Assembly: GCA_040285855.1 (NCBI GenBank)
Contig: JAUFOQ010000005.1
Location: 2,232,001 to 2,296,000 of the forward strand
Direction: 5' to 3'
Source: Eukaryota sp. GEM-RC1
Taxonomy: Eukaryota
DNA: 64,000 bases
How positions within the stretch are numbered: position 1 is the first letter of the stretch; every line of letters begins with the position of its first letter. This document shows positions 1 to 64,000 of this stretch, piece after piece. The position numbers and the translations under genes are program-made. The notes beneath the pieces were generated by a model, which saw only the letters and a list, made by a program, of their open reading frames with translations, was not told the origin of the DNA and ran no database searches.

Positions 1-576
1 TAAATGAGTTATATTAGTAGTAAACTCAATAATATCTTTATCTACAAGAAAGTCATTTACAATCAGGTAAACAGAATAAACCTTTGCTTTAAAGAATGAA
101 GTCATTGCAGAAAGTAGAACAATGTCTTTTGGGAAAACGGGAATAGTAGTTGTTCCAAGAAACAGTTGCACTGCTGTCAATGAAGAATCAAAGAATAGTT
201 GACTTACAAAGCCAAACTTTTTAATAAATCCAACAAGTTTGTTTCCCAAACGACAGAGAGAATGTTGACGATAGTTTTGATGATTTTTTGACTACAAGAG
301 AAGACTACTAGAGAAGACTTCAAGTGATGACTCAACAAGTGACAATTAATCAACACCAATAATTACTGTTGGCGGTGTAATGTTAGAAGAGGGTAATCAG
401 TCAGTTCATCTGAGGAACAAATGGTCTTAAATGGGAGATTCATTCTGCTACTCCAGGGGATGTTCTATTATATTATAGTAACGACTGAAATTGGAACTAC
501 CATCAAGAGCAGCATGTGTGTGGTAGAAAGTTTTCAACTTGAAACTAAATCTTCTTTCAATCGTCAAACTCCTCCC

Positions 577-2994
577 ATGTTTAGAAGTAACAGAGTGTCC
601 GCGGAGTTCACTGTTACCATTCATTCAATAAACAAACTCTCTATACCTTCTAGGCTTCTTTATGTACAATGGAAAAGGGGATCCAAACTTTCTGGTCGCT
701 CTCGTCGTTCCAATCTATCTGATGGTACTTGTGTGTGGCAAGAAACCACGACCTTCAAATGCACACTCATATCAACCTCCCAGGTGAACAAATTCCGTCG
801 GAAAGCCTTTGAAATCTCCATCTACGAAGTAGTAGGTATCAATGGATCTAAGTTCATTGGACAAGTCATCATTGACCTTTCTCAATACATCAACCACGAG
901 CCTACCACACTTGAATTCCCAATCTCTCGCTCCTCTCATCCCTCTGCTACTCTCCGTGTCTCTGTTGTTGCTCCTCTCCTTCCACATTCATCTCTCATTG
1001 AATCTCCTCTCTCTTTAGAACCTTTAATTGAAGACTCCTGCACTGCTGGCGATACAACCACTGACTTCACTTGCACTGATGCTACAGCTACTGAAGGAGA
1101 CGATTTGCTGGAGGACCATTCTAAGAGTGAAGCTGAATCAAGCATTGGTGCAAAGCTTTCTCTAGGGCGTCTTTCTTTAGATGAAGAACCTTCCCTAAAC
1201 CTTAAAAATGATGACGTCACCAAAGAGGAAATTAAATCCCCAGTTACTCCTAGAAGAAGAAAGAATAGGACAAAGCAATCACGTGCGTCCTCTCTTTTCC
1301 TCACGTCACCTTCCAATTGGGGATTGGCTGATGACGCGGCAACTTCTCCAAAAGAAGCTCAATCACCAAAGGAAAAGAGCAACCTTCATTTGAATTCTGT
1401 TGAAGTTGAGCCAGTTTCTCCAGATGTCTTGAAATCACCGAATGATGACGTCATGGATGACGTTTCCATAGGTGGTGACGTTTCCTTGCCAATTCCAGAG
1501 TCACCGCCTCTTAATGTCAATGGTCTAGTATCTCCCAATGTTTTAACTGAAATACATGAGAGAGAAACTGAATTAAAAACAGCTCAAATCACGATTGAGA
1601 AACTGGAAAGGACAGAGGAAGAGCGTGATTTGATTGATGCAATCACATCATCTGATTATGAAGTAGTTAATAATCTTCCATTAGGGGCTTTAGAGCTCAT
1701 TAATTCGTTGTTCACGTGGAAGTCTTTTGAAGTCACGCGACTTGAGAGTCAATCAGATATCATTGTGAGGTCAGTTAGGTCTCTTAGTCAGGTAATTTCC
1801 TATTTGGGAAAGTTCACGTCATCAATGCCGACCCCCAGTTTAAAACGTAGACAATCAATCTCTCTAAATACTGTTTTCTTGTCAGATCTGCGTGGTCTTT
1901 TTTATTGGACTCAGGGATCGTTATTTATTGGCGGAATTAGTCGGATCTTAACTCAAAATGATGACGTTGCTCTGCAGAAATCACTTGACTTTTATGAGCT
2001 TATTGATGATTCTGAATCTGCTACTCTTGACGTTTCATTTGTTGATTATGTTTGCACTGCAGATATTGATGAAATTTCCAGCAATCATTCATTTTTCAAA
2101 AATTGCCCTACTTGTTCGTCTTTGATTTCTTTCCAAAGAGGTGCTAATACTCTGGCACCAAAGTCTTGTTTGTCTCTATATTCACATTTCTTTTTTTAAT
2201 TTAAGTATCAATTGTTTAAATTTCATTCTTTCTTGGGTTGAACGAATTTTCAGAAAGTTAGTTAATAGGCAATTATTGGAGAATATTTCAACTAATAGTG
2301 TTAGTAAACCATCACCTCCGACACCTCTGCCACGTGGACTTCCGTCAAAGTCAAGAGGTCCTTCTCTTCTGACCTAGATGACGTTTTACGACAGCTTTTG
2401 AATTTCTGTTTGGAATACCATATTGATACGTCTGTTATTTATTTGATAATGAAAAAAAGTATTGACATTCTGGATTGTTTGGTTTTTAATTTGCTTATAA
2501 CTGAACCTGGCATTCTCCGTCATGAAACAGATGCTTTAAAATTTAAATTTTTGGTTAATATTATTAGATCATTTGTAGTCGACAAGCCTTTTCTTAGACC
2601 TTTGTACTCTACATCAATGAGGTATGTTGATGAAGTTTGCAATGTTCTACTTGTCGATGTTGATTTGTTACTTGAAGAAGAAGAGCGATCGTCGCTTTGT
2701 CCTAGTTTAAACTTGCTACAGCTGGATACGTTACTATCTGTTTATTATCCATCAGTGACAGATTTAAAATATAAGGAAAAAGTGTCGAAAATTCAAAAAT
2801 TTATCAATAGTTTAATACCGCAGGCGTATAATACGTTGACTGATCTAGTTCTGCATTTTGATGTGACTGAGATGGCAAAAGTTGATACTGAAATGGTTTC
2901 CATAGTGATTCCTAGTAAGTGGTCGGAAATCAGTACAGATTTAACAAAATTTAAAAAAGCTAATGTAAAACCTAAGTTTCGACCAAAACGTTAA
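577..2994 (+). CDS. NT-type C2 domain protein with a possible C-terminal DIL-like domain; two apparent frameshifts (~2195, ~2370)
   Basis: N-terminus FTVTIHSI..LYVQWKRG..SG....CVWQE..FKCTL..IGQVIIDLSQY matches the NT-C2 (EEIG1/EHBP1) pattern. The C-terminal ORF (LVFNLLI...CPSLNLLQLDTLL) resembles a DIL domain. ORFs 421-2199, 2141-2377 and 2398-2994 join by single-base shifts. Likely ATG at 577. Confidence 0.7.
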
Positions 2995-3454
2995 TTTGAT
3001 ACTTCTTTTCCATTCGAGCTTTAATGTTTCAAGTATTTTTTCAAGACAATCATTTATTGATGTATATTCTCCATGATTTCAATTTTCAATTCTAAATTTT
3101 TAATTTTCTATTTATTTTACTTCAGATTTATGGTGGTTCTTTTTAGTCTGTGCTATTTTTTTTTATAAATTATTGTTTCTTTCCTTATCACGTTACGTCA
3201 CATTAGATTCTCTTTGATGAAATCACCTTTTTAGTCGACTTGGAAATGTAAAATAATACTGTATTACTAATAACAGTAATTCCCCACAATGAGTATTAGT
3301 TTTAAGAATATATGTACCCACTTTTAGGTTCATTCAACCGTTCACACGAAAAGTAGATCAACACAATCACATAGATGAAAAAACTACAATTTCACCAATA
3401 TTTGATAATTGAAAACATTCATTTGTCTTTTAAAGAGACACAAAATCTAAAGAC

Positions 3455-3580
3455 GTTTTTAGGTAAGTTGTTCGGTGATGGACAGAAGTATCATAGTTTA
3501 GATGCTTTAGTTAGTGTCTGTTAGTTATTAACTTCTGCAAATGCATTATTTTCACTGGTTGATGATAAACCCTGTTTTTT
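3455..3580 (+). mobile_element. Short 3'-end fragment of a CRE-like non-LTR retrotransposon (same family as 37155-37787)
   Basis: Near-identical to ~37660-37787 (taagttgttcggtgatggacagaag...ataaaccc). Confidence 0.75.
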
Positions 3581-3584
3581 AAAT

Positions 3585-3960
3585 ACGTAAACAACATTAA
3601 CATTACTATTCCATGACATGGTCTTGAACCCCAAAGAGTTTCTTCAAAATTCCGTCGAAGTACTGGAAACATTGAACGAAATGCGATCCCTCCAAAAACT
3701 AATGTTAAACTTCTTGCCAAATTCACAACACAATTGATTGAAAGATGACAAAACCGCTTGAGCTACAGAACCGAAATTTCAATAAATTGAAATACCGAAT
3801 GGTTGAAACAACAAAGCATTGTGTCTTTGTGAAATCAATTTAGAAATATAATCACAACAACGAAGACATTTCTTATCTTCAGCATTATCCAAAGGTGAAA
3901 ATTGATCGTTTAAGATTTTGCTACTGGCAGTAACATTACATTGATCCACGATATTTGACA
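3585..3960 (-). mobile_element. Degenerate CRE-like RLE retrotransposon C-terminal fragment
   Basis: SPLDNAEDKK...FQPFGISIY and, in another frame, GKKFNISFWRDRISF. Same motif order as the other RLE fragments in the window. Confidence 0.65.
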
Positions 3961-4814
3961 ATTTGAGTTCAACTTCACTTATCCGAATCCGATCTGAAAA
4001 CCGAACAAGCGGATTCTTCTCAGTCTTTTCTTCATTGTATGAGAGCCCCACTGTCATTACCATATGTATTACCTAAATGAATGTACCTGAAACATTGTTG
4101 AGAATCACTGACGTACTTAAATAATAAATTTTTAATCTTGTAAAGAAGGTCAGAAGAGGACCAAAACCTTCTAAAAACTCGTGGTTGAGCGTAATTGCAT
4201 CAGTGGACTAGAATTTTGACTTGTACAGTTAAATGGTCAAATTCTATTTACAAGATAAATATGAATATTTGAGATTTTGTTGATTCAATCACACATATAT
4301 GGTCGTAGTTGCATCATAGTTCTTCTTTTAAAAAACTGGTTTCAGATAACGGATGTCCGAATCCTATCTGAACCCGCACAAAACAGCAACACTAGATCTG
4401 AATCCGATCCGAATGCCATTGGATATTAATTCCCGTTTTCTGCCCAAGTTTACGAATCATTAAGAGAAATGAGAGAAATTCGACAACATAAACAAAGAAT
4501 GCCAAGATCGTATTACTAGTATGTGGTGTCCCATTGATTCACGACAAGAAATTGTTCATTATCTATCTCAGACCGATGATCAGGATTTGTATAACAATGT
4601 CATAATTAATGTGAGACACTCGCAGTTGATAAATTCAATTATATTGTTAAAAACCAATATTGTCGAATACGAATCACCTAAATTGTATCGATTGTTGAAC
4701 TTAAAAGTCACAGTTGATAGTTGAGATTTAGAAACAACAACAACTAAACATCCTGAGTTTCATCTCGCTTCTCCATCAAAAACCTACATAATTAATAGTA
4801 CCGTGAAATGAAAC

Positions 4815-6580
4815 CTATAAACTACAGTTGCTTTGAACAGCATCAATGAGCCGTGAAACAGCGTAATTTGACAACCTACAGTTTTTGAAGTCAATAGAAG
4901 TCAATGAAGTATTTTCTTTGATGAAAGCATACATTGCGGTGTGTGACTCTTCACAAAAATTACATCTATTAAGTACAAATTGTTTAACACCACAAGACTC
5001 TACAAAAACATATAAAGTTGAGACAACATCAGCAGTAAATTGACATGTAAACGAATAAGAAAACAAACGATTTTCAATGTCAAAAATGAGGAGAAATATG
5101 AAGATCAATCACCGATTTGTTGATGGAAAGAATTTTATATAGGGCAATTAATCCTTCTAGCCCTAAATCTCGACCCACACCACGACATTCAACACGTTTG
5201 ATAGGAACATTTGACTCCAAAGCCTCTAAAAGCGATACTAAATCAGACGCCTTTATCGAGGCGTCAAAATGAATAGTCTTAGAAGAAACATCAATGGAAT
5301 GAGGTGAAACATTAGTTAAAGGATGTAAAGCATTTGTAGACATTGCCTTAAATACCAATGTTAAACAACTTAAATTCAAGTTAGGAAAACTGACTGTTTC
5401 CAGTCCTGAATTTAACTGAAGTCCATCAAGGAAAGTTTGAAACTGAGATGATTTGCAAAATAATCCATCAATTTTTAAGACAAGAAGAGTTGAATTTACT
5501 TGAAGCATTTTCTGTAGAGATAAAGCTTGATCATCAAATGAAACTCTCCGTTGAACATCCTGAATTATTTCTAACTCTAAAAGAGAAGTATTTTTTCCAA
5601 AGATTTAAAAATTGGTGAAAGTGAAGAAGACCCTTGGAATATTTTAAGTTTTTTCAAAGTTTTGTTAAACTCTAAAACATCACAAAGATCATAATTCAGA
5701 TGCAAAGTGATTTCTTCAATGGTTAAACTGTTTTTGAAAGCTTCAATCACAGTAGAATCCAATTTAGAGTGTCGAGGAACAATCAATCTTTTAATAGAAT
5801 TACTATTAAAAAGGGGAATCAAACTACAGACCGACACATTGTCCAATTTAAAAAATTAAAATGATAATCGGCGAAGTTCATCAAATTAAGGGACCGAATA
5901 GAACTATCTCCAGCAAGAACAGTAAATAACTTGGTTAAGTCTTCGTCCCGAAGAAGTTCTCGTGGATCATATTTGTCAAATTCTTCACCACAGGAGTCAT
6001 CAGAAGCCCTTTCTTCTTCGGTATAGTGTAACACCATTTTGAGAGTTTTTAAAATTTTAACAGAAGAACAAACTTGGCAAAGATATTTTAAATCGGATTG
6101 AGAAATAAATCCAATTCTCAAACAAACATTTAGTTCCTCAATTGTTCGTGAATTTCTTAAAGATCTGCTAAACAAATCAAATCCTTTCCGCGACTCCATG
6201 ACAACAGATACCTTTTTAAGTGCAGGAAAGTGTTGAAAGGACAAATGTCTATAATGGTCTATAGTTTGTCTTACAAGGAGTACTACAGTGGAGATCTCTG
6301 AAATACAATGTAACCAATTCAGATCACATTGATGAGTTATAAATAAAGGATCAGCATCTAGCAGATTAACAGATTTCACATCGAATTTAAAGAGAGAAGA
6401 TAATAAAGCAAGCAGGGGAAGGCCTTGAATAAAAACGCGCATGGTGCTTCTTTCAAGGAAATGTTTAACTGCATGATAAGCACAGTCTAGAAATCGTAGA
6501 CTTACATGACCAACGTGTTCAAAAAGGTGGTATCTGCTGAAGTGTTGTAACAAGACAACGATTGTTCCAATACTGACCAT
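4815..6580 (-). pseudogene. Fragmented member of the lineage-specific LRR-like gene family
   Basis: Four consecutive minus-strand ORFs with degenerate LRR segments (NTSLTSIDFKNCRL, NSTLLVLKI, NKSVIDL). The N-terminus (LFEHVGHVSLRFLD) resembles FFGQVGYVSSHFLD in 38432-39606. Confidence 0.55.
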
Positions 6581-6989
6581 CAGCAGTAAAATGGATCTTA
6601 AACCGACATCGAAACAGGTGGGAATGAATCAAAACAATTAAAGATTGTTGAATCAACAATCAGTTGAACTAAAAATCAGATGAGCTTGGGAGATGACATT
6701 GACAGAAGAGGGAAATCGGTGGCACAATTAGAGGGAGAATCGAGGATAGAGAGACCAGGAGAAGAGGAAGGAGGGAAACCTTCATGAATGCAGACACACT
6801 GACCACAAGTGACCTCATAACACCATTATGTCCAACTGATACGCATTTGCAACAAGGAGAGGTTACCATGAGACTTCAAAGAGGTGTAAGAAACCTTTTC
6901 TCATCCGTTAATGCAAATCCCACTCAATCTTCTGAAAAGTTCCAGTGTCATTGTCTTCAGAACAATGGATACTAAGAATGCGTGTATCA

Positions 6990-7065
6990 AGAAGAGGCAA
7001 GCCTCAGAAATGCGGTATGTGCAAAAAGTGGGTCATAAGAGATCCAAATGTCCAAGTCTCATGAG
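6990..7065 (+). mobile_element. CCHC zinc-knuckle remnant, probably from a DNA transposon
   Basis: With one frameshift reads KCGMCKK.GHKRSKCP (C-x2-C-x3-GH-x4-C). Confidence 0.35.
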
Positions 7066-7434
7066 GAAACCAATGAACTTCACTATTTTTATGGATTACC
7101 AACCTGATCAAGGGGAAATCGATACCCACTGCTTTACAGTCATTTACTTTACGAGATTTGTTTTACCTAACAAGACAAGACCCTCAATCCATTTTGTTTT
7201 TGTTCAATCGATATTGATGCAGCGAAGTATCTTCAATCAGTTTGTTCACTAACTGATCTATTGACCTCGTTTAGGAAGAACACGTGTCTGATGAACATTT
7301 CAGGTTTCATGAAAAGTGGTAGAGATGTTCTTGATCATTATTGGCACATTAACACTAAATTGAAGCAACCAATATTTATTGTCAATTAATATATTTATAC
7401 TGTTTATAGCATACTTTGAAAACAAAAATACCGT

Positions 7435-8020
7435 TTTTTTACATAAAATTATTTATTCTAAAAGTAATAGACAACATCACTACAGTGTACATTCAACTGA
7501 TAATCAATATCCTCAAAGTCCAGATTGCCTAACTGGAAATTTTCACCTACCTTATCTTCATAATTTCTGCCAAGAGATAATAAAGCACTAGATACAGAAG
7601 TCACCATACCTTTAAAGATAGCAAACATGATTCGACTTTTCCAAAATCTAAGATCAAAAGTACTAGATGTTTTTTCTTTTACAATCTTCACAAAGATTTC
7701 AAGTAATGATGTTGCAGATTCACCTAAAGAACCGTACAGTGAAAATACAAAAGGGTACAACAAGTAATTCGAGTGTGAAGCCGAATTCAATAATTTCAAT
7801 TTAGCACAATATTTTTTCTTTTTTACATTTTTCACCAATCAACAAGGGGTTTTTAGCATTAGATTTAGCAAGTTTCTTGTTGGAATCATTACAAAAATCG
7901 ATAGACATAACATCAGCAATAATGAAAGATCCATCAAGACCAGGAAATATGACATCACCACGGCGCTTTCCAAACGATTTGTCAATCTTCTGTATCATCA
8001 AACAAACCAGCCAGAACTGC
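7435..8020 (-). mobile_element. 5'-truncated CRE-like RLE non-LTR retrotransposon with 13-bp TSD
   Basis: RRGDV...ADVMSID...E..K..KY...YPFVFSLYG...FWKSRIMF across ORFs 7801-8022 and 7458-7838. Short A tail. ACAAAAATACCGT is duplicated at 7422-7434 and 8021-8033. Confidence 0.85.
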
Positions 8021-8882
8021 ACAAAAATACCGTGATTTTGTATTTTTTGTATTTTTTGTATTTTTTAACTGAATTAATATGGTAGTTTTTTGTATTTTTA
8101 AGGTGCTACGGAAATCTTTTGATGAAGATGTATTGATCAATTTTCTATCTTTGTACGTGTTGGGCGTACCGTTCAAACATAATAGACGCTAATTGGTCTT
8201 CTCCTGACCATTCACAGTCAAAAAGACCGAAATGTCTTTCACGCTCAACATTGGATAGATCTCTAGGTTGTAACAAATTTACCACAGCTTTAGAAAAAGG
8301 TAACATCACTGATTACCAAACTCATTTATTAACTACGGATGGAGAAATGAGAAATGATGAAAGGTCTCGTGTTGAAGAACTTCATTGTTTATGTTGATGT
8401 TTTGTTATGTTTAGTTTGGTTGTGAAACCCGTATAATTTTAGTCATTGTCACTTTTAAATCGAAACAGCTTTTATACTACTACGTGTAGTAGTATAAGAC
8501 TGGACCAGTCTCGTAGACTGGTACTGTATACAGTATGCTTGAAACCATATTTTAAAAGTGTTACTGTTAAATAGACAACATATCACATGACTCTAGTAAA
8601 TACCCAACTTCAACAAGATAATTAGCTGTCTGATAATTTATCGTCGTATTCAAATTCTTTTGATCATTTCATTATAAATATACGGTCTGTATATAGTGAC
8701 TGCATATCACTAATAACGGTATTTCCAAACAATGAATGTTTGTTTTAAGAACATTTTGAACCACTTTTGGGGTCATTCAACCGTTCACACGAAAAGTAGA
8801 TCAACACAATCTTAGAGATCAATAACCCACAATTTCACCAATGTTTGATAATTTGAGTTTCATTTTTCACTTCACTTTTTTT

Positions 8883-11137
8883 ATGGATTGTTTCATCTGC
8901 TACCAACCGTTCAACCTCTCTGATCGCCTACCTTTGCTTCTATGCGAACTGGGCCACACCGCGTGTTCACAGTGCGCTTCTGCCTTAAATATTTGTCCTA
9001 CTTGTCGCAAAGTCTGTCTCATTGAGAAACCTACAAACTATGCTCTCAGAGATCTTGTGGAGGCTGCTCGTAGTGGCGATCTCTGCCCAGAAATCCCTTC
9101 CAATCAAGTTGAACTTCTTGATAAGATCGCTGAAGGTGGTTGTGCAGTAGTTTATGCTGCGAAGTGGTTCGGGCTCCCAGTAGCTGTCAAAATGATATCC
9201 CTCACTGAAAAGGAAGAATCAATCTGAGGAAGGAGATGAACCTTTTGTTCAACTAAATCACCCTGCTGTTCTCCGTGTTTATGGTCTCTGCTCTTGGGAA
9301 GAACGTATCGGAATCGTAATGGAAAGAGCTTCTTCTTCTCTTCCCTCCCCCAACTCTTTTCTCTTTTCTCACTGTTGAATTTGCCAAGGAGCTTTGTCAG
9401 GGAGTTAACTATCTCCACAGTAAGTCAATTGTTCATGGAGATCTCAAACCAGGCAATGTTTTGGTTGTTGATGATAAAATCAGAATTGCTGATTTCGGAA
9501 CCTCCAGAAATATAGCTTCCACTTCAACGGCTCCAAGAACCAACGCAATGACTCTACGCTATGCTGCTCCTGAGCAATTCGACAACATTGTAACTCCACA
9601 AAGTGATATCTACTCACTTGGAATTATTTTGTATGAATTGTTCCAAAATAAGCAGGCGTTTCAAGAAATGTCTGTGTTTGGTCTTGTTGGAGCTAAACAA
9701 CGAGGAATTTCTTTATCCTTTGATAAGACTATTCCTAGTCAATTAGCCAAAGTTATTAATGGGTGTTTAAATTCAGATCCAAAGCTACGACCTAAAATTT
9801 CTCAAATTATTGAAATTTTGGACCAGTCCAATCTCGCTAAACCATCACCTCAACAACTTGACCATTCCTCATTGCAAGAACTTGAGTGTCTTGAACAGAA
9901 AAACCAGTCTCTAACTGATCAAATTCTACTTTTACAAGCTAATATCAGGGAATTGATCAAGCAAATTAATGACTTGAAAACCGAAGACTTTCAACTTTCT
10001 GAACGACATTCAAAATTTGTTTTAAATTTAGAAAATGATTTTAACCATGAGAAACAGTTATTGCTTGAAACTAATCGTCAATTGCAGACTGAATTCAACT
10101 CTTTAAACAGTCAAATTGAAGGTTTTCAAAATCAAAATATGATTTCAAACTCAAGGTCTACAAAAATCTCAAAAATGAAGTCTAATTCAATTAATGTTTC
10201 TACTGGTTTAAATTCTAATCAAGGTAGCAAAGTTGAAGAAGACGTATTGCCAAGCCAGAATCTACGAATCGTTGACAAGATTCGGTGGAGTAAAGTCAAA
10301 CCAAAGGTAAAGAAACTATGTGAAGATGTAAGAGATGGTAAAGTTACTAGTGTGGATCTGCGCAACAACTCTATCGGAGTTGAAGGTGCCAGACTTTTAG
10401 CAGAAGCGTTACAATTTAATGATTCAGTTACAAGTCTTCAACTGCGTAGCAACTCTGTGGGAGCTGAAGGTGCTATAGCTTTGGCGGAGGTGTTGGCAGT
10501 TAATGCATCTCTTACAAGTTTTGGACTGCGTAGCAACTCTGTTGGAGCTGTAGGTGCAAGAGCTTTGGCAGAGGCTTTGACAGTTAATGCTTCTCTTACC
10601 AGTATTGATCTGTGGAACAACTCTATTGGAAATGCAGGTGCAAGAGCTTTGGCAGAGGCTTTGACAGTTAATGCTTCTCTTACCAGTATTGATCTGTGGA
10701 ACAACTCTATTGGAAATGCAGGTGCAAGAGCTTTGGCAGAGGCCTTGGCAGTTAATGATTCTCTTAAAAGTGTTAATATGTCTTATAATTCTATTGGAGA
10801 TGAAGGTGTCAAGGCGTTGGCAGAGGCTTTGAAGGTTAATACTTCAATTACGATTTTTGATCTATCTTGCAACTCTATTGGAAACCAAGGTGCCGGAGCT
10901 TTGGCAGATGCTTTGAAAGTAAATTCTTCAATTACCACTCTTGATTTACGCCAAAATTCTATCGGAAATGCAGGTGCTATAGCGTTGTCAGAGGCTTTGA
11001 AGGTTAATGGTTTAGTTACAAGTATTGATCTGGCGAAGAACTCTATTGGAGTTAAAGGTGCCAGAGCTTTGGCAGAGACGTTGGAAGTTAATCCCAGAGT
11101 TACAATAGGGAGAGTAAGTCAACTTAATAAATCTTAA
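8883..11137 (+). CDS. RING finger - protein kinase (TKL-like) - coiled coil - 9 RI-like LRRs; apparent frameshifts at ~9210-9370
   Basis: C3HC4 RING CFIC...CELGHTACSQC...CPTCR. Kinase motifs IAEGGCAVVY, VAVK, HGDLKPGN, DFG, YAAPE, SDIYSLG. Nine 28-aa LRRs. Confidence 0.85.
10552..10742 (+). repeat. Near-exact 84-bp tandem LRR units
   Basis: aggtgcaagagctttggcagaggctttgacagttaatgcttctcttaccagtattgatctgtggaacaactctattggaaatgc occurs twice in tandem and a third unit begins. Confidence 0.9.
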
Positions 11138-12224
11138 TTAGTTTTCTAGTTCACAGAATGAATTAATGTTTTATATATGTAACAGACTAAACAACTTTCA
11201 ATGAGTTGCATATATACTTTTTTTAACGTTTCTCATGTATAAAATCTTTGAACATCTCAAGTGTGTGAAAGTATGCAAAAGAAGAACTTTGCTAATAGCC
11301 AATCGATGACCGTTCCGTTAATTCCAAGAAGCACAACTGAGTGCGTATTACGGTACATTTTCATCAGTAGTTTATGCAATTAAATTTTCAAATAATTTAA
11401 AATTTAAATTAATGTAACGGTTACAAATGTAAAAATTAGAAAAACAAAATTGTCCACGACAGCTACACTGCACTTTTGACAGAATACTTAGCTAGAAATA
11501 ACAAGGATGTCGCACAGTCGTGGTCCATTGATGATCATATAAAAATCAAGCATATGTCGATACTTGTGGGATTTAATTAATTAATGTTCCAGCACAGTTC
11601 TCCTTTTAACTTAATTTAAAATTAGCGAAATTAAGAGTCTTTTCATTAGCTAAGACACCACTTCCATGTCTGAACATGTGGAAATTGACACCCACTGTTT
11701 TACACTCATTTACATTACGCGATTTGGTTTACCTAACAAGACAGAACTCAATCTCCTCTGTTGTTCAATCAATATTACTGCAATAAAGCATCAGAAATCA
11801 GAGTTTGGTTCACTACCCGATCCATTGAGCTCCTTTAGGAAGACTGACGAGTCTGATGAACACTTCAGGTTTTATGAACAGTGTTAGAATTGCTATTGTA
11901 TCATTATTGTCACATTAACACTAAATTGAAGTAACCAATTTTTATTGACAATAAATGAATTAAATAGTTTATAGATGAAGGGGATAAAAATACATACATG
12001 TATCAATGTAAAAGCTATGAAACACTAGACACAGAAAATTCCTGATCAACAGTACCACAATTCTTATACAACTTTGTGATCTTTGATTTGTTAAACTTAG
12101 ACATCAAACGGGACAGAGAAAAATCAAAGATGCTAGAAATTAAAATCGAGTTTTTTTATTTCCATGATCTTAGAACACGTGTTGCTTCTAGTTGCTTTGT
12201 GATCATTTCACTTATATTTTTGTT

Positions 12225-13935
12225 ATGGATTGTTTTATCTGCGCCAGACCGTTCAATCTCTCTAGTCGCCTACCTTTGCTTCTATGCGAACTTGGACACA
12301 CCGCGTGTTCACAGTGCGCGTCTGCCTTAAATATTTGTCCAACTTGTCGCAAAGTCTGTCTCATCGAGAAACCTACAAACTATGCTCTCAGAGATCTTGT
12401 GGAAGCTGCTCGTAGTGGCGATCTCTGCCCAGACATCCCTTCCAATCAAGTTGAACTTCTTGATAAGATCGCCGAAGGAGGCTGGGCCGTCGTGTATGCT
12501 GCGAAGTGGTTCGGGCTCCCAGTAGCTGTCAAAATGATATCCTTCACTGAAAAAGGAAGAATCAATCTGAGGAAGGAGATGAACCTCCTTGTTCAAATAA
12601 ATCATCCTGCTGTTCTCCGTGTTTATGGTCTCTGCTCTTGGGAAGAACGTTTCGGAATCGTAATGGAAAGAGCTTCTTCTTCCCTTCCCTCCCCCAACTT
12701 TTTTCTCTTTTCTCACTGTTGAATTTGCCAAGGAGCTTTGTCAGGGAGTTAACTATCTCCACAGTAAGTCAATTGTTCATGGAGATCTCAAACCAGGCAA
12801 TGTTTTGGTTGTTGATGATAAAATCAGGATTGCTGATTTCGGAACTTCCAGAAATATTGCTTCTACTTCAACAGCTCCGAGAACTAACGCAATGACTCTA
12901 CGCTATGCTGCTCCTGAGCAATTCGACAACATTGTAACTCCTCAAAGTGATATCTATTCACTTGGAATTGTTTTGTATGAATTGTTCCAAAACAGGGAAG
13001 CTTTTCAAGAAATGTCTGTTTTTGGTCTTGTTGGAGCTAAACAACGGGGAATTTCTTTATCTTTTGATAAGACTGTTCCTAGTCAATTAGCCAAAGTTAT
13101 TAATGGGTGTTTAAATTCAGATCCAAAGCTACGACCTAAAATTTCTCAAATTATTGAAATTTTGGACAAATTGAATCTCGCTAAACCATTGCCTCAGCAA
13201 CTTGACCATTCTTCATTGCAAGAACTTGAGTGTCTTGGACAGAAAAACCAGTCTCAAACTGATCAAATTCTACTTTTACAAGATAAGTTCAGGGAATTGA
13301 TCAAGCAAATTAATGACTTGAAGAACGCAAACTTTCAACGTTCAAAATTTGTTTCAAATTTAGAACATGATTTCAACCATGAGAAACAGTTATTTATTGA
13401 AACTAATCGTCAATTACAGACTGACATTAACTGTTTAAAGAGTCAAATTGAAGGTTTTCAAAATCAACATGTGATCTCAAACCAGCATCTACGGAGCGGT
13501 GACGGCATTCACTGGAAAAAGTTGAAACCAAAGGTAAAGAAACTATGTGAAGATGTGAGAGGTGGTAAAGTTACCAGTGTTGATCTGCGCAACAGCTCTA
13601 TCGGTGTTACAGGTACCATACTTTTAGCAGAAGCGTTAAAAGTTAATGCTTCAGTTACAAGTGTTAATCTAGTTGGCGACTGTGTTCAAACTGAAGGTGC
13701 CAGAGCTTTGGCAGAAGCCTTGAAAGTTAATACTTCCATTGTCAGTATTGATCTAAGTAGAACCTGTATTGGATGGAAAGGTGCCAGAGCTTTGGCAGAA
13801 GCGTTGAAAGTTAATTCGTCACTTGCAATTATTAATTTATATGGAAACGCTTTTGGAGTTAAAGGTGTCAGAGCTTTGGCAGACGCGTTGAAAGTTAATC
13901 CTAGACTTAAAATAGAGGGTGTAATTCTTGATTAG
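12225..13935 (+). CDS. Paralog: RING - kinase - coiled coil - 4 RI-like LRRs; one apparent frameshift at ~12700
   Basis: Nearly identical to 8883-10140 over RING, kinase and coiled coil. The LRR block is shorter and divergent. Confidence 0.85.
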
Positions 13936-14179
13936 TGTAATTAGTTTTCGATATAAAGGGTTTTTTCTTTTTCTGATCTATATACATGTGTACTATACGT
14001 GTTGAAATCTGAAACGTGAAGGCAAAAAGGAGAAGTATTTCAGATGGTTTCACAATCACTTCAGAATAGTTAAAGTAAGAGGAATACGAACCATGATAAT
14101 TCACTCTACAGAAATATTGTAATAACTATAGAATTATATTCGTACACTATACTTTATTTAATAATGTAGTAAATTATCC

Positions 14180-14485
14180 ATATTCTAAGTTGTTATTTGT
14201 TCGATTTGCAATTTCAATTTGTGGAAATATTGGTCCAGCCGGTTTAAAGTTTTTCAGTCATTGTAGTCTTTTATGTCGTTCTAATGGTAAGGTGTTTAAT
14301 AGTGATGTATAGATTAATCCAATTATGTTCGCTCTTTATAGAAGCATTCCCAAGTATGAATGTTCCATTTATTCCAAGTTGTATAGGGACAATTCTCGTG
14401 TTGACGTGGAGAATTTAACTTCTTTCATTTTCTGAACTACAAGTAGTTTGTATTAATTTATTGTTGCAAATAAACTCTTTTTTTT
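14180..14485 (+). mobile_element. CRE-like retrotransposon 3' fragment (same family as 40845-41210)
   Basis: Shares atttgcaatttcaatt...ggtccagccggttt...aaataaactctt with the 40.9-41.2 kb copy. Confidence 0.75.
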
Positions 14486-15905
14486 ACTTTAAAAAACTGG
14501 TAAATCGGTTTGAGAAAATGTTCTCATTTGCGCTAATAAAGTGTCAATGTCACATTTATGACGGAACAGCCGTAAGATATAATGACACTAGCAATACTTC
14601 TTGATTCAGCAGGAATTTGTTGTTGAATGTCAGTGTCGTTTTTGATGTTCAGTTCTTGAAACCGTTCATTACGACAGTGCTTAGTGACACTCTTTTCCGA
14701 AACAGAAGTCTTTCCTTTACAGAAGGTTAATGAACTTCCAAACCTCTCAGACTGAATCGACCTCATCGAAGTGACTTTCAGAAACCTTTCTTTTTAGATT
14801 ATGGAGTTCAAACTGATTCCAATCAAAGTTACTCTTTTAGTGATGAAGAGCTCGATTGTCCAAGCTGACTTAAATTGTAAAAGACAGGTTAGTGACAAAA
14901 TATTCTTCATCTTACGATAATTCAAATTTATCATAAATTATTTATGACATATTTGTTCAATCAACTGGTACATGTACTTATTTGTTTGGTAATATGATTT
15001 CTTACTCTTCAAATATTCTTCATTGATGTTGAATTTCGGGATGAAATGGACCTAACTGAATCAAAATGATAACGTGATATTACGTGGTGGCGATCGATGG
15101 ATGTTCTTTTAACTTTACCAATTCAAGTTGGTCATTTAGACTAAATGCAATAAAAGAACTTCGTGTTTATTAAGAATTAGATTTAATTACTGTATATAAC
15201 TTCTGCAATGTAGTAGAGATTGGCAGTTTGTAGTCAATTGAATTTACTACATTACAATACAAAAGAAAAGAAAATAAAGTACGCACGAAGATCAGTTGAT
15301 ATCATGTGATATCTGTATTCAAAAATACGAACACAGTTGTAGAGGTCGTAGCATAATGAGAAGTCAGCCTGAGTTGAGACTAAATAGCATGGAGGATATC
15401 TTCTAACTTTGTCTAGAGTAGTCAACAAGAAACCTGTGAGATTTTAACCTACTACCTTAAGAAGGACTGACTGAAACCCGTTTCATATCTTTTTTTTTGA
15501 AAGGATACTCTAAGGACATTAGAACAATTATCATGCAGAGTTGCTGTTCTTGTTTATGACGATCTCATTTCAATCTATTCTTTTCTTTTTGCTTCTCCTC
15601 GGCTACGATCCTAACCTAAATCATCGCAGTAACGGTTAACCACCTTACACCGTCAATTCGATGTTTTTCCTCCGAGTTTTCTACTTACTGTACTCTTATG
15701 GAGATGTTCTGCTCCTCGAAAAAAGTTCCCCTAATATATCGTGTTTTCATGTGATTTCTCTTCAGCTTCTACCGTAGCTCTTTTAAAACAAAGTGTTCAC
15801 ATTCTTCTACTCTACTTGTTCTCATCCGCTAGTGAAATCACTAGTTTACTTAAGGGTGTGGGAGTACTCATTTAATCTAACTAATCTATTCTACTGACTC
15901 CTAGG

Positions 15906-16063
15906 CAGTGAACGCCAACACGTAACACGCGTGTTAGTACGTGGTAGGAATTGTCGTTGAGTCAGGAACCAGCAAAAATTCTTATAACACAAACACGTCC
16001 TAACACGTAACACGCGTGTTAACACGTGTTAGAATCAATTTTGTTACGTGTTAGCGTTCACTG
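15906..16063. mobile_element. MITE with ~21-bp TIRs
   Basis: CAGTGAACGCCAACACGTAAC ... GTTACGTGTTAGCGTTCACTG (1 mismatch). Internal aacacgtaacacgcgtgtt repeats. No clear TSD. Confidence 0.75.
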
Positions 16064-16069
16064 CGTTTT

Positions 16070-17366
16070 AGTGACTTTTTGTTCAACAATAATCTTGTTA
16101 AATGGTTCCAGTCAGTTGTGGAAGAAAGTTCCATTACTCAGAATCATTTTTTTTTAATTTTGAAATATATACGTTTTAAAAGTAGTATTTGAACGATCTA
16201 AATCCTTGATTTGAGCAGTGCCACTTTCAGTCCTTTAAGTTGTGAAACATTGACTTTTTGTAGAAAACATCACTAAGAGTTACAGTGAAATTCAATCATC
16301 CAGATCAGCTTTTCATCAATTCTGCCCATACAGTATTCTTGATGTTCTCAATGCTTTAAACGAAGACTATGTTGACGTGTCACTGTAAGAGACTCTTCAA
16401 TGGACTGATAAAGTGTTAGAATTTGAAAAAATCAGTCACTGGAAACCGTCATTTGGGAATGAACAGAACTTCAAATAAAGCAACTGTTCCCAGCAAACCG
16501 AGATCGGATGAAGCTAACAAACGAGTTGGGACAATCGAGCCAACCGGATAACAGTCTCCATTTGAAAGTAGTGTAAATGTAAAGTAGGTCATCAATTGAT
16601 CATCTTGAACAGCCCTTTCGTACTCAAGCATTGTTCGAGTTTTCCCTAACTCATTACTACCAATGAGTGAAAGAACATTTGAGTGATAAAGAACCCCTTG
16701 AATATTGAATATTGTATTTTAATTCCAAGAAGAAGTGTTGTGAAGTCAGGAGTATTCGAAAAAAAAGTCAACATTAGACATGTGTTGACTAGATTAAAGT
16801 ATTACCGCTCAAGACTGTTCCACCATGCACGGTGGACAAATCCACAGTATTATCACTGATAATTTTTTCGGTTTGTACTTTGTTATCGGCAGAATAGAGG
16901 TTGTGGACGTTCTTCAAATGGCATTTTAAACCATTATCTGATGTTCTCAGGGAGAATTTAGATGAACAACCTTGGAACGAGCACTGTCTTTTTTGGATTT
17001 CAGAGCCGTTTTCTACTATGGTAATGACACGAAATAAGGATCGCACAGATTGGTTAACCATTGAAGTATGACAAACAAAAATGAACAAAGTTAGTGAAGA
17101 TAACGATACCTAGTAGATATTTTCACAGATTTCTCTTCAATAAACAATAAACACTTCTTTCTTCTTTATAAGACGTTAAGTAAACCGCTTTTATTTGCCC
17201 GTTACAGTAAACGACTTTTATAAATACATACGATAGTATCGACTTAGACTTAAAAAAGCAGGTAAGTCAATTAGTACTACTCGAGTAGTACTTGATATAC
17301 TCTACCCAAATACTCTACTCGTGTATATACTCAGTAGTACTTGAGTAGAGTATTTTTCCATCACTA
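16070..17366 (-). mobile_element. Decayed hAT element with BED zinc-finger transposase remnant
   Basis: CSFQGCSSKFSLRTSDNGLKCHLKNVH (BED finger). hAT-like end TAGTGATGG at 17366 with tactc/gagta subterminal repeats. Confidence 0.65.
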
Positions 17367-17499
17367 ATTATCAGTATCAAACCTGGGTCATTACGGTAAC
17401 TGGACAAACTGTAAACAATGGATTGGAGAACTTCTGTTCTGATGGCCAAGCAGCATATTCTTATGATAGAAGTTGGTTCATTTTTGTTTATTCAAAAAT

Positions 17500-17640
17500 A
17501 GAAAGAGATGATCTAATACTCAATATCATCAAAACAAGATTCCTTCGAATCGAACCTTGTTGAAGCTTTGTCTTCATAAAACACACTTAGCGATAACAAA
17601 GCTTTTGAAATCATTGTGGGAACTGCCAAACATTAGTTCA
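17500..17640 (-). mobile_element. CRE-like retrotransposon 3' fragment (related to 22065-22537 and 56205-56450)
   Basis: Reverse complement of ~22375-22500 (gcagttcccacaatgatttcaaaagctttgttatc...). Confidence 0.75.
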
Positions 17641-17954
17641 TTTTGATAGTAAATACGACCTGTCCTGGTAGAGATCTTTTTTAACCAGCCAACCAGAATC
17701 TCTCGGTTGACTATGCAGTCTTTAAGCATCTTTAAAGAGGACTGGACAGGTGTAAGGTGATAAACCCTTCATAATGGCTCTTTTTTCTTGATTCGCAATT
17801 CCAATTTCATAGAGTGTTCGATGTACAATAACGAGGTATAAATAAAAACTTATGTAGAACTGTTGTCCTCCTTTAATCACGCTTTTTGTATTATTATTTG
17901 TTTTAATTATTTCTCAGTCGTAATTTTTGTTAGTCCAAAAGGAAAACCCTAACT

Positions 17955-18660
17955 TGTATTCTCCAAGTATTGTTTGAACAGGACAAAAAGAGCGGAGAGA
18001 ATTTGGTTAGATGAACTACAATTTCGTAAACTGCAATGCAATAGGTCTATAAACCTGATCTCCATTCACTTGAAATTTTTAAAGAATTGTGATATACACT
18101 TGAAATTATTTTCCAGAATAACAAATTTGCTCACGTCATCTATTTACAGCTGTCTTCATGATATTAGTTAAGATTCAACTGTTGATTGTAATTGAATCAA
18201 ATACTACATGTGCGTGATAGCGAATTAACAAAGCACTTTCTGAAGATTTTCACTATATATGACGGTCTTTAAGAATGACTCTGATAGAAACAGTAAACGT
18301 TTGTGTATTTAACTCTCGCTCGTTCAGAATTAAAAATGAAAGTTCTTTGGAGATTGTCACAGCCTTGTCAAGTTGACTATGATAAACCCAATAATCAATC
18401 GATGAGGCTTCTTTACAGAATACTTTAAAATATATTCGCTCGTTTCTCTTACTCGCCTACATGGCGTTTAAATAAGACTGTTCTAGAATAAAAAGAAATC
18501 AGTTTCGTGATGGTTGGTGTGATGTGACGTATCTTAAGTTACTCTAGAGACAACTGTGGTGACTTGACGGGTTTAATAGAACTTATCTGGTCCACATGAA
18601 CACTATCTTAGCGTCCGAGACTTGTTTTGATACTTGGGAAATTTTGGTGGGAAATAGGAA
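17955..18660 (-). repeat. Copy of the long hairpin-ended dispersed repeat family (distal part)
   Basis: Reverse complement of ~62740-63440 (e.g. aaaacaagtctcggacgctaag, gaaacgagcgaatatatttta, tgtcctgttcaaa). Confidence 0.7.
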
Positions 18661-18679
18661 AACATCAAATTTGCTCACG

Positions 18680-19572
18680 GCTCAGCTGCAGGCATTAGCC
18701 AGCCGGCTGCGGCTTACAACACATTTTAGCCAGCTCAAGCCAGCTGAAGCCGGCTCAGCCTCATCGAGTTTTGTTTCGAGTATTTAGGCTAACTGCTTAA
18801 ACGTGTTATTGACTTGTTGGTTGATTTATCAGTAAAATGATACAGAACCATTGTTAATGACAACTACACCGAGTATCAGAACGAAACAATACTGATACCA
18901 TTGATCAGTACATTCCAGTTTTCACAGATTTTACAGGTCACATATTTTTGTGATTATCACTTATATACTTGACGGTTAGTTATCGCTTGAATCTGTGAAA
19001 CAATCGAAACACCACTATGGAATTGGCTGTCTGCCTAAAATATGACAACAGTACGATAGTACTTTTGAGAAGGAGCTTAATTAGTCCTAAAGAAACAAAG
19101 TCGTTGGAGGAAGAGCTCTGACGGACTCTAGGTTTTTTACTGTCTCGGAACACAAGTATAGCGGTTTATTTGGAAGTAAAAGATGTAATAGACATATAAC
19201 GTGTCAGAAATAGACACTGCGACAATGTACATAAGGCATTGAATGTATTTCAAGTGCCCCCAAGAAAAACAGTAGGGCCAATATTCGGCACATATCAACT
19301 ATATGCACCGATTCTATTTTTGCTCGAACGTTGATAAACATTAGTAGCCTTAAACTGTTCTAAGATGCGCTGTTAATGATTATTTTCGATTTCTAAATTG
19401 ATTATTCGTTCTTTATTAGTTATGTTTTCAGAGAACCTAAAATATTCGGCTTGAGCCGGCTCAAAATCTTTTTAGCCAGCCGGCTTGCAGCTGGAAATAT
19501 TTCTATACTAGACCAGTCGACTGGCTCCGCTAGCCGGCTAAGTTGGCTAGATTGAGCCGGCTCCCATCTCTA
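18680..19572. mobile_element. hAT-like non-autonomous element with AGCCGGCT subterminal repeats
   Basis: Clusters of agccggct/agccagc at both ends. Right end CCCATCTCTA is hAT-like. Left TIR not seen. Confidence 0.6.
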
Positions 19573-19739
19573 TTATTTAGGTCCCATTGGTTACCACTAC
19601 TTGTTGTTGGTTTATGTAAGTTTCTTGATGATGGGAGCAATTCCCATCATTTATTGTTTAAGATTCCAAAGTTTTATCTCAATTTCATTCTTCTCGCACT
19701 AATGTCAGTAGACAATGTGTCGACTCGCCTTCAATTCGT

Positions 19740-20710
19740 TGTTTGATATGGCTCTGAGAGCCCACCGACTTAACATGAAAGTTTACTAAAGTTAGTTTGA
19801 GAAAAGACAACTTACCCAGAAGCACACTATCGTGCTCTGGTAATCTGGTTAGCTGACAGTGAATGTCAGCTAACCATGCTGCCACCATGATGCGAGAACC
19901 ATCATGGTCTTCTACACATACATTGGCAACTGTTTGTGGTGGAAAATAACTCGAAACAATTCATTGAAATCATTGACGACCACAAGCCTTTTTTTCGAAG
20001 AGCTTCTGTGTTCATTGAAGTTTTAAAACTTCCAAAGTCTTTTTAGTCTGTTGAAGTTGATCTGGTTCTGACAAAGACAATGGCAATAGTAGAAATCTAA
20101 CAACCACACTAACAGGACCTGAATTATCAGGGTCCCACCTGCAGTGAACTGAATACGGCATCTTTGACATATAAGATTCTTCTGCCAAAGAACGTCTCTC
20201 CTCTTTCTCATTGTTACTGGGTAAAAAAGAGATACATCATCACTGTCCATAAAAGTGAATGGGTTGGAAGGATGTTCTAACATTTTAATAAGTTTCAAAA
20301 TGTCAGTGGAGCGCGCAGGTGAATAAGTGGTAATTGCTGGGTTAGGGTTAGAGGAGTTGCCATCAGAAACTTCGGCAGGCATTGAACGATTCTTCGCAGC
20401 TGGTCTTAGCTGGACAGCTGGTTTCTTGGGGTATTTCGTCATTAAGGTGACCACCTGTTGTTCATCACAGGCAGTAATATTCTTTATCAAAGTGCCAGGG
20501 CCGGCATTGATTTGTAGAAAAGATCCAGTGATGTGGCTTTGGAAACCAACTGACTTCACTTGAAAGTTTGCTGCGGTTAATAGATTAATAAAACATACCA
20601 AGAAGCACACTATCGTGCTCTGGAAGCCTGATCAACTGACAACGAATGTCAGCTAACAAGCTGCCACCATGATGCGGGATCCATCATGATCCTCCACGCA
20701 TACATTTGCC
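19740..20710 (-). repeat. Repeated coding-like segment of unknown family with an internal direct duplication
   Basis: ~19820-19930 is duplicated at ~20600-20710. ~19935-20330 is the reverse complement of ~57195-57597 (TYSPARSTDILKLIKM...ICQRCRI). Confidence 0.7.
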
Positions 20711-20856
20711 ACCATTCCATAATCGTTTGTGGTTTCTCCAACCACAGTGACGACCTTTACGATCAGGGCTCCTGTAAAGTGGTTCTGGAAACGCTTCTCG
20801 AATCAGAAAGTATGAAGTACCTTTCAAGTCAAATAGAAACCGAAATCAATTTCAAC

Positions 20857-21770
20857 CATAGTTGTACTTCACAAATCACACTGTGATCACAAATGTGCAA
20901 AAATGGTCGGATTATTGTGATCACAATTGTTCACGCCAAACTTGGGTCCTAACTTGTTCATTTATCAGATGTTAGTCAAATAAATGGAAAAAAGACGACA
21001 TGTAATCTATTTGGGTTGATTACTGAACCAAGTACATCTTTTTCTTAAAGAGGTTTCACGCTGAAGTGTTTGTCTTAGTCATATGAATAGAGAAAAGTGA
21101 ATTTATAACGCTAAAAATGAGGCTAATTACACTAACAAGAACCGGAAAAATAGAAAACTTGCTCCCTCCTTCTTTCCTCTATCTAAATGCAGTCATGTCT
21201 GAGTGGCAGATGCTCATTCTGAACCCAAAGAATTAGATTTTTGTTTTTTTTTGTTTTTTTTGGTTTTGTTTGTTTGTTTGTTTGTTTGTTTGTTTGTTTG
21301 TTTGCAGGCTTGTAAATATGTCTGATAATCATTTAGATGATGTTTATGGAGTTTATTTTATCTATTGAAGCAAGAAGAAAGAAATCTGTATTTCACGCAA
21401 TTTAAAACATTTTTAGAAGAAGATATCAACCATTTTGTGCGTTGTGTTGTTGACTCAGACGAAGATGATGCCAATGTGGAAGAAATAGTGAATTGTCCAA
21501 CAAAAAAACTAGCAGTAATAATAAGTAGATTATTGATGAAATTAAGTAGAAGTAAACATGTCTTCTTTAAGTTTGTGATAAATTAGCATTTGTTTCACTG
21601 TTGTTAGAGATCAAATCGTCGGAAGCTAAGTCACAATAGGATAATAACATAACATCACTAAACTTTTCATACTGGGTGTGATTGTTGTGATCATTGTTAT
21701 CACCCTTTGTGATTGTGATTTGTAATCACAAATCACAAAACAGATCAAACTTTTGTGAAGTACAACTATG
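20857..21770. mobile_element. Non-autonomous hAT element, 19-bp perfect TIRs, 8-bp TSD
   Basis: CATAGTTGTACTTCACAAA ... TTTGTGAAGTACAACTATG. ATTTCAAC on both sides. tcaca/tgtga subterminal repeats. Confidence 0.92.
21240..21304 (+). repeat. T-rich / (TTTG)n microsatellite
   Basis: Directly visible tandem tttg array inside the hAT element. Confidence 0.9.
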
Positions 21771-22064
21771 ATTTCAACACAATAAATTTCAGTAGTTTAA
21801 TAATATTCAGTTTTTTGTTTTTGTGAAAGGTTTGGCAGTTTCTGGTTATAAATTGGATCATAATCGACGACACTTACACTTTGACTAATTATGGACTCGT
21901 CATCATCCTGCACAACAACATCTGTCCTATTAGAGGAGACATTTTCGTCATCACTGACAATACATTTGTCTTATTTTGCTGCGTCTGTTCACTAAAAGAA
22001 ACAAAACAATAGATCTGTAAGAATCGCTCATAACATCAAAAATAAACATCAATACTTCCCAATA

Positions 22065-22537
22065 CTTTCAGTTATCGATGTTGTTTCAGTGGATGTTTGC
22101 AAAAAAAGTTGTAACAAGTTTAATACAAAGGAAATCTCACCTTTAGACATTGCTGAAAATAACAAGCAAAGAAAGTATGCTGATCCTTTGAAAGACCTGA
22201 AACACATTGTCCATGTTGAATATTCACTTGTCCCATTTGCGATTTCCGTATATGGTAGATTATGCAAATTGGCCTTGAAGTTCCTTGATGAATTTGCAAA
22301 AGTTGTAGCTCCTAGAACCAACAAAATATTTGATCGTTCTTTTGGCAGAACCGAATTGTCTTTACGATTCTAAAGGCAGTTCCCACAATGATTTCAAAAG
22401 CTTTGTTATCCCTAAGTGTGTTTTATGAAGACAAAGCTTCAACAAGGTTCGATTCGAAGGAATCTTGTTTTGATGACATTGAGTATTAGATCATCTTCTT
22501 TTTAGTTTCGAATAAAAAAACATATAACAAAAAAAAG
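22065..22537 (+). mobile_element. 5'-truncated CRE-like RLE retrotransposon with 10-bp TSD
   Basis: DVVSVDVC...SPLDIAENNKQRKY...VPFAISVYG. A-rich tail. CTTCCCAATA at 22055-22064 and 22538-22547. Confidence 0.88.
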
Positions 22538-24001
22538 CTTCCCAATAAAGTTGCAATTCCTAAAAACGACAACTTCAAGACTTAAGGTATGAAGGTCTTT
22601 AATACTATATCTAAAGTACATTCGTTCCTTTCCATTACCAATTACATTTGCAAGTGACACAATGCAGTTAAATATACTGAAAAACATGGTGAATTAATAC
22701 GTTTCAAAAATCAGACTATCATATCAGCTTTCTTTTAAGAATTAAAAGAATTAAAAAAAAGAGTTTATTGAAACATTGTATTTTTTTAAAAAAATGTAAT
22801 AATCCCCTAATTTTTCTTGTCGTTATTTCTGATGTAGTGGAACATATGTTCAAAACGCAGATTCACAAATTTTGGTGCTTATAAATCTGAATGGCATATC
22901 TGTAAAAACTCAAATAAGGTACATCAGAGCTAATGACGTCAACATCACAAGAGACAAGAATAAGTTCTGAATAAAAAATTAACAGAGAGCAACTAAAATG
23001 GACGCATAGAAAGTACCGAAGCCAAGTAGGCAATTACCTATAAATAGGATCACCTAGCCTGACATGGGTGTACTGATGGTTTACACTTGTGTTGAATCAA
23101 TAAGCAGGAGTCATTCGAGGTCATTACTCATTTTGATAAAAGAAGAAAGTATTTGGCAAAATTGTGATTTATTTCCAAGAAATTTTGCACAACAAGAAGG
23201 GTGCTCTATTGTACTGTTGATTAAGAATTACTGATTTAGGTTATTGTTGAAAAACGTCATCATTATATGGGTGAAGTCGTTTGGCTTTAGTCTTGGTATA
23301 ATTTGTTGTTTTTACAACTTCATAGTTTTGTGAGAATGTTACCTTTTGGGTACAGAATAAAGTTTCTCAGAATTACTGATTATTTATACTGAAATTATTA
23401 GTGAATTTAATAACTCAAAATTGTTTGAATTTGTGCAGCGAGTTCAACTAACTAATACAGCTGTGTGTCATAACAATATGGAATCTATATCGGAATATGT
23501 GTACTAGAAACAACATAACTGAATTTAAAGTGTTGCAAAGAAACTGTTCTTTCTCCCAATTATACTGTTGACCTGTCATGAATCGTTATTACCCAAACCA
23601 CATACTGATATCATATTCCTGAAATGCTGAAATGAAGATCGTGTCAGAAACAGACAATACAAAGTAATAATACCAGTCCAATCAATTCAAAAACATCACC
23701 TTAAGTCTATTCGCTGCTCAATGAGTTGAAAGAAAGTTCTTAAAACAGTGGAAACACGAGTGTTGTCGAAACACTACATGTAGCTTCATTAACCCAATTG
23801 TTCTCCACTTGGTCTTAGACAGAGGTCAATATTTTTTTGGCAAATCAATTCGAATTGAGTTGTAGTGTTTTATAGTTACGTGTGAATTCCATTGTTTTTT
23901 ATTGCTGACTAAATAATTCAGGGAGCTCACAAAGCAATGCTTAATCTAGATTTATCAAAATTCACACATGTTTAGAAAAACAAACAATAAACTATAGTTA
24001 T

Positions 24002-26219
24002 CTACATAGAACCGTGGAATGTTCGGGACAAAACTTCTTCTTGTTGGGCTCTGGTCAATCGGTTGAAATTGACAGCATAACCAGAAACTCTGATAGTCAA
24101 TTGAGGATAATTCTCAGGATGTTCCATAGCGTCAATCAAAACTTCACGTCTGAGAGCATTGACGTTGATATGAAAACCGTTTTGCTTAATATATCCATCA
24201 AGCATAGCGGTCAAATTGGAGATTTGCTCTTCCTTAGATTTACCCAAAGCATTAGGCAAAATAGAGAAAGTGTTGGAGATACCATCTCTGCAATCATCAT
24301 AGTTGATCTTGGCAACAGAGTTTAAGGAAGCAATAGCACCAGTCTTATCACGTCCATGCATGGGGTTGGCTCCGGGGGCAAAGGCTTCTCCTAATCTACG
24401 ACCGTCAGGGGTGTTACCAGTCTTCTTTCCATAGACAACGTTAGAAGTAATGGTAAGGATGGAGAGAGTATGGGTGGAGTTTCTGTAAGTGGGGTTCTTA
24501 CGGATTCTTTCAATGAATTCATGGCAAAGGCTGACAGCGAAGGAATCAGCTCTATCGTCATCATTTCCATAACAGGGGAATTCACCTTCAATCTTGTAAT
24601 CAACGACGAGTCCCTTTTCATTTCTAATGGGATAGACCTTGGCGTACTTGATGGCAGAGAGAGCATCAGCAACAACGGAGAGACCAGCAATACCGAAAGC
24701 CATTAATCTTTCAACATAAGTGTCATGAAGAGACATCATAGCAGCTTCATAAGCATACTTGTCATGAGAGTAATGGATGATGTTCATGGTGTTAACATAA
24801 AGTTCAGTGAGCCATTCCATATACTTGAGGAAGTATTGCCAGACCTTGTCGAATTCAAGAGGACCATCTCCTTCAACGGGGGTACCGAATTGAGGACCAA
24901 CTTGTTGTTCACTAATTTCATCAACACCATTGTTGATGGTATAGAGTAAAAGCTTAGCCAAGTTACAGCGAGCACCAAAGAACTGCATTTGTTTTCCAAT
25001 AGCCATAGCAGATACACAGCAAGCAATGGCGTAATCAGATCCGTACAATCCTCTCATCATATCGTCATTTTCATATTGAATAGAAGAAGTGTCGATAGAA
25101 ACCTTTGAACAGAAGTCACGGAAGTTCTTGGGGAGTTTGTCAGACCACAAAATAGTGAGATTGGGTTCAGGGGCAGGTCCCAAGTTGTAGAGAGTTTGGA
25201 GGATACGGAAGGAAGTACGAGTAACCATATGTTTACCTTCTTGGTCAACACCTGCTAAGACACAGGTAACCCATGTGGGATCACCGGCGAAGAGATCATT
25301 GTATTCGGGAGTTCTTAAGTGACGGACAAGTCTGAGCTTAACAACGAAATGATCAATGAATTCCTGAACTTGTTCTTCAGTGAAAGTTCCGTTTTCCAAA
25401 TCACGTTCAATGTAGTAGTCAAAGAAACCATCAGGGCGACCGAAAGACATAGCGGCACCATCAGCTTGCTTAATTGCGGCGAGATATCCATAGTAAGTCC
25501 ATTGAATAGCCTCCTGGGAGTTTTGGGCAGGTTTGGAGATATCATGACCATAGATCTCAGCCATTTTCTTCATCTGCTTTAAGGACTTGATTTGTTCAGC
25601 GACTTCTTCATGGAGTCTCATGTTGTCTTCAAGCATAGTCTTGGGAAGATTTTCTTTGTCTTGTAACTTTTCTTGAACGAGACGGTCAATACCGTACAGA
25701 GCAATTCTTCTGTAATCACCGATAATTCTACCTCTCATATAGCCATCAGGAAGACCAGTAATGATTCCAGATTTACGGGCAGATCTCATTTCAGCTGTGT
25801 ACATATCGAAAACACCATCATTATGAGTCTTGGCGTATTCAGTGAAGACTTTTTCGGTTTCTTCGTTCATAGTGTAACCATAAGACTTACAGGCAGTGGC
25901 AGTAACACGAACACCTCCAGCACATTTCATGCTAATGTGAGGCAGTAACACAAAACATACGTTCTTTGAAGAGGGGCCTCTCCTTGGAATCCAACGATAG
26001 TTTCGAGTTCCTTGTCAATATATCCCGCACCATGAGAAACAATGGTGGAAGGTCTGACAGTGTCGAGGTCTAGAAGACCTTTTTCAATTCTTCATTGAGA
26101 ACAGCAGCAGTCTTGACCATCATGGCCTTAGTTCTTTCAGTGGGACCAGCAAGGAAGGATGCATCACCTTCATAAGGCTTGAGATGTTCTTTTACAAAGG
26201 AAGCGACGTCAATTGTCAT
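24002..26219 (-). CDS. pflB: Pyruvate formate-lyase (formate C-acetyltransferase); intron 25932-25960; apparent 1-nt indel at ~26085
   Basis: Active-site IACCVS and glycyl-radical IRVSGYAV, plus [17 protein letters not shown]. Exon 1 reads [30 protein letters not shown]. Splicing gives [15 protein letters not shown]. Confidence 0.96.
25932..25960 (-). other. 29-nt spliceosomal intron
   Basis: GTATGTTTTGTGTTACTGCCTCACATTAG. Removal restores the PFL frame. Confidence 0.9.
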
Positions 26220-26303
26220 GTTGAAAATTGGTTTTCATTTCTTTCAAAACAGTTTTTCCATAAACGTCTTTTCACCCACCTAGAATTACCTTAGTTTTGT
26301 ACC

Positions 26304-28142
26304 ATGGCTACTTCCGCCATACATTATAAACTAAAGTCTTCTCGTGCTTTTGAAACATTGCATTTTGAGGGTAGTTCCTTGACCCTTTCCCAATTCAAGG
26401 ACTTGGTCATGAAGGAAAAGAAGTTTCGTTCAGTAGATTTGGAAGTTACTGACCGAGACTCTGGAAAGGGTATGACACATCATATCTTACCATAGTCATT
26501 GAAAACCTGGACCACGCCATTCCCAAAAACTCATCTCTAGTCATAAGACGAGTTCCCATCCGTGCATCTTTAGTCCAACCCATCGCACCTTCCTTTAAAT
26601 CTGAGGGGGAAAGGTGATGCTCCCTCTCAACCTCAGGTCGCTTCTTCAGTTTCTGACATGGATTTCTCTGCTCCTCTCACCAGCTCCTCCACTCCTTCCT
26701 CTCGCTTCATTCCAGGACTCCGTTCCGCTCCTCAGTCCCTCCCCGAACCTGCTGAACCAATTGATGAAGCTGCTCGCCTTACCTCCATAATGCAGACTAC
26801 CTCTACCCCAACCAGAAAGCCTCTAGACCGTGGCCAACAACAGCGAGTCCTCCAAGGTCCTCCCCCACCTAACTACAGGTGTTACAAGTGTAACATTCCC
26901 GGCCACTGGATCCAGTTCTGCCCCCACGACAAGTCTACTGATGGTGAACAGAAACCCCAGTATAAAGCTCCAATTGGTATCCCGAGGAACTTTTTAAAGA
27001 AGGCTAGTGAGGATATCGTAGCTTCCTCTGACTCAATGGAAAATGAGACTAAAGGAGGATATAAACTTCCTTCTGGTGACGTGGCAGTTCTAACACCAAA
27101 TGATGACGCTTTTCAACGAATGTTGGGGAGAAAGGCACCTCCTGCTGTTAATATAGCTCCCAAGTCAACAGTTGAACCCGAACCTTCTACAGAAGAGTTC
27201 TCTAATGTTCCTAGTGACTATTGTTGTACTATCTGTACTAGGATTATGAATGATCCTCATGCTGTACAGTGTTGCGGTCATTCATTCTGCCGTGCTTGTA
27301 TTACTAATGCTCTGAATTTAGATCCGAATAGAAGATGCCCCGTGTGTCGACGTGCTTATATGGGTGACAATGCAGTGTTCCCCAATAGAAACTTGGCTAG
27401 TATCATTGAGAAATGGAAAGGTGCAGACCGTGGAGTGTCAGTGGAAGCACCCGTGGAAGTAAAGCCTCAACCTGAGCAGAAAGTAGTGCCTTTAGATAAG
27501 GAAGTTAGTTTTATTGGATCAATAGTAGAGACCATGATTAAAAGTGGACAGTTAGACCTTCCTGAAATAGTTGACTCTGAAATAGAAGTGTTTCTTGCAG
27601 ATTCTGTTCGTGCAGCTAGAGTTTCTATGGTGAGTGCTGGATATCAATTAGAAGACCCATCAAGACCAATAGAGCTCACGTCGTTGGGTAATTATGATTA
27701 TTTGATTGAGCAAATTAAAAAATCTGTTCAAAAAGTTGAATCTCCACCACAAGTTGTTCGTGAGTCACCACCACCTCCTTCTCATGCTGGTACATCTCGT
27801 CTATCACATGACCAACACCTACCTCCACCTAAACAATCTCGAGAAGATTATGGTGACTATCGTTATGAACGTAGGTACTCAAGAGAAGAAGAAAGATCTC
27901 CGTTGTACAGGCGGGATCCTTCCCCACCCCCAAGGTACCATAGAGATCATTGGAAGACCAATCCTAGGTATGATCGCTTTAGAAGAATGTTGGATATCAA
28001 GTATAGGTCGTCACCTTCACCTAGATCTTCTCCTGTTGATGACAGACATCGTCATGGTCGTGAGTTTAGACCAAGAACTAGAGGGTATGAAGGAAGAGAT
28101 AGGAGGAGGTATGATGATCGTGGTTATAGGCCTCGTTTTTAG
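26304..28142 (+). CDS. RBBP6: RBBP6/Mpe1-like protein (DWNN, zinc knuckle, RING, RS/RD-rich tail); intron 26470-26495; apparent indel in the G-run at ~26607
   Basis: IHYKLKSS...IPKNSSLVIRRVP (DWNN), PPPNYRCYKCNIPGHWIQFCP, GIPRNFL, RING CTIC...CCGHSFCRAC...CPVC. Confidence 0.92.
26470..26495 (+). other. 26-nt spliceosomal intron
   Basis: GTATGACACATCATATCTTACCATAG. Removal gives SGKVIENLDHAIPKNSS. Confidence 0.9.
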
Positions 28143-29183
28143 AGTTAAAGACGTTTTTGGAAGTGTTTATTGAATAATTTGTTTCTTTTGGTTTTTGCAC
28201 AAAGTTGTGTTAATAATACTTACTATTATAAATATTGTGAGATTCTGTATCTCTTTTCTAAACGGTCAAAGCTATCAACACGTGTGCTACTTCTAAAGGA
28301 CCATCAATTCACAAAACTACTCTTGATTTTAAGGAAATACAGAGTATATTGCTTTGGTTTTGAAAAGTATACGATATTTAACTATAATCAAAAAAGACTT
28401 GTAACCATAGTATAATGAATAGTTCCAATATGTATTATTGTAATTCTTGAAGCCAATCTGAGTAAATACACTCAGTCTAATTTTATTCAATCAATTATCA
28501 CATAGTTATACAAGAATTGTGGTAGTGTTGACCAGGAATTTCCAGTATCTTGTGTTTCATAGTTTGTCTTTTGATGTGTATTTTTGTCCTCTTCATGTAT
28601 AAACAGTTTTTCACCCAAGATGACGTCACATGTATACAACTTTTATAACTCGCTTATACTGGCTCATGATCAAGAACTATCTATAGATGGACAATCAGAA
28701 CATGTAGTTTCTTCTTATGATGACTATAAATGGATAAACTAGGATAAAGGATTGTTAATAACAAAAGTGTATTGAATAGAGATACTAGTAAGTAAGCTCT
28801 GAAGATATTCATGTAATTCTATAAATATACAACGCTGAACATTGTGGGTCATGATGAGATTCACTCTCAAACAAGAACTCAACACAGACTGTCAAATCAA
28901 TTGATGTGAAATGCACGTCGGCAGATTATATACGTTATATAGAAGATGTAATCTGAGTTATGTTGACATAGCCCGAGTTCCGATGACCTTATCTGAGCTT
29001 TTCAACAGCCTTGATTCAAATCTTCCAGTGGGTAAAGTCTCATCCACTTGTCAGAGATGTTCAAATTTTACTGTATCTATCCAGATCCTTAAGAACAAAC
29101 GATACGCACACACTTGATAGCCCTAGTGACTAGAGAGTTCGAATAGTTCATGTTTTAAATACCAAGTTGAGGATGATGGATAT

Positions 29184-30191
29184 CAGAGACCGGAAAAAAA
29201 TAAATAATTTCAATAACAAAAAAAACGGATTTATGTGCGGAGAAGAACACACTACAAGAAAACTACAAATAAATAAACACTATTAAAACAAATTATCAAA
29301 CGAACTACATAATTCCGAAAAGTAGTTGCCTACAAACAACTTGGACAAAATGGAATCAAAATACCTATACATAGACCTAAAAATCGAAAAAGCAAATTTA
29401 CTCTTCCAGTACGATCAATGACAATGATTGCAATAAAATAACGAGCAGTTGTTTATTGCTCGATGAAAAGTCTTTTCTTTCGGAACTGTTCTTCGAGAAG
29501 ATGTACGAATCTGGATGCACGTCTCCTGGAGACATAAACAATATGCTTTACAAAGACAAGATTGAAAACTGTGGCAGGACGTGTTTTGAAGACATCACTG
29601 CTACTCTCACATTACCGGAATCACATAATCTTTTAGCATTAAGATTATATCAATGTAATGTCGAATCTTCTCAACGATCAGCCAGGATCTATTTTTAAAT
29701 TCTATTTATCTAATCGTGCAATGAGCAGCTTCAATAGCAAGTCAATAAGAAAGTGATAGCACCCATTAAAGAGAGATTAAACCTGGGTTCAGATGATTTA
29801 AATACGCAACTATACTTGTATTACAACGGACATCTTTGGACTATCGACACAGTCAGAGAAGCCTTGTAAATTACTCGCCCATCAGTGCCAAGTTGACTTT
29901 TTTATCGTACAATAAAACAATTATTTTTGTACCCTTCATTGATAAACATATATGATACAATTTCGGATCTTTAGTTAAATAAATTCTCATTGATAGGCAA
30001 TCTGGACTTTGAGGATATTGAATATTAGATGTATGTACACTGTAGTGTTGCTGTCAATAAAAAGTTTAATAGAAAAAGTAGTGTTGTTGTCAATAAGACT
30101 TGTCAATTGAAAAAAAATTGATAAAGTAATATGTATTTTAGATAAACAAGAAGTGAACAATAAAATAAAATACAATAACTTCCGGTCTCTG
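29184..30191. mobile_element. Putative TIR element
   Basis: CAGAGACCGGAA ... TTCCGGTCTCTG. Flanks gatggatat / gatgggtac form an imperfect 9-bp duplication. Confidence 0.5.
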
Positions 30192-30328
30192 GATGGGTAC
30201 ACTATTCGAAATTTCCCGCGTGTTTTTGAAAAGACACCGTGTCCGTGTCCAAACGTGTCCACGCGTGTCTTTGAACACTGGGGGCATAGTAAGTGTGAAA
30301 GAATGAACTAGAACTTCTTTGTCCATCA

Positions 30329-31167
30329 ATGGTCACACCTCGTCGTCATAAATCTTTGAAAAGCCGTCGTTCATCCCCTTCCAGTATTTCCTCTGTGATA
30401 TCTCACCGTGGTGGACTATCGACATTGTCTTCATCCACACATGCTTCCTCTAAACGTGTCCATGTTCAGCAGACCTTGTTAATTCTTATCCATCTCCACT
30501 TGCTGAGACGTCTTATCAAGCCTACTCTCGAAAACAATCATGATCGAACTAATCCTCAACACGATGCTTTGAAAAAACGTTACCTACATTCTTTGGACAA
30601 GTTGGCTATGTAAGTAATCACTTCCTTGATTCTTCATTCCAAGCAGTTAAAGTATATTTTCAATTACACGCATTTCATGCTGATCTTGAACACCTTCCTA
30701 AACTAATTTCACTTGCTTCTTTCTTTGGAGCAGATCTACAATCTGTTTTCTTGCACGCTGATGGAACTTCAGAAATTGAGAAATTTCTTAATTATTCTGG
30801 TATAATTACAGGATTGAGAATCGAACTAAGGGAACCCTCTGATTTAGAGTTTCTAAACAATTCTTCTTCTTTATTTCCACGTCTTAAGCAGCTAGAAGTA
30901 GAAGTGTTCGAACGCATCTCTGTTTCTATGTTATTGATTGAAGCGTTGAAAACCAATACTACAGTTACAAGTCTTGATCTGCAGTACAATTCTATTAAAA
31001 CTGAAGGTGCCAGATCTTTGGCTAAAGCTTTGAAAGTTAATACTTCAGTTACAAGTGTTAATCTGAGGAACAACAACTCTATTAAATCTCAAGGTGTCTT
31101 AGCTTTGGCAGAGGCGTTGAAAGTTAATCATCGAGTTGAAATACGCAGAGTAATTAATAAATACTAA
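30329..31167 (+). CDS. LRR-family gene (unknown N-terminal domain + 2 RI-like LRRs); frameshift at ~30578
   Basis: Close paralog of 38432-39606. HVQQTLLILIHLHLL domain followed by VTSLDLQYNSI...ALAEALKVN. Confidence 0.75.
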
Positions 31168-32253
31168 TTACTAATTAATGTCGATATAAAATGGTTTGTC
31201 TTGCCTGTTGAAATTCTAATGAGTGTGAAGACATTGCATTTCTGATGGATTTCCAATGACTTCTGTTTTATTTATTGGCAATAACATGTAAAAATTAAGA
31301 TTCGAGGATGTAATTGCACAGTCTCAGTGAGACTAATTCCGATATGAGAGTGTCATTTAGACCTCCCAAATACAACTTCTGTTGTTTTTAACAAGAAAGA
31401 TACATCAAAAATTCAAATAATTGAATGAGCTTTTACAGTTAGACGAACTTTTATACTGATAGGATCAAATTAAAACCTACTTAACTAAATGATTCCCCTC
31501 TCACCACTCTAAAAAATCTCGAAATCTAAATCATTTTTTATAGCTTCATTCGTATCTTTAATGCTCAGAGTATCTTCTAAAATCCAACTGGACATGAAAC
31601 TGGAGTTTTGCATGTATATAAGTTGACCGTTGATCTTCAAGAAATCGTGAAGAAACACAGATGTATCAAACGCAGAGATATTTGGTAAAGAGATGGGAAA
31701 CTACTGGGGAATTCATTTGGGTGCATACTCCCCAAAATCATTTTACACCAAAAACTCTTCACCCCATAACCACATATCCTCAAACTGATACACTTATACC
31801 TTCTTTGATGGATTCCATACATCTTTTGATATCCAGTGTTGAGCTTCTTCCAAGATAGAGGCGTGTTTGCAGGTATTCGTTCTTAGAATTGTGAACCGTG
31901 TTCAACCATGTCATGAATAAACCCAACGTTGTACAACCATCCTACAACACATACATCACATTGACATCTTATCCTCCAAAGGAACACACTCAGGTTTGCT
32001 ACAACTCTGCTGGTTTGCTACAACGCCGATCGTGTAATACACTGCTGTGTCTTCAGTCATTTTTGACTGCATTTTTGCATAGCAACTCAAAACATGATAA
32101 TGAAATCAGACTGAGGTTTTTTATCATCATCTACAAGAAGCTAAGATGTGTTTGTAGACAGTACAATGTACCAAACTGACCAATTGCAGTTGTATTTATA
32201 GGAGTTAGATCAAATTCTGAATTGCCTGTACACAAATAATTGCACCACGATAC

Positions 32254-33171
32254 ATGCCCTTTACTTTAACAAACTGGGACCTTCTTCTAGATGGCGAAGA
32301 ATTTGAAAAACTTCGTCAAGATGCTGTCTGGAATGAGACTAAGGTAAACGACATCAAGTCCATGAAGCTTCATGCTTCAGAAGACACCAAGATTCGTGCC
32401 GTATACACTTGCCTTTTTCTTGGCAAATCTCAGTCAGAAGTTGCCAATTTCTTTTGGGTCCATCAATCTACAATTAGCCGATGGATTCACCAATTCTTCA
32501 ATCGTGACTCTTTACAACGCTGCTCTTCCAGAACCTCAGTTCTCACAGAAAGTGATGGTCACTTTATTCAGCAAGTACTTGAAGAAAATCCTCTTCAGTT
32601 TTTGAAAGAAATTCGTCGTTTGCTGGCAACTGAACGTGGAAAATTAGTTTCAGTCTCAACAATACACCGATATCTTGTTGAAAAGCAAAATTTCTCTTCT
32701 AAAAAAAGCAAAATTGCTGGTGAAAAAAGCAAGAACGGAATCACTGCTGCGATTTGAACAAAGATTCAATCAACAATTTGAACTGGTCAGCCAAGATCAG
32801 TTGGTCTTTATTGACGAAGTAAGTTTAGGGATTGTAACATCAGAAGGACTCATGGATGGTCCCCCAAAGGTTCATCAATTCTATCCCGAGCTTCAAACCT
32901 AAAAGAAGGGCCCTTGAGTTTTGTAGTGGCAATTACAGTAGAGGGATACTTGAACTCCCATGCTGTTCAAGGACATTTTAGCAGGTTGCAATTTGTGTCT
33001 TTTTTACGAAGTCTAATTCGGAACAGGCAACTGAATCAATATCCTGGTAAAAGATCTATTGTGATACTTGATGGTTGTCGGATACATATCCACAGAAGCA
33101 TTACTTTGGCATTAAAGCTTGCTGGCGTTCATTATCTTATATTACCAGCTTACGCTCCTGAGATGAATCCA
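32254..33171 (+). mobile_element. IS630/Tc1/mariner-superfamily transposase, frameshifted and truncated before the catalytic Glu
   Basis: HTH SQSEVANFFWVHQSTISRW and second HTH VSVSTIHRYL. Catalytic VFIDE and VILDGCRIH. LPAYAPEMNP ends without IE. Confidence 0.88.
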
Positions 33172-33361
33172 TCACAACAGACTACAAACCAGAGAAGAGA
33201 AGAGATGAATAGACTACAGACCGAAACAGCGAAATCTGTTGGTCTGAGCTTTTGCCCATCATAAGGATAAGGAAAGAGCTAAAACAAGAAAGAATTATGT
33301 AAGCACAACAGGTTGGAAGTTCCAACTTGGAACATGAATAAAAAAAATAGTATTTATCATA

Positions 33362-33954
33362 CTGTCATCTACCGAATAGAGCCCCTACCGATTAGAGCCC
33401 CAGAGCCACGGGGCTCTAAAACAGAAACCCTACTGAATAGAGCCCTTAATTAAAAACACATCACTAATTTAAACTTAAGATATTAAAACTAATAAATCGC
33501 TCCATTTAATAAAAATGACTAGACTAGTCCACATCTATTTTTTTCACCATGGCTCCAAGATCTCATCGTTCAAGAGCAGGATTTTCACATCACCGACCCC
33601 GTCTTTCAGAACACAGACGTTCTCGAGCGAAATGATTGTTGGGTTTAAACAAAAGATACTTATTGAGCTAACAAGTGAAAAAGGTGAAAGCTACGTTGCT
33701 CTTAGAACCACTGAATATGATTGCTGAAAACGTTCTAGCTTAATTTATCTGTAACTCATAAACTTGACCTATAAAATCACCGAACAATCATTGTTAATTT
33801 AATCAAAAGTGAGCTTAAAAACTACTGAATAGAGCCCTCACTTATAGCGGCTCTAAAACAGAGCCATACCGATTAGAGCCCTACCGATTAGAGCCCCTAT
33901 GTAATTTTTTTGGGGCTCTAAATTAGAAACCGGGCTCTATTCAGTAGTTGACAG
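33362..33954. mobile_element. Tc1/pogo-type MITE with TA TSD
   Basis: TA|CTGTCATCTACCGAATAGAGCCC ... GGGCTCTATTCAGTAGTTGACAG|TA. Many tacYgaWtagagccc subterminal repeats. Confidence 0.88.
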
Positions 33955-34102
33955 TACTTGTAAAATACAGATTTCCGTATTTTATGTATTTTATGTATTT
34001 TATGTATTTTTCAAAAGTGAGTTTTAAAATACAAACTGTATTTTAGTGTATTTTTCAAACACACATTCCAAGTGTTTTTTTTAGCACAGATTTGATGTAA
34101 AA

Positions 34103-34438
34103 GAGAGAGATGTTTATTCGGCACCCAATAAGGTAACCTTTCTACAAACTATGAAATTGTAAAAACAAACAAATAATACTAAGATTAAATCCAAACGACT
34201 TCATCACCACCCGGTAAAAGATTACGTTTATCTACATGAACCTTCACACCAAACTTGTACAATTTCTCAATTAATCTAGAGAAATAGAAAGGCATATTCC
34301 GATATATGGAAAACACTATACGGTTTTTCCATTCAGCCATTCTAAACTTACGCTTCTTTTCTTTACACAATTCTTTGAAATCCTTGAAAAATTGATCTCC
34401 AGCAGGACTAATAGATCCAAAAAGAGAAACAGCAAAAA
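34103..34438 (-). mobile_element. 5'-truncated CRE-like retrotransposon with 13-bp TSD
   Basis: Almost identical to 54943-55275. ATTTGATGTAAAA at 34090-34102 and 34439-34451. Confidence 0.9.
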
Positions 34439-35016
34439 ATTTGATGTAAAATGAGTCGATTAGATAGAGATCGTCGTACTTTTTTGCTTTGGGAGATCGT
34501 TTGTTTATGAACTGATTGCATTTCACTGAGTCAAATCCAGAATAGATGATGAACTAATGAAACAAAAAAGTTCAACATATAACTAGAATTTCAACCAGAC
34601 CCTCCTTCATGACTTCTCTTCTCCAATCTATACCATCAATCCACCCTATACCTATTTTATGAATTTCCTGATGTTTAACAAGAGAATCAGGAAGTTGTAC
34701 AAGTTGAAGACGATGTAATTGGAGAGTTAGTGGAGATCCATGACGATGCACTAATGTTGGATACGCTGTCACCAACTGCAGGAAAACGCAAACGTTGACA
34801 ACAATCTACTACTGTACCGTTAACGTTGAGTCCTAGAGATGAAGATTGACTAACGTGGATGTTTGTATTTTACTTTGTATTTTAGTGTATTTTATGTATT
34901 TTTGTATTTTTGTATTTTTCAAATGAAAACTCGTGTATTTTACAAGTATGGTATATATTCATCAATGGAAGAAAAGCTAATCTGAAAGATTAGGATGAAA
35001 TACATCCTGGGCCTCA

Positions 35017-35854
35017 TCAACAAGAGCTAAAAAGAACATCAGCAGATTCAGGTAGAGAAGCAACAGAGGATAGTCTTTTGAGGCCTGCTTCAACAAAAGA
35101 AATGGTATCGGTAGAAAGGAGATCCAATAGAACATTAAGGCGTTCAATGAGTTCCAGCTTAATCACTACATGACGTCTGGCGAGGAATTGGCCCGTTGAA
35201 ACAGCAATTTCTTTCAAATCATCCGTTGAGAGTCTGGAGGCTTCAGGGACATTAGAGAAGAAGCGAAGTAAGTCCAGGGGAGGAAAAGATGTCGAACTAG
35301 ATGCATTGTTACAACGAGAGGCCCATTGTTCCCAATATCCTTCATCAGCAGCGAGCGTAGGATTTGACTGCTTTAAATCGTCAACAGTTATTAAGTTCTC
35401 CAGGGGAACTCTCAATGTATCGATGTAGGCTCTTTACTGTTCGGCATTGATGTTTGTTACTTGGATCTTTACATCCAGAGCATTTTCGCCAGGTCTAGCT
35501 TTCAAAATCCACTTTCGGAGCAGACTACTGCTCACATTCTCCCGTTTATTATTACCGTACATGAACGAGAATGTGGCAGTGCTATTAAGGATGATAAGGG
35601 CACTCGTTCTGGGCAATGTGGCTGTGATAATCTTCAAGAAACATATTTTTGAAGGATTCTGAGGTACCATGGTCTAAGCTCTCGTAGTGGACTAAGGCAG
35701 ACTCCGGCTCCAATCTAGTTTGGGCTCGGTTATAAAGAGAATATAATAAACCAACCTTTACTACCATTGCTCCAGGGAATTCAGCCAATCCAGGAGATAG
35801 ATATTCAAGTGGTTCATCAACTTGAGGGCTGTTTAGTTGAGACTCGTCAGACAT
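35017..35854 (-). pseudogene. Orphan gene or pseudogene of unknown function (one frameshift, one in-frame stop)
   Basis: Three chained ORFs (35585-35854, 35434-35670, 35017-35415) with coding-like composition. ATG at 35854. No recognised motif. Confidence 0.45.
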
Positions 35855-37154
35855 AACAGAAAGAAAAGGTACAGAAAAGATTGTTGTTTATTATGGTAGC
35901 ATAAGCAGATCGGCGATCTACAAGTGGATCGATGAGATTGAGTAAGCTTAAGGAATCAAAGAGCTATAACAAATGATCCTATTTGAAGAAAATGAAAAAT
36001 GAAGGAGCCAAAAAACTTGGGGTAAAGAGTTGGAGTATGCATCTCAAGTGAAAAGTACAGTAGTATAAGAGAGAAGGTTTTCAAAGAAAAATGATGTCAT
36101 AGATATATATGTATGTTGACTATTACAAGCCCGAAATAATTACTCTCACTAGAAATTAGTCTCAGTGAGACTAATTCCGATATGTGACGAGTGAAAATGA
36201 CGTACGGAATCAGTCTCAGTGAGACTAATTGGAAACAATCGGTGTAGTTTCAAGTTTAGTTTTCGAAGTGTTGACAACTCCACGTTCGCATCCTCGTGTG
36301 ATGGTCGACATGGATGATAAGAACCGTTCTGGTTGAGAATCGGAGAAAAGTGGAGTGTCACTGATCGTGCTGCTTGTCTCTCTGGTTTGAGCATTGACCA
36401 TTTGAGTATTGCTATTAAATCTATTTCTGAAATTGCTGATGATCTCAATTTTTTAACAATTTGGTTAGGGGTTCAGTTTCCCATCCCACAACTTTAACGG
36501 ATTCTAGACTTATTGCTCTAAGAAAACCCAATGGAAGTGTTCGCCCCATTGCAATTGGTAAGTCTATGGTGTCAATTTTTGCCATTTTATGTTTTCAAAG
36601 GGTGAAAGTGAAGGCTATCAGATATTATAGACCGTAAGTAATCACCAGTAATTTGCTAATGGAGTACCTGATGGCACAACGTCAGCTCAAAGAAGTTAGT
36701 TGCTGTAGTACCTAAATTTTCATACAACAAAATTCCAAAAGGTTGAAAAACAAAAGCATTGTGGCGTTGAGAGTTTAACTTTTCAAAACAATCACTGTAT
36801 CGGAGAACTTTCTTGTCTTCAGCAAGGTCAATGGCCGAAAATTGGTCATTAGGTACTTTAAGTAATATTACACAAAGTTGAGCGGTTTATTAAGTTGTAG
36901 AACCGTTCTAAATTGATTAGAATCTTGATATGATTCAGTTCATGTTGACCAGAGTTTCTTGTGCGGGCTCTAAACACATTGTCTGACTCAATGATGAGAG
37001 ATAAGAATAGCCTCTCAAGGAGTAATTATGGACTTTACTACGGTTGATACTCAAGAGGCAGTTTGTCTTGGACTGTAAACCCTGTAATTACTGTGGATTT
37101 TAAATTAGTGACGTCAACAAATGGAGTGGATTACTCTAATTCTAATTAAAGTTC

Positions 37155-37787
37155 AATTTATTCATTTTCGATCAATTATTCACAACAGTATCCGGGATAC
37201 ATGTTTGGATATGTTTAAGGCTAATGGTTTTCATGGAAAAATTGAACCTTTACTTGCTAATCTTTCTGATCAGCCAACAGTTGATAGAAGTCGTGGTGAT
37301 TTGATTGGTCCTTGGTTATCTTGTCAGGAAACAATCATGGATTTCACAACTGTTGATCCTTGTAATTCAAGATCAATTTTCAAAAATTTTGATGATGATT
37401 TTTCTGCTCTTGAAGTGGCTGAAAAGGAAAAATACAAAGTACTGTCACTTAATTAAACAATTGAATGTTGACAGGTACAATTCTTTTGTGTTTCAACCTT
37501 TTGCGATGTCGATATACGGTAATATTGGGGCAGCTGCACAAGGTTTATTAACTTCCTTTGGTAAATTGTGCTCTGAGTATGGTAAAGTTTTCAATGAAAA
37601 TTTTTGGTTGAGTAGGTTAAAGTTTGCGTTGTTTCGTTCAATGCACAGATATTTTAATTCAATTTTATGTAAGTTGTTCGGTGATGGACAGAAGGATCAT
37701 AGTTTAGATACTTTAGTTAGTGTCTGTTAGTTATTAGCTTCTGCAAATGCATTTATTTCACTGACTGATCATAAACCCCGTTTTTTC
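37155..37787 (+). mobile_element. 5'-truncated CRE-like RLE retrotransposon with 11-bp TSD
   Basis: IHNSIRD...KIEP...RGDL...MDFTTVD...AEKEK..KY...FQPFAMSIYG...FWLSRL. AATTAAAGTTC at 37144-37154 and 37788-37798. Confidence 0.9.
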
Positions 37788-38431
37788 AATTAAAGTTCTT
37801 ATAAATATAATTACTTTAGAATAAAATAGTGTGGGTGCTAGCAAACCTGCGATTAGAGAAGCACTTGTAGCCATCAATGTTACTCTGGTTTATTTGGCAA
37901 ACAACGCAACAGTTCTTGTTCAACCTGCTGATTTGTTTTATATCAAAAAAGTCAAGTGTAGCTTTAAACATATCGTGTAACACCTTGGTTGATAATAGAG
38001 CAGATTCAAGGAAATGATTACTTACATATCCAACCAGTGATCGTCAAACCGATTATCTGTAATGAATCTGGAATGGCTACTGACTAGTGATGTTCCCATC
38101 AATACTTATGCTTAACGAAATCAACTGGATCAGGCTCAGAATCTTCTTGGAAAAAGTAATTTAAATCATTACAACGATATAATTTTGTGTTGAACACAAA
38201 ACACTTTTTTATTTTATATCCAAATATATCAAGATTTTGATTTTTCTTTACTGGGAGAGCAGTAATTGATTGAATGACTCTTCTCAACAAAGGCAACAAA
38301 AGTTGAAGAAGACCTTGACATACCTTGACAGTGCTGCTTTACTAGAGAGTTAGAGTGGTTAATGGTTTTACTACCAAGTGGACAGTAGGAAGTTTGAAAG
38401 AATGCAGAAAGACCTCATTTCTTCGGCATCA

Positions 38432-39606
38432 ATGGCCACACCTTGTCCTGAATCTTTGAAAAGGAGTCGTTCATCCCCTTCCAGTATCTCCTCTGTGATG
38501 TTAAACTGTGACGAACTGTCTGTATTGTCTTCATCCACAGATTCTCCCTCTAACCGTGTCCATGTGCAGCATACTTTGTTAATTCTCATTCATCTTCACT
38601 TGCTGAGACGTCTTCTCAAGCGTACTCCCGAGACTAGTCATGATCGAACAAATCCTGAACTCATTGCTTTGAAAACAGCATTACCTGCATTCTTTGGACA
38701 AGTTGGCTATGTAAGCAGTCACTTCCTTGATTCTTCATTACAAGCAGTTAAAGTGTTTTTTCAATTACACACCTTTCATGCTGATCTTGAACACCTTCCC
38801 AAACTAATTTCAGTTGCTTCTTTCTTTGAAGCAGATCTGCAATCTGTTTTCTTGTTCACTTACGAAAGCTTAAAAGTTGAGAAATTTCTGAATTATTCTG
38901 GTATAATTACAGGATTGAGAATCGTACTAATGGAACCCTCTGATTTAGAGTTTCTAAACAATTCTTCTTTATTTCCACGTCTTAAGCAACTAGAAGTTAT
39001 AGTAGCGAGACAACGCACCTCTGTATCTATGTTATTCATTGAAGCGCTGAAAACCAATACTACAGTTACAAATGTTAATCTGATTTACAACTCTATTGGA
39101 GATGAAGGTGTCAGAGCTCTGGCAGAGGCGTTAAAAGTTAACACTACAGTTACAAGTGTTGTACTACGTGACAACTCTATTGGAGATGAAGGTGCTAAAG
39201 CTTTAGCAGAGGCGTTGAAAGTTAATGTTACTGTTACAAGTGTTGACCTGCAGGACAACTCTATTGGAGATGAAGGTGCTGAAGCTTTGGCCGAGGCATT
39301 AAAAGTTAACACTACAGTTACAAGTGTTAATCTGTGTGACAACTGTATTGGAGATGAAGGTGCCAGAGCTTTGGCAGAGGCGTTGACAGTTAATACGTCA
39401 GTTACAAGTGTTAATCTGGCTGACAACTCCATTGAAGATGGAGGTGCCAGATCTTTGCAGAGGCGTTGAAAGTAAATACTTCACTTACAATTGTTCATTT
39501 GAGTTGGAACCCTATTGGAAATGAAGGTACTAGAGCTTTGGCAGAGGTTATAAAAGTTAATCCTACAGTTAAAATAGTGCGAGTAGAACAACTCAATAGG
39601 TCCTAA
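38432..39606 (+). CDS. LRR-family gene (unknown N-terminal domain + 6 RI-like LRRs); frameshift at ~39457
   Basis: Six 28-aa units xTxVxLxxNxIGDEGAxALAEALKVN. The final repeat and stop (39604-39606) lie in the shifted frame. Confidence 0.85.
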
Positions 39607-40844
39607 TTAGTTCTAAAATTAGTATAAAATAGATTTTCATTTCAGTTGGTGTATATCTGTTGAAATGAAGTGTGTTAAGGTCATCAAGAGAAGTGTTTCT
39701 GATGGTTTTGAAAATTTGAATTGTTATATGATGACCTTGGTGACCTTTAATACAACATGAATCTAACATACAATCAAAAGTGGTGAATTCACAGTTCATG
39801 GTGATATTTTAAACAACAAATTAATAAAAGGACCTAATTGAATTTTTTTTGGATAAACAGACCCTATTAAAATGCTTGGTTTAAATAGACTAGAAACATT
39901 TGAGTTTCAAACTGAAGAAAACTCAAAAATTGTCCATCAATTTAACGTACATTACACCCAATTTTGTCTTAACTAATGATGATTTAGCTATCGATTAAGA
40001 CGTTCAGTCTCTTTGTATTTTGCAAAAGTAATACCTTGGCCATTCCAGCTATAATTGAACTTTAATCATTGTGATATATAAGGAAAAACATTACACGTCA
40101 TTGTGACAGAGTATACAATTAGGATTCACTAAAGTAGACCGACATTGCAATTGTTTGAGAAACTGTCCTCGTTTGGTGTGAAAGCTAAGATTACAAAACG
40201 TACTCTTTTAACTAATCGGGATGAAGTCGTTTGGATTTAGTCTTAGTACTATGTATTCGGTCTAGCAAGGACAAATTTGTGTAGGAAGGTTACTTTTTTG
40301 GGTTTCGAATAATACTGGTTTCGAAAACAACATACTTCATCTCGAGATCTAAGAAATCTTTAGTGTATTGATTTTGCGAATTCAATTTTTTTTGCATTCA
40401 AAAAGGTTTATGATAATAATTGTGAGAAAAAACGCACGATACGTTCCTAAAAGTGAGCACGCGGACAAAATACTTAGAATTTCAAAAGAGCTCTGTGGGT
40501 TTGATGAACATCGATTCTTGGAGCAACACTTTGTATCTAAATACAACAAAAAGCAGAACCAATGAGAAACAACAATTAATCCTTAAAAGGAAAGATACGA
40601 CCCATTGTAACATTAAAATTTCAAAATTTTGCAGAAAAGTTACTGAATACGAGTTTACACCTTTAGACCAAAATCATTCATTCTATTTTGTTTGAGATTG
40701 ACTTCTACTACTTCATTTCTAAAGATACCCTGCAAATCCTCATGCTCAAATGTTGCTTCAATTCCACTCCTACTATCAGCCCATCTGTATGTCTTTGAAA
40801 AAACTTCCGACATTGATGATACATTTATAATTCATAGCCTTTTC

Positions 40845-41210
40845 ATCTGGAAAAGGCTGAACAGCGAAAGTGTTCAAATTATGCGGATGCTTTGCAGAAA
40901 CTTAATGAAAATCTATATTCTAAGTTTTCTTTTGTTCCATTTGCAATTTCAATTTTTGGCAATATTGGTCCAGCCGGTTTAAAAGTTTTTTAGTGATTTT
41001 AGTCTTTTATGTCGTTCTAATGGCAAGGTGTTTAATAGCGCTGTATGGATTAATCGAATTATGTTTGCTCTTTATAGAAGCATTCCCAAGTATTTATGTT
41101 CCATATATTCGAAGTTGTATAGGGACAATTCTCGAGTTGATGTGGAGAATTTAACTTCTTTCATTTTCTGAATTAGTATGTATTAATTTATTGTTGCAAA
41201 TAAACTCTTC
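40845..41210 (+). mobile_element. CRE-like RLE retrotransposon 3' fragment
   Basis: LEKAEQRK..NYADAL...PFAISIFGNIG...WINRIMF. Same family as 14180-14485. Confidence 0.75.
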
Positions 41211-41619
41211 CTGTTTTTGTTAGTAATAGTAGTATAGTCAAGTAAAACCGAAAGACATGTTACTAGTATTCAAGAATGTGATAAATGTTCTATAAGAAGT
41301 GTAATAACCATTTGAAAAATCTGTCAAAAAGTCGTAACATGCAAACTTGTTCGAGATACGACTTATCAAGAGTTGGGTGTACTCTATTATTAAAATGAGA
41401 TGATGATTTGTTTAAAACATATCAATTGATAATCCTATTAATTAGTGTATATAAAGCTGAAAACTTTCAGCAAATAAATGTATCTATTTAACTTCTATTG
41501 GGTTATTTCAAACTGGGTGATTTCAAGTTTCTTTTACTGAGAGATGTGGGTAGTAAATGGTAGAATTAGTCTCACTAATAAAACAATCTATTGGATGGAA
41601 ACACCGCTTTCATCTAAAC

Positions 41620-42207
41620 CTACAAAGAACCGGATGTCCTTTTCTGAGCAACAATTAAATAATTGCGTGGAAAATCTGTTTCCACACCGATACACTCAAA
41701 TCCTGCTACCTCCAGCTGACTCCTAACTGTCTCAACAGGAATCCTTGATGAACGTGGTGGGCCTCCGGGTCCTGCGTCCATCTTCCAATCAGAGACCAGC
41801 AGATGCTTTCCTGGACGTAAAATGCGATAACATTCAGCGAGGCTGTGTGAACAATCTGGAAGTTCATGATGAAGGTTTACCATTAAAATAAGATCTGCAG
41901 AAGTGCTATCAAGATGAATATCTGTATCACTGATTTGCATCGGATGTATGTGTGGATGAGAGATAGAACAGTGGGTCTTCATGTATGATATCATTTCGGG
42001 AGAAATGTCTAGGGCAAGGACACGGGCATTTGGGAAACATTCAGCTGCGCATATGCTGAAGAAGCCAGTACCTGCTCCAACATCTACAATTGTTTGGGGG
42101 GATGAGATTTCATAACGTAAAGCAATATCAGCAAGCGGGAAGTCATGGTGACGTTCCGGATTGTTCAGCTTTTCCAGTTTTCGAGGGTCAAATACATGAT
42201 GAGTCAT
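41620..42207 (-). CDS. Class I SAM-dependent methyltransferase, bacterial-like
   Basis: IVDVGAGTGFFS motif I, ALDISPEMI, ADLILMVNLHHE, RILRPGK, GPPRSSRI. Intronless intact ORF. Confidence 0.9.
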   Translation of the reverse strand: MTHHVFDPRKLEKLNNPERHHDFPLADIALRYEISSPQTIVDVGAGTGFFSICAAECFPNARVLALDISPEMISYMKTHCSISHPHIHPMQISDTDIHLDSTSADLILMVNLHHELPDCSHSLAECYRILRPGKHLLVSDWKMDAGPGGPPRSSRIPVETVRSQLEVAGFECIGVETDFPRNYLIVAQKRTSGSL

Positions 42208-44922
42208 TGAAGAAATGACAACTTTTGTTCCAACTTTTCTTGCTTCTCTGTTTTCCTTTACAGAAACGTGGAACGTAAACTAATCTGGAAGAAGATATAT
42301 AATTGTGTCGGTGTTCATTGTAATTACCATCATGAAAAGCATTGTTATCTAGATCACTGTGGAATCGTAAGACCTTACGTTACCCGGGTGGGACCTGGGA
42401 TCCCGTTGAACGGGATTCCTATTCTCTCCTTCACTCACTCCTAGTCGATGCATGGTACTTGAATTCTCATTTTGTGAACATTCACATATCTTCTGTTCTT
42501 ATGATCCTCTTTGTCAAAAGGATTATTTATGCAACCTCCACGTTTTTCAGATGATGACGTCGTCGTCACGATCATTTTGATTGTTTAAGGACTGATTGTT
42601 TTCTGTAATAGACACTCTCAGAACGCCGTTATTTTGCCTCTCTTGTTCTTCTAAATGTTTTTAAAATTCTTGTCTGGGTCCACAGATGAAATTTGTCTAT
42701 TGAATGGTAAAAGTAACTTTCACCATTTGTACAGTGTAATTAAATTGAATTTTGATTGTTAGATGCTTTAAGTCTTTCTTGTTTAACCACCAATCGTTTT
42801 TGCCTTGGCGTCTCCCTTATCTGATAAGTCTTGGTCAACTCAATGACTGTACCTATCTTCGCCGCTGAACTTGTCCTGGTGAAATCTATCTTCTTACTTA
42901 TCCTTTCTTTGACAAAAAGTCTGTGCAGACCGTTATCTTGACAGTTAATAGAGAATGACCAATTCCTTGTTCTGCACATAAATCTTTTCTTAAATACTTT
43001 GATTTAATTCACTTTTGATTAATTCCAAGAAATTTCGTAATCTGTAGTTCTTTTTACTATTAGTTTTTGTTGAAGAGGGAATGCTCTTAGACAAAACTCT
43101 ACCATGTTCATTTCCTACATGAAGTAAAACAGATTGAACGTGAACAAATACCACTCTACTTTTCTGAAAAACTCCGCGAAGAAAACAACCAGGACAAATT
43201 GATATCGATATCCGTAGTAGTCAATGTAAAAAACACATTATTTACGAACAGTATTCGATGCACGGTTGGCCACGTCAGCAAATGCGAAGACATTTTACTA
43301 TCTATCGACAACTTAAGGTTATGACAAACTCGCAACAATACTTGTTCTACCTTTTTCAAAAAAAAATAGTTTTTTTTGCAGAAATTGATGGTATGGTTTT
43401 AAAAGGTGCAATGGACGAAATGTCATCATTGTAAGCCACAATTTCCAATTCCTTATGCTTGGACTTAAGATAGTTAAGGATGGGGTGAATCGCAAGGCAG
43501 AACAAAAAGGACCAAGAGGATCACATTGTTCACCTGTTAGTGAAGAAAGATTAGCAAATCCAGAAAATTGTAGATAAACTAACATCAAATGAATTAAACA
43601 AATATTCCAATTCTGGAAAATGTTCTTGCAATTGCGGCATAATAGTGAGTCGACTGTCACGTGTACAAATGCAACGGTTGTAGCTATTCCTCTCACCAAA
43701 AGAGATCTCTCATCACTCACCAAAGAAGTTGTAAATTGCAAGACCCCGCGCTCGAGGCCTGATTATCAATTTCAGTGTGGAGTCACAGTGCTTACATGTA
43801 ACCACCAGTATGTGGGAATAACAGCAATTTGCAACACGTGGATGCACCTTAACTTCTATCTATCTCATCCTGTGATCAACGTTTGACAGAAACACCGTCG
43901 TTGATGACGTGATGTATATGAGCTCTAAAATTTGTTGTTTTAAAAGATGACAACACATCATTTACAGTGTTGTTCTCAGTGCACAGTAAATAATATTTAA
44001 ATAAAATGTCTAATATTATTATTTTCACAGCTGAAAAGAGCCTTTCACATGCGTTTGAGGTCTTGGCATGGAAAAAGGGCGAAAAAAGAAGACTAGTGGC
44101 ACACTAGTAGGGAGTTTCATTTAATGCCACACATTGGATCTACGGACAGTAGAGTTATACTGCTCACTGTTTTTTTTTGAAAAGAAAGGTCTTAATCTAG
44201 AGAATTCTTTTCAAAACTACCCAAAGGTCTTGTTCAAAGGTCTTCGTCTAATTCAGTCTCTTTTCCTCTTTCTCTCTAGGTTCTCTCTCTTCCTCTTTAA
44301 GTCAAATGGACTAATTTCTTTCGGCTTCATGTTTCGAACGAAAGAAGAAAATGTTTATAATTTTACAGCAAGAAACTAAATATTGGAGCTGTAGTACTGA
44401 TCAAAGTGAATTTTCATTTTCTTAATTTTAAATATTTAAATAACATTATGTTATACTGGACCCTGATTTTTGTAAGTCAAATGTCACTTAATTGCAAATA
44501 TTTTTCACAATGACAAGTTCCTTCAAAATTTTCGTTTCAGTGTGTATCATAAATGTAATACATATATTTAATTTTTTTAAATTACTACAGTCAAATTTAT
44601 TGAAATAATAAAGAAGTTCAACAGTGATCTGTGGGGAATCGAAATTCTTTCATGTTGCATCAAATGGATAATATTAACAAAAACAGAAAACGGAAGATGT
44701 AATACAACCAAGTACAATATGTATTGTGTATAAATTTGTTTGTTATAACGCATGGCTAACCAGAGTAAATTTTAATCCCAAAATTTGAAGTTCTGGAATT
44801 GAACAGAAATTCCCAAATTTCTTTACTCTAACACTCATGGAGATATCAAAAAATCAACTTCCAAATCAGGAAAAGAAAAAGAATGATATATTTACAGAAT
44901 AGAGAAACAAAAAACACATTGC

Positions 44923-45141
44923 TTATTTTTGGGGCTTCTGCTCTAAAATACTTTGAGGACACTGTGCTACATCAAGAAACTGGGGAAGTTGACTTATTTG
45001 TACGGTAGTTTGGGGAAGAGCACATGGGTTGGATGCATCGTACTTGGGGAAGGTCAAAGGTGAATCGCAGGTAGGACACCGCGTCGTCATGACACTCGAA
45101 GGACCACACTGATTACAAGACATGTAGAGGAAATTCTGCAT
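44923..45141 (-). CDS. Small putative zinc-ribbon protein (CxxC-x9-CxxC)
   Basis: ATG-initiated 72 aa with CNQC...CPTC. Divergent from N6AMT1 across a 52-bp gap. Confidence 0.5.
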   Translation of the reverse strand: MQNFLYMSCNQCGPSSVMTTRCPTCDSPLTFPKYDASNPCALPQTTVQISQLPQFLDVAQCPQSILEQKPQK

Positions 45142-45193
45142 TGAATCCTGATTGATTGTTCCCCAACTGGTCTTACATAAACTGTGTCTGAAG

Positions 45194-45843
45194 ATGAAGA
45201 TGAAGCTTCCTACACCTATCTATCCAATTCTTCCATACACCAGCTCCGTCTATCCTATAGGAGAAGACACATTTCTTCTTCTTGATGCTCTTCAAGATGA
45301 ACTTTCCTTTTACACGAGCTTTCTCCCACTATAATCACTGAAATAGGACCTGGACTTGGAGTTATAATCGCGGCTCTTGCTCTTCAGTTTCCTACATCTG
45401 TATCATTATGTGTTGATATCAACATGGATGCCTGTCAGGCATGTCTTAAAACAGAACTATTTAACCATACTACCCTAGACATCCTCCACGACAACATGAC
45501 GTCATCACTAGCCAATCACTTCAAAACAGATCTTCTCCTTTTCAATCCTCCCTATGTTTTCTCATCAGAGGAAGAGCTGATACAAGCACAACAGCATCCT
45601 AATAGTATGACTGCTCTGTCTGGAGGTAAAGATGGTTCAGCAATATTATTTAAATTTCTTGAAATAATTCCAACAATTCTGTCGAATGTCGGTGTTTGTT
45701 ACGTTGTAGTTATTGACTATAATGATTTATCGAAGATAGTTAATTATTTGAGAAGTCTTGGATTAAATGGTGACGTCATTCGGGAGGGACGAAATTCTTT
45801 TGAAAAACTTTACATTTTAAAAATTTCTTTTCTTAATGAGTGA
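45194..45843 (+). CDS. N6AMT1: HemK2/N6AMT1/Mtq2 eRF1 glutamine methyltransferase; apparent indel at ~45322
   Basis: VYPIGEDTFLLLDAL, EIGPGLG, VDIN, LFNPPYV, ALSGGKDG, FEKLYILK. Confidence 0.9.
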
Positions 45844-46332
45844 CTTTTGATGCAATGTTTCAATTTTTAGTTGTGTGTATGACCTTGAATTTGGATGTTT
45901 TGATCGATGTTTACTGTCATGTGAATTTGAGTTTTCCAATTTCGGAACTTTTGAGCTTTTGCTGCTCAAGTTAATGAGTTGTGTGGTCTCTAACACGTCA
46001 TCATGGGTCGAACTCCTTTATTTGACCGTCGATTAACTGTGATTCTAAGTGTACTGCCTTATATTCTTTGATTAAAGGTCATCATACACTGCAATTGTAA
46101 CAGTTGTTCATCATTTTGTTATTTATTGCAGTTATTATTAAAAATATTTAATCTATAATTGCGTTTATAAATATGAATTCCAGTTAATTACATTGAATCA
46201 TTGATTCGATTAACCTAAATAACTCACCCAAAAGTTTCCAAAATCGAAACCAATTCATAAAATACACACTCAATAAAACAGAAAAACAATAACTCAACCA
46301 AACAACAGCCATCACGTCATCTATCACGTCAT

Positions 46333-46794
46333 CTACGAGTACAGAGAGGTGCGTGACATCACTTTTACCCAGTCATCAACAGTAAGAGAGCCATCACCAT
46401 CCAGATCAGCTTCTTCAAGCATCTGAACCAACTCATCATCTGGTACGTTCTCTCCCAACTCCATTGCAACTTTCTTCAAGTCATCCAAATCAATCATCCC
46501 GTCTTGGTCATTGTCGAATAGGTTAAAGGCCTTCTTCATTTCCTCGGTAGGATCTCTGTCTAAAAGTTTGGTGGCCATCATTTGACGGAACTCTTCGAAG
46601 GATATTTCTGAGCTGGATTCTGTATGAAACTCTGATAGTAGCTTTTCAATGTCAGACTTGGAGGACTCAAGACCTAAAGCTTTCAAGGCTATTCGCAATT
46701 CTGACATATCGATGGAACCATTTCCATCAGTATCGAAGAGAGAGAATGCTTCTTGTATTTCATGTTCTTGTTCTTGTGTTAAGGGTGCTGACAT
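46333..46794 (-). CDS. CETN: Centrin (4 EF-hand)
   Basis: [85 protein letters not shown]. Confidence 0.92.
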
Positions 46795-46929
46795 GGATAA
46801 ATGTGAAGATGTGGGTAGACAGGAAGTTTTTCTGAAAAAGCCTCCCTAACAGTAGTTTTCATTTTAGGTGAATACTACTGTAGTATCCCCATTTTACCAA
46901 CACCCAATTCCCACAAACTCTTTTTTACT

Positions 46930-47050
46930 TATGGGATATACTTTTGGAATGCTTTGGGACTCAAGACTCAACTTAACGAGCATGTCTATCCACGCTTCGG
47001 AAGACACCAAAGTGAGGGCTGTTTGGTCCTTTCTCTGGATGGGGACGATC
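46930..47050 (+). mobile_element. Relic N-terminus of an IS630/Tc1 transposase
   Basis: MSIHASEDTKVRAVWSFLWMG matches MKLHASEDTKIRAVYTCLFLG of the 32254 transposase. Confidence 0.7.
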
Positions 47051-47965
47051 CATCTTCTGATTAGTCATCAGAGACTCTGATGATGCTTCTGTGCTCTTGC
47101 GTGAATTTTATTCCCCTTCCCTTTCCTCTCCCCAACAATTCCCCCATCTCCTCTTCTGTGGTCTGTTGTGTCCTTTTATACATGCCATTATCCTTCCTAA
47201 GGTTATCTGAAGTACAATCTAGTGCAGAACTTCACTTCCTTCGTATTCAATCGAGGTAGCTTCTTTCTTCCATTAAAGTAAGTTGAAGTTGTATTTCCCA
47301 TATGTGATTTTAAATCTCTGAGATAAATATTGTTTATTCGTAATTAGAACCAACCAATGTGTGCTGCAAATAGGGATAATTACCTACCGATATATTTGTC
47401 TCGCAAAGGCAGTTGCTTCTGCAATTTCCAATTGTTTAGTAATATAACCATTGGGTTTTTAAGACTGTATATCCTTGGTCTATCGCACAGTAGCAATAAT
47501 CAGTCATATAGAATGCTTAAAGAGAGGACTGGATGTTGTCACACTTGTTTTCAAGGTGTTTGAGAGAAGTCAAAATGAAGTAAAAGTAGGAACAAAGGAA
47601 GATCTGATGATGGGGACTGAGTGTTTCTAAAAGGAAGACGGGTCTTGAGTTTCTGGCAAAAGACTTCTGATCATTGTCGCCTGAATAGAGACCGAAAAAG
47701 GCGCATCTTAAAAGATAGAATCGTGAATGAAACTAACATGAAGATATTCTGAGAGAGTGAGGTATAATGACTAAAATTGTTGAGAGGAGGTAGGATAGTT
47801 GTACACAGTATCTAGAGAAGGAGACAAAGTTTTGCCATAAATTAACCGAGTTGTAAAGTGGAAAGTAAACTGTTGACAAACTAACAATCAAGTTGGAAAC
47901 TGAATCCTGTTGAGAGGAAAGTGACAAGAACGAATCACAATGTCGACAATTGTTATTTCCTTCCC

Positions 47966-50849
47966 ATGCCTCCTCTCAGTCTTCCCGAAGTAGTTCACGG
48001 CCCGGAGTATACATTTTATCCTTGTGGTTCATCCTCTCAGAACCATGGTGACACTATATTTCCCCCGCCTCTTAAGAAGTCTCACCTGTCTTCTGTAGAT
48101 GACATCCCACTGTATTGCCTTATTGATTTTAAAACGGTCATTACCGATAGTGAACGACTTACCCCACTCCTTTTCAATGTGAAGAAGAAGTCTCTTCCGA
48201 AATGCCCTACTACACAATCTTCAACAGAACTGGTTTCTAAAGAACAAGAGACTGCTGAAGTTCCAACAATCAGTGAAACAATTGAAGTGTCCAGGCCAGA
48301 GCTGGTACCAAATGCGGAGGATGATCAAATCATCCTTATTGTCCTCACATTTATTTACACCAATTTCGTTTCTACTGTTGTCATCAGTACCAAAGAAACA
48401 AGTGATTTTGATGGTGTTCAAACAATTACTTTTCCATCAGAAGAAGTCATGATTAATGGTCTTATATCTTTAATGTCCGAGAAAAAGCCTAGATTGCTTA
48501 TAAGTTATAACTCTGAAAAATTATTGTTCCCGTTTTTAATTGCACGATGTAAACTTTTGAACATCTCCACCACATTTAATGTGGATGAGCCATTCAGGCC
48601 TTTTATTCCCATCTGGTTCTATAGATGGTGTAAGCAAAGCGAATTTGGACCATTTATTTCCCTTGACATGGCAAATGTTGTAAAGTCAACCTATGTTTTC
48701 AAAGGTGGTAGAGGTTTAGAAAATGTTTGCTCCAAATTGTTTCAAAAGGCAATACCTAATTTAATTTTATCACCAACTGAATTCAAAACTTACTTCAACC
48801 AATTCAAAAAAATCCTAAAAATATCAACGGTTAGCCCTGAAGGGGAGAGGGAGTTTACTTTGCTTGCTCAAAATATTAAAACTTCCAAGTTATGGATGGA
48901 TGACAGAAAACGCAACTCTCTGGTTGAAGATTTGCTGAACAAAATTAAGATGTTGTCCGAATTGAAGAATTATTTTTTTGATGAAGAAATTCAGCTTGTT
49001 TTAGACCGCCCTCCGATTAAAGTCGTAAAAAAAGGATTGGATAAGGTTTTCAGAGATTATGAAAACATTCAATTAATTAAAATTTGTTCTAAACGAAATC
49101 AAAAAGCAACTGTGAGGGGGAACCACCTTCTTGAAGCATTTGCTTCTACGTGAATTTGAAGATTTTGGAAGAATCGAAGCTGAATCAATAGTCAAAGAAA
49201 GAGAATTGATGTTACTGCACGATGACCCTTCGTTGTCCATGATTGGAAATGATTCTGAGTCTTTTGAGAATTGTAATATCTGCTATAATTACAAAGACTT
49301 TTCGGTTCGCTTACCAGATTTGAGTCCTTTTTGGCTCTTGGTTCAATAAGGCACGTTCTCCGACGAATGTATGTGGAGAAAAAAAAGGCTTGCGGTATTT
49401 CCGACTTGAAAATGTCAAAAATAGAAGCAGAAGCAGTTTTGCAAAATGAAAAATTTGATCATTCTTTGAAACAAAAAATCGCATTACACTACTGTAATAA
49501 TTTTTGACCAATTCTTGACTCTCTGTCTCATGAAATTGGAAGTAACAACATTTCTTTTCCTAATTTGGAGTTTATGTCAGGCATATATCATTATACGGCT
49601 AAACAAATTGAAACCAATTATGCTAACAATTTGGCGAAATACTTACACAACTATGTCTTTCGCTACTTTAACATTGTTACGTTGAAGAACTATCGTCTTA
49701 AACAAATTAAAGAGCAACACTTAAAGAAGGAATTGAAATCAAAATTAAATTCCATCAGAGAACTGATTATTAATGGAAACTTTGAAGACATTCCAATTGA
49801 TGATCATATCATTTTCCCCCTTCCCGCAATCAGAATTGACTTTAATCTTTTTGCCTATTTGAAATTCTGTTTGTTCCCTACCATTGCCAAAGGCAAGAAT
49901 CTTTACTACGCTCAGAAAGTCAAGCCACTAAAATTTCTTTCTCATGCTGTTTATATCAACAGAACCATTCAGTCTTTTTGTTCAATTGATGGAAAACCCT
50001 TAAAGGTTAATAATCCGTTCCCAATGACTAAGACGTTGGTCCCACAGCATATTAGATTAGACACTGCTTGGATAAACCAAAGAGTTTTAAATTTGAAAGG
50101 TTCCGCTAACGTTATTCGAAAGGAAGTATTTGACTCTGTACTTACCAAAGCTGCTATTACTTCATCACGATCATTTGGTCTGAAGTATTCTTCGATTGTA
50201 ACAGATGGCATTTCTTGTTCCTTGGTTATGATTCGAAAAGATTTGCTGGATGAAAACGGTAACACCTTTGAAGACTTTACCGCAAAACCACTAATATCTT
50301 CGGAAAGATATATTGACTCTTTAACTTCGGAAGACATTGAAAAATTGAACCTGACAGAAAAGAGAATAATTGGCATTGACCCGAATGAATATGACTTGAT
50401 GTTTTGCGTATCTCCAAAAACAAATGAAGAGATATTATTTGAAGAATTTTCTTGTTCCGACAACAGTCCCACGAAAAAACGGCTACCTTCAGAAATGAGA
50501 CTGAAACAGAAAGGTGGTATTAAAAAAAGAAAAAAACAATTGAACCAATGGAGACAAACCCCATCTCAACGAGTACGGCTGAAACCAAACCACTTTTTGA
50601 CCAGCTTCAGGTACAGTGCTGGGGAGAGATCATATGACCGAAAAAGCAAGAAATATCGGTTAACTGAAAGAAGAAAACTAAAAACTGCCTTCTTTGAAAT
50701 TACGAAAACAGAAACTGAAAGATCGCTCCAAGATTATACAGTCGAAAATTCTAATGGTAGAACTGTTTCTGGTCAAGAAATCTTTGAAGAAATATTTGGA
50801 TTTGTTCTTCTATACACACAATATTTTTCTAGAGCTATGGTTCTGTTGA
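47966..50849 (+). pseudogene. PolB-exonuclease-like domain fused to a Fanzor1-like (TnpB-family) protein; disrupted and 3'-truncated
   Basis: Exonuclease-like: LIDFKT, VPNAEDDQIILI, FPSEEVM...KPRLLISYNSEKLLFPFLIARCKLL, LDMANVVK...LENVCSKLF. Fanzor1-like: IKVVKKGL, FLKHLLL, YTAKQIETNYANNL..Y...YFN, FPMTKTLVPQHIRLDT, IVTDGISCSL (50201), RuvC-I IIGIDP (Asp 50378), FRYSAGER. Disablements at 49116-49120, ~49320, TGA 49505-49507 and ~50771. Confidence 0.8.
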
Positions 50850-51375
50850 CCGGGACTTTGTTGTGTCTAGTGTACAATAGCTGTAATATTGATAAGTCTT
50901 TTTGTCCATTTATTGTTTTTCAATGTTGAACAAAACAATCTCTAACCGAGTTCAATGGACAAATTGGATAACAATCAGTATACATCTAAGTTGACCCCAA
51001 TTAGTTCGTCCGCAGCTCCAAACATAGTAATCAGTTTTAATTAACTCCGTATTACAGTTTAACTCGACCAACATCCAGTTTATAGAGAATAATACAAGCA
51101 AACACTTCTACTTCCTTGTATTGGGGCCTTGCTTGTATTGGAACCTTGCTTGTATTGGGACACCAACGATATTTGTCAAAATTTACGGCACATTACTGCT
51201 GTAAGTGGGATTGTTGTCACTGCAAATTAAAAAAAAATCCCTATATAAAATACTTCCAGTGGACAACCTTAACAAAATTCATAAATAAAAAAAACAATAA
51301 ACAAATACAACTGACGAACAAGAATTAAAACACTCATTCAACGTCAAAAAACCCAAATATCAATCAATCAATCAA

Positions 51376-52182
51376 TCACCTTCTAAATCTGGGATCTCTA
51401 TCACGTGGCCGATCATCCCTCCTTCTTCCCTCTCTAGGTCCTCCCCTTCTACGACCCCCACTACCACGTACATCTCTAAAATCATCACGTCTCCTTGCAT
51501 CCTCTCTTCGATACCCACTCTTTCCCTGAACTTTTCTCCCTCTTCTATCATCTCTCTCCTCCTCTCTTACAGTTCTTCCTGGTCCAACACCTCCACCAAG
51601 ACGACGGGGAAGCCATCCTGAACTAAGTCTAGCTCGTTCATAGTCAACTACGATGGGTTTACCAGCAATCACAGTCCCTTGTAGATTATGAATAGCATCT
51701 TTAAGATCGTGTGAGTGCTTGAACTCAACAAAGGCATATCCACAAGGCTTAACAACTTCCCCTTCATGAGAGTTCATGGGGATTGTTACAAACCTCACTG
51801 GACCGTACTTCTCAAAGGCTATACGTAGATCCTCTTCGGTTGCAGTGTAGGACAAACGACCGACAAAGGCAGTTTTATAAGGGTCAGAGATTATGTTGGG
51901 ATCAGCTTTTGGGTTGTACACAGAGATAGAAGCTTGAAGTGATTTAGCGCGTTCAATGCGTTTTTGTTGTTTTTGGAAAACAAGTTTATCAGCTTCTGCC
52001 AAAGGATTTGGGTTATCGTGAAGTGATGATATCATTGGTGGTTGAGATTCAAGACGATCTAGAAATTGATGAATTCCAGAGATAGTAGGTGGTTGTGGTT
52101 GGTCATCAATAGGAACATTTTCCAAGGCAGGGCGAGGTTGGAAGAGAGTGAGGAGTGCTACTGGAAGAACAGATGCGATCAT
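51376..52182 (-). CDS. SNRNP70: U1 snRNP 70K
   Basis: LLTLFQPRP; DPYKTAFVGRLSY; RRM GYAFVEF; VDYERAR...WLPRRLGGG; RD/RG tail. Confidence 0.95.
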   Translation of the reverse strand: MIASVLPVALLTLFQPRPALENVPIDDQPQPPTISGIHQFLDRLESQPPMISSLHDNPNPLAEADKLVFQKQQKRIERAKSLQASISVYNPKADPNIISDPYKTAFVGRLSYTATEEDLRIAFEKYGPVRFVTIPMNSHEGEVVKPCGYAFVEFKHSHDLKDAIHNLQGTVIAGKPIVVDYERARLSSGWLPRRLGGGVGPGRTVREEERDDRRGRKVQGKSGYRREDARRRDDFRDVRGSGGRRRGGPREGRRRDDRPRDRDPRFRR

Positions 52183-52273
52183 TTAAGAAGGTAATTCTCC
52201 AAAAAAAGCAACAACTGAAGAACAATCTTTCATATCTGCTGCTTTCTTTCTAGCACTAACTTGGGTATTCATA

Positions 52274-53928
52274 ATGCCTGCTAGATCAAAACTATCAGAC
52301 TTTCAACAGATCAGTGTTCTTGGACATGGTTCCTATGGTTCTGTGTCTAAGGTACGCAGAGTTCAAGACGGACGTTTCTATTGCTTAAAAAAGTTATCCT
52401 TCCCAAGAACCAGAAACAAGCTTCTGCTGCCTTGTCAGAGTGTCACATACTTGCTTCTCTTGATACTTGTACACACATTGTCCACTACTATGACTCATTT
52501 ATTGAAGGAAACACTCTCTACATTGTTCAGGAATTTGCTGAAAATGGAGATCTCTCCGAATACCTTAGACGAAACAAGGAGTCACTGAGTAGAAATGCCA
52601 TTTGGAAGTTCTTCATACAAATACTAATAGGACTTGACTATGTTCATAGCAAACGAGTTCTCCATCGTGATCTCAAATCCCTCAATGTCTTTCTGGATAG
52701 TTCTGGTAATGCTAAACTTGGAGATTTCGGCATCTCCAAAGCCTTGGACCAATCATCAGCCATGGCTCAAACATTCATTGGTACACCGCTCTATCTTTCG
52801 TATGACAGCTCCTCTATCTTTCTCACTTTAGCCCTGAAGTTGCACAAGGAAGAGGATATACATACTCCTCAGATTGTTGGTCTTTGGGAATTCTTCTTTT
52901 TGAGCTCTGTACCAAACGATATCCTTTCTACGCTGACAACCAAGCAGCCTTGTTAATAAAGATTCTCACTCAAAATCCAGAACCACTTCCAAGTGAGTTC
53001 TCGGAGTTTTCTGGGATTTTAAATAGTTTGTTAGTGAAGGAGGCTGAGCAGAGAGCGTCTACCAGAAGCTTACTTCGTGACCCATTGGTGGTTGCAAAAG
53101 CACATCAGTTGGGTATAGTTTTACCTAATTTACCTGCTGAAAAGGATAGCCATTCTCCTCGTATTAAGTCCCCGTCAGTCAAGGGAAGTCAAGTCTCCTA
53201 AAGTTGTCCAGTTAGCAGAGAAAAGAAGTGTTCTGAGCACTAATAGTAGCAAAGCAGATGCTTCAGATTTCTCTTCTGATTCTGAGTGTCAAACGGTGTT
53301 TTTTGCCGGCAGAAATAGTGAAGATGACGATAGTGGTTCTGAAATGTCTGATTATGGAACTGTTGTTGTTGGTCATTCTAGGGATGATTATGTAGTTGAA
53401 GATAGCCTTGACATGTCATCTGAATCAGATATTTGTCAGGATCTTGAAGATAGTATGGTTCCTCTGCAACAACTGGCTATACAACATCAACAAAAGGTAA
53501 ACTATGAAGTTGTTGATCTTCCAGCTCAGATTAAGCAACCTGCAGTGTTTAAACCTCCTAAACCGGTTCCAGTTAAACCTGGTAAACCTACTCCATCTAA
53601 AACTACAACTGAGACGAAAGCTCCTGCACCACGACCAAAGAAGACTTCTCCAGTGAAAAAGGTTGCACCTAAACAGACGAAGACAAGTATCGCTGATCAA
53701 CGTAGATCTCTAGAAGAGTTGAAGAGCAACTTGACCAGACAAGCTCTAGAAATTGTTTCTCAAAATCATTTTGACCGGATTTTCAACTTTATATTGGACA
53801 ATCCAGGTGCTGATGAGCACAAGCTGGCCAGATTTATCTATGGAGTTATTGAGTTCACTCAAGCTGAAGCTGTTCCAATGATAATAGAATGTGTTCAAGT
53901 CTCCAAGAACATTGATGAGTTGGCATAA
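52274..53928 (+). CDS. NEK (NIMA-related) kinase; intron 52800-52831; apparent indels at ~52390 and ~53183
   Basis: LGHGSYG, HIVHYYDSF, HRDLKSLNVFL, KLGDFGISK, AQTFIGTPLYLSPE (after splicing), SDCWSLG. Confidence 0.9.
52800..52831 (+). other. 32-nt spliceosomal intron
   Basis: GTATGACAGCTCCTCTATCTTTCTCACTTTAG. Removal restores GTPLYLSPE. Confidence 0.92.
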
Positions 53929-54238
53929 TGGCAGTCTATGGTCTATTTTTAGTGTTTTGACTTTGTACATCTTATCTATTCAGAGCTTGAACAATTAATG
54001 TATTTTATTCCTCGAACATTCAAATTTTTGATAAACATCGGTACTTACAGCAAAATTAAAAACCAATGGACAGTTTGTTATAAGAGAGAAAATAATTCAA
54101 TCAAGATGACCTGTTGGTGGAGTTATCAGCTCTTCAATGGTGAAAAGCCAAATATCCTCCAATTATTACCACTTTAAAACGCACACATCCTGATACAGAA
54201 TCCGTATTTTTATGACACACAGGTTGGTTGTTTAGTTG

Positions 54239-54881
54239 CAGGGCTCCTCATAAATAAATATAAATTCTATTTATTTATATTTATTTATATTTATATTTAT
54301 TTTTGAGCCTTTTGGCGATCGTGCAAATAAAACAAAATAAAACAAAATATAAATAATTATAAATAAAATGTCGGTAAGTAAACTTCATTGATCTGTATTA
54401 TACATCGGTTAATTTAGTGCTCAAGGTTGTTGATTGACTTGAAACATGATTTGTGAAATACTCACATTAGTTCAATATCAGCATCGTGGACGACCGTGAG
54501 AATCGCTCACTGATCATACGCCCGGATATAGTTGTGGGATTGACTTAGAAAACAGGTAAAGGCTCGTCTGCATCGGTTAAGTTCAACATTGAAATGGCAA
54601 TGTTTGAGGAAAATTAATTGACTTTGATTCTGGGCTGAGTTGAAGATCCACATGTGGCGGCGACACAGTTATATGAAGCAGAAAGTCAACTAACCTTTAT
54701 CTACAAGAAAGGGATGATCAAATGGATTGTGTAATCATCGATAGTGACTGAGAGAAACTGTACTAATAAAATATTGTATTTTTATTTGGGTTTTATTTTG
54801 TTTTAATTATATTTATTTCACATTTATTTTTGGCACTTTTTGATGTTCAAATTATTTTAAATTATCTTATGAGAGGGCCTG
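54239..54881. mobile_element. Non-autonomous hAT element with 8-bp TSD
   Basis: Imperfect TIRs CAGGGCTCCTCATAA / TTATGAGAGGGCCTG. TTTAGTTG at 54231-54238 and 54882-54889. AT-rich subterminal repeats. Confidence 0.85.
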
Positions 54882-54942
54882 TTTAGTTGAACTCGTTGCC
54901 CTATTCGATTTTTTGAAATTGAAATTGAAATACAGTAATAAT

Positions 54943-55750
54943 GAGAGATGTTTATTCGGCACCCAATAAGGTAACCTTTCTACAAACTATGAAATTGTAA
55001 AAACAAACAAATAATACTAAGATTAAATCCAAACGACTTCATCACCACCCGGTAAAAGATTACGTTTATCTACATGAACCTTCACACCAAACTTGTACAA
55101 TTTCTCAATTAATCTAGAGAAATAGAAAGGCATATTCCGATATATGGAAAACACTATACGGTTTTTCCATTCAGCCATTCTAAACTTACGCTTCTTTTCT
55201 TTACACAATTCTTCGAAATCCTTGAAAAATTGATCACCAGCAGGACTAATAGATCCAAAAAGAGAAACAGCAAAAGGTTGAAACACAAATTTGGAATATG
55301 AGTTTCTATTTAATTCTTCTACTTGAGAGCCATACTTGGTGTGTTTGAGCTTTTCAGCTGCTGTTAATGGATTAAAAAAAGAATCTAATATCCTACTAAC
55401 ACAAGATTTGTTACATACATCTACTGTAGTAAAATCCATTAATGCTTGACTCGATTTAAGCCACGGAGTATGTAGATCCCCTCGTTTTTGATCAGTAAAT
55501 TCATTTTCTGAAAGATGATTCAAAACTGGTTCAACTTTAGAGTGAAAACCATGTGCTTTAAACATGGAATAACAAGAATCACGTACACCATCATGAATTA
55601 CTGCACGGAGATGAATAAAATAACGACAATTAATTAAATGACGAAAAACACCATTAGCTCCACAAGAGCACGTTGAATAGTTTAATAAATTTGCAGGCCA
55701 AATAGCCAAACGAAGACGCATATTGATCATCCAAGCTTCATCAGATAGAT
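54943..55750 (-). mobile_element. Longest CRE-like retrotransposon fragment: zinc knuckle + RLE endonuclease
   Basis: RLRL...CSCG....RHLINC...IHDGVRD...VEP...RGD...MDFTTVD...AEKLKHTKY...FQPFAVSLFG. Confidence 0.9.
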
Positions 55751-56194
55751 GTAATCAAATAATGTCTCTACATGTACTAATAAAGGTAATAAATATATGA
55801 ATGAAAATAAATAATAAATAACTTGAAGATTCAAAAAGTTGAAGTGTCTCAATAAGCGCAGACGTACTTGTCGATCTGTAGTTGACGGATCTCCTTTAGA
55901 TTTTACTAGGATACATCCAGTCTTGATGCAGACATTGATATCTAGCTTCAATCGTTGTTTTTAGAACATTTAGTTCTTGTAGTAAGTAGGCATGAAATGT
56001 TTGCAAACGACTATACATTGTATATTTGGACTGACGCGAACCATAGTATTATGTATTTTTTTCACAAATGACCATGTAAACGACATGTTTATTAGTAAAA
56101 GAAACGAACAAATAGATTTTAAAGCGTTCTGAAAAAAAAAGCCTCATGTATTGAATGCTTTTGTTTGTTTTATTATTTTATTATAAATGTAATA

Positions 56195-56450
56195 GATCAA
56201 ACAACTAGAATTTGATATCATTAAAACAACACCCGTCGCTATCAAACCTTACAACAGCTTTGTCCCCATAAAAGGAACTCACTGCTAAAGAAGCTTTGGA
56301 GATGATTGGGGGAATTGTATTAAAAACAGTAAAAACGATCCGATTCAACCATAACATATGATCAAAACGTTTGTTCATTTTATTTTTATCGATTTTTCCG
56401 AAATCGTTTATAAAATTCAATGTACTTTTTCCTAAACGTCCATAAATCGA
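56195..56450 (-). mobile_element. CRE-like retrotransposon 3' fragment
   Basis: FDHMLWLNRIVFTVF...FYGDKAVVRFD, similar to the end of 22065-22537. Confidence 0.7.
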
Positions 56451-58116
56451 ATCTTGGATTTATCATGGTTAACTTGACAAGGTTGTGACAATCTAAAACG
56501 AACTTTCGTTTTAAACTAATCACGAGCTTTTGTCAAAAATACAAATATATAGTGTTTATATAGACTCATCTAGATCGTCTTTTATAGTGAAAAAGTTTAG
56601 AACGTCTAATTTAATTAGTTATCACGTAGTATTTGATTCAATCATAGTCATTCTTGTAACACTGAAAAATTAACAAGCATCATGGAGACCAATTTTAAAA
56701 TCGATGAAGTGCTCAAATGTACGACTAGTATATGTTAAATGAATTTGAAATAGGTATAACGATTTATTCAAAGTTTGAAGTGATTGAAGATCAGCTTATT
56801 GACTACAGAATTGTACAGAAACTGCGACATAAGACACATATGTTGTCCAAATAAATATTAAATAAATTATAAAAAACGGGGTTTATGATCAATCAGTGAA
56901 ATATATGAATTAATAAACAAATTATAATGAAGTTGTAAAACAACTATGAGATCTTTACTATTGACCAGCAATTTTCCATGTCTAGTGTTTTCATAGCTCT
57001 CTTTAACTGTATTTAATATTAGATTTATAAGTAATATCTACTTCCTTTCTATAAGTCCTCCAGTCTGATCACGTGATCAAGCTGGAAAATCCCAAAAAGC
57101 ATTGACTATTCTTTTGCTCTTGGTCCCTCCATTTTCCAAGATCGGTTTCCTATCACAGCTCAATTTGGAATGTAAGTAGAAGCTTTGTTCCTATCCACTT
57201 ATTCACCTGCGCGCTCCACTGACATTTTGAAGCTTATTAAAATGTTTCCTAAATATCATCCTTCCAACCCATTCACTTTTATGGACAGTGATGATGTATC
57301 TCTTTTTTTCCCAGTAACAATGAGAAAGAGAAGAGACATTCTTTGGCAGAAGAATCTTATTTGTCAAAGATGCCGTATTCTGTTCACTGCAGGTGGGACC
57401 CTGGTGATTCAAGTCCTGTTAGTGCGGTCGTCAGATTTCTACTAGTGATATTGTCTTTGTCAGAACCAGATCAACTTCAACAGACTAAGAAGACTTTGAA
57501 AATATTAAAACTTCAATGAACACAGAAGCTCTTCGAAAAAGGCTTGTGGTCGTCATTGATTTCAATGAATTGTTTCGAGTTATTCTCCACCACAAACTTG
57601 ATTGTATTTTGCAGTAAACTTGTCGTATCGACAGTAGAATATATTATATTAAGGTATATTATCAATAGTGTCACACCAGATCGAAATATCACTCAAGTTT
57701 AAAGATATAAGTGATGACAAACCTGACTTTACCTAAATTTCATCATACTTCTTTTGAAAGAAGCAGTGATTGAATCGTAAACAAAGGAAAATGATGGGGA
57801 TTGCTCCCATCATCAAGAAAAGTATTTACTAAAAAAAATACAATGAGATCAAAATAATGACCAATTGGAGAGTTTTTTGGGATTTAAGCCAACTATTGCA
57901 AAGTTCGCAGATTTCTTTGGAAAAATTGGTATTTTTTCATCCTAGTTGTGAGTTTAAGGTCCTAATCTAAAGGAAAACAGTCCTACGATCATTAGTCTTT
58001 GGGGAAATAGACTTTACAAACTAGTTATCAGATGTGGGATTCAGGACGTTTCTCACCAGTACAACACTAGAACATATCACATCCTGAGCCTCCACTGCAT
58101 AGTAGTTGTTCATTGA

Positions 58117-58775
58117 ATGATACTCTTTCAGTTTCTCATACCAGTTGAGTCTTGTGGCATCTCCTTTTCGAATCCTAGCTCTAATGCATCCGCCTCTTCA
58201 TCTATCGTAGATTATCCTTCTTTTCATGTACACTTCCAACAGTCTCTCCTTATTTCGATCTATTTTCATTTTCAAAGTCAGCACTTAAAGTCATCCCTCG
58301 AATGGAACCGTGATCTCCCTCGCAGTGCTATCTATTTGTTGATGAAAGGTCTTCCCGCTTTTTTTCAGAAAGCTGGTTATGTCAAAGCTCATTTCTTTGA
58401 ATCACAAAATTTCAAATTTTGAATCTGCTCTACTAGCAACCAAACTCTTTTCCAAACAAACACGTTTCATGTTCTGACCAGAGACATCCCTCACTTCCAT
58501 TCAGTTTCTTCATTTTTTGAAGCACAATCGAAATCTATATTCGTACATGAAAACGCGGACTTTAATGTTAAAGAATTAGTCAGTTATTCGCCTTTAATTA
58601 CAGCATTGGAATTGACATTGAATAATCCCAGTGACTTAGAGCTTCTCAGCAGATCTTTTTGGATTTTCCAAATCTTAAGCAACTTCACGTGCGTACACCT
58701 TATTCTCGTTCTTCTGTACCATTGATTGAATTATTCAAATTTGATACTACAATTACAAGTGTGAATTTGAAGATT
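58117..58775 (+). pseudogene. Decayed LRR-family gene (N-terminal domain, truncated at the first LRR)
   Basis: HVHFQQSLLISIYFH...LPAFFQKAGYVKAHFF, homologous to the 30329 and 38432 genes. Several frameshifts. Confidence 0.7.
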
Positions 58776-59339
58776 CGATTTTGAACCGTCTCTTTGCATT
58801 AAGACATGAATTAGTTAATGATGTTTTTGTGTTTATTTTAGTGTTTTTGTTCCATAACTAGAAGAGATTAAAAAAAAGATGATGTACTAGTAGATGTATT
58901 TGTATCTCATTTGTTAATGATGATGATAGTTTGTATTTGTACGATTAAATAAAAGACGTTTTTTTAATCTTGCCTCTTGTGATGTTTTCATGACGTGATG
59001 TTGACGTCATCTGTTTTGCTGCACTTTATGTGATTGTTTAAAGATATATAAGACATTCAGATTTATAAACACTACAATTTTTGAATCTACGTGAAGTAAC
59101 ACATGTTCTATTACATCAACAGTACTTTTGTTAGTTTAAGCCTTTTACAACAATACTGATATAAAAAGTTAGGGGATTATCACATTCTTTAAAAACAACG
59201 TGTTTCGACAAATTCCAGCTGTAAATTCTCTCAATTCTTGACTTAGAGCTTATATGATGATCTGTTTTTTGGAACGTCTTAATTCACCCTGTATTATTCA
59301 GTCACAGCTTTTTATGACTTTCAAGTAATTGGTAATGAA

Positions 59340-59790
59340 AATGAACGAATTGATTTTAAATATAGTATTAAAGACCTTCATACCTTAAGTCTTGACGTTG
59401 TCGCTTTCAGGAATTGCTGCTTTATTTGGATGTGTTGAGGTTTATTTTTGATGTTATGAGCGTTTCTGTCAGATCTATTGTTTTGTTACTTTCAATGAAC
59501 AGACGCAGCAAAATAAGACAAATGTATTGTCAGTGATGACGAAAATATCTCCTCTAATAGGACAGATGTTGTTGTGCAGGATGATGACGAGTCCACTATT
59601 AGTCAAAGTGTAAGTGTCGTCGATTATGATCCAATTTATAACCAGAAAGTGTCAAACCTTTCACAAAAACAAAAGCTGAATGTTACTAAACTACTGAAAT
59701 TTATTTTGTTGATATTGATTTCGGTTTCTATTTGACTTGAGAGGTACTTCATACTTTCTGATTCGAGAAGCGTTTTCAGAATCACTTTGG
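59340..59790 (-). repeat. Paralogous segment lacking the 20857-21770 hAT and 22065-22537 retro insertions
   Basis: Its reverse complement aligns to ~20775-20856 + 21779-22064 + 22548-22630. Confidence 0.88.
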
Positions 59791-62377
59791 ATACATGCAG
59801 ATGGATGAAGCTGCTATCATTCGCGATGATTATTACAGTCTAATCCTCGTGATTTCATACAGTTTTTTCATCCAAAGGATTTAAAGTTCAACGATACTTG
59901 GCCATTTATTAAGGCTACTTTCAATTTGAGAGATTCTGAATCACGATTTACTCAGTTAAATCTATCACGTGATTGGGAGGACTCCATTTCTAAGATTCTT
60001 AATGATCTTGCTAGTGAAATATTCAACGGAAAACAAAATTTTGAAAATGAGTCGCAGATTTACGACCCAGATTTCCTGTACTTGTGTCTATCAATTTTTT
60101 AACGGGACCTACCGAAAGTATCAGAAATAGTTGGTGTCTATCTTAAACGTCTCTGTGGTACTGTGGTATTTCCTAAATCTTTCGTGAAATGTTCATCACA
60201 ACAGTTTTGCTTATTGTTTTTGTTATCTATGATTGATGAATATTGGAATTGCTGGTTGTGCCAGAGAGCTTCTCCCGGACAACAGTGCCAACTCTTCCAT
60301 CTCTGACAACTACCCATCACAAAAATCAATCACAGAAAATTGTGATTCGCAACTTTGGAATTTGAAACAATCAATGAGGGGAATTGCTCCCATCATCAAG
60401 AAAATTATATAAACCAACAACAAGTAGTGGTAATCAATGGGACCTAAATAATGCCCAATATCAAGGTCTTATGGAATTTAAGGCAATTTTCCAAAAGTTC
60501 GCAGATTTCGCCTAGTTTGCGAGGTTTTTAAGATATCTGCATGTCCTCCCTCTTTCCAAGTTCGAGCAGTTTGAAAGAGAGTATTGCCGCGTAGTTGTTG
60601 TTCTATAAAAAGGTGTACTTATCGCTCTGTAGTTGACGTATATCCTTTAGAGTTTACTAGGCCACAACCAATGACTACATCCGGTCTTAATGCAAACAAA
60701 AACCCCTAGTTTCAATTGTTGTTTTTATTACATTTAGATTCTTGGTGTAAAAATATGTGAAATGCTTGCAAAAAACCATTCTTTTGAATGGACGCCACTC
60801 ATATGCATGTCTATATTCTCCAGTTGCTAAATTGTTAAGTGTTGCAAGAGCTTATGTAGAAATTTTTTGAACTAGAGAAGATCTATCGAATCTATCATGT
60901 CACAATGACTACAAATACATTACTTAAGATCATAGTTCGAAAAGCGTACGACACGTTCGGTCACGTACTCCATACGCGCACGTGCGGAATACGAGCGGCT
61001 TCTTTTTACCGTATTCCAACGTATTCTTTTTTTAATACTGTTTTCTGTTAACCAGCAACTATTTTATATTATAAAATACTATTTTTTTAAAATAATCTTT
61101 TTATACTTATTTTATATACTAGAGTGTATCATAAATGTAATAAAATACTATTGATGAAACAAAAACTATAACTCTTTATTAAGTTAGGGATTCACAACAA
61201 TACGGTCTTCTGGTCCATCTTCAAGAGTGTCATGGTCCTAATCTTGAGGTTTAGCAAAAAACTGATCAGTTTCATAAGATCTTTTCCGTGATTTAAATCA
61301 TCTGGTGTTTCAGACTTTGATTGGCGTAAAGAAATATTCAATCATTCAGGAGTAAAGTTTGGATCCTATTTTGTTTCTTGGTTTTAATGACGAAGTGCAC
61401 AATGCAATTTCTCTCGTGAGCCACAAAGATTTGGGTGAATATGTCTCCATTTCTCGCCATGATGATTGTTTTTTGTATAGTCTACGTTTCTTCTCGTATT
61501 CATAAAACTCATTTAAAGCATCAGTGTAATGTTCTAATGTAATGGACCATACGATAAAAGAAATGCAACACGTGTTTATGTAAGAATACGGTATTCTCAC
61601 ACGTGTGCTGCCGTACATGGACAAAAGCTATTTAAAGATCGAGTTACCCTAGCTTTGACCATCAGTCTTACGAGGGAGAAACTACAATTAGTCGTGATTG
61701 CTAATTCACAACACCTTGTTGTCTTTCGAAATCAACGAATTGGACAGTTCGTTCGTTATTGAAGAAACACAAAACAATGGATGTTACGGCAGCTGTTTGT
61801 TGAATACTATAGGACACTAATCAATTACATGTCTAGCAATAACAGAATATTGGTATTGTTATTGACAGATTAAAAAATGTGGACGATCCAGATACAATCA
61901 TTCAGATTGAATTCGACAACAAACAGTCCCTCCCTTGGTTAGGTTCACTTTCGAACAACAGATGAACTACCTCGGGAACCCCATCTAATCTCATAAAGAT
62001 CAAGATCAATTCATTTAGGTCGTTCTAAGAACACTGGACCGCGAATACATTACAGCACGTAATAAAAAAAATGTGACAATGAACTGGGACATCCTTGATC
62101 ACCAACAAAGATGGTTAGATTTCATTCGTCGCTGCGACAAAGTCCTCAACAGAAGCACTGTGGTCAGAACCGAAAACTTATACGTCGCTTTGGAAGAGAC
62201 TATCGTAAGCAGAGCTTTGCTGACCAACATTGAGATCGACTACGACCATTATTTACTTGAAAAGCTAGGTATCAATTAACGGAACTTTACTAAAGAAATT
62301 AACTGAATCGGATATTGACTTTCAGCTAAATTTAAGCTTATTTTTCAATATGAACCAGTGCATTGAGTCTCCAACAA

Positions 62378-63440
62378 ATGATGGGAATTGCTCCCATTAT
62401 AATGAGAATTAGATGAATCACGACAGGAGATCAAAATGATGCAAAAACAGTCTTTAGGAATTTAAAACCAAAAATTCGCAGATTTCACCCAAATTTATAC
62501 GAGGGTTCCAAATTCTCTGCACGACCTCTATCAATGTTTGAGCAGTTTGATAGAGATTAATGTAGTGTAGTTGGTGTTTTATAAAATTGTACTTGGACGT
62601 TTCTCCTTTAGAGTTTACTAGGATACAACCAGTCTTGATGCAAACATTGATATAGCTTCAATCGTAGTTTTTATAACATTTAGTTCTTGTAGTAAGCCGG
62701 TAAGAAATATTTGCAGAAGACAATGTTTTCAAATGGACAATCACAAATTTCCCACCAAAAATTCAAATTTTGAAAACAAGTCTCGGACGCTAAGGTAGTG
62801 TTGTTGTGAACCAGTTAAGATCTATTAAACTTGTCAAGTCCAATAGGTGTCTCTAGAGTAGTTTGAGATTAGTCACATGTCATCACGAAATTGATTTCAT
62901 TTCAAATTATTGCAAAAACATTATTTTTTAAACGTCATGTAAGCGAGTTAAAGAAACGAGCGAATATATTTTAGAGTGTTCTGTATAGCAACAACATGGA
63001 TTGAATCTTCGGTCTATTATCGTTAGCTTGAAAGCATCGACACAATAATTTTGGTTCTACAGTTTACAGTTTGAAAGAGCTACTGTTGCATAAAAAATAC
63101 AGTATTTACTATCAGATTCAATCCTACAGATCTTTATTTAAAGTGACAAAGTTCAGAAAGTTCTATCAAATTGACTATCATGTAGCATTTGATTCAATCA
63201 TAGTGATTCAAGTAAATACTAATTTCAACCAATATCATGAAGAACAATTTTAAAAAAATCGATGAAGGACTCAAATGTATTCTATGTTAAAATTTCAAAT
63301 ATACCTCTTTTAAAAAAAAAGTGATTGTAGATCAGCTTATTGTATTGTGCACGAAATTCTAACTTATCTAAACTAAACTCATTTTCTATCCAAAAAAGAA
63401 ACTTCTCTTTATGTCCTGTTCAAAACATTGGAGGTACTCT
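62378..63440 (+). repeat. Most complete copy of the hairpin-ended dispersed repeat family
   Basis: Starts with the ATGATGGGAATTGCTCCCATTAT hairpin. Homologous pieces at 60374-60790, 57791-57920, 55860-56010, 56620-56820, and on the minus strand 19573-19650 and 17955-18660. Confidence 0.75.
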
Positions 63441-64000
63441 CAACATCTCTCCTAAAAAGGACGATGAATCAATCCCAATACTCATGTGGAACCTCACCTG
63501 AAAAGGATCGATGGAATCTCAAAATGTTCCCGTGGAACAACAACGAACACCCTCACAATTGGTGGAACTTCTCTTGAAACGGGAGATGATATCCCCAACT
63601 CCTTTTTGAACAGAAAATATATCCTCTTCTATATGAATGACGGAACCCTTCCTGTGAAGAACAAAACAAGTTCAGTAATCATCCTATTAAGGATAAGGAG
63701 TGGCAATTGTTGAAACAAAGTCAAGTAACTGATACAACTTCGATCGACATTCAGTATCTAAAACTTTTGAAAACATGTTGAGGACTCCATCTTTTAAAAA
63801 ACCATAGTAATATGGCGCTAATTCGCAATGACAATGACCTCCAAACATATTTCTTTTCTGATGATGACCTTGAAAGCCTTGGAAATATTTGAAATATTTG
63901 ATGCTGTAATGACAGCTGAAATTAAACTTCTTCGTGATTTAGGTAAAGTTGACAATTCCACAGTTCTCTCAAAATTTAGTGAGGATCTCAGTTTGTTCTC

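What the first reader, a model, noticed from the sequence alone, without database searches (positions are those of the whole stretch)
47966..50849. Fanzor1-like RNA-guided nuclease fused in frame to a degenerate family-B DNA polymerase exonuclease domain
Seen in sequence: the ORF track splits this locus into three pieces. Correcting one extra G in the G5 run (49116-49120), one missing T (~49320) and a TGA (49505-49507) gives one reading frame of roughly 950 codons. The fusion junction itself is intact: the exonuclease-like region (~48100-48970) runs without any break into IKVVKKGLDKVF...KRNQKATVRG, the start of the Fanzor1-like region. That region continues FLKHLLL, LPDFESF..IRHVL, YTAKQIETNYANNL..Y..YVFRYFN, FP.....VPQHIRLDT, IVTDGISCSL, RuvC-I IIGIDP and FRYSAGER. 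Established knowledge: this motif order is typical of Fanzor1 proteins from eukaryotic transposons and giant viruses. P-x3-D-x-II-x-I, F-x-SE-x-M, P-x4-YN...FP-x-L-x2-R and D-x12-L-x2-V are hallmarks of the PolB DEDDy proofreading domain. Here ExoI DxE reads DFK, ExoII FD reads LL, and no ExoIII YxxxD is evident. Inference: a Fanzor that has captured a catalytically dead PolB exonuclease fold as an N-terminal module, possibly for DNA-end or displaced-strand binding. I know of no described Fanzor with this architecture.
Basis: partly seen in the sequence, partly recalled or inferred. Interest (0 to 1): 0.9.

Follow-up and report, generated by a model that had tools for sequence, protein, structure and literature searches.

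The report
Fanzor fused to proofreading exonuclease
This is a broken, cut-short copy of a multi-copy gene of anaerobic protists in which an RNA-guided DNA cutter of the Fanzor type is joined to a DNA-polymerase proofreading domain; that domain has lost its catalytic residues here but keeps them all in unbroken relatives, where it would likely trim the cut DNA end to help the mobile element copy itself.

Summary
The fusion is real and is a family trait. The 5' piece hits Pfam DNA_pol_B_exo1 (6.4e-10), the 3' piece hits solved Fanzor1 proteins. Eleven sister proteins of Skoliomonas sp. GEM-RC cluster with the window's ORFs; one (KAL0248266.1, 1182 aa, 94-95% identical) runs unbroken from exonuclease to RuvC-II. 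Some GEM-RC subfamilies add a Ulp1-type protease. None of 71 other Fanzor ORFs has the domain; I found no description in print and no earlier scan note. Likely role (untested): chewing back the 14-17 nt 3' tail left by the cut so that repair copies the element. No activity, RNA, element ends or usable fold were obtained.

The parts
47966..50791 (+). Broken exonuclease-Fanzor1 gene, 942 codons, 3'-truncated
   Evidence: tblastn of sister P0040 covers residues 1-390, 385-458, 449-942 at 93-95% identity without gaps
48092..49006 (+). PolB-type (DEDDy) 3'-5' exonuclease domain, catalytic residues lost
   Evidence: Pfam PF03104 E 6.4e-10; aligns to P0008 268-579
48119..48139 (+). ExoI remnant LIDFKTV (D-x-E reads D-F-K; a D-S-E lies 7 residues on, register not certain)
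48503..48532 (+). ExoII remnant SYNSEKLLFP (F-D reads L-L)
48923..48943 (+). ExoIII position VEDLLNK (opposite YCLND of intact relatives)
49007..50791 (+). Fanzor1 part from its N-terminus to just past RuvC-I; RuvC-II, zinc finger and RuvC-III absent
49116..49120 (+). Frame break in a G5 run; 3 of 3 sisters that reach this point read through
49315..49333 (+). Second frame break (shared with P0035 and P0041)
49505..49507 (+). In-frame TGA opposite Tyr of sisters
50366..50389 (+). RuvC-I motif IIGIDPNE, catalytic Asp present
50809..50952 (.). Unrelated degenerate dispersed repeat that follows the truncation
   Evidence: similar to 12001-12102 (-) and 28475-28634 (+)
46874..47044 (+). N-terminal scrap of an IS630/Tc1-like transposase, 0.9 kb upstream; whether it belongs to the element is not known
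   Evidence: 38% to 32221-32754, E 2.6e-07; that copy hits HTH_Tnp_Tc3_2 and DDE_3

Best explanation
The locus is a dead, 3'-truncated copy of a dispersed skoliomonad gene family in which a family-B polymerase proofreading domain is fused in front of a complete Fanzor1, and in the intact relatives the predicted-active exonuclease likely trims the 3' end left by the RNA-guided cut so that repair copies the element back (homing). Shown: the architecture, copy number, motif states, one origin not ruled out for both halves. Established for other systems: Fanzor1 cuts the non-target strand 14-17 nt past the TAM; TnpB/Fanzor-type nucleases cut empty donor sites and drive gene conversion. Inferred: at an empty site that 14-17 nt stretch is a 3' tail that does not match the filled allele at the element junction and that could re-pair to restore the empty site; a tethered 3'-5' exonuclease would remove it. 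In the lineage of this window the catalytic residues are lost and the fold is likely kept as a DNA-end-binding or structural module, with host enzymes doing the trimming. The architecture I hold at about 0.95, the predicted exonuclease activity in the RCL copies at about 0.75, the tail-trimming role at about 0.45.
For: Domain hits. Own cluster of 13 (11 besides the window's two ORFs) on 7 contig sizes, P0040 continuous over 1182 aa. 6 of 10 RCL proteins with 2A-like motif, ExoI/II/III, RuvC D/E/D and 2 CxxC in one sequence. An independent profile of 54 true PolB exonuclease stretches aligns all three Exo motifs of P0030 in one match (E 7e-18 in a 6-sequence search). P0007, 30% identical, also keeps ExoI and ExoII. 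Five further GEM-RC proteins of other subfamilies run from exonuclease into the Fanzor N-terminus. Both halves form one group each, SH-aLRT 99, quick trees; A- and B-lineage identity is similar in both halves, 0.33 / 0.29 / 0.33. Cut positions: PMC10432273. Homing: PMC13565253. Precedents: T4 polymerase exonuclease affects intron homing (PMC2988022); yeast Pol delta proofreading chews back 3' ends and excises nonhomologous tails (PMC9477423).
Against: No activity, transcript, omegaRNA, TAM or element end was seen. The family multiplied to a dozen or more copies at >90% identity in GEM-RC with a dead exonuclease, so catalysis is dispensable there. All 71 other Fanzor ORFs sampled lack the domain. 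Engineered TREX1, TREX2 and T5 exonuclease fusions impaired MmeFz2 editing (PMC12923547). 3 of the 6 N-terminal sisters (P0001, P0037, P0039) end before the junction, each at a different place; 4 of 10 RCL proteins are partial. No GEM-RC protein seen has RuvC-III in frame (off-frame WNRD is possible at exactly one place, the tail of P0040 and P0043). The intact proteins are gene models known to me only as protein. 3'-5' trimming runs against the 5'-3' resection that recombination needs (established knowledge). No domain geometry: the one model had pLDDT 31.
Confidence: 0.45

Rival explanations
1. The domain works mainly as a DNA-end or displaced-strand clamp; catalysis is incidental and was lost without cost.
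For: Dead fold kept in at least four GEM-RC subfamilies about 25-35% identical to each other, with conserved non-catalytic blocks such as GPF.SLD...V.K..Y.F.GGR.L.NV; DNA-binding-domain fusions raised MmeFz2 editing while exonuclease fusions lowered it.
Against: All catalytic residues persist in the RCL lineage and ExoI/II in the distant P0007, which a pure clamp would not need.
Confidence: 0.25
2. The exonuclease roughens the break so that it cannot be re-ligated, making cuts destructive (deletion of target sites, attack on competing elements or viruses) and not helping homing.
For: Active-site motifs intact beside an intact RuvC; exonuclease fusions are used to alter repair outcomes of RNA-guided nucleases (passage).
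Against: Destroying the empty site gives a selfish element less than refilling it (inference); no guide or target data.
Confidence: 0.15
3. The domain is a functionless relic, left from a viral or mobile PolB gene next to which a Fanzor once inserted, and carried along.
For: Donor unresolved; long branch; closest free Fanzor clusters are mostly giant-virus (scores 0.75, lead only); decay in one lineage.
Against: Clean domain boundaries, no polymerase domain (PF00136) in any family member, frame and catalytic residues kept across about 70% divergence.
Confidence: 0.1
4. One-off junction, assembly or gene-model artefact.
For: Many copies are broken at homopolymer runs; the public skoliomonad assemblies are Nanopore R9 with Illumina correction.
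Against: Same junction in two species and several subfamilies; P0040 matches the window codon for codon over 942 residues, leaving no room for a bridging intron.
Confidence: 0.02

Closest known systems
Fanzor1 (SpuFz1 8gkh, GtFz1 9cer; Bao & Jurka 2013 PMC3627910; Saito 2023 PMC10432273)
   Same: Domain order, RuvC-I GIDP, rearranged RuvC-II Glu six residues before the zinc finger, WNRD, dispersed multi-copy occurrence.
   Different: About 300 extra N-terminal residues forming a PolB exonuclease domain, insertions that bring the protein to 1180-1490 aa (Fanzors quoted at 400-700 aa), 2A-like leader, Ulp1-type protease in some subfamilies. The window copy lacks the C-terminal third.
Proofreading domain of RNA-primed family-B polymerases (PF03104; archaeal PolB, Pol delta, giant-virus PolB)
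   Same: ExoI/II/III motifs and spacing in the RCL copies; profile hits archaeal PolB 4e-10, Pol delta 5e-09.
   Different: No polymerase domain; a ~40-residue insert after ExoI; forms its own long-branched group; dead in the GEM-RC lineage. Donor not resolved (no eukaryotic Pol delta rows in my tree).
Phage T4 td intron homing with 43Exo and DexA (PMC2988022; PMC12153337)
   Same: A homing nuclease that cuts away from the insertion site, helped by a family-B polymerase 3'-5' exonuclease.
   Different: There the exonuclease is a separate host-phage enzyme and the nuclease is protein-guided.
DEDDh nuclease accessory genes in P and piggyBac transposons (mentioned in PMC3627910)
   Same: A DEDD-family nuclease carried by a eukaryotic DNA transposon.
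   Different: DEDDh, not PolB DEDDy; not reported as fused to Fanzor.
Engineered exonuclease-MmeFz2 fusions (PMC12923547)
   Same: Exonuclease joined to a Fanzor.
   Different: Man-made, Fanzor2, TREX/T5, and they reduced editing; here the fusion is natural and long retained.
2A-like peptides of non-LTR retrotransposons (PMC3708506)
   Same: D(V/I)ExNPGP near the N-terminus of a mobile-element protein (RCL copies, P0005, P0009, P0019, P0020).
   Different: Here on a Fanzor protein; absent from the window copy.

Membership tests
Fanzor1 | Sequence similarity to solved Fanzor1 proteins from the N-terminus on | tested here: met
   9cer 7.7e-08, 8gkh 0.0017 for the window ORF; 8gkh 6.8e-07 for P0008; free-Fanzor profile covers P0040 348-1103
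Fanzor1 | Motif D-X(125,275)-[TS][TS]-XX-C4 zinc finger-X(5,50)-RD (PMC3627910), window copy | tested here: not met
   Only the first D is present; copy ends at ~50791. It is a pseudogene of the family.
Fanzor1 | Same motif, intact relatives | tested here: met
   6 of 10 RCL proteins; D to TS distance 280 in P0030, slightly over the quoted range; P0040 has D, E, first CxxC, with RuvC-III only off-frame
Fanzor1 | RuvC-II Glu six residues before the zinc finger | tested here: met
   EYRTSKxC in P0030 and P0040 (feature from PMC13565253); absent from the truncated window copy
Fanzor1 | omegaRNA at the 3' end and RNA-guided cleavage next to a TAM | not testable with these tools
   The window lacks the 3' end; no DNA of sister copies could be fetched; Rfam gave nothing above threshold
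Fanzor1 | Carried by a transposon (ends, target duplication, partner transposase) | tested here: inconclusive
   Dispersed near-identical copies; no terminal inverted repeat in 46800-51400; an IS630/Tc1 scrap upstream of unknown relation
PolB proofreading exonuclease (DEDDy) | Profile match above the curated cut-off | tested here: met
   39.3 bits (window), 49.4 (P0008), 58.2 (P0007) against 23
PolB proofreading exonuclease (DEDDy) | ExoI D-x-E, ExoII N-x3-F-D, ExoIII Y-x3-D in the window copy | tested here: not met
   DFK, NSEKLL, DLLNK
PolB proofreading exonuclease (DEDDy) | The same three motifs in RCL copies | tested here: met
   FDVET, YNCDKFD, YCxND in 7 of 10 RCL proteins, aligned by an independent PolB profile
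Family-B DNA polymerase | Polymerase domain (PF00136) after the exonuclease | tested here: not met
   Absent from all family members scanned; present in controls P0010 and P0012
2A-like StopGo peptide | D(V/I)ExNPGP motif | tested here: met
   In 7 of 10 RCL proteins (an eighth reads NLGP) and P0005, P0009, P0019, P0020; none in the window's six frames; skipping activity not testable

The most novel reading that the evidence does not exclude
Skoliomonad protists carry a natural two-nuclease RNA-guided enzyme: one polypeptide, released by a 2A skip, that cuts a guide-specified site with RuvC and then processes its own break with a captured proofreading exonuclease to steer repair towards copying the element; a first programmable nuclease with built-in end processing, with active and naturally inactivated versions side by side, some also carrying a SUMO-type protease.
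Probability: 0.4. Interest if true: 0.88.

Novelty: new variant of a known kind. Interest (0 to 1): 0.76.

Why it matters
What Fanzors do for their elements is stated as unknown in the defining paper. A Fanzor that has kept a proofreading exonuclease through deep divergence points to break-end processing as part of the job and gives a direct test: intact GenBank copies exist, with natural dead variants as controls. It also widens the known Fanzor architectures (exonuclease, 2A leader, Ulp1-type protease) into metamonads, and offers a naturally evolved exonuclease-nuclease fusion where engineered ones on Fanzor2 failed.

Tried and rejected
No whole genome was held, so element ends, flanks, omegaRNA and dN/dS could not be studied. 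No sequencing run was listed; this is no evidence on expression. Word-index protein searches for longer forms found nothing although P0008 and P0040 exist, so these blanks are false negatives; one search returned only the two RCL clusters. Locus scans with family proteins found no relative in viral contigs (one weak 65-residue hit L001, E 4e-4, not pursued) or metagenomes. AlphaFold2 of P0040 gave mean pLDDT 31, not used; no model of the active domain exists, so active-site geometry is open. The atlas search by features gave only sub-0.9 leads to giant-virus Fanzor clusters. My first guess that the frame continues past 50791 by a further shift was wrong. A Ulp1-like word on the minus strand upstream (47276-47383) got no Pfam or tblastn support. 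No terminal repeats, no Rfam match. PHROGs added nothing beyond PolB. Huang 1999 on T4 homing was not held; I rely on two papers citing it.

Full report
Observation. The region splits into ORFs 47885-49153, 49116-49349, 49289-49507 and 49508-50929. The first hits Pfam DNA_pol_B_exo1 (39.3 bits, cut-off 23) and archaeal PolB chains; the last hits G. theta and S. punctatus Fanzor1. Neighbours are ordinary eukaryotic genes: an EF-hand protein, U1-70K, a kinase, a pyruvate formate-lyase. No whole genome was held.

Relatives. A full scan of 1.84 billion representatives with the first ORF gave 12 hits at E<=0.001: 10 GenBank proteins of skoliomonads (7 GEM-RC1, 2 TZLM3-RCL, 1 TZLM1-RC) and 2 full PolB polymerases. 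Skoliomonads are free-living anaerobic metamonads (PMC11316075, passages). The window's two ORFs fall in one 90% cluster of 13; the 11 others are GEM-RC1 proteins with scattered locus tags. P0040 (KAL0248266.1, 1182 aa) aligns to the window in three gap-free blocks at 93-95% identity and reaches window 50791 at residue 942, exactly the codon count of the window stretch. Of 6 sisters that start at the same Met, 3 reach the G run at 49116 and all 3 read through it; the other 3 end earlier at three different places. After 50791 the window runs into an unrelated degenerate repeat found twice more in the window. The sisters continue through GYGDW and VDEYRTSKSCSKC; RuvC-III is not in frame in any, but WNRD can be read off-frame at one place only, the tail of P0040 and P0043. 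Many breaks sit in homopolymer runs, and the public assemblies are Nanopore R9 with Illumina correction, so some may be errors (inference); the truncation is not of that kind.

The junction. A profile from 23 non-redundant free-standing Fanzor ORFs starts on P0040 at residue 348 and covers it to 1103 (E 4e-61 in a 12-sequence search); it also hits the tails of P0016, P0020, P0021, P0003 and P0002, members of two other GEM-RC subfamilies, directly after their exonuclease domains. P0005, P0007 and P0009 end before that point, so their fusion is not shown.

Active and dead forms. Two RCL clusters hold 10 proteins. Six (P0008, P0022, P0025, P0028, P0029, P0030) have, in one sequence, DVEANPGP, ExoI FDVET, ExoII YNCDKFD, ExoIII YCxND, RuvC GIDP / EYRTS / WNRD and two CxxC pairs; P0024 stops before RuvC-II, P0023 starts at ExoIII, P0026 is Fanzor only, P0027 exonuclease only. 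A profile built from 54 true PolB stretches (viral and archaeal loci) aligns all three motifs of P0030 in one match. All GEM-RC forms seen have lost ExoII Asp and, where visible, ExoI Glu and ExoIII. In a quick tree of 65 rows (228 columns, SH-aLRT only, no eukaryotic Pol delta) the 9 skoliomonad domains form one group (99) and the 6 dead ones a subgroup (95), with active P0007 and P0030/P0025 outside it. In a quick tree of 28 rows the 5 skoliomonad Fanzor halves form one group (99), with a long-branch warning. One old fusion with later loss of catalysis is the simplest reading; it is not proven. The donor is unresolved: archaeal PolB 4e-10, Pol delta 5e-09, RB69/T4 1e-4 to 1e-5. P0005, P0019, P0020 hit Peptidase_C48 with His-Asp...Gln-Cys words intact; P0009 has one intact and one Ser-substituted copy. 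The window copy has neither 2A nor protease.

Control. Among 143 loci, 71 ORFs carry the motif in frame, 31 of them 579 aa or longer, the longest 854 aa; none of 2150 ORFs hit the family's exonuclease profile at E 0.01. Many loci are partial, and the sample is biased to one motif.

Mechanism. Shown for other Fanzors: SpuFz1 cuts the non-target strand after base 16-17 and GtFz1 after 14-17, downstream of a 5' TAM, and the biological role is called unknown (PMC10432273, passages). OMEGA nucleases cut the empty site and gene conversion restores the element (PMC13565253, passages and section 5.5). Inferred: at the empty site the TAM-side end carries 14-17 nt of the right flank as a 3' tail that is heterologous to the filled allele at the junction and can re-pair to rebuild the empty site; removing it favours copying. 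Precedents: T4 43Exo and DexA affect homing efficiency (PMC2988022, PMC12153337, passages); Pol delta proofreading chews back invading ends and excises 3' nonhomologous tails (PMC9477423, passages). Against: the dead lineage multiplied anyway; exonuclease fusions impaired MmeFz2 (PMC12923547, passages); nothing was assayed; the single fold was unusable.

Literature. Searches: (listings). Term searches in main texts found no 'exonuclease' in PMC10711439, PMC10530073, PMC10432273, PMC3627910, PMC13565253, PMC11423790, none in two supplementary text files of PMC10530073 (its domain figure S1B is a picture I could not see), and no 'Fanzor' or 'TnpB' in the skoliomonad genome paper (its supplements not read). 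10.64898/2026.06.03.729735: passages, nothing on fusions. PMC3708506: listing and one passage. Subscription journals and Repbase were not searchable. The scan's own notes held nothing on this family.

Verdict. Observation confirmed, interpretation partly supported. The window copy is a relic, but it marks an undescribed Fanzor1 architecture whose intact members are predicted to carry two active nucleases. New variant of a known kind; interest 0.76.

Noticed in passing
window 32221-33261 (+) and 46874-47044 (+): Broken IS630/Tc1-like transposase (HTH and DDE_3 hits) and a short N-terminal scrap of a relative just upstream of the Fanzor gene; Mariner-Fanzor elements are known, link untested.
   Followed up: partly
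P0005, P0009, P0018-P0020 (GenBank GEM-RC1 proteins): 2A-like motif followed by one or two Ulp1/C48-type protease domains ahead of the dead exonuclease and Fanzor start.
   Followed up: partly
window 55026-55754 (-), 37157-37727 (+), 34188-34451 (-), 40847-41147, 14181-14411, 3668-3949, 7605-7968, 22098-22423 and others: A dozen related degenerate pieces without Pfam hit; they look like the endonuclease tail of RLE-type non-LTR retrotransposons (label recalled, not tested).
   Followed up: no
window 8826-11137, 12192-13935, 30553-31167, 38363-39469 (+): Dispersed family of RING-like/kinase/LRR genes with 84-nt repeats, several frameshifted.
   Followed up: no
window 50809-50952, 12001-12102 (-), 28475-28634 (+): Degenerate dispersed repeat of unknown nature, 70-79% alike; one copy abuts the truncated Fanzor.
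   Followed up: partly
window 24005-26014 (-): Pyruvate formate-lyase gene (PFL-like 2e-187), fitting an anaerobic protist.
   Followed up: no
window 51111-51161: Three head-to-tail 17-nt copies between the Fanzor relic and U1-70K.
   Followed up: no
L054:2287-4848 (+): Longest free Fanzor-motif ORF in the control set (854 aa), no exonuclease hit; its extra residues were not examined.
   Followed up: no
window 19572-23501 and 54182-60452: Long inverted pairs at 80-98% identity about 37 kb apart, probably two copies of another mobile element.
   Followed up: no
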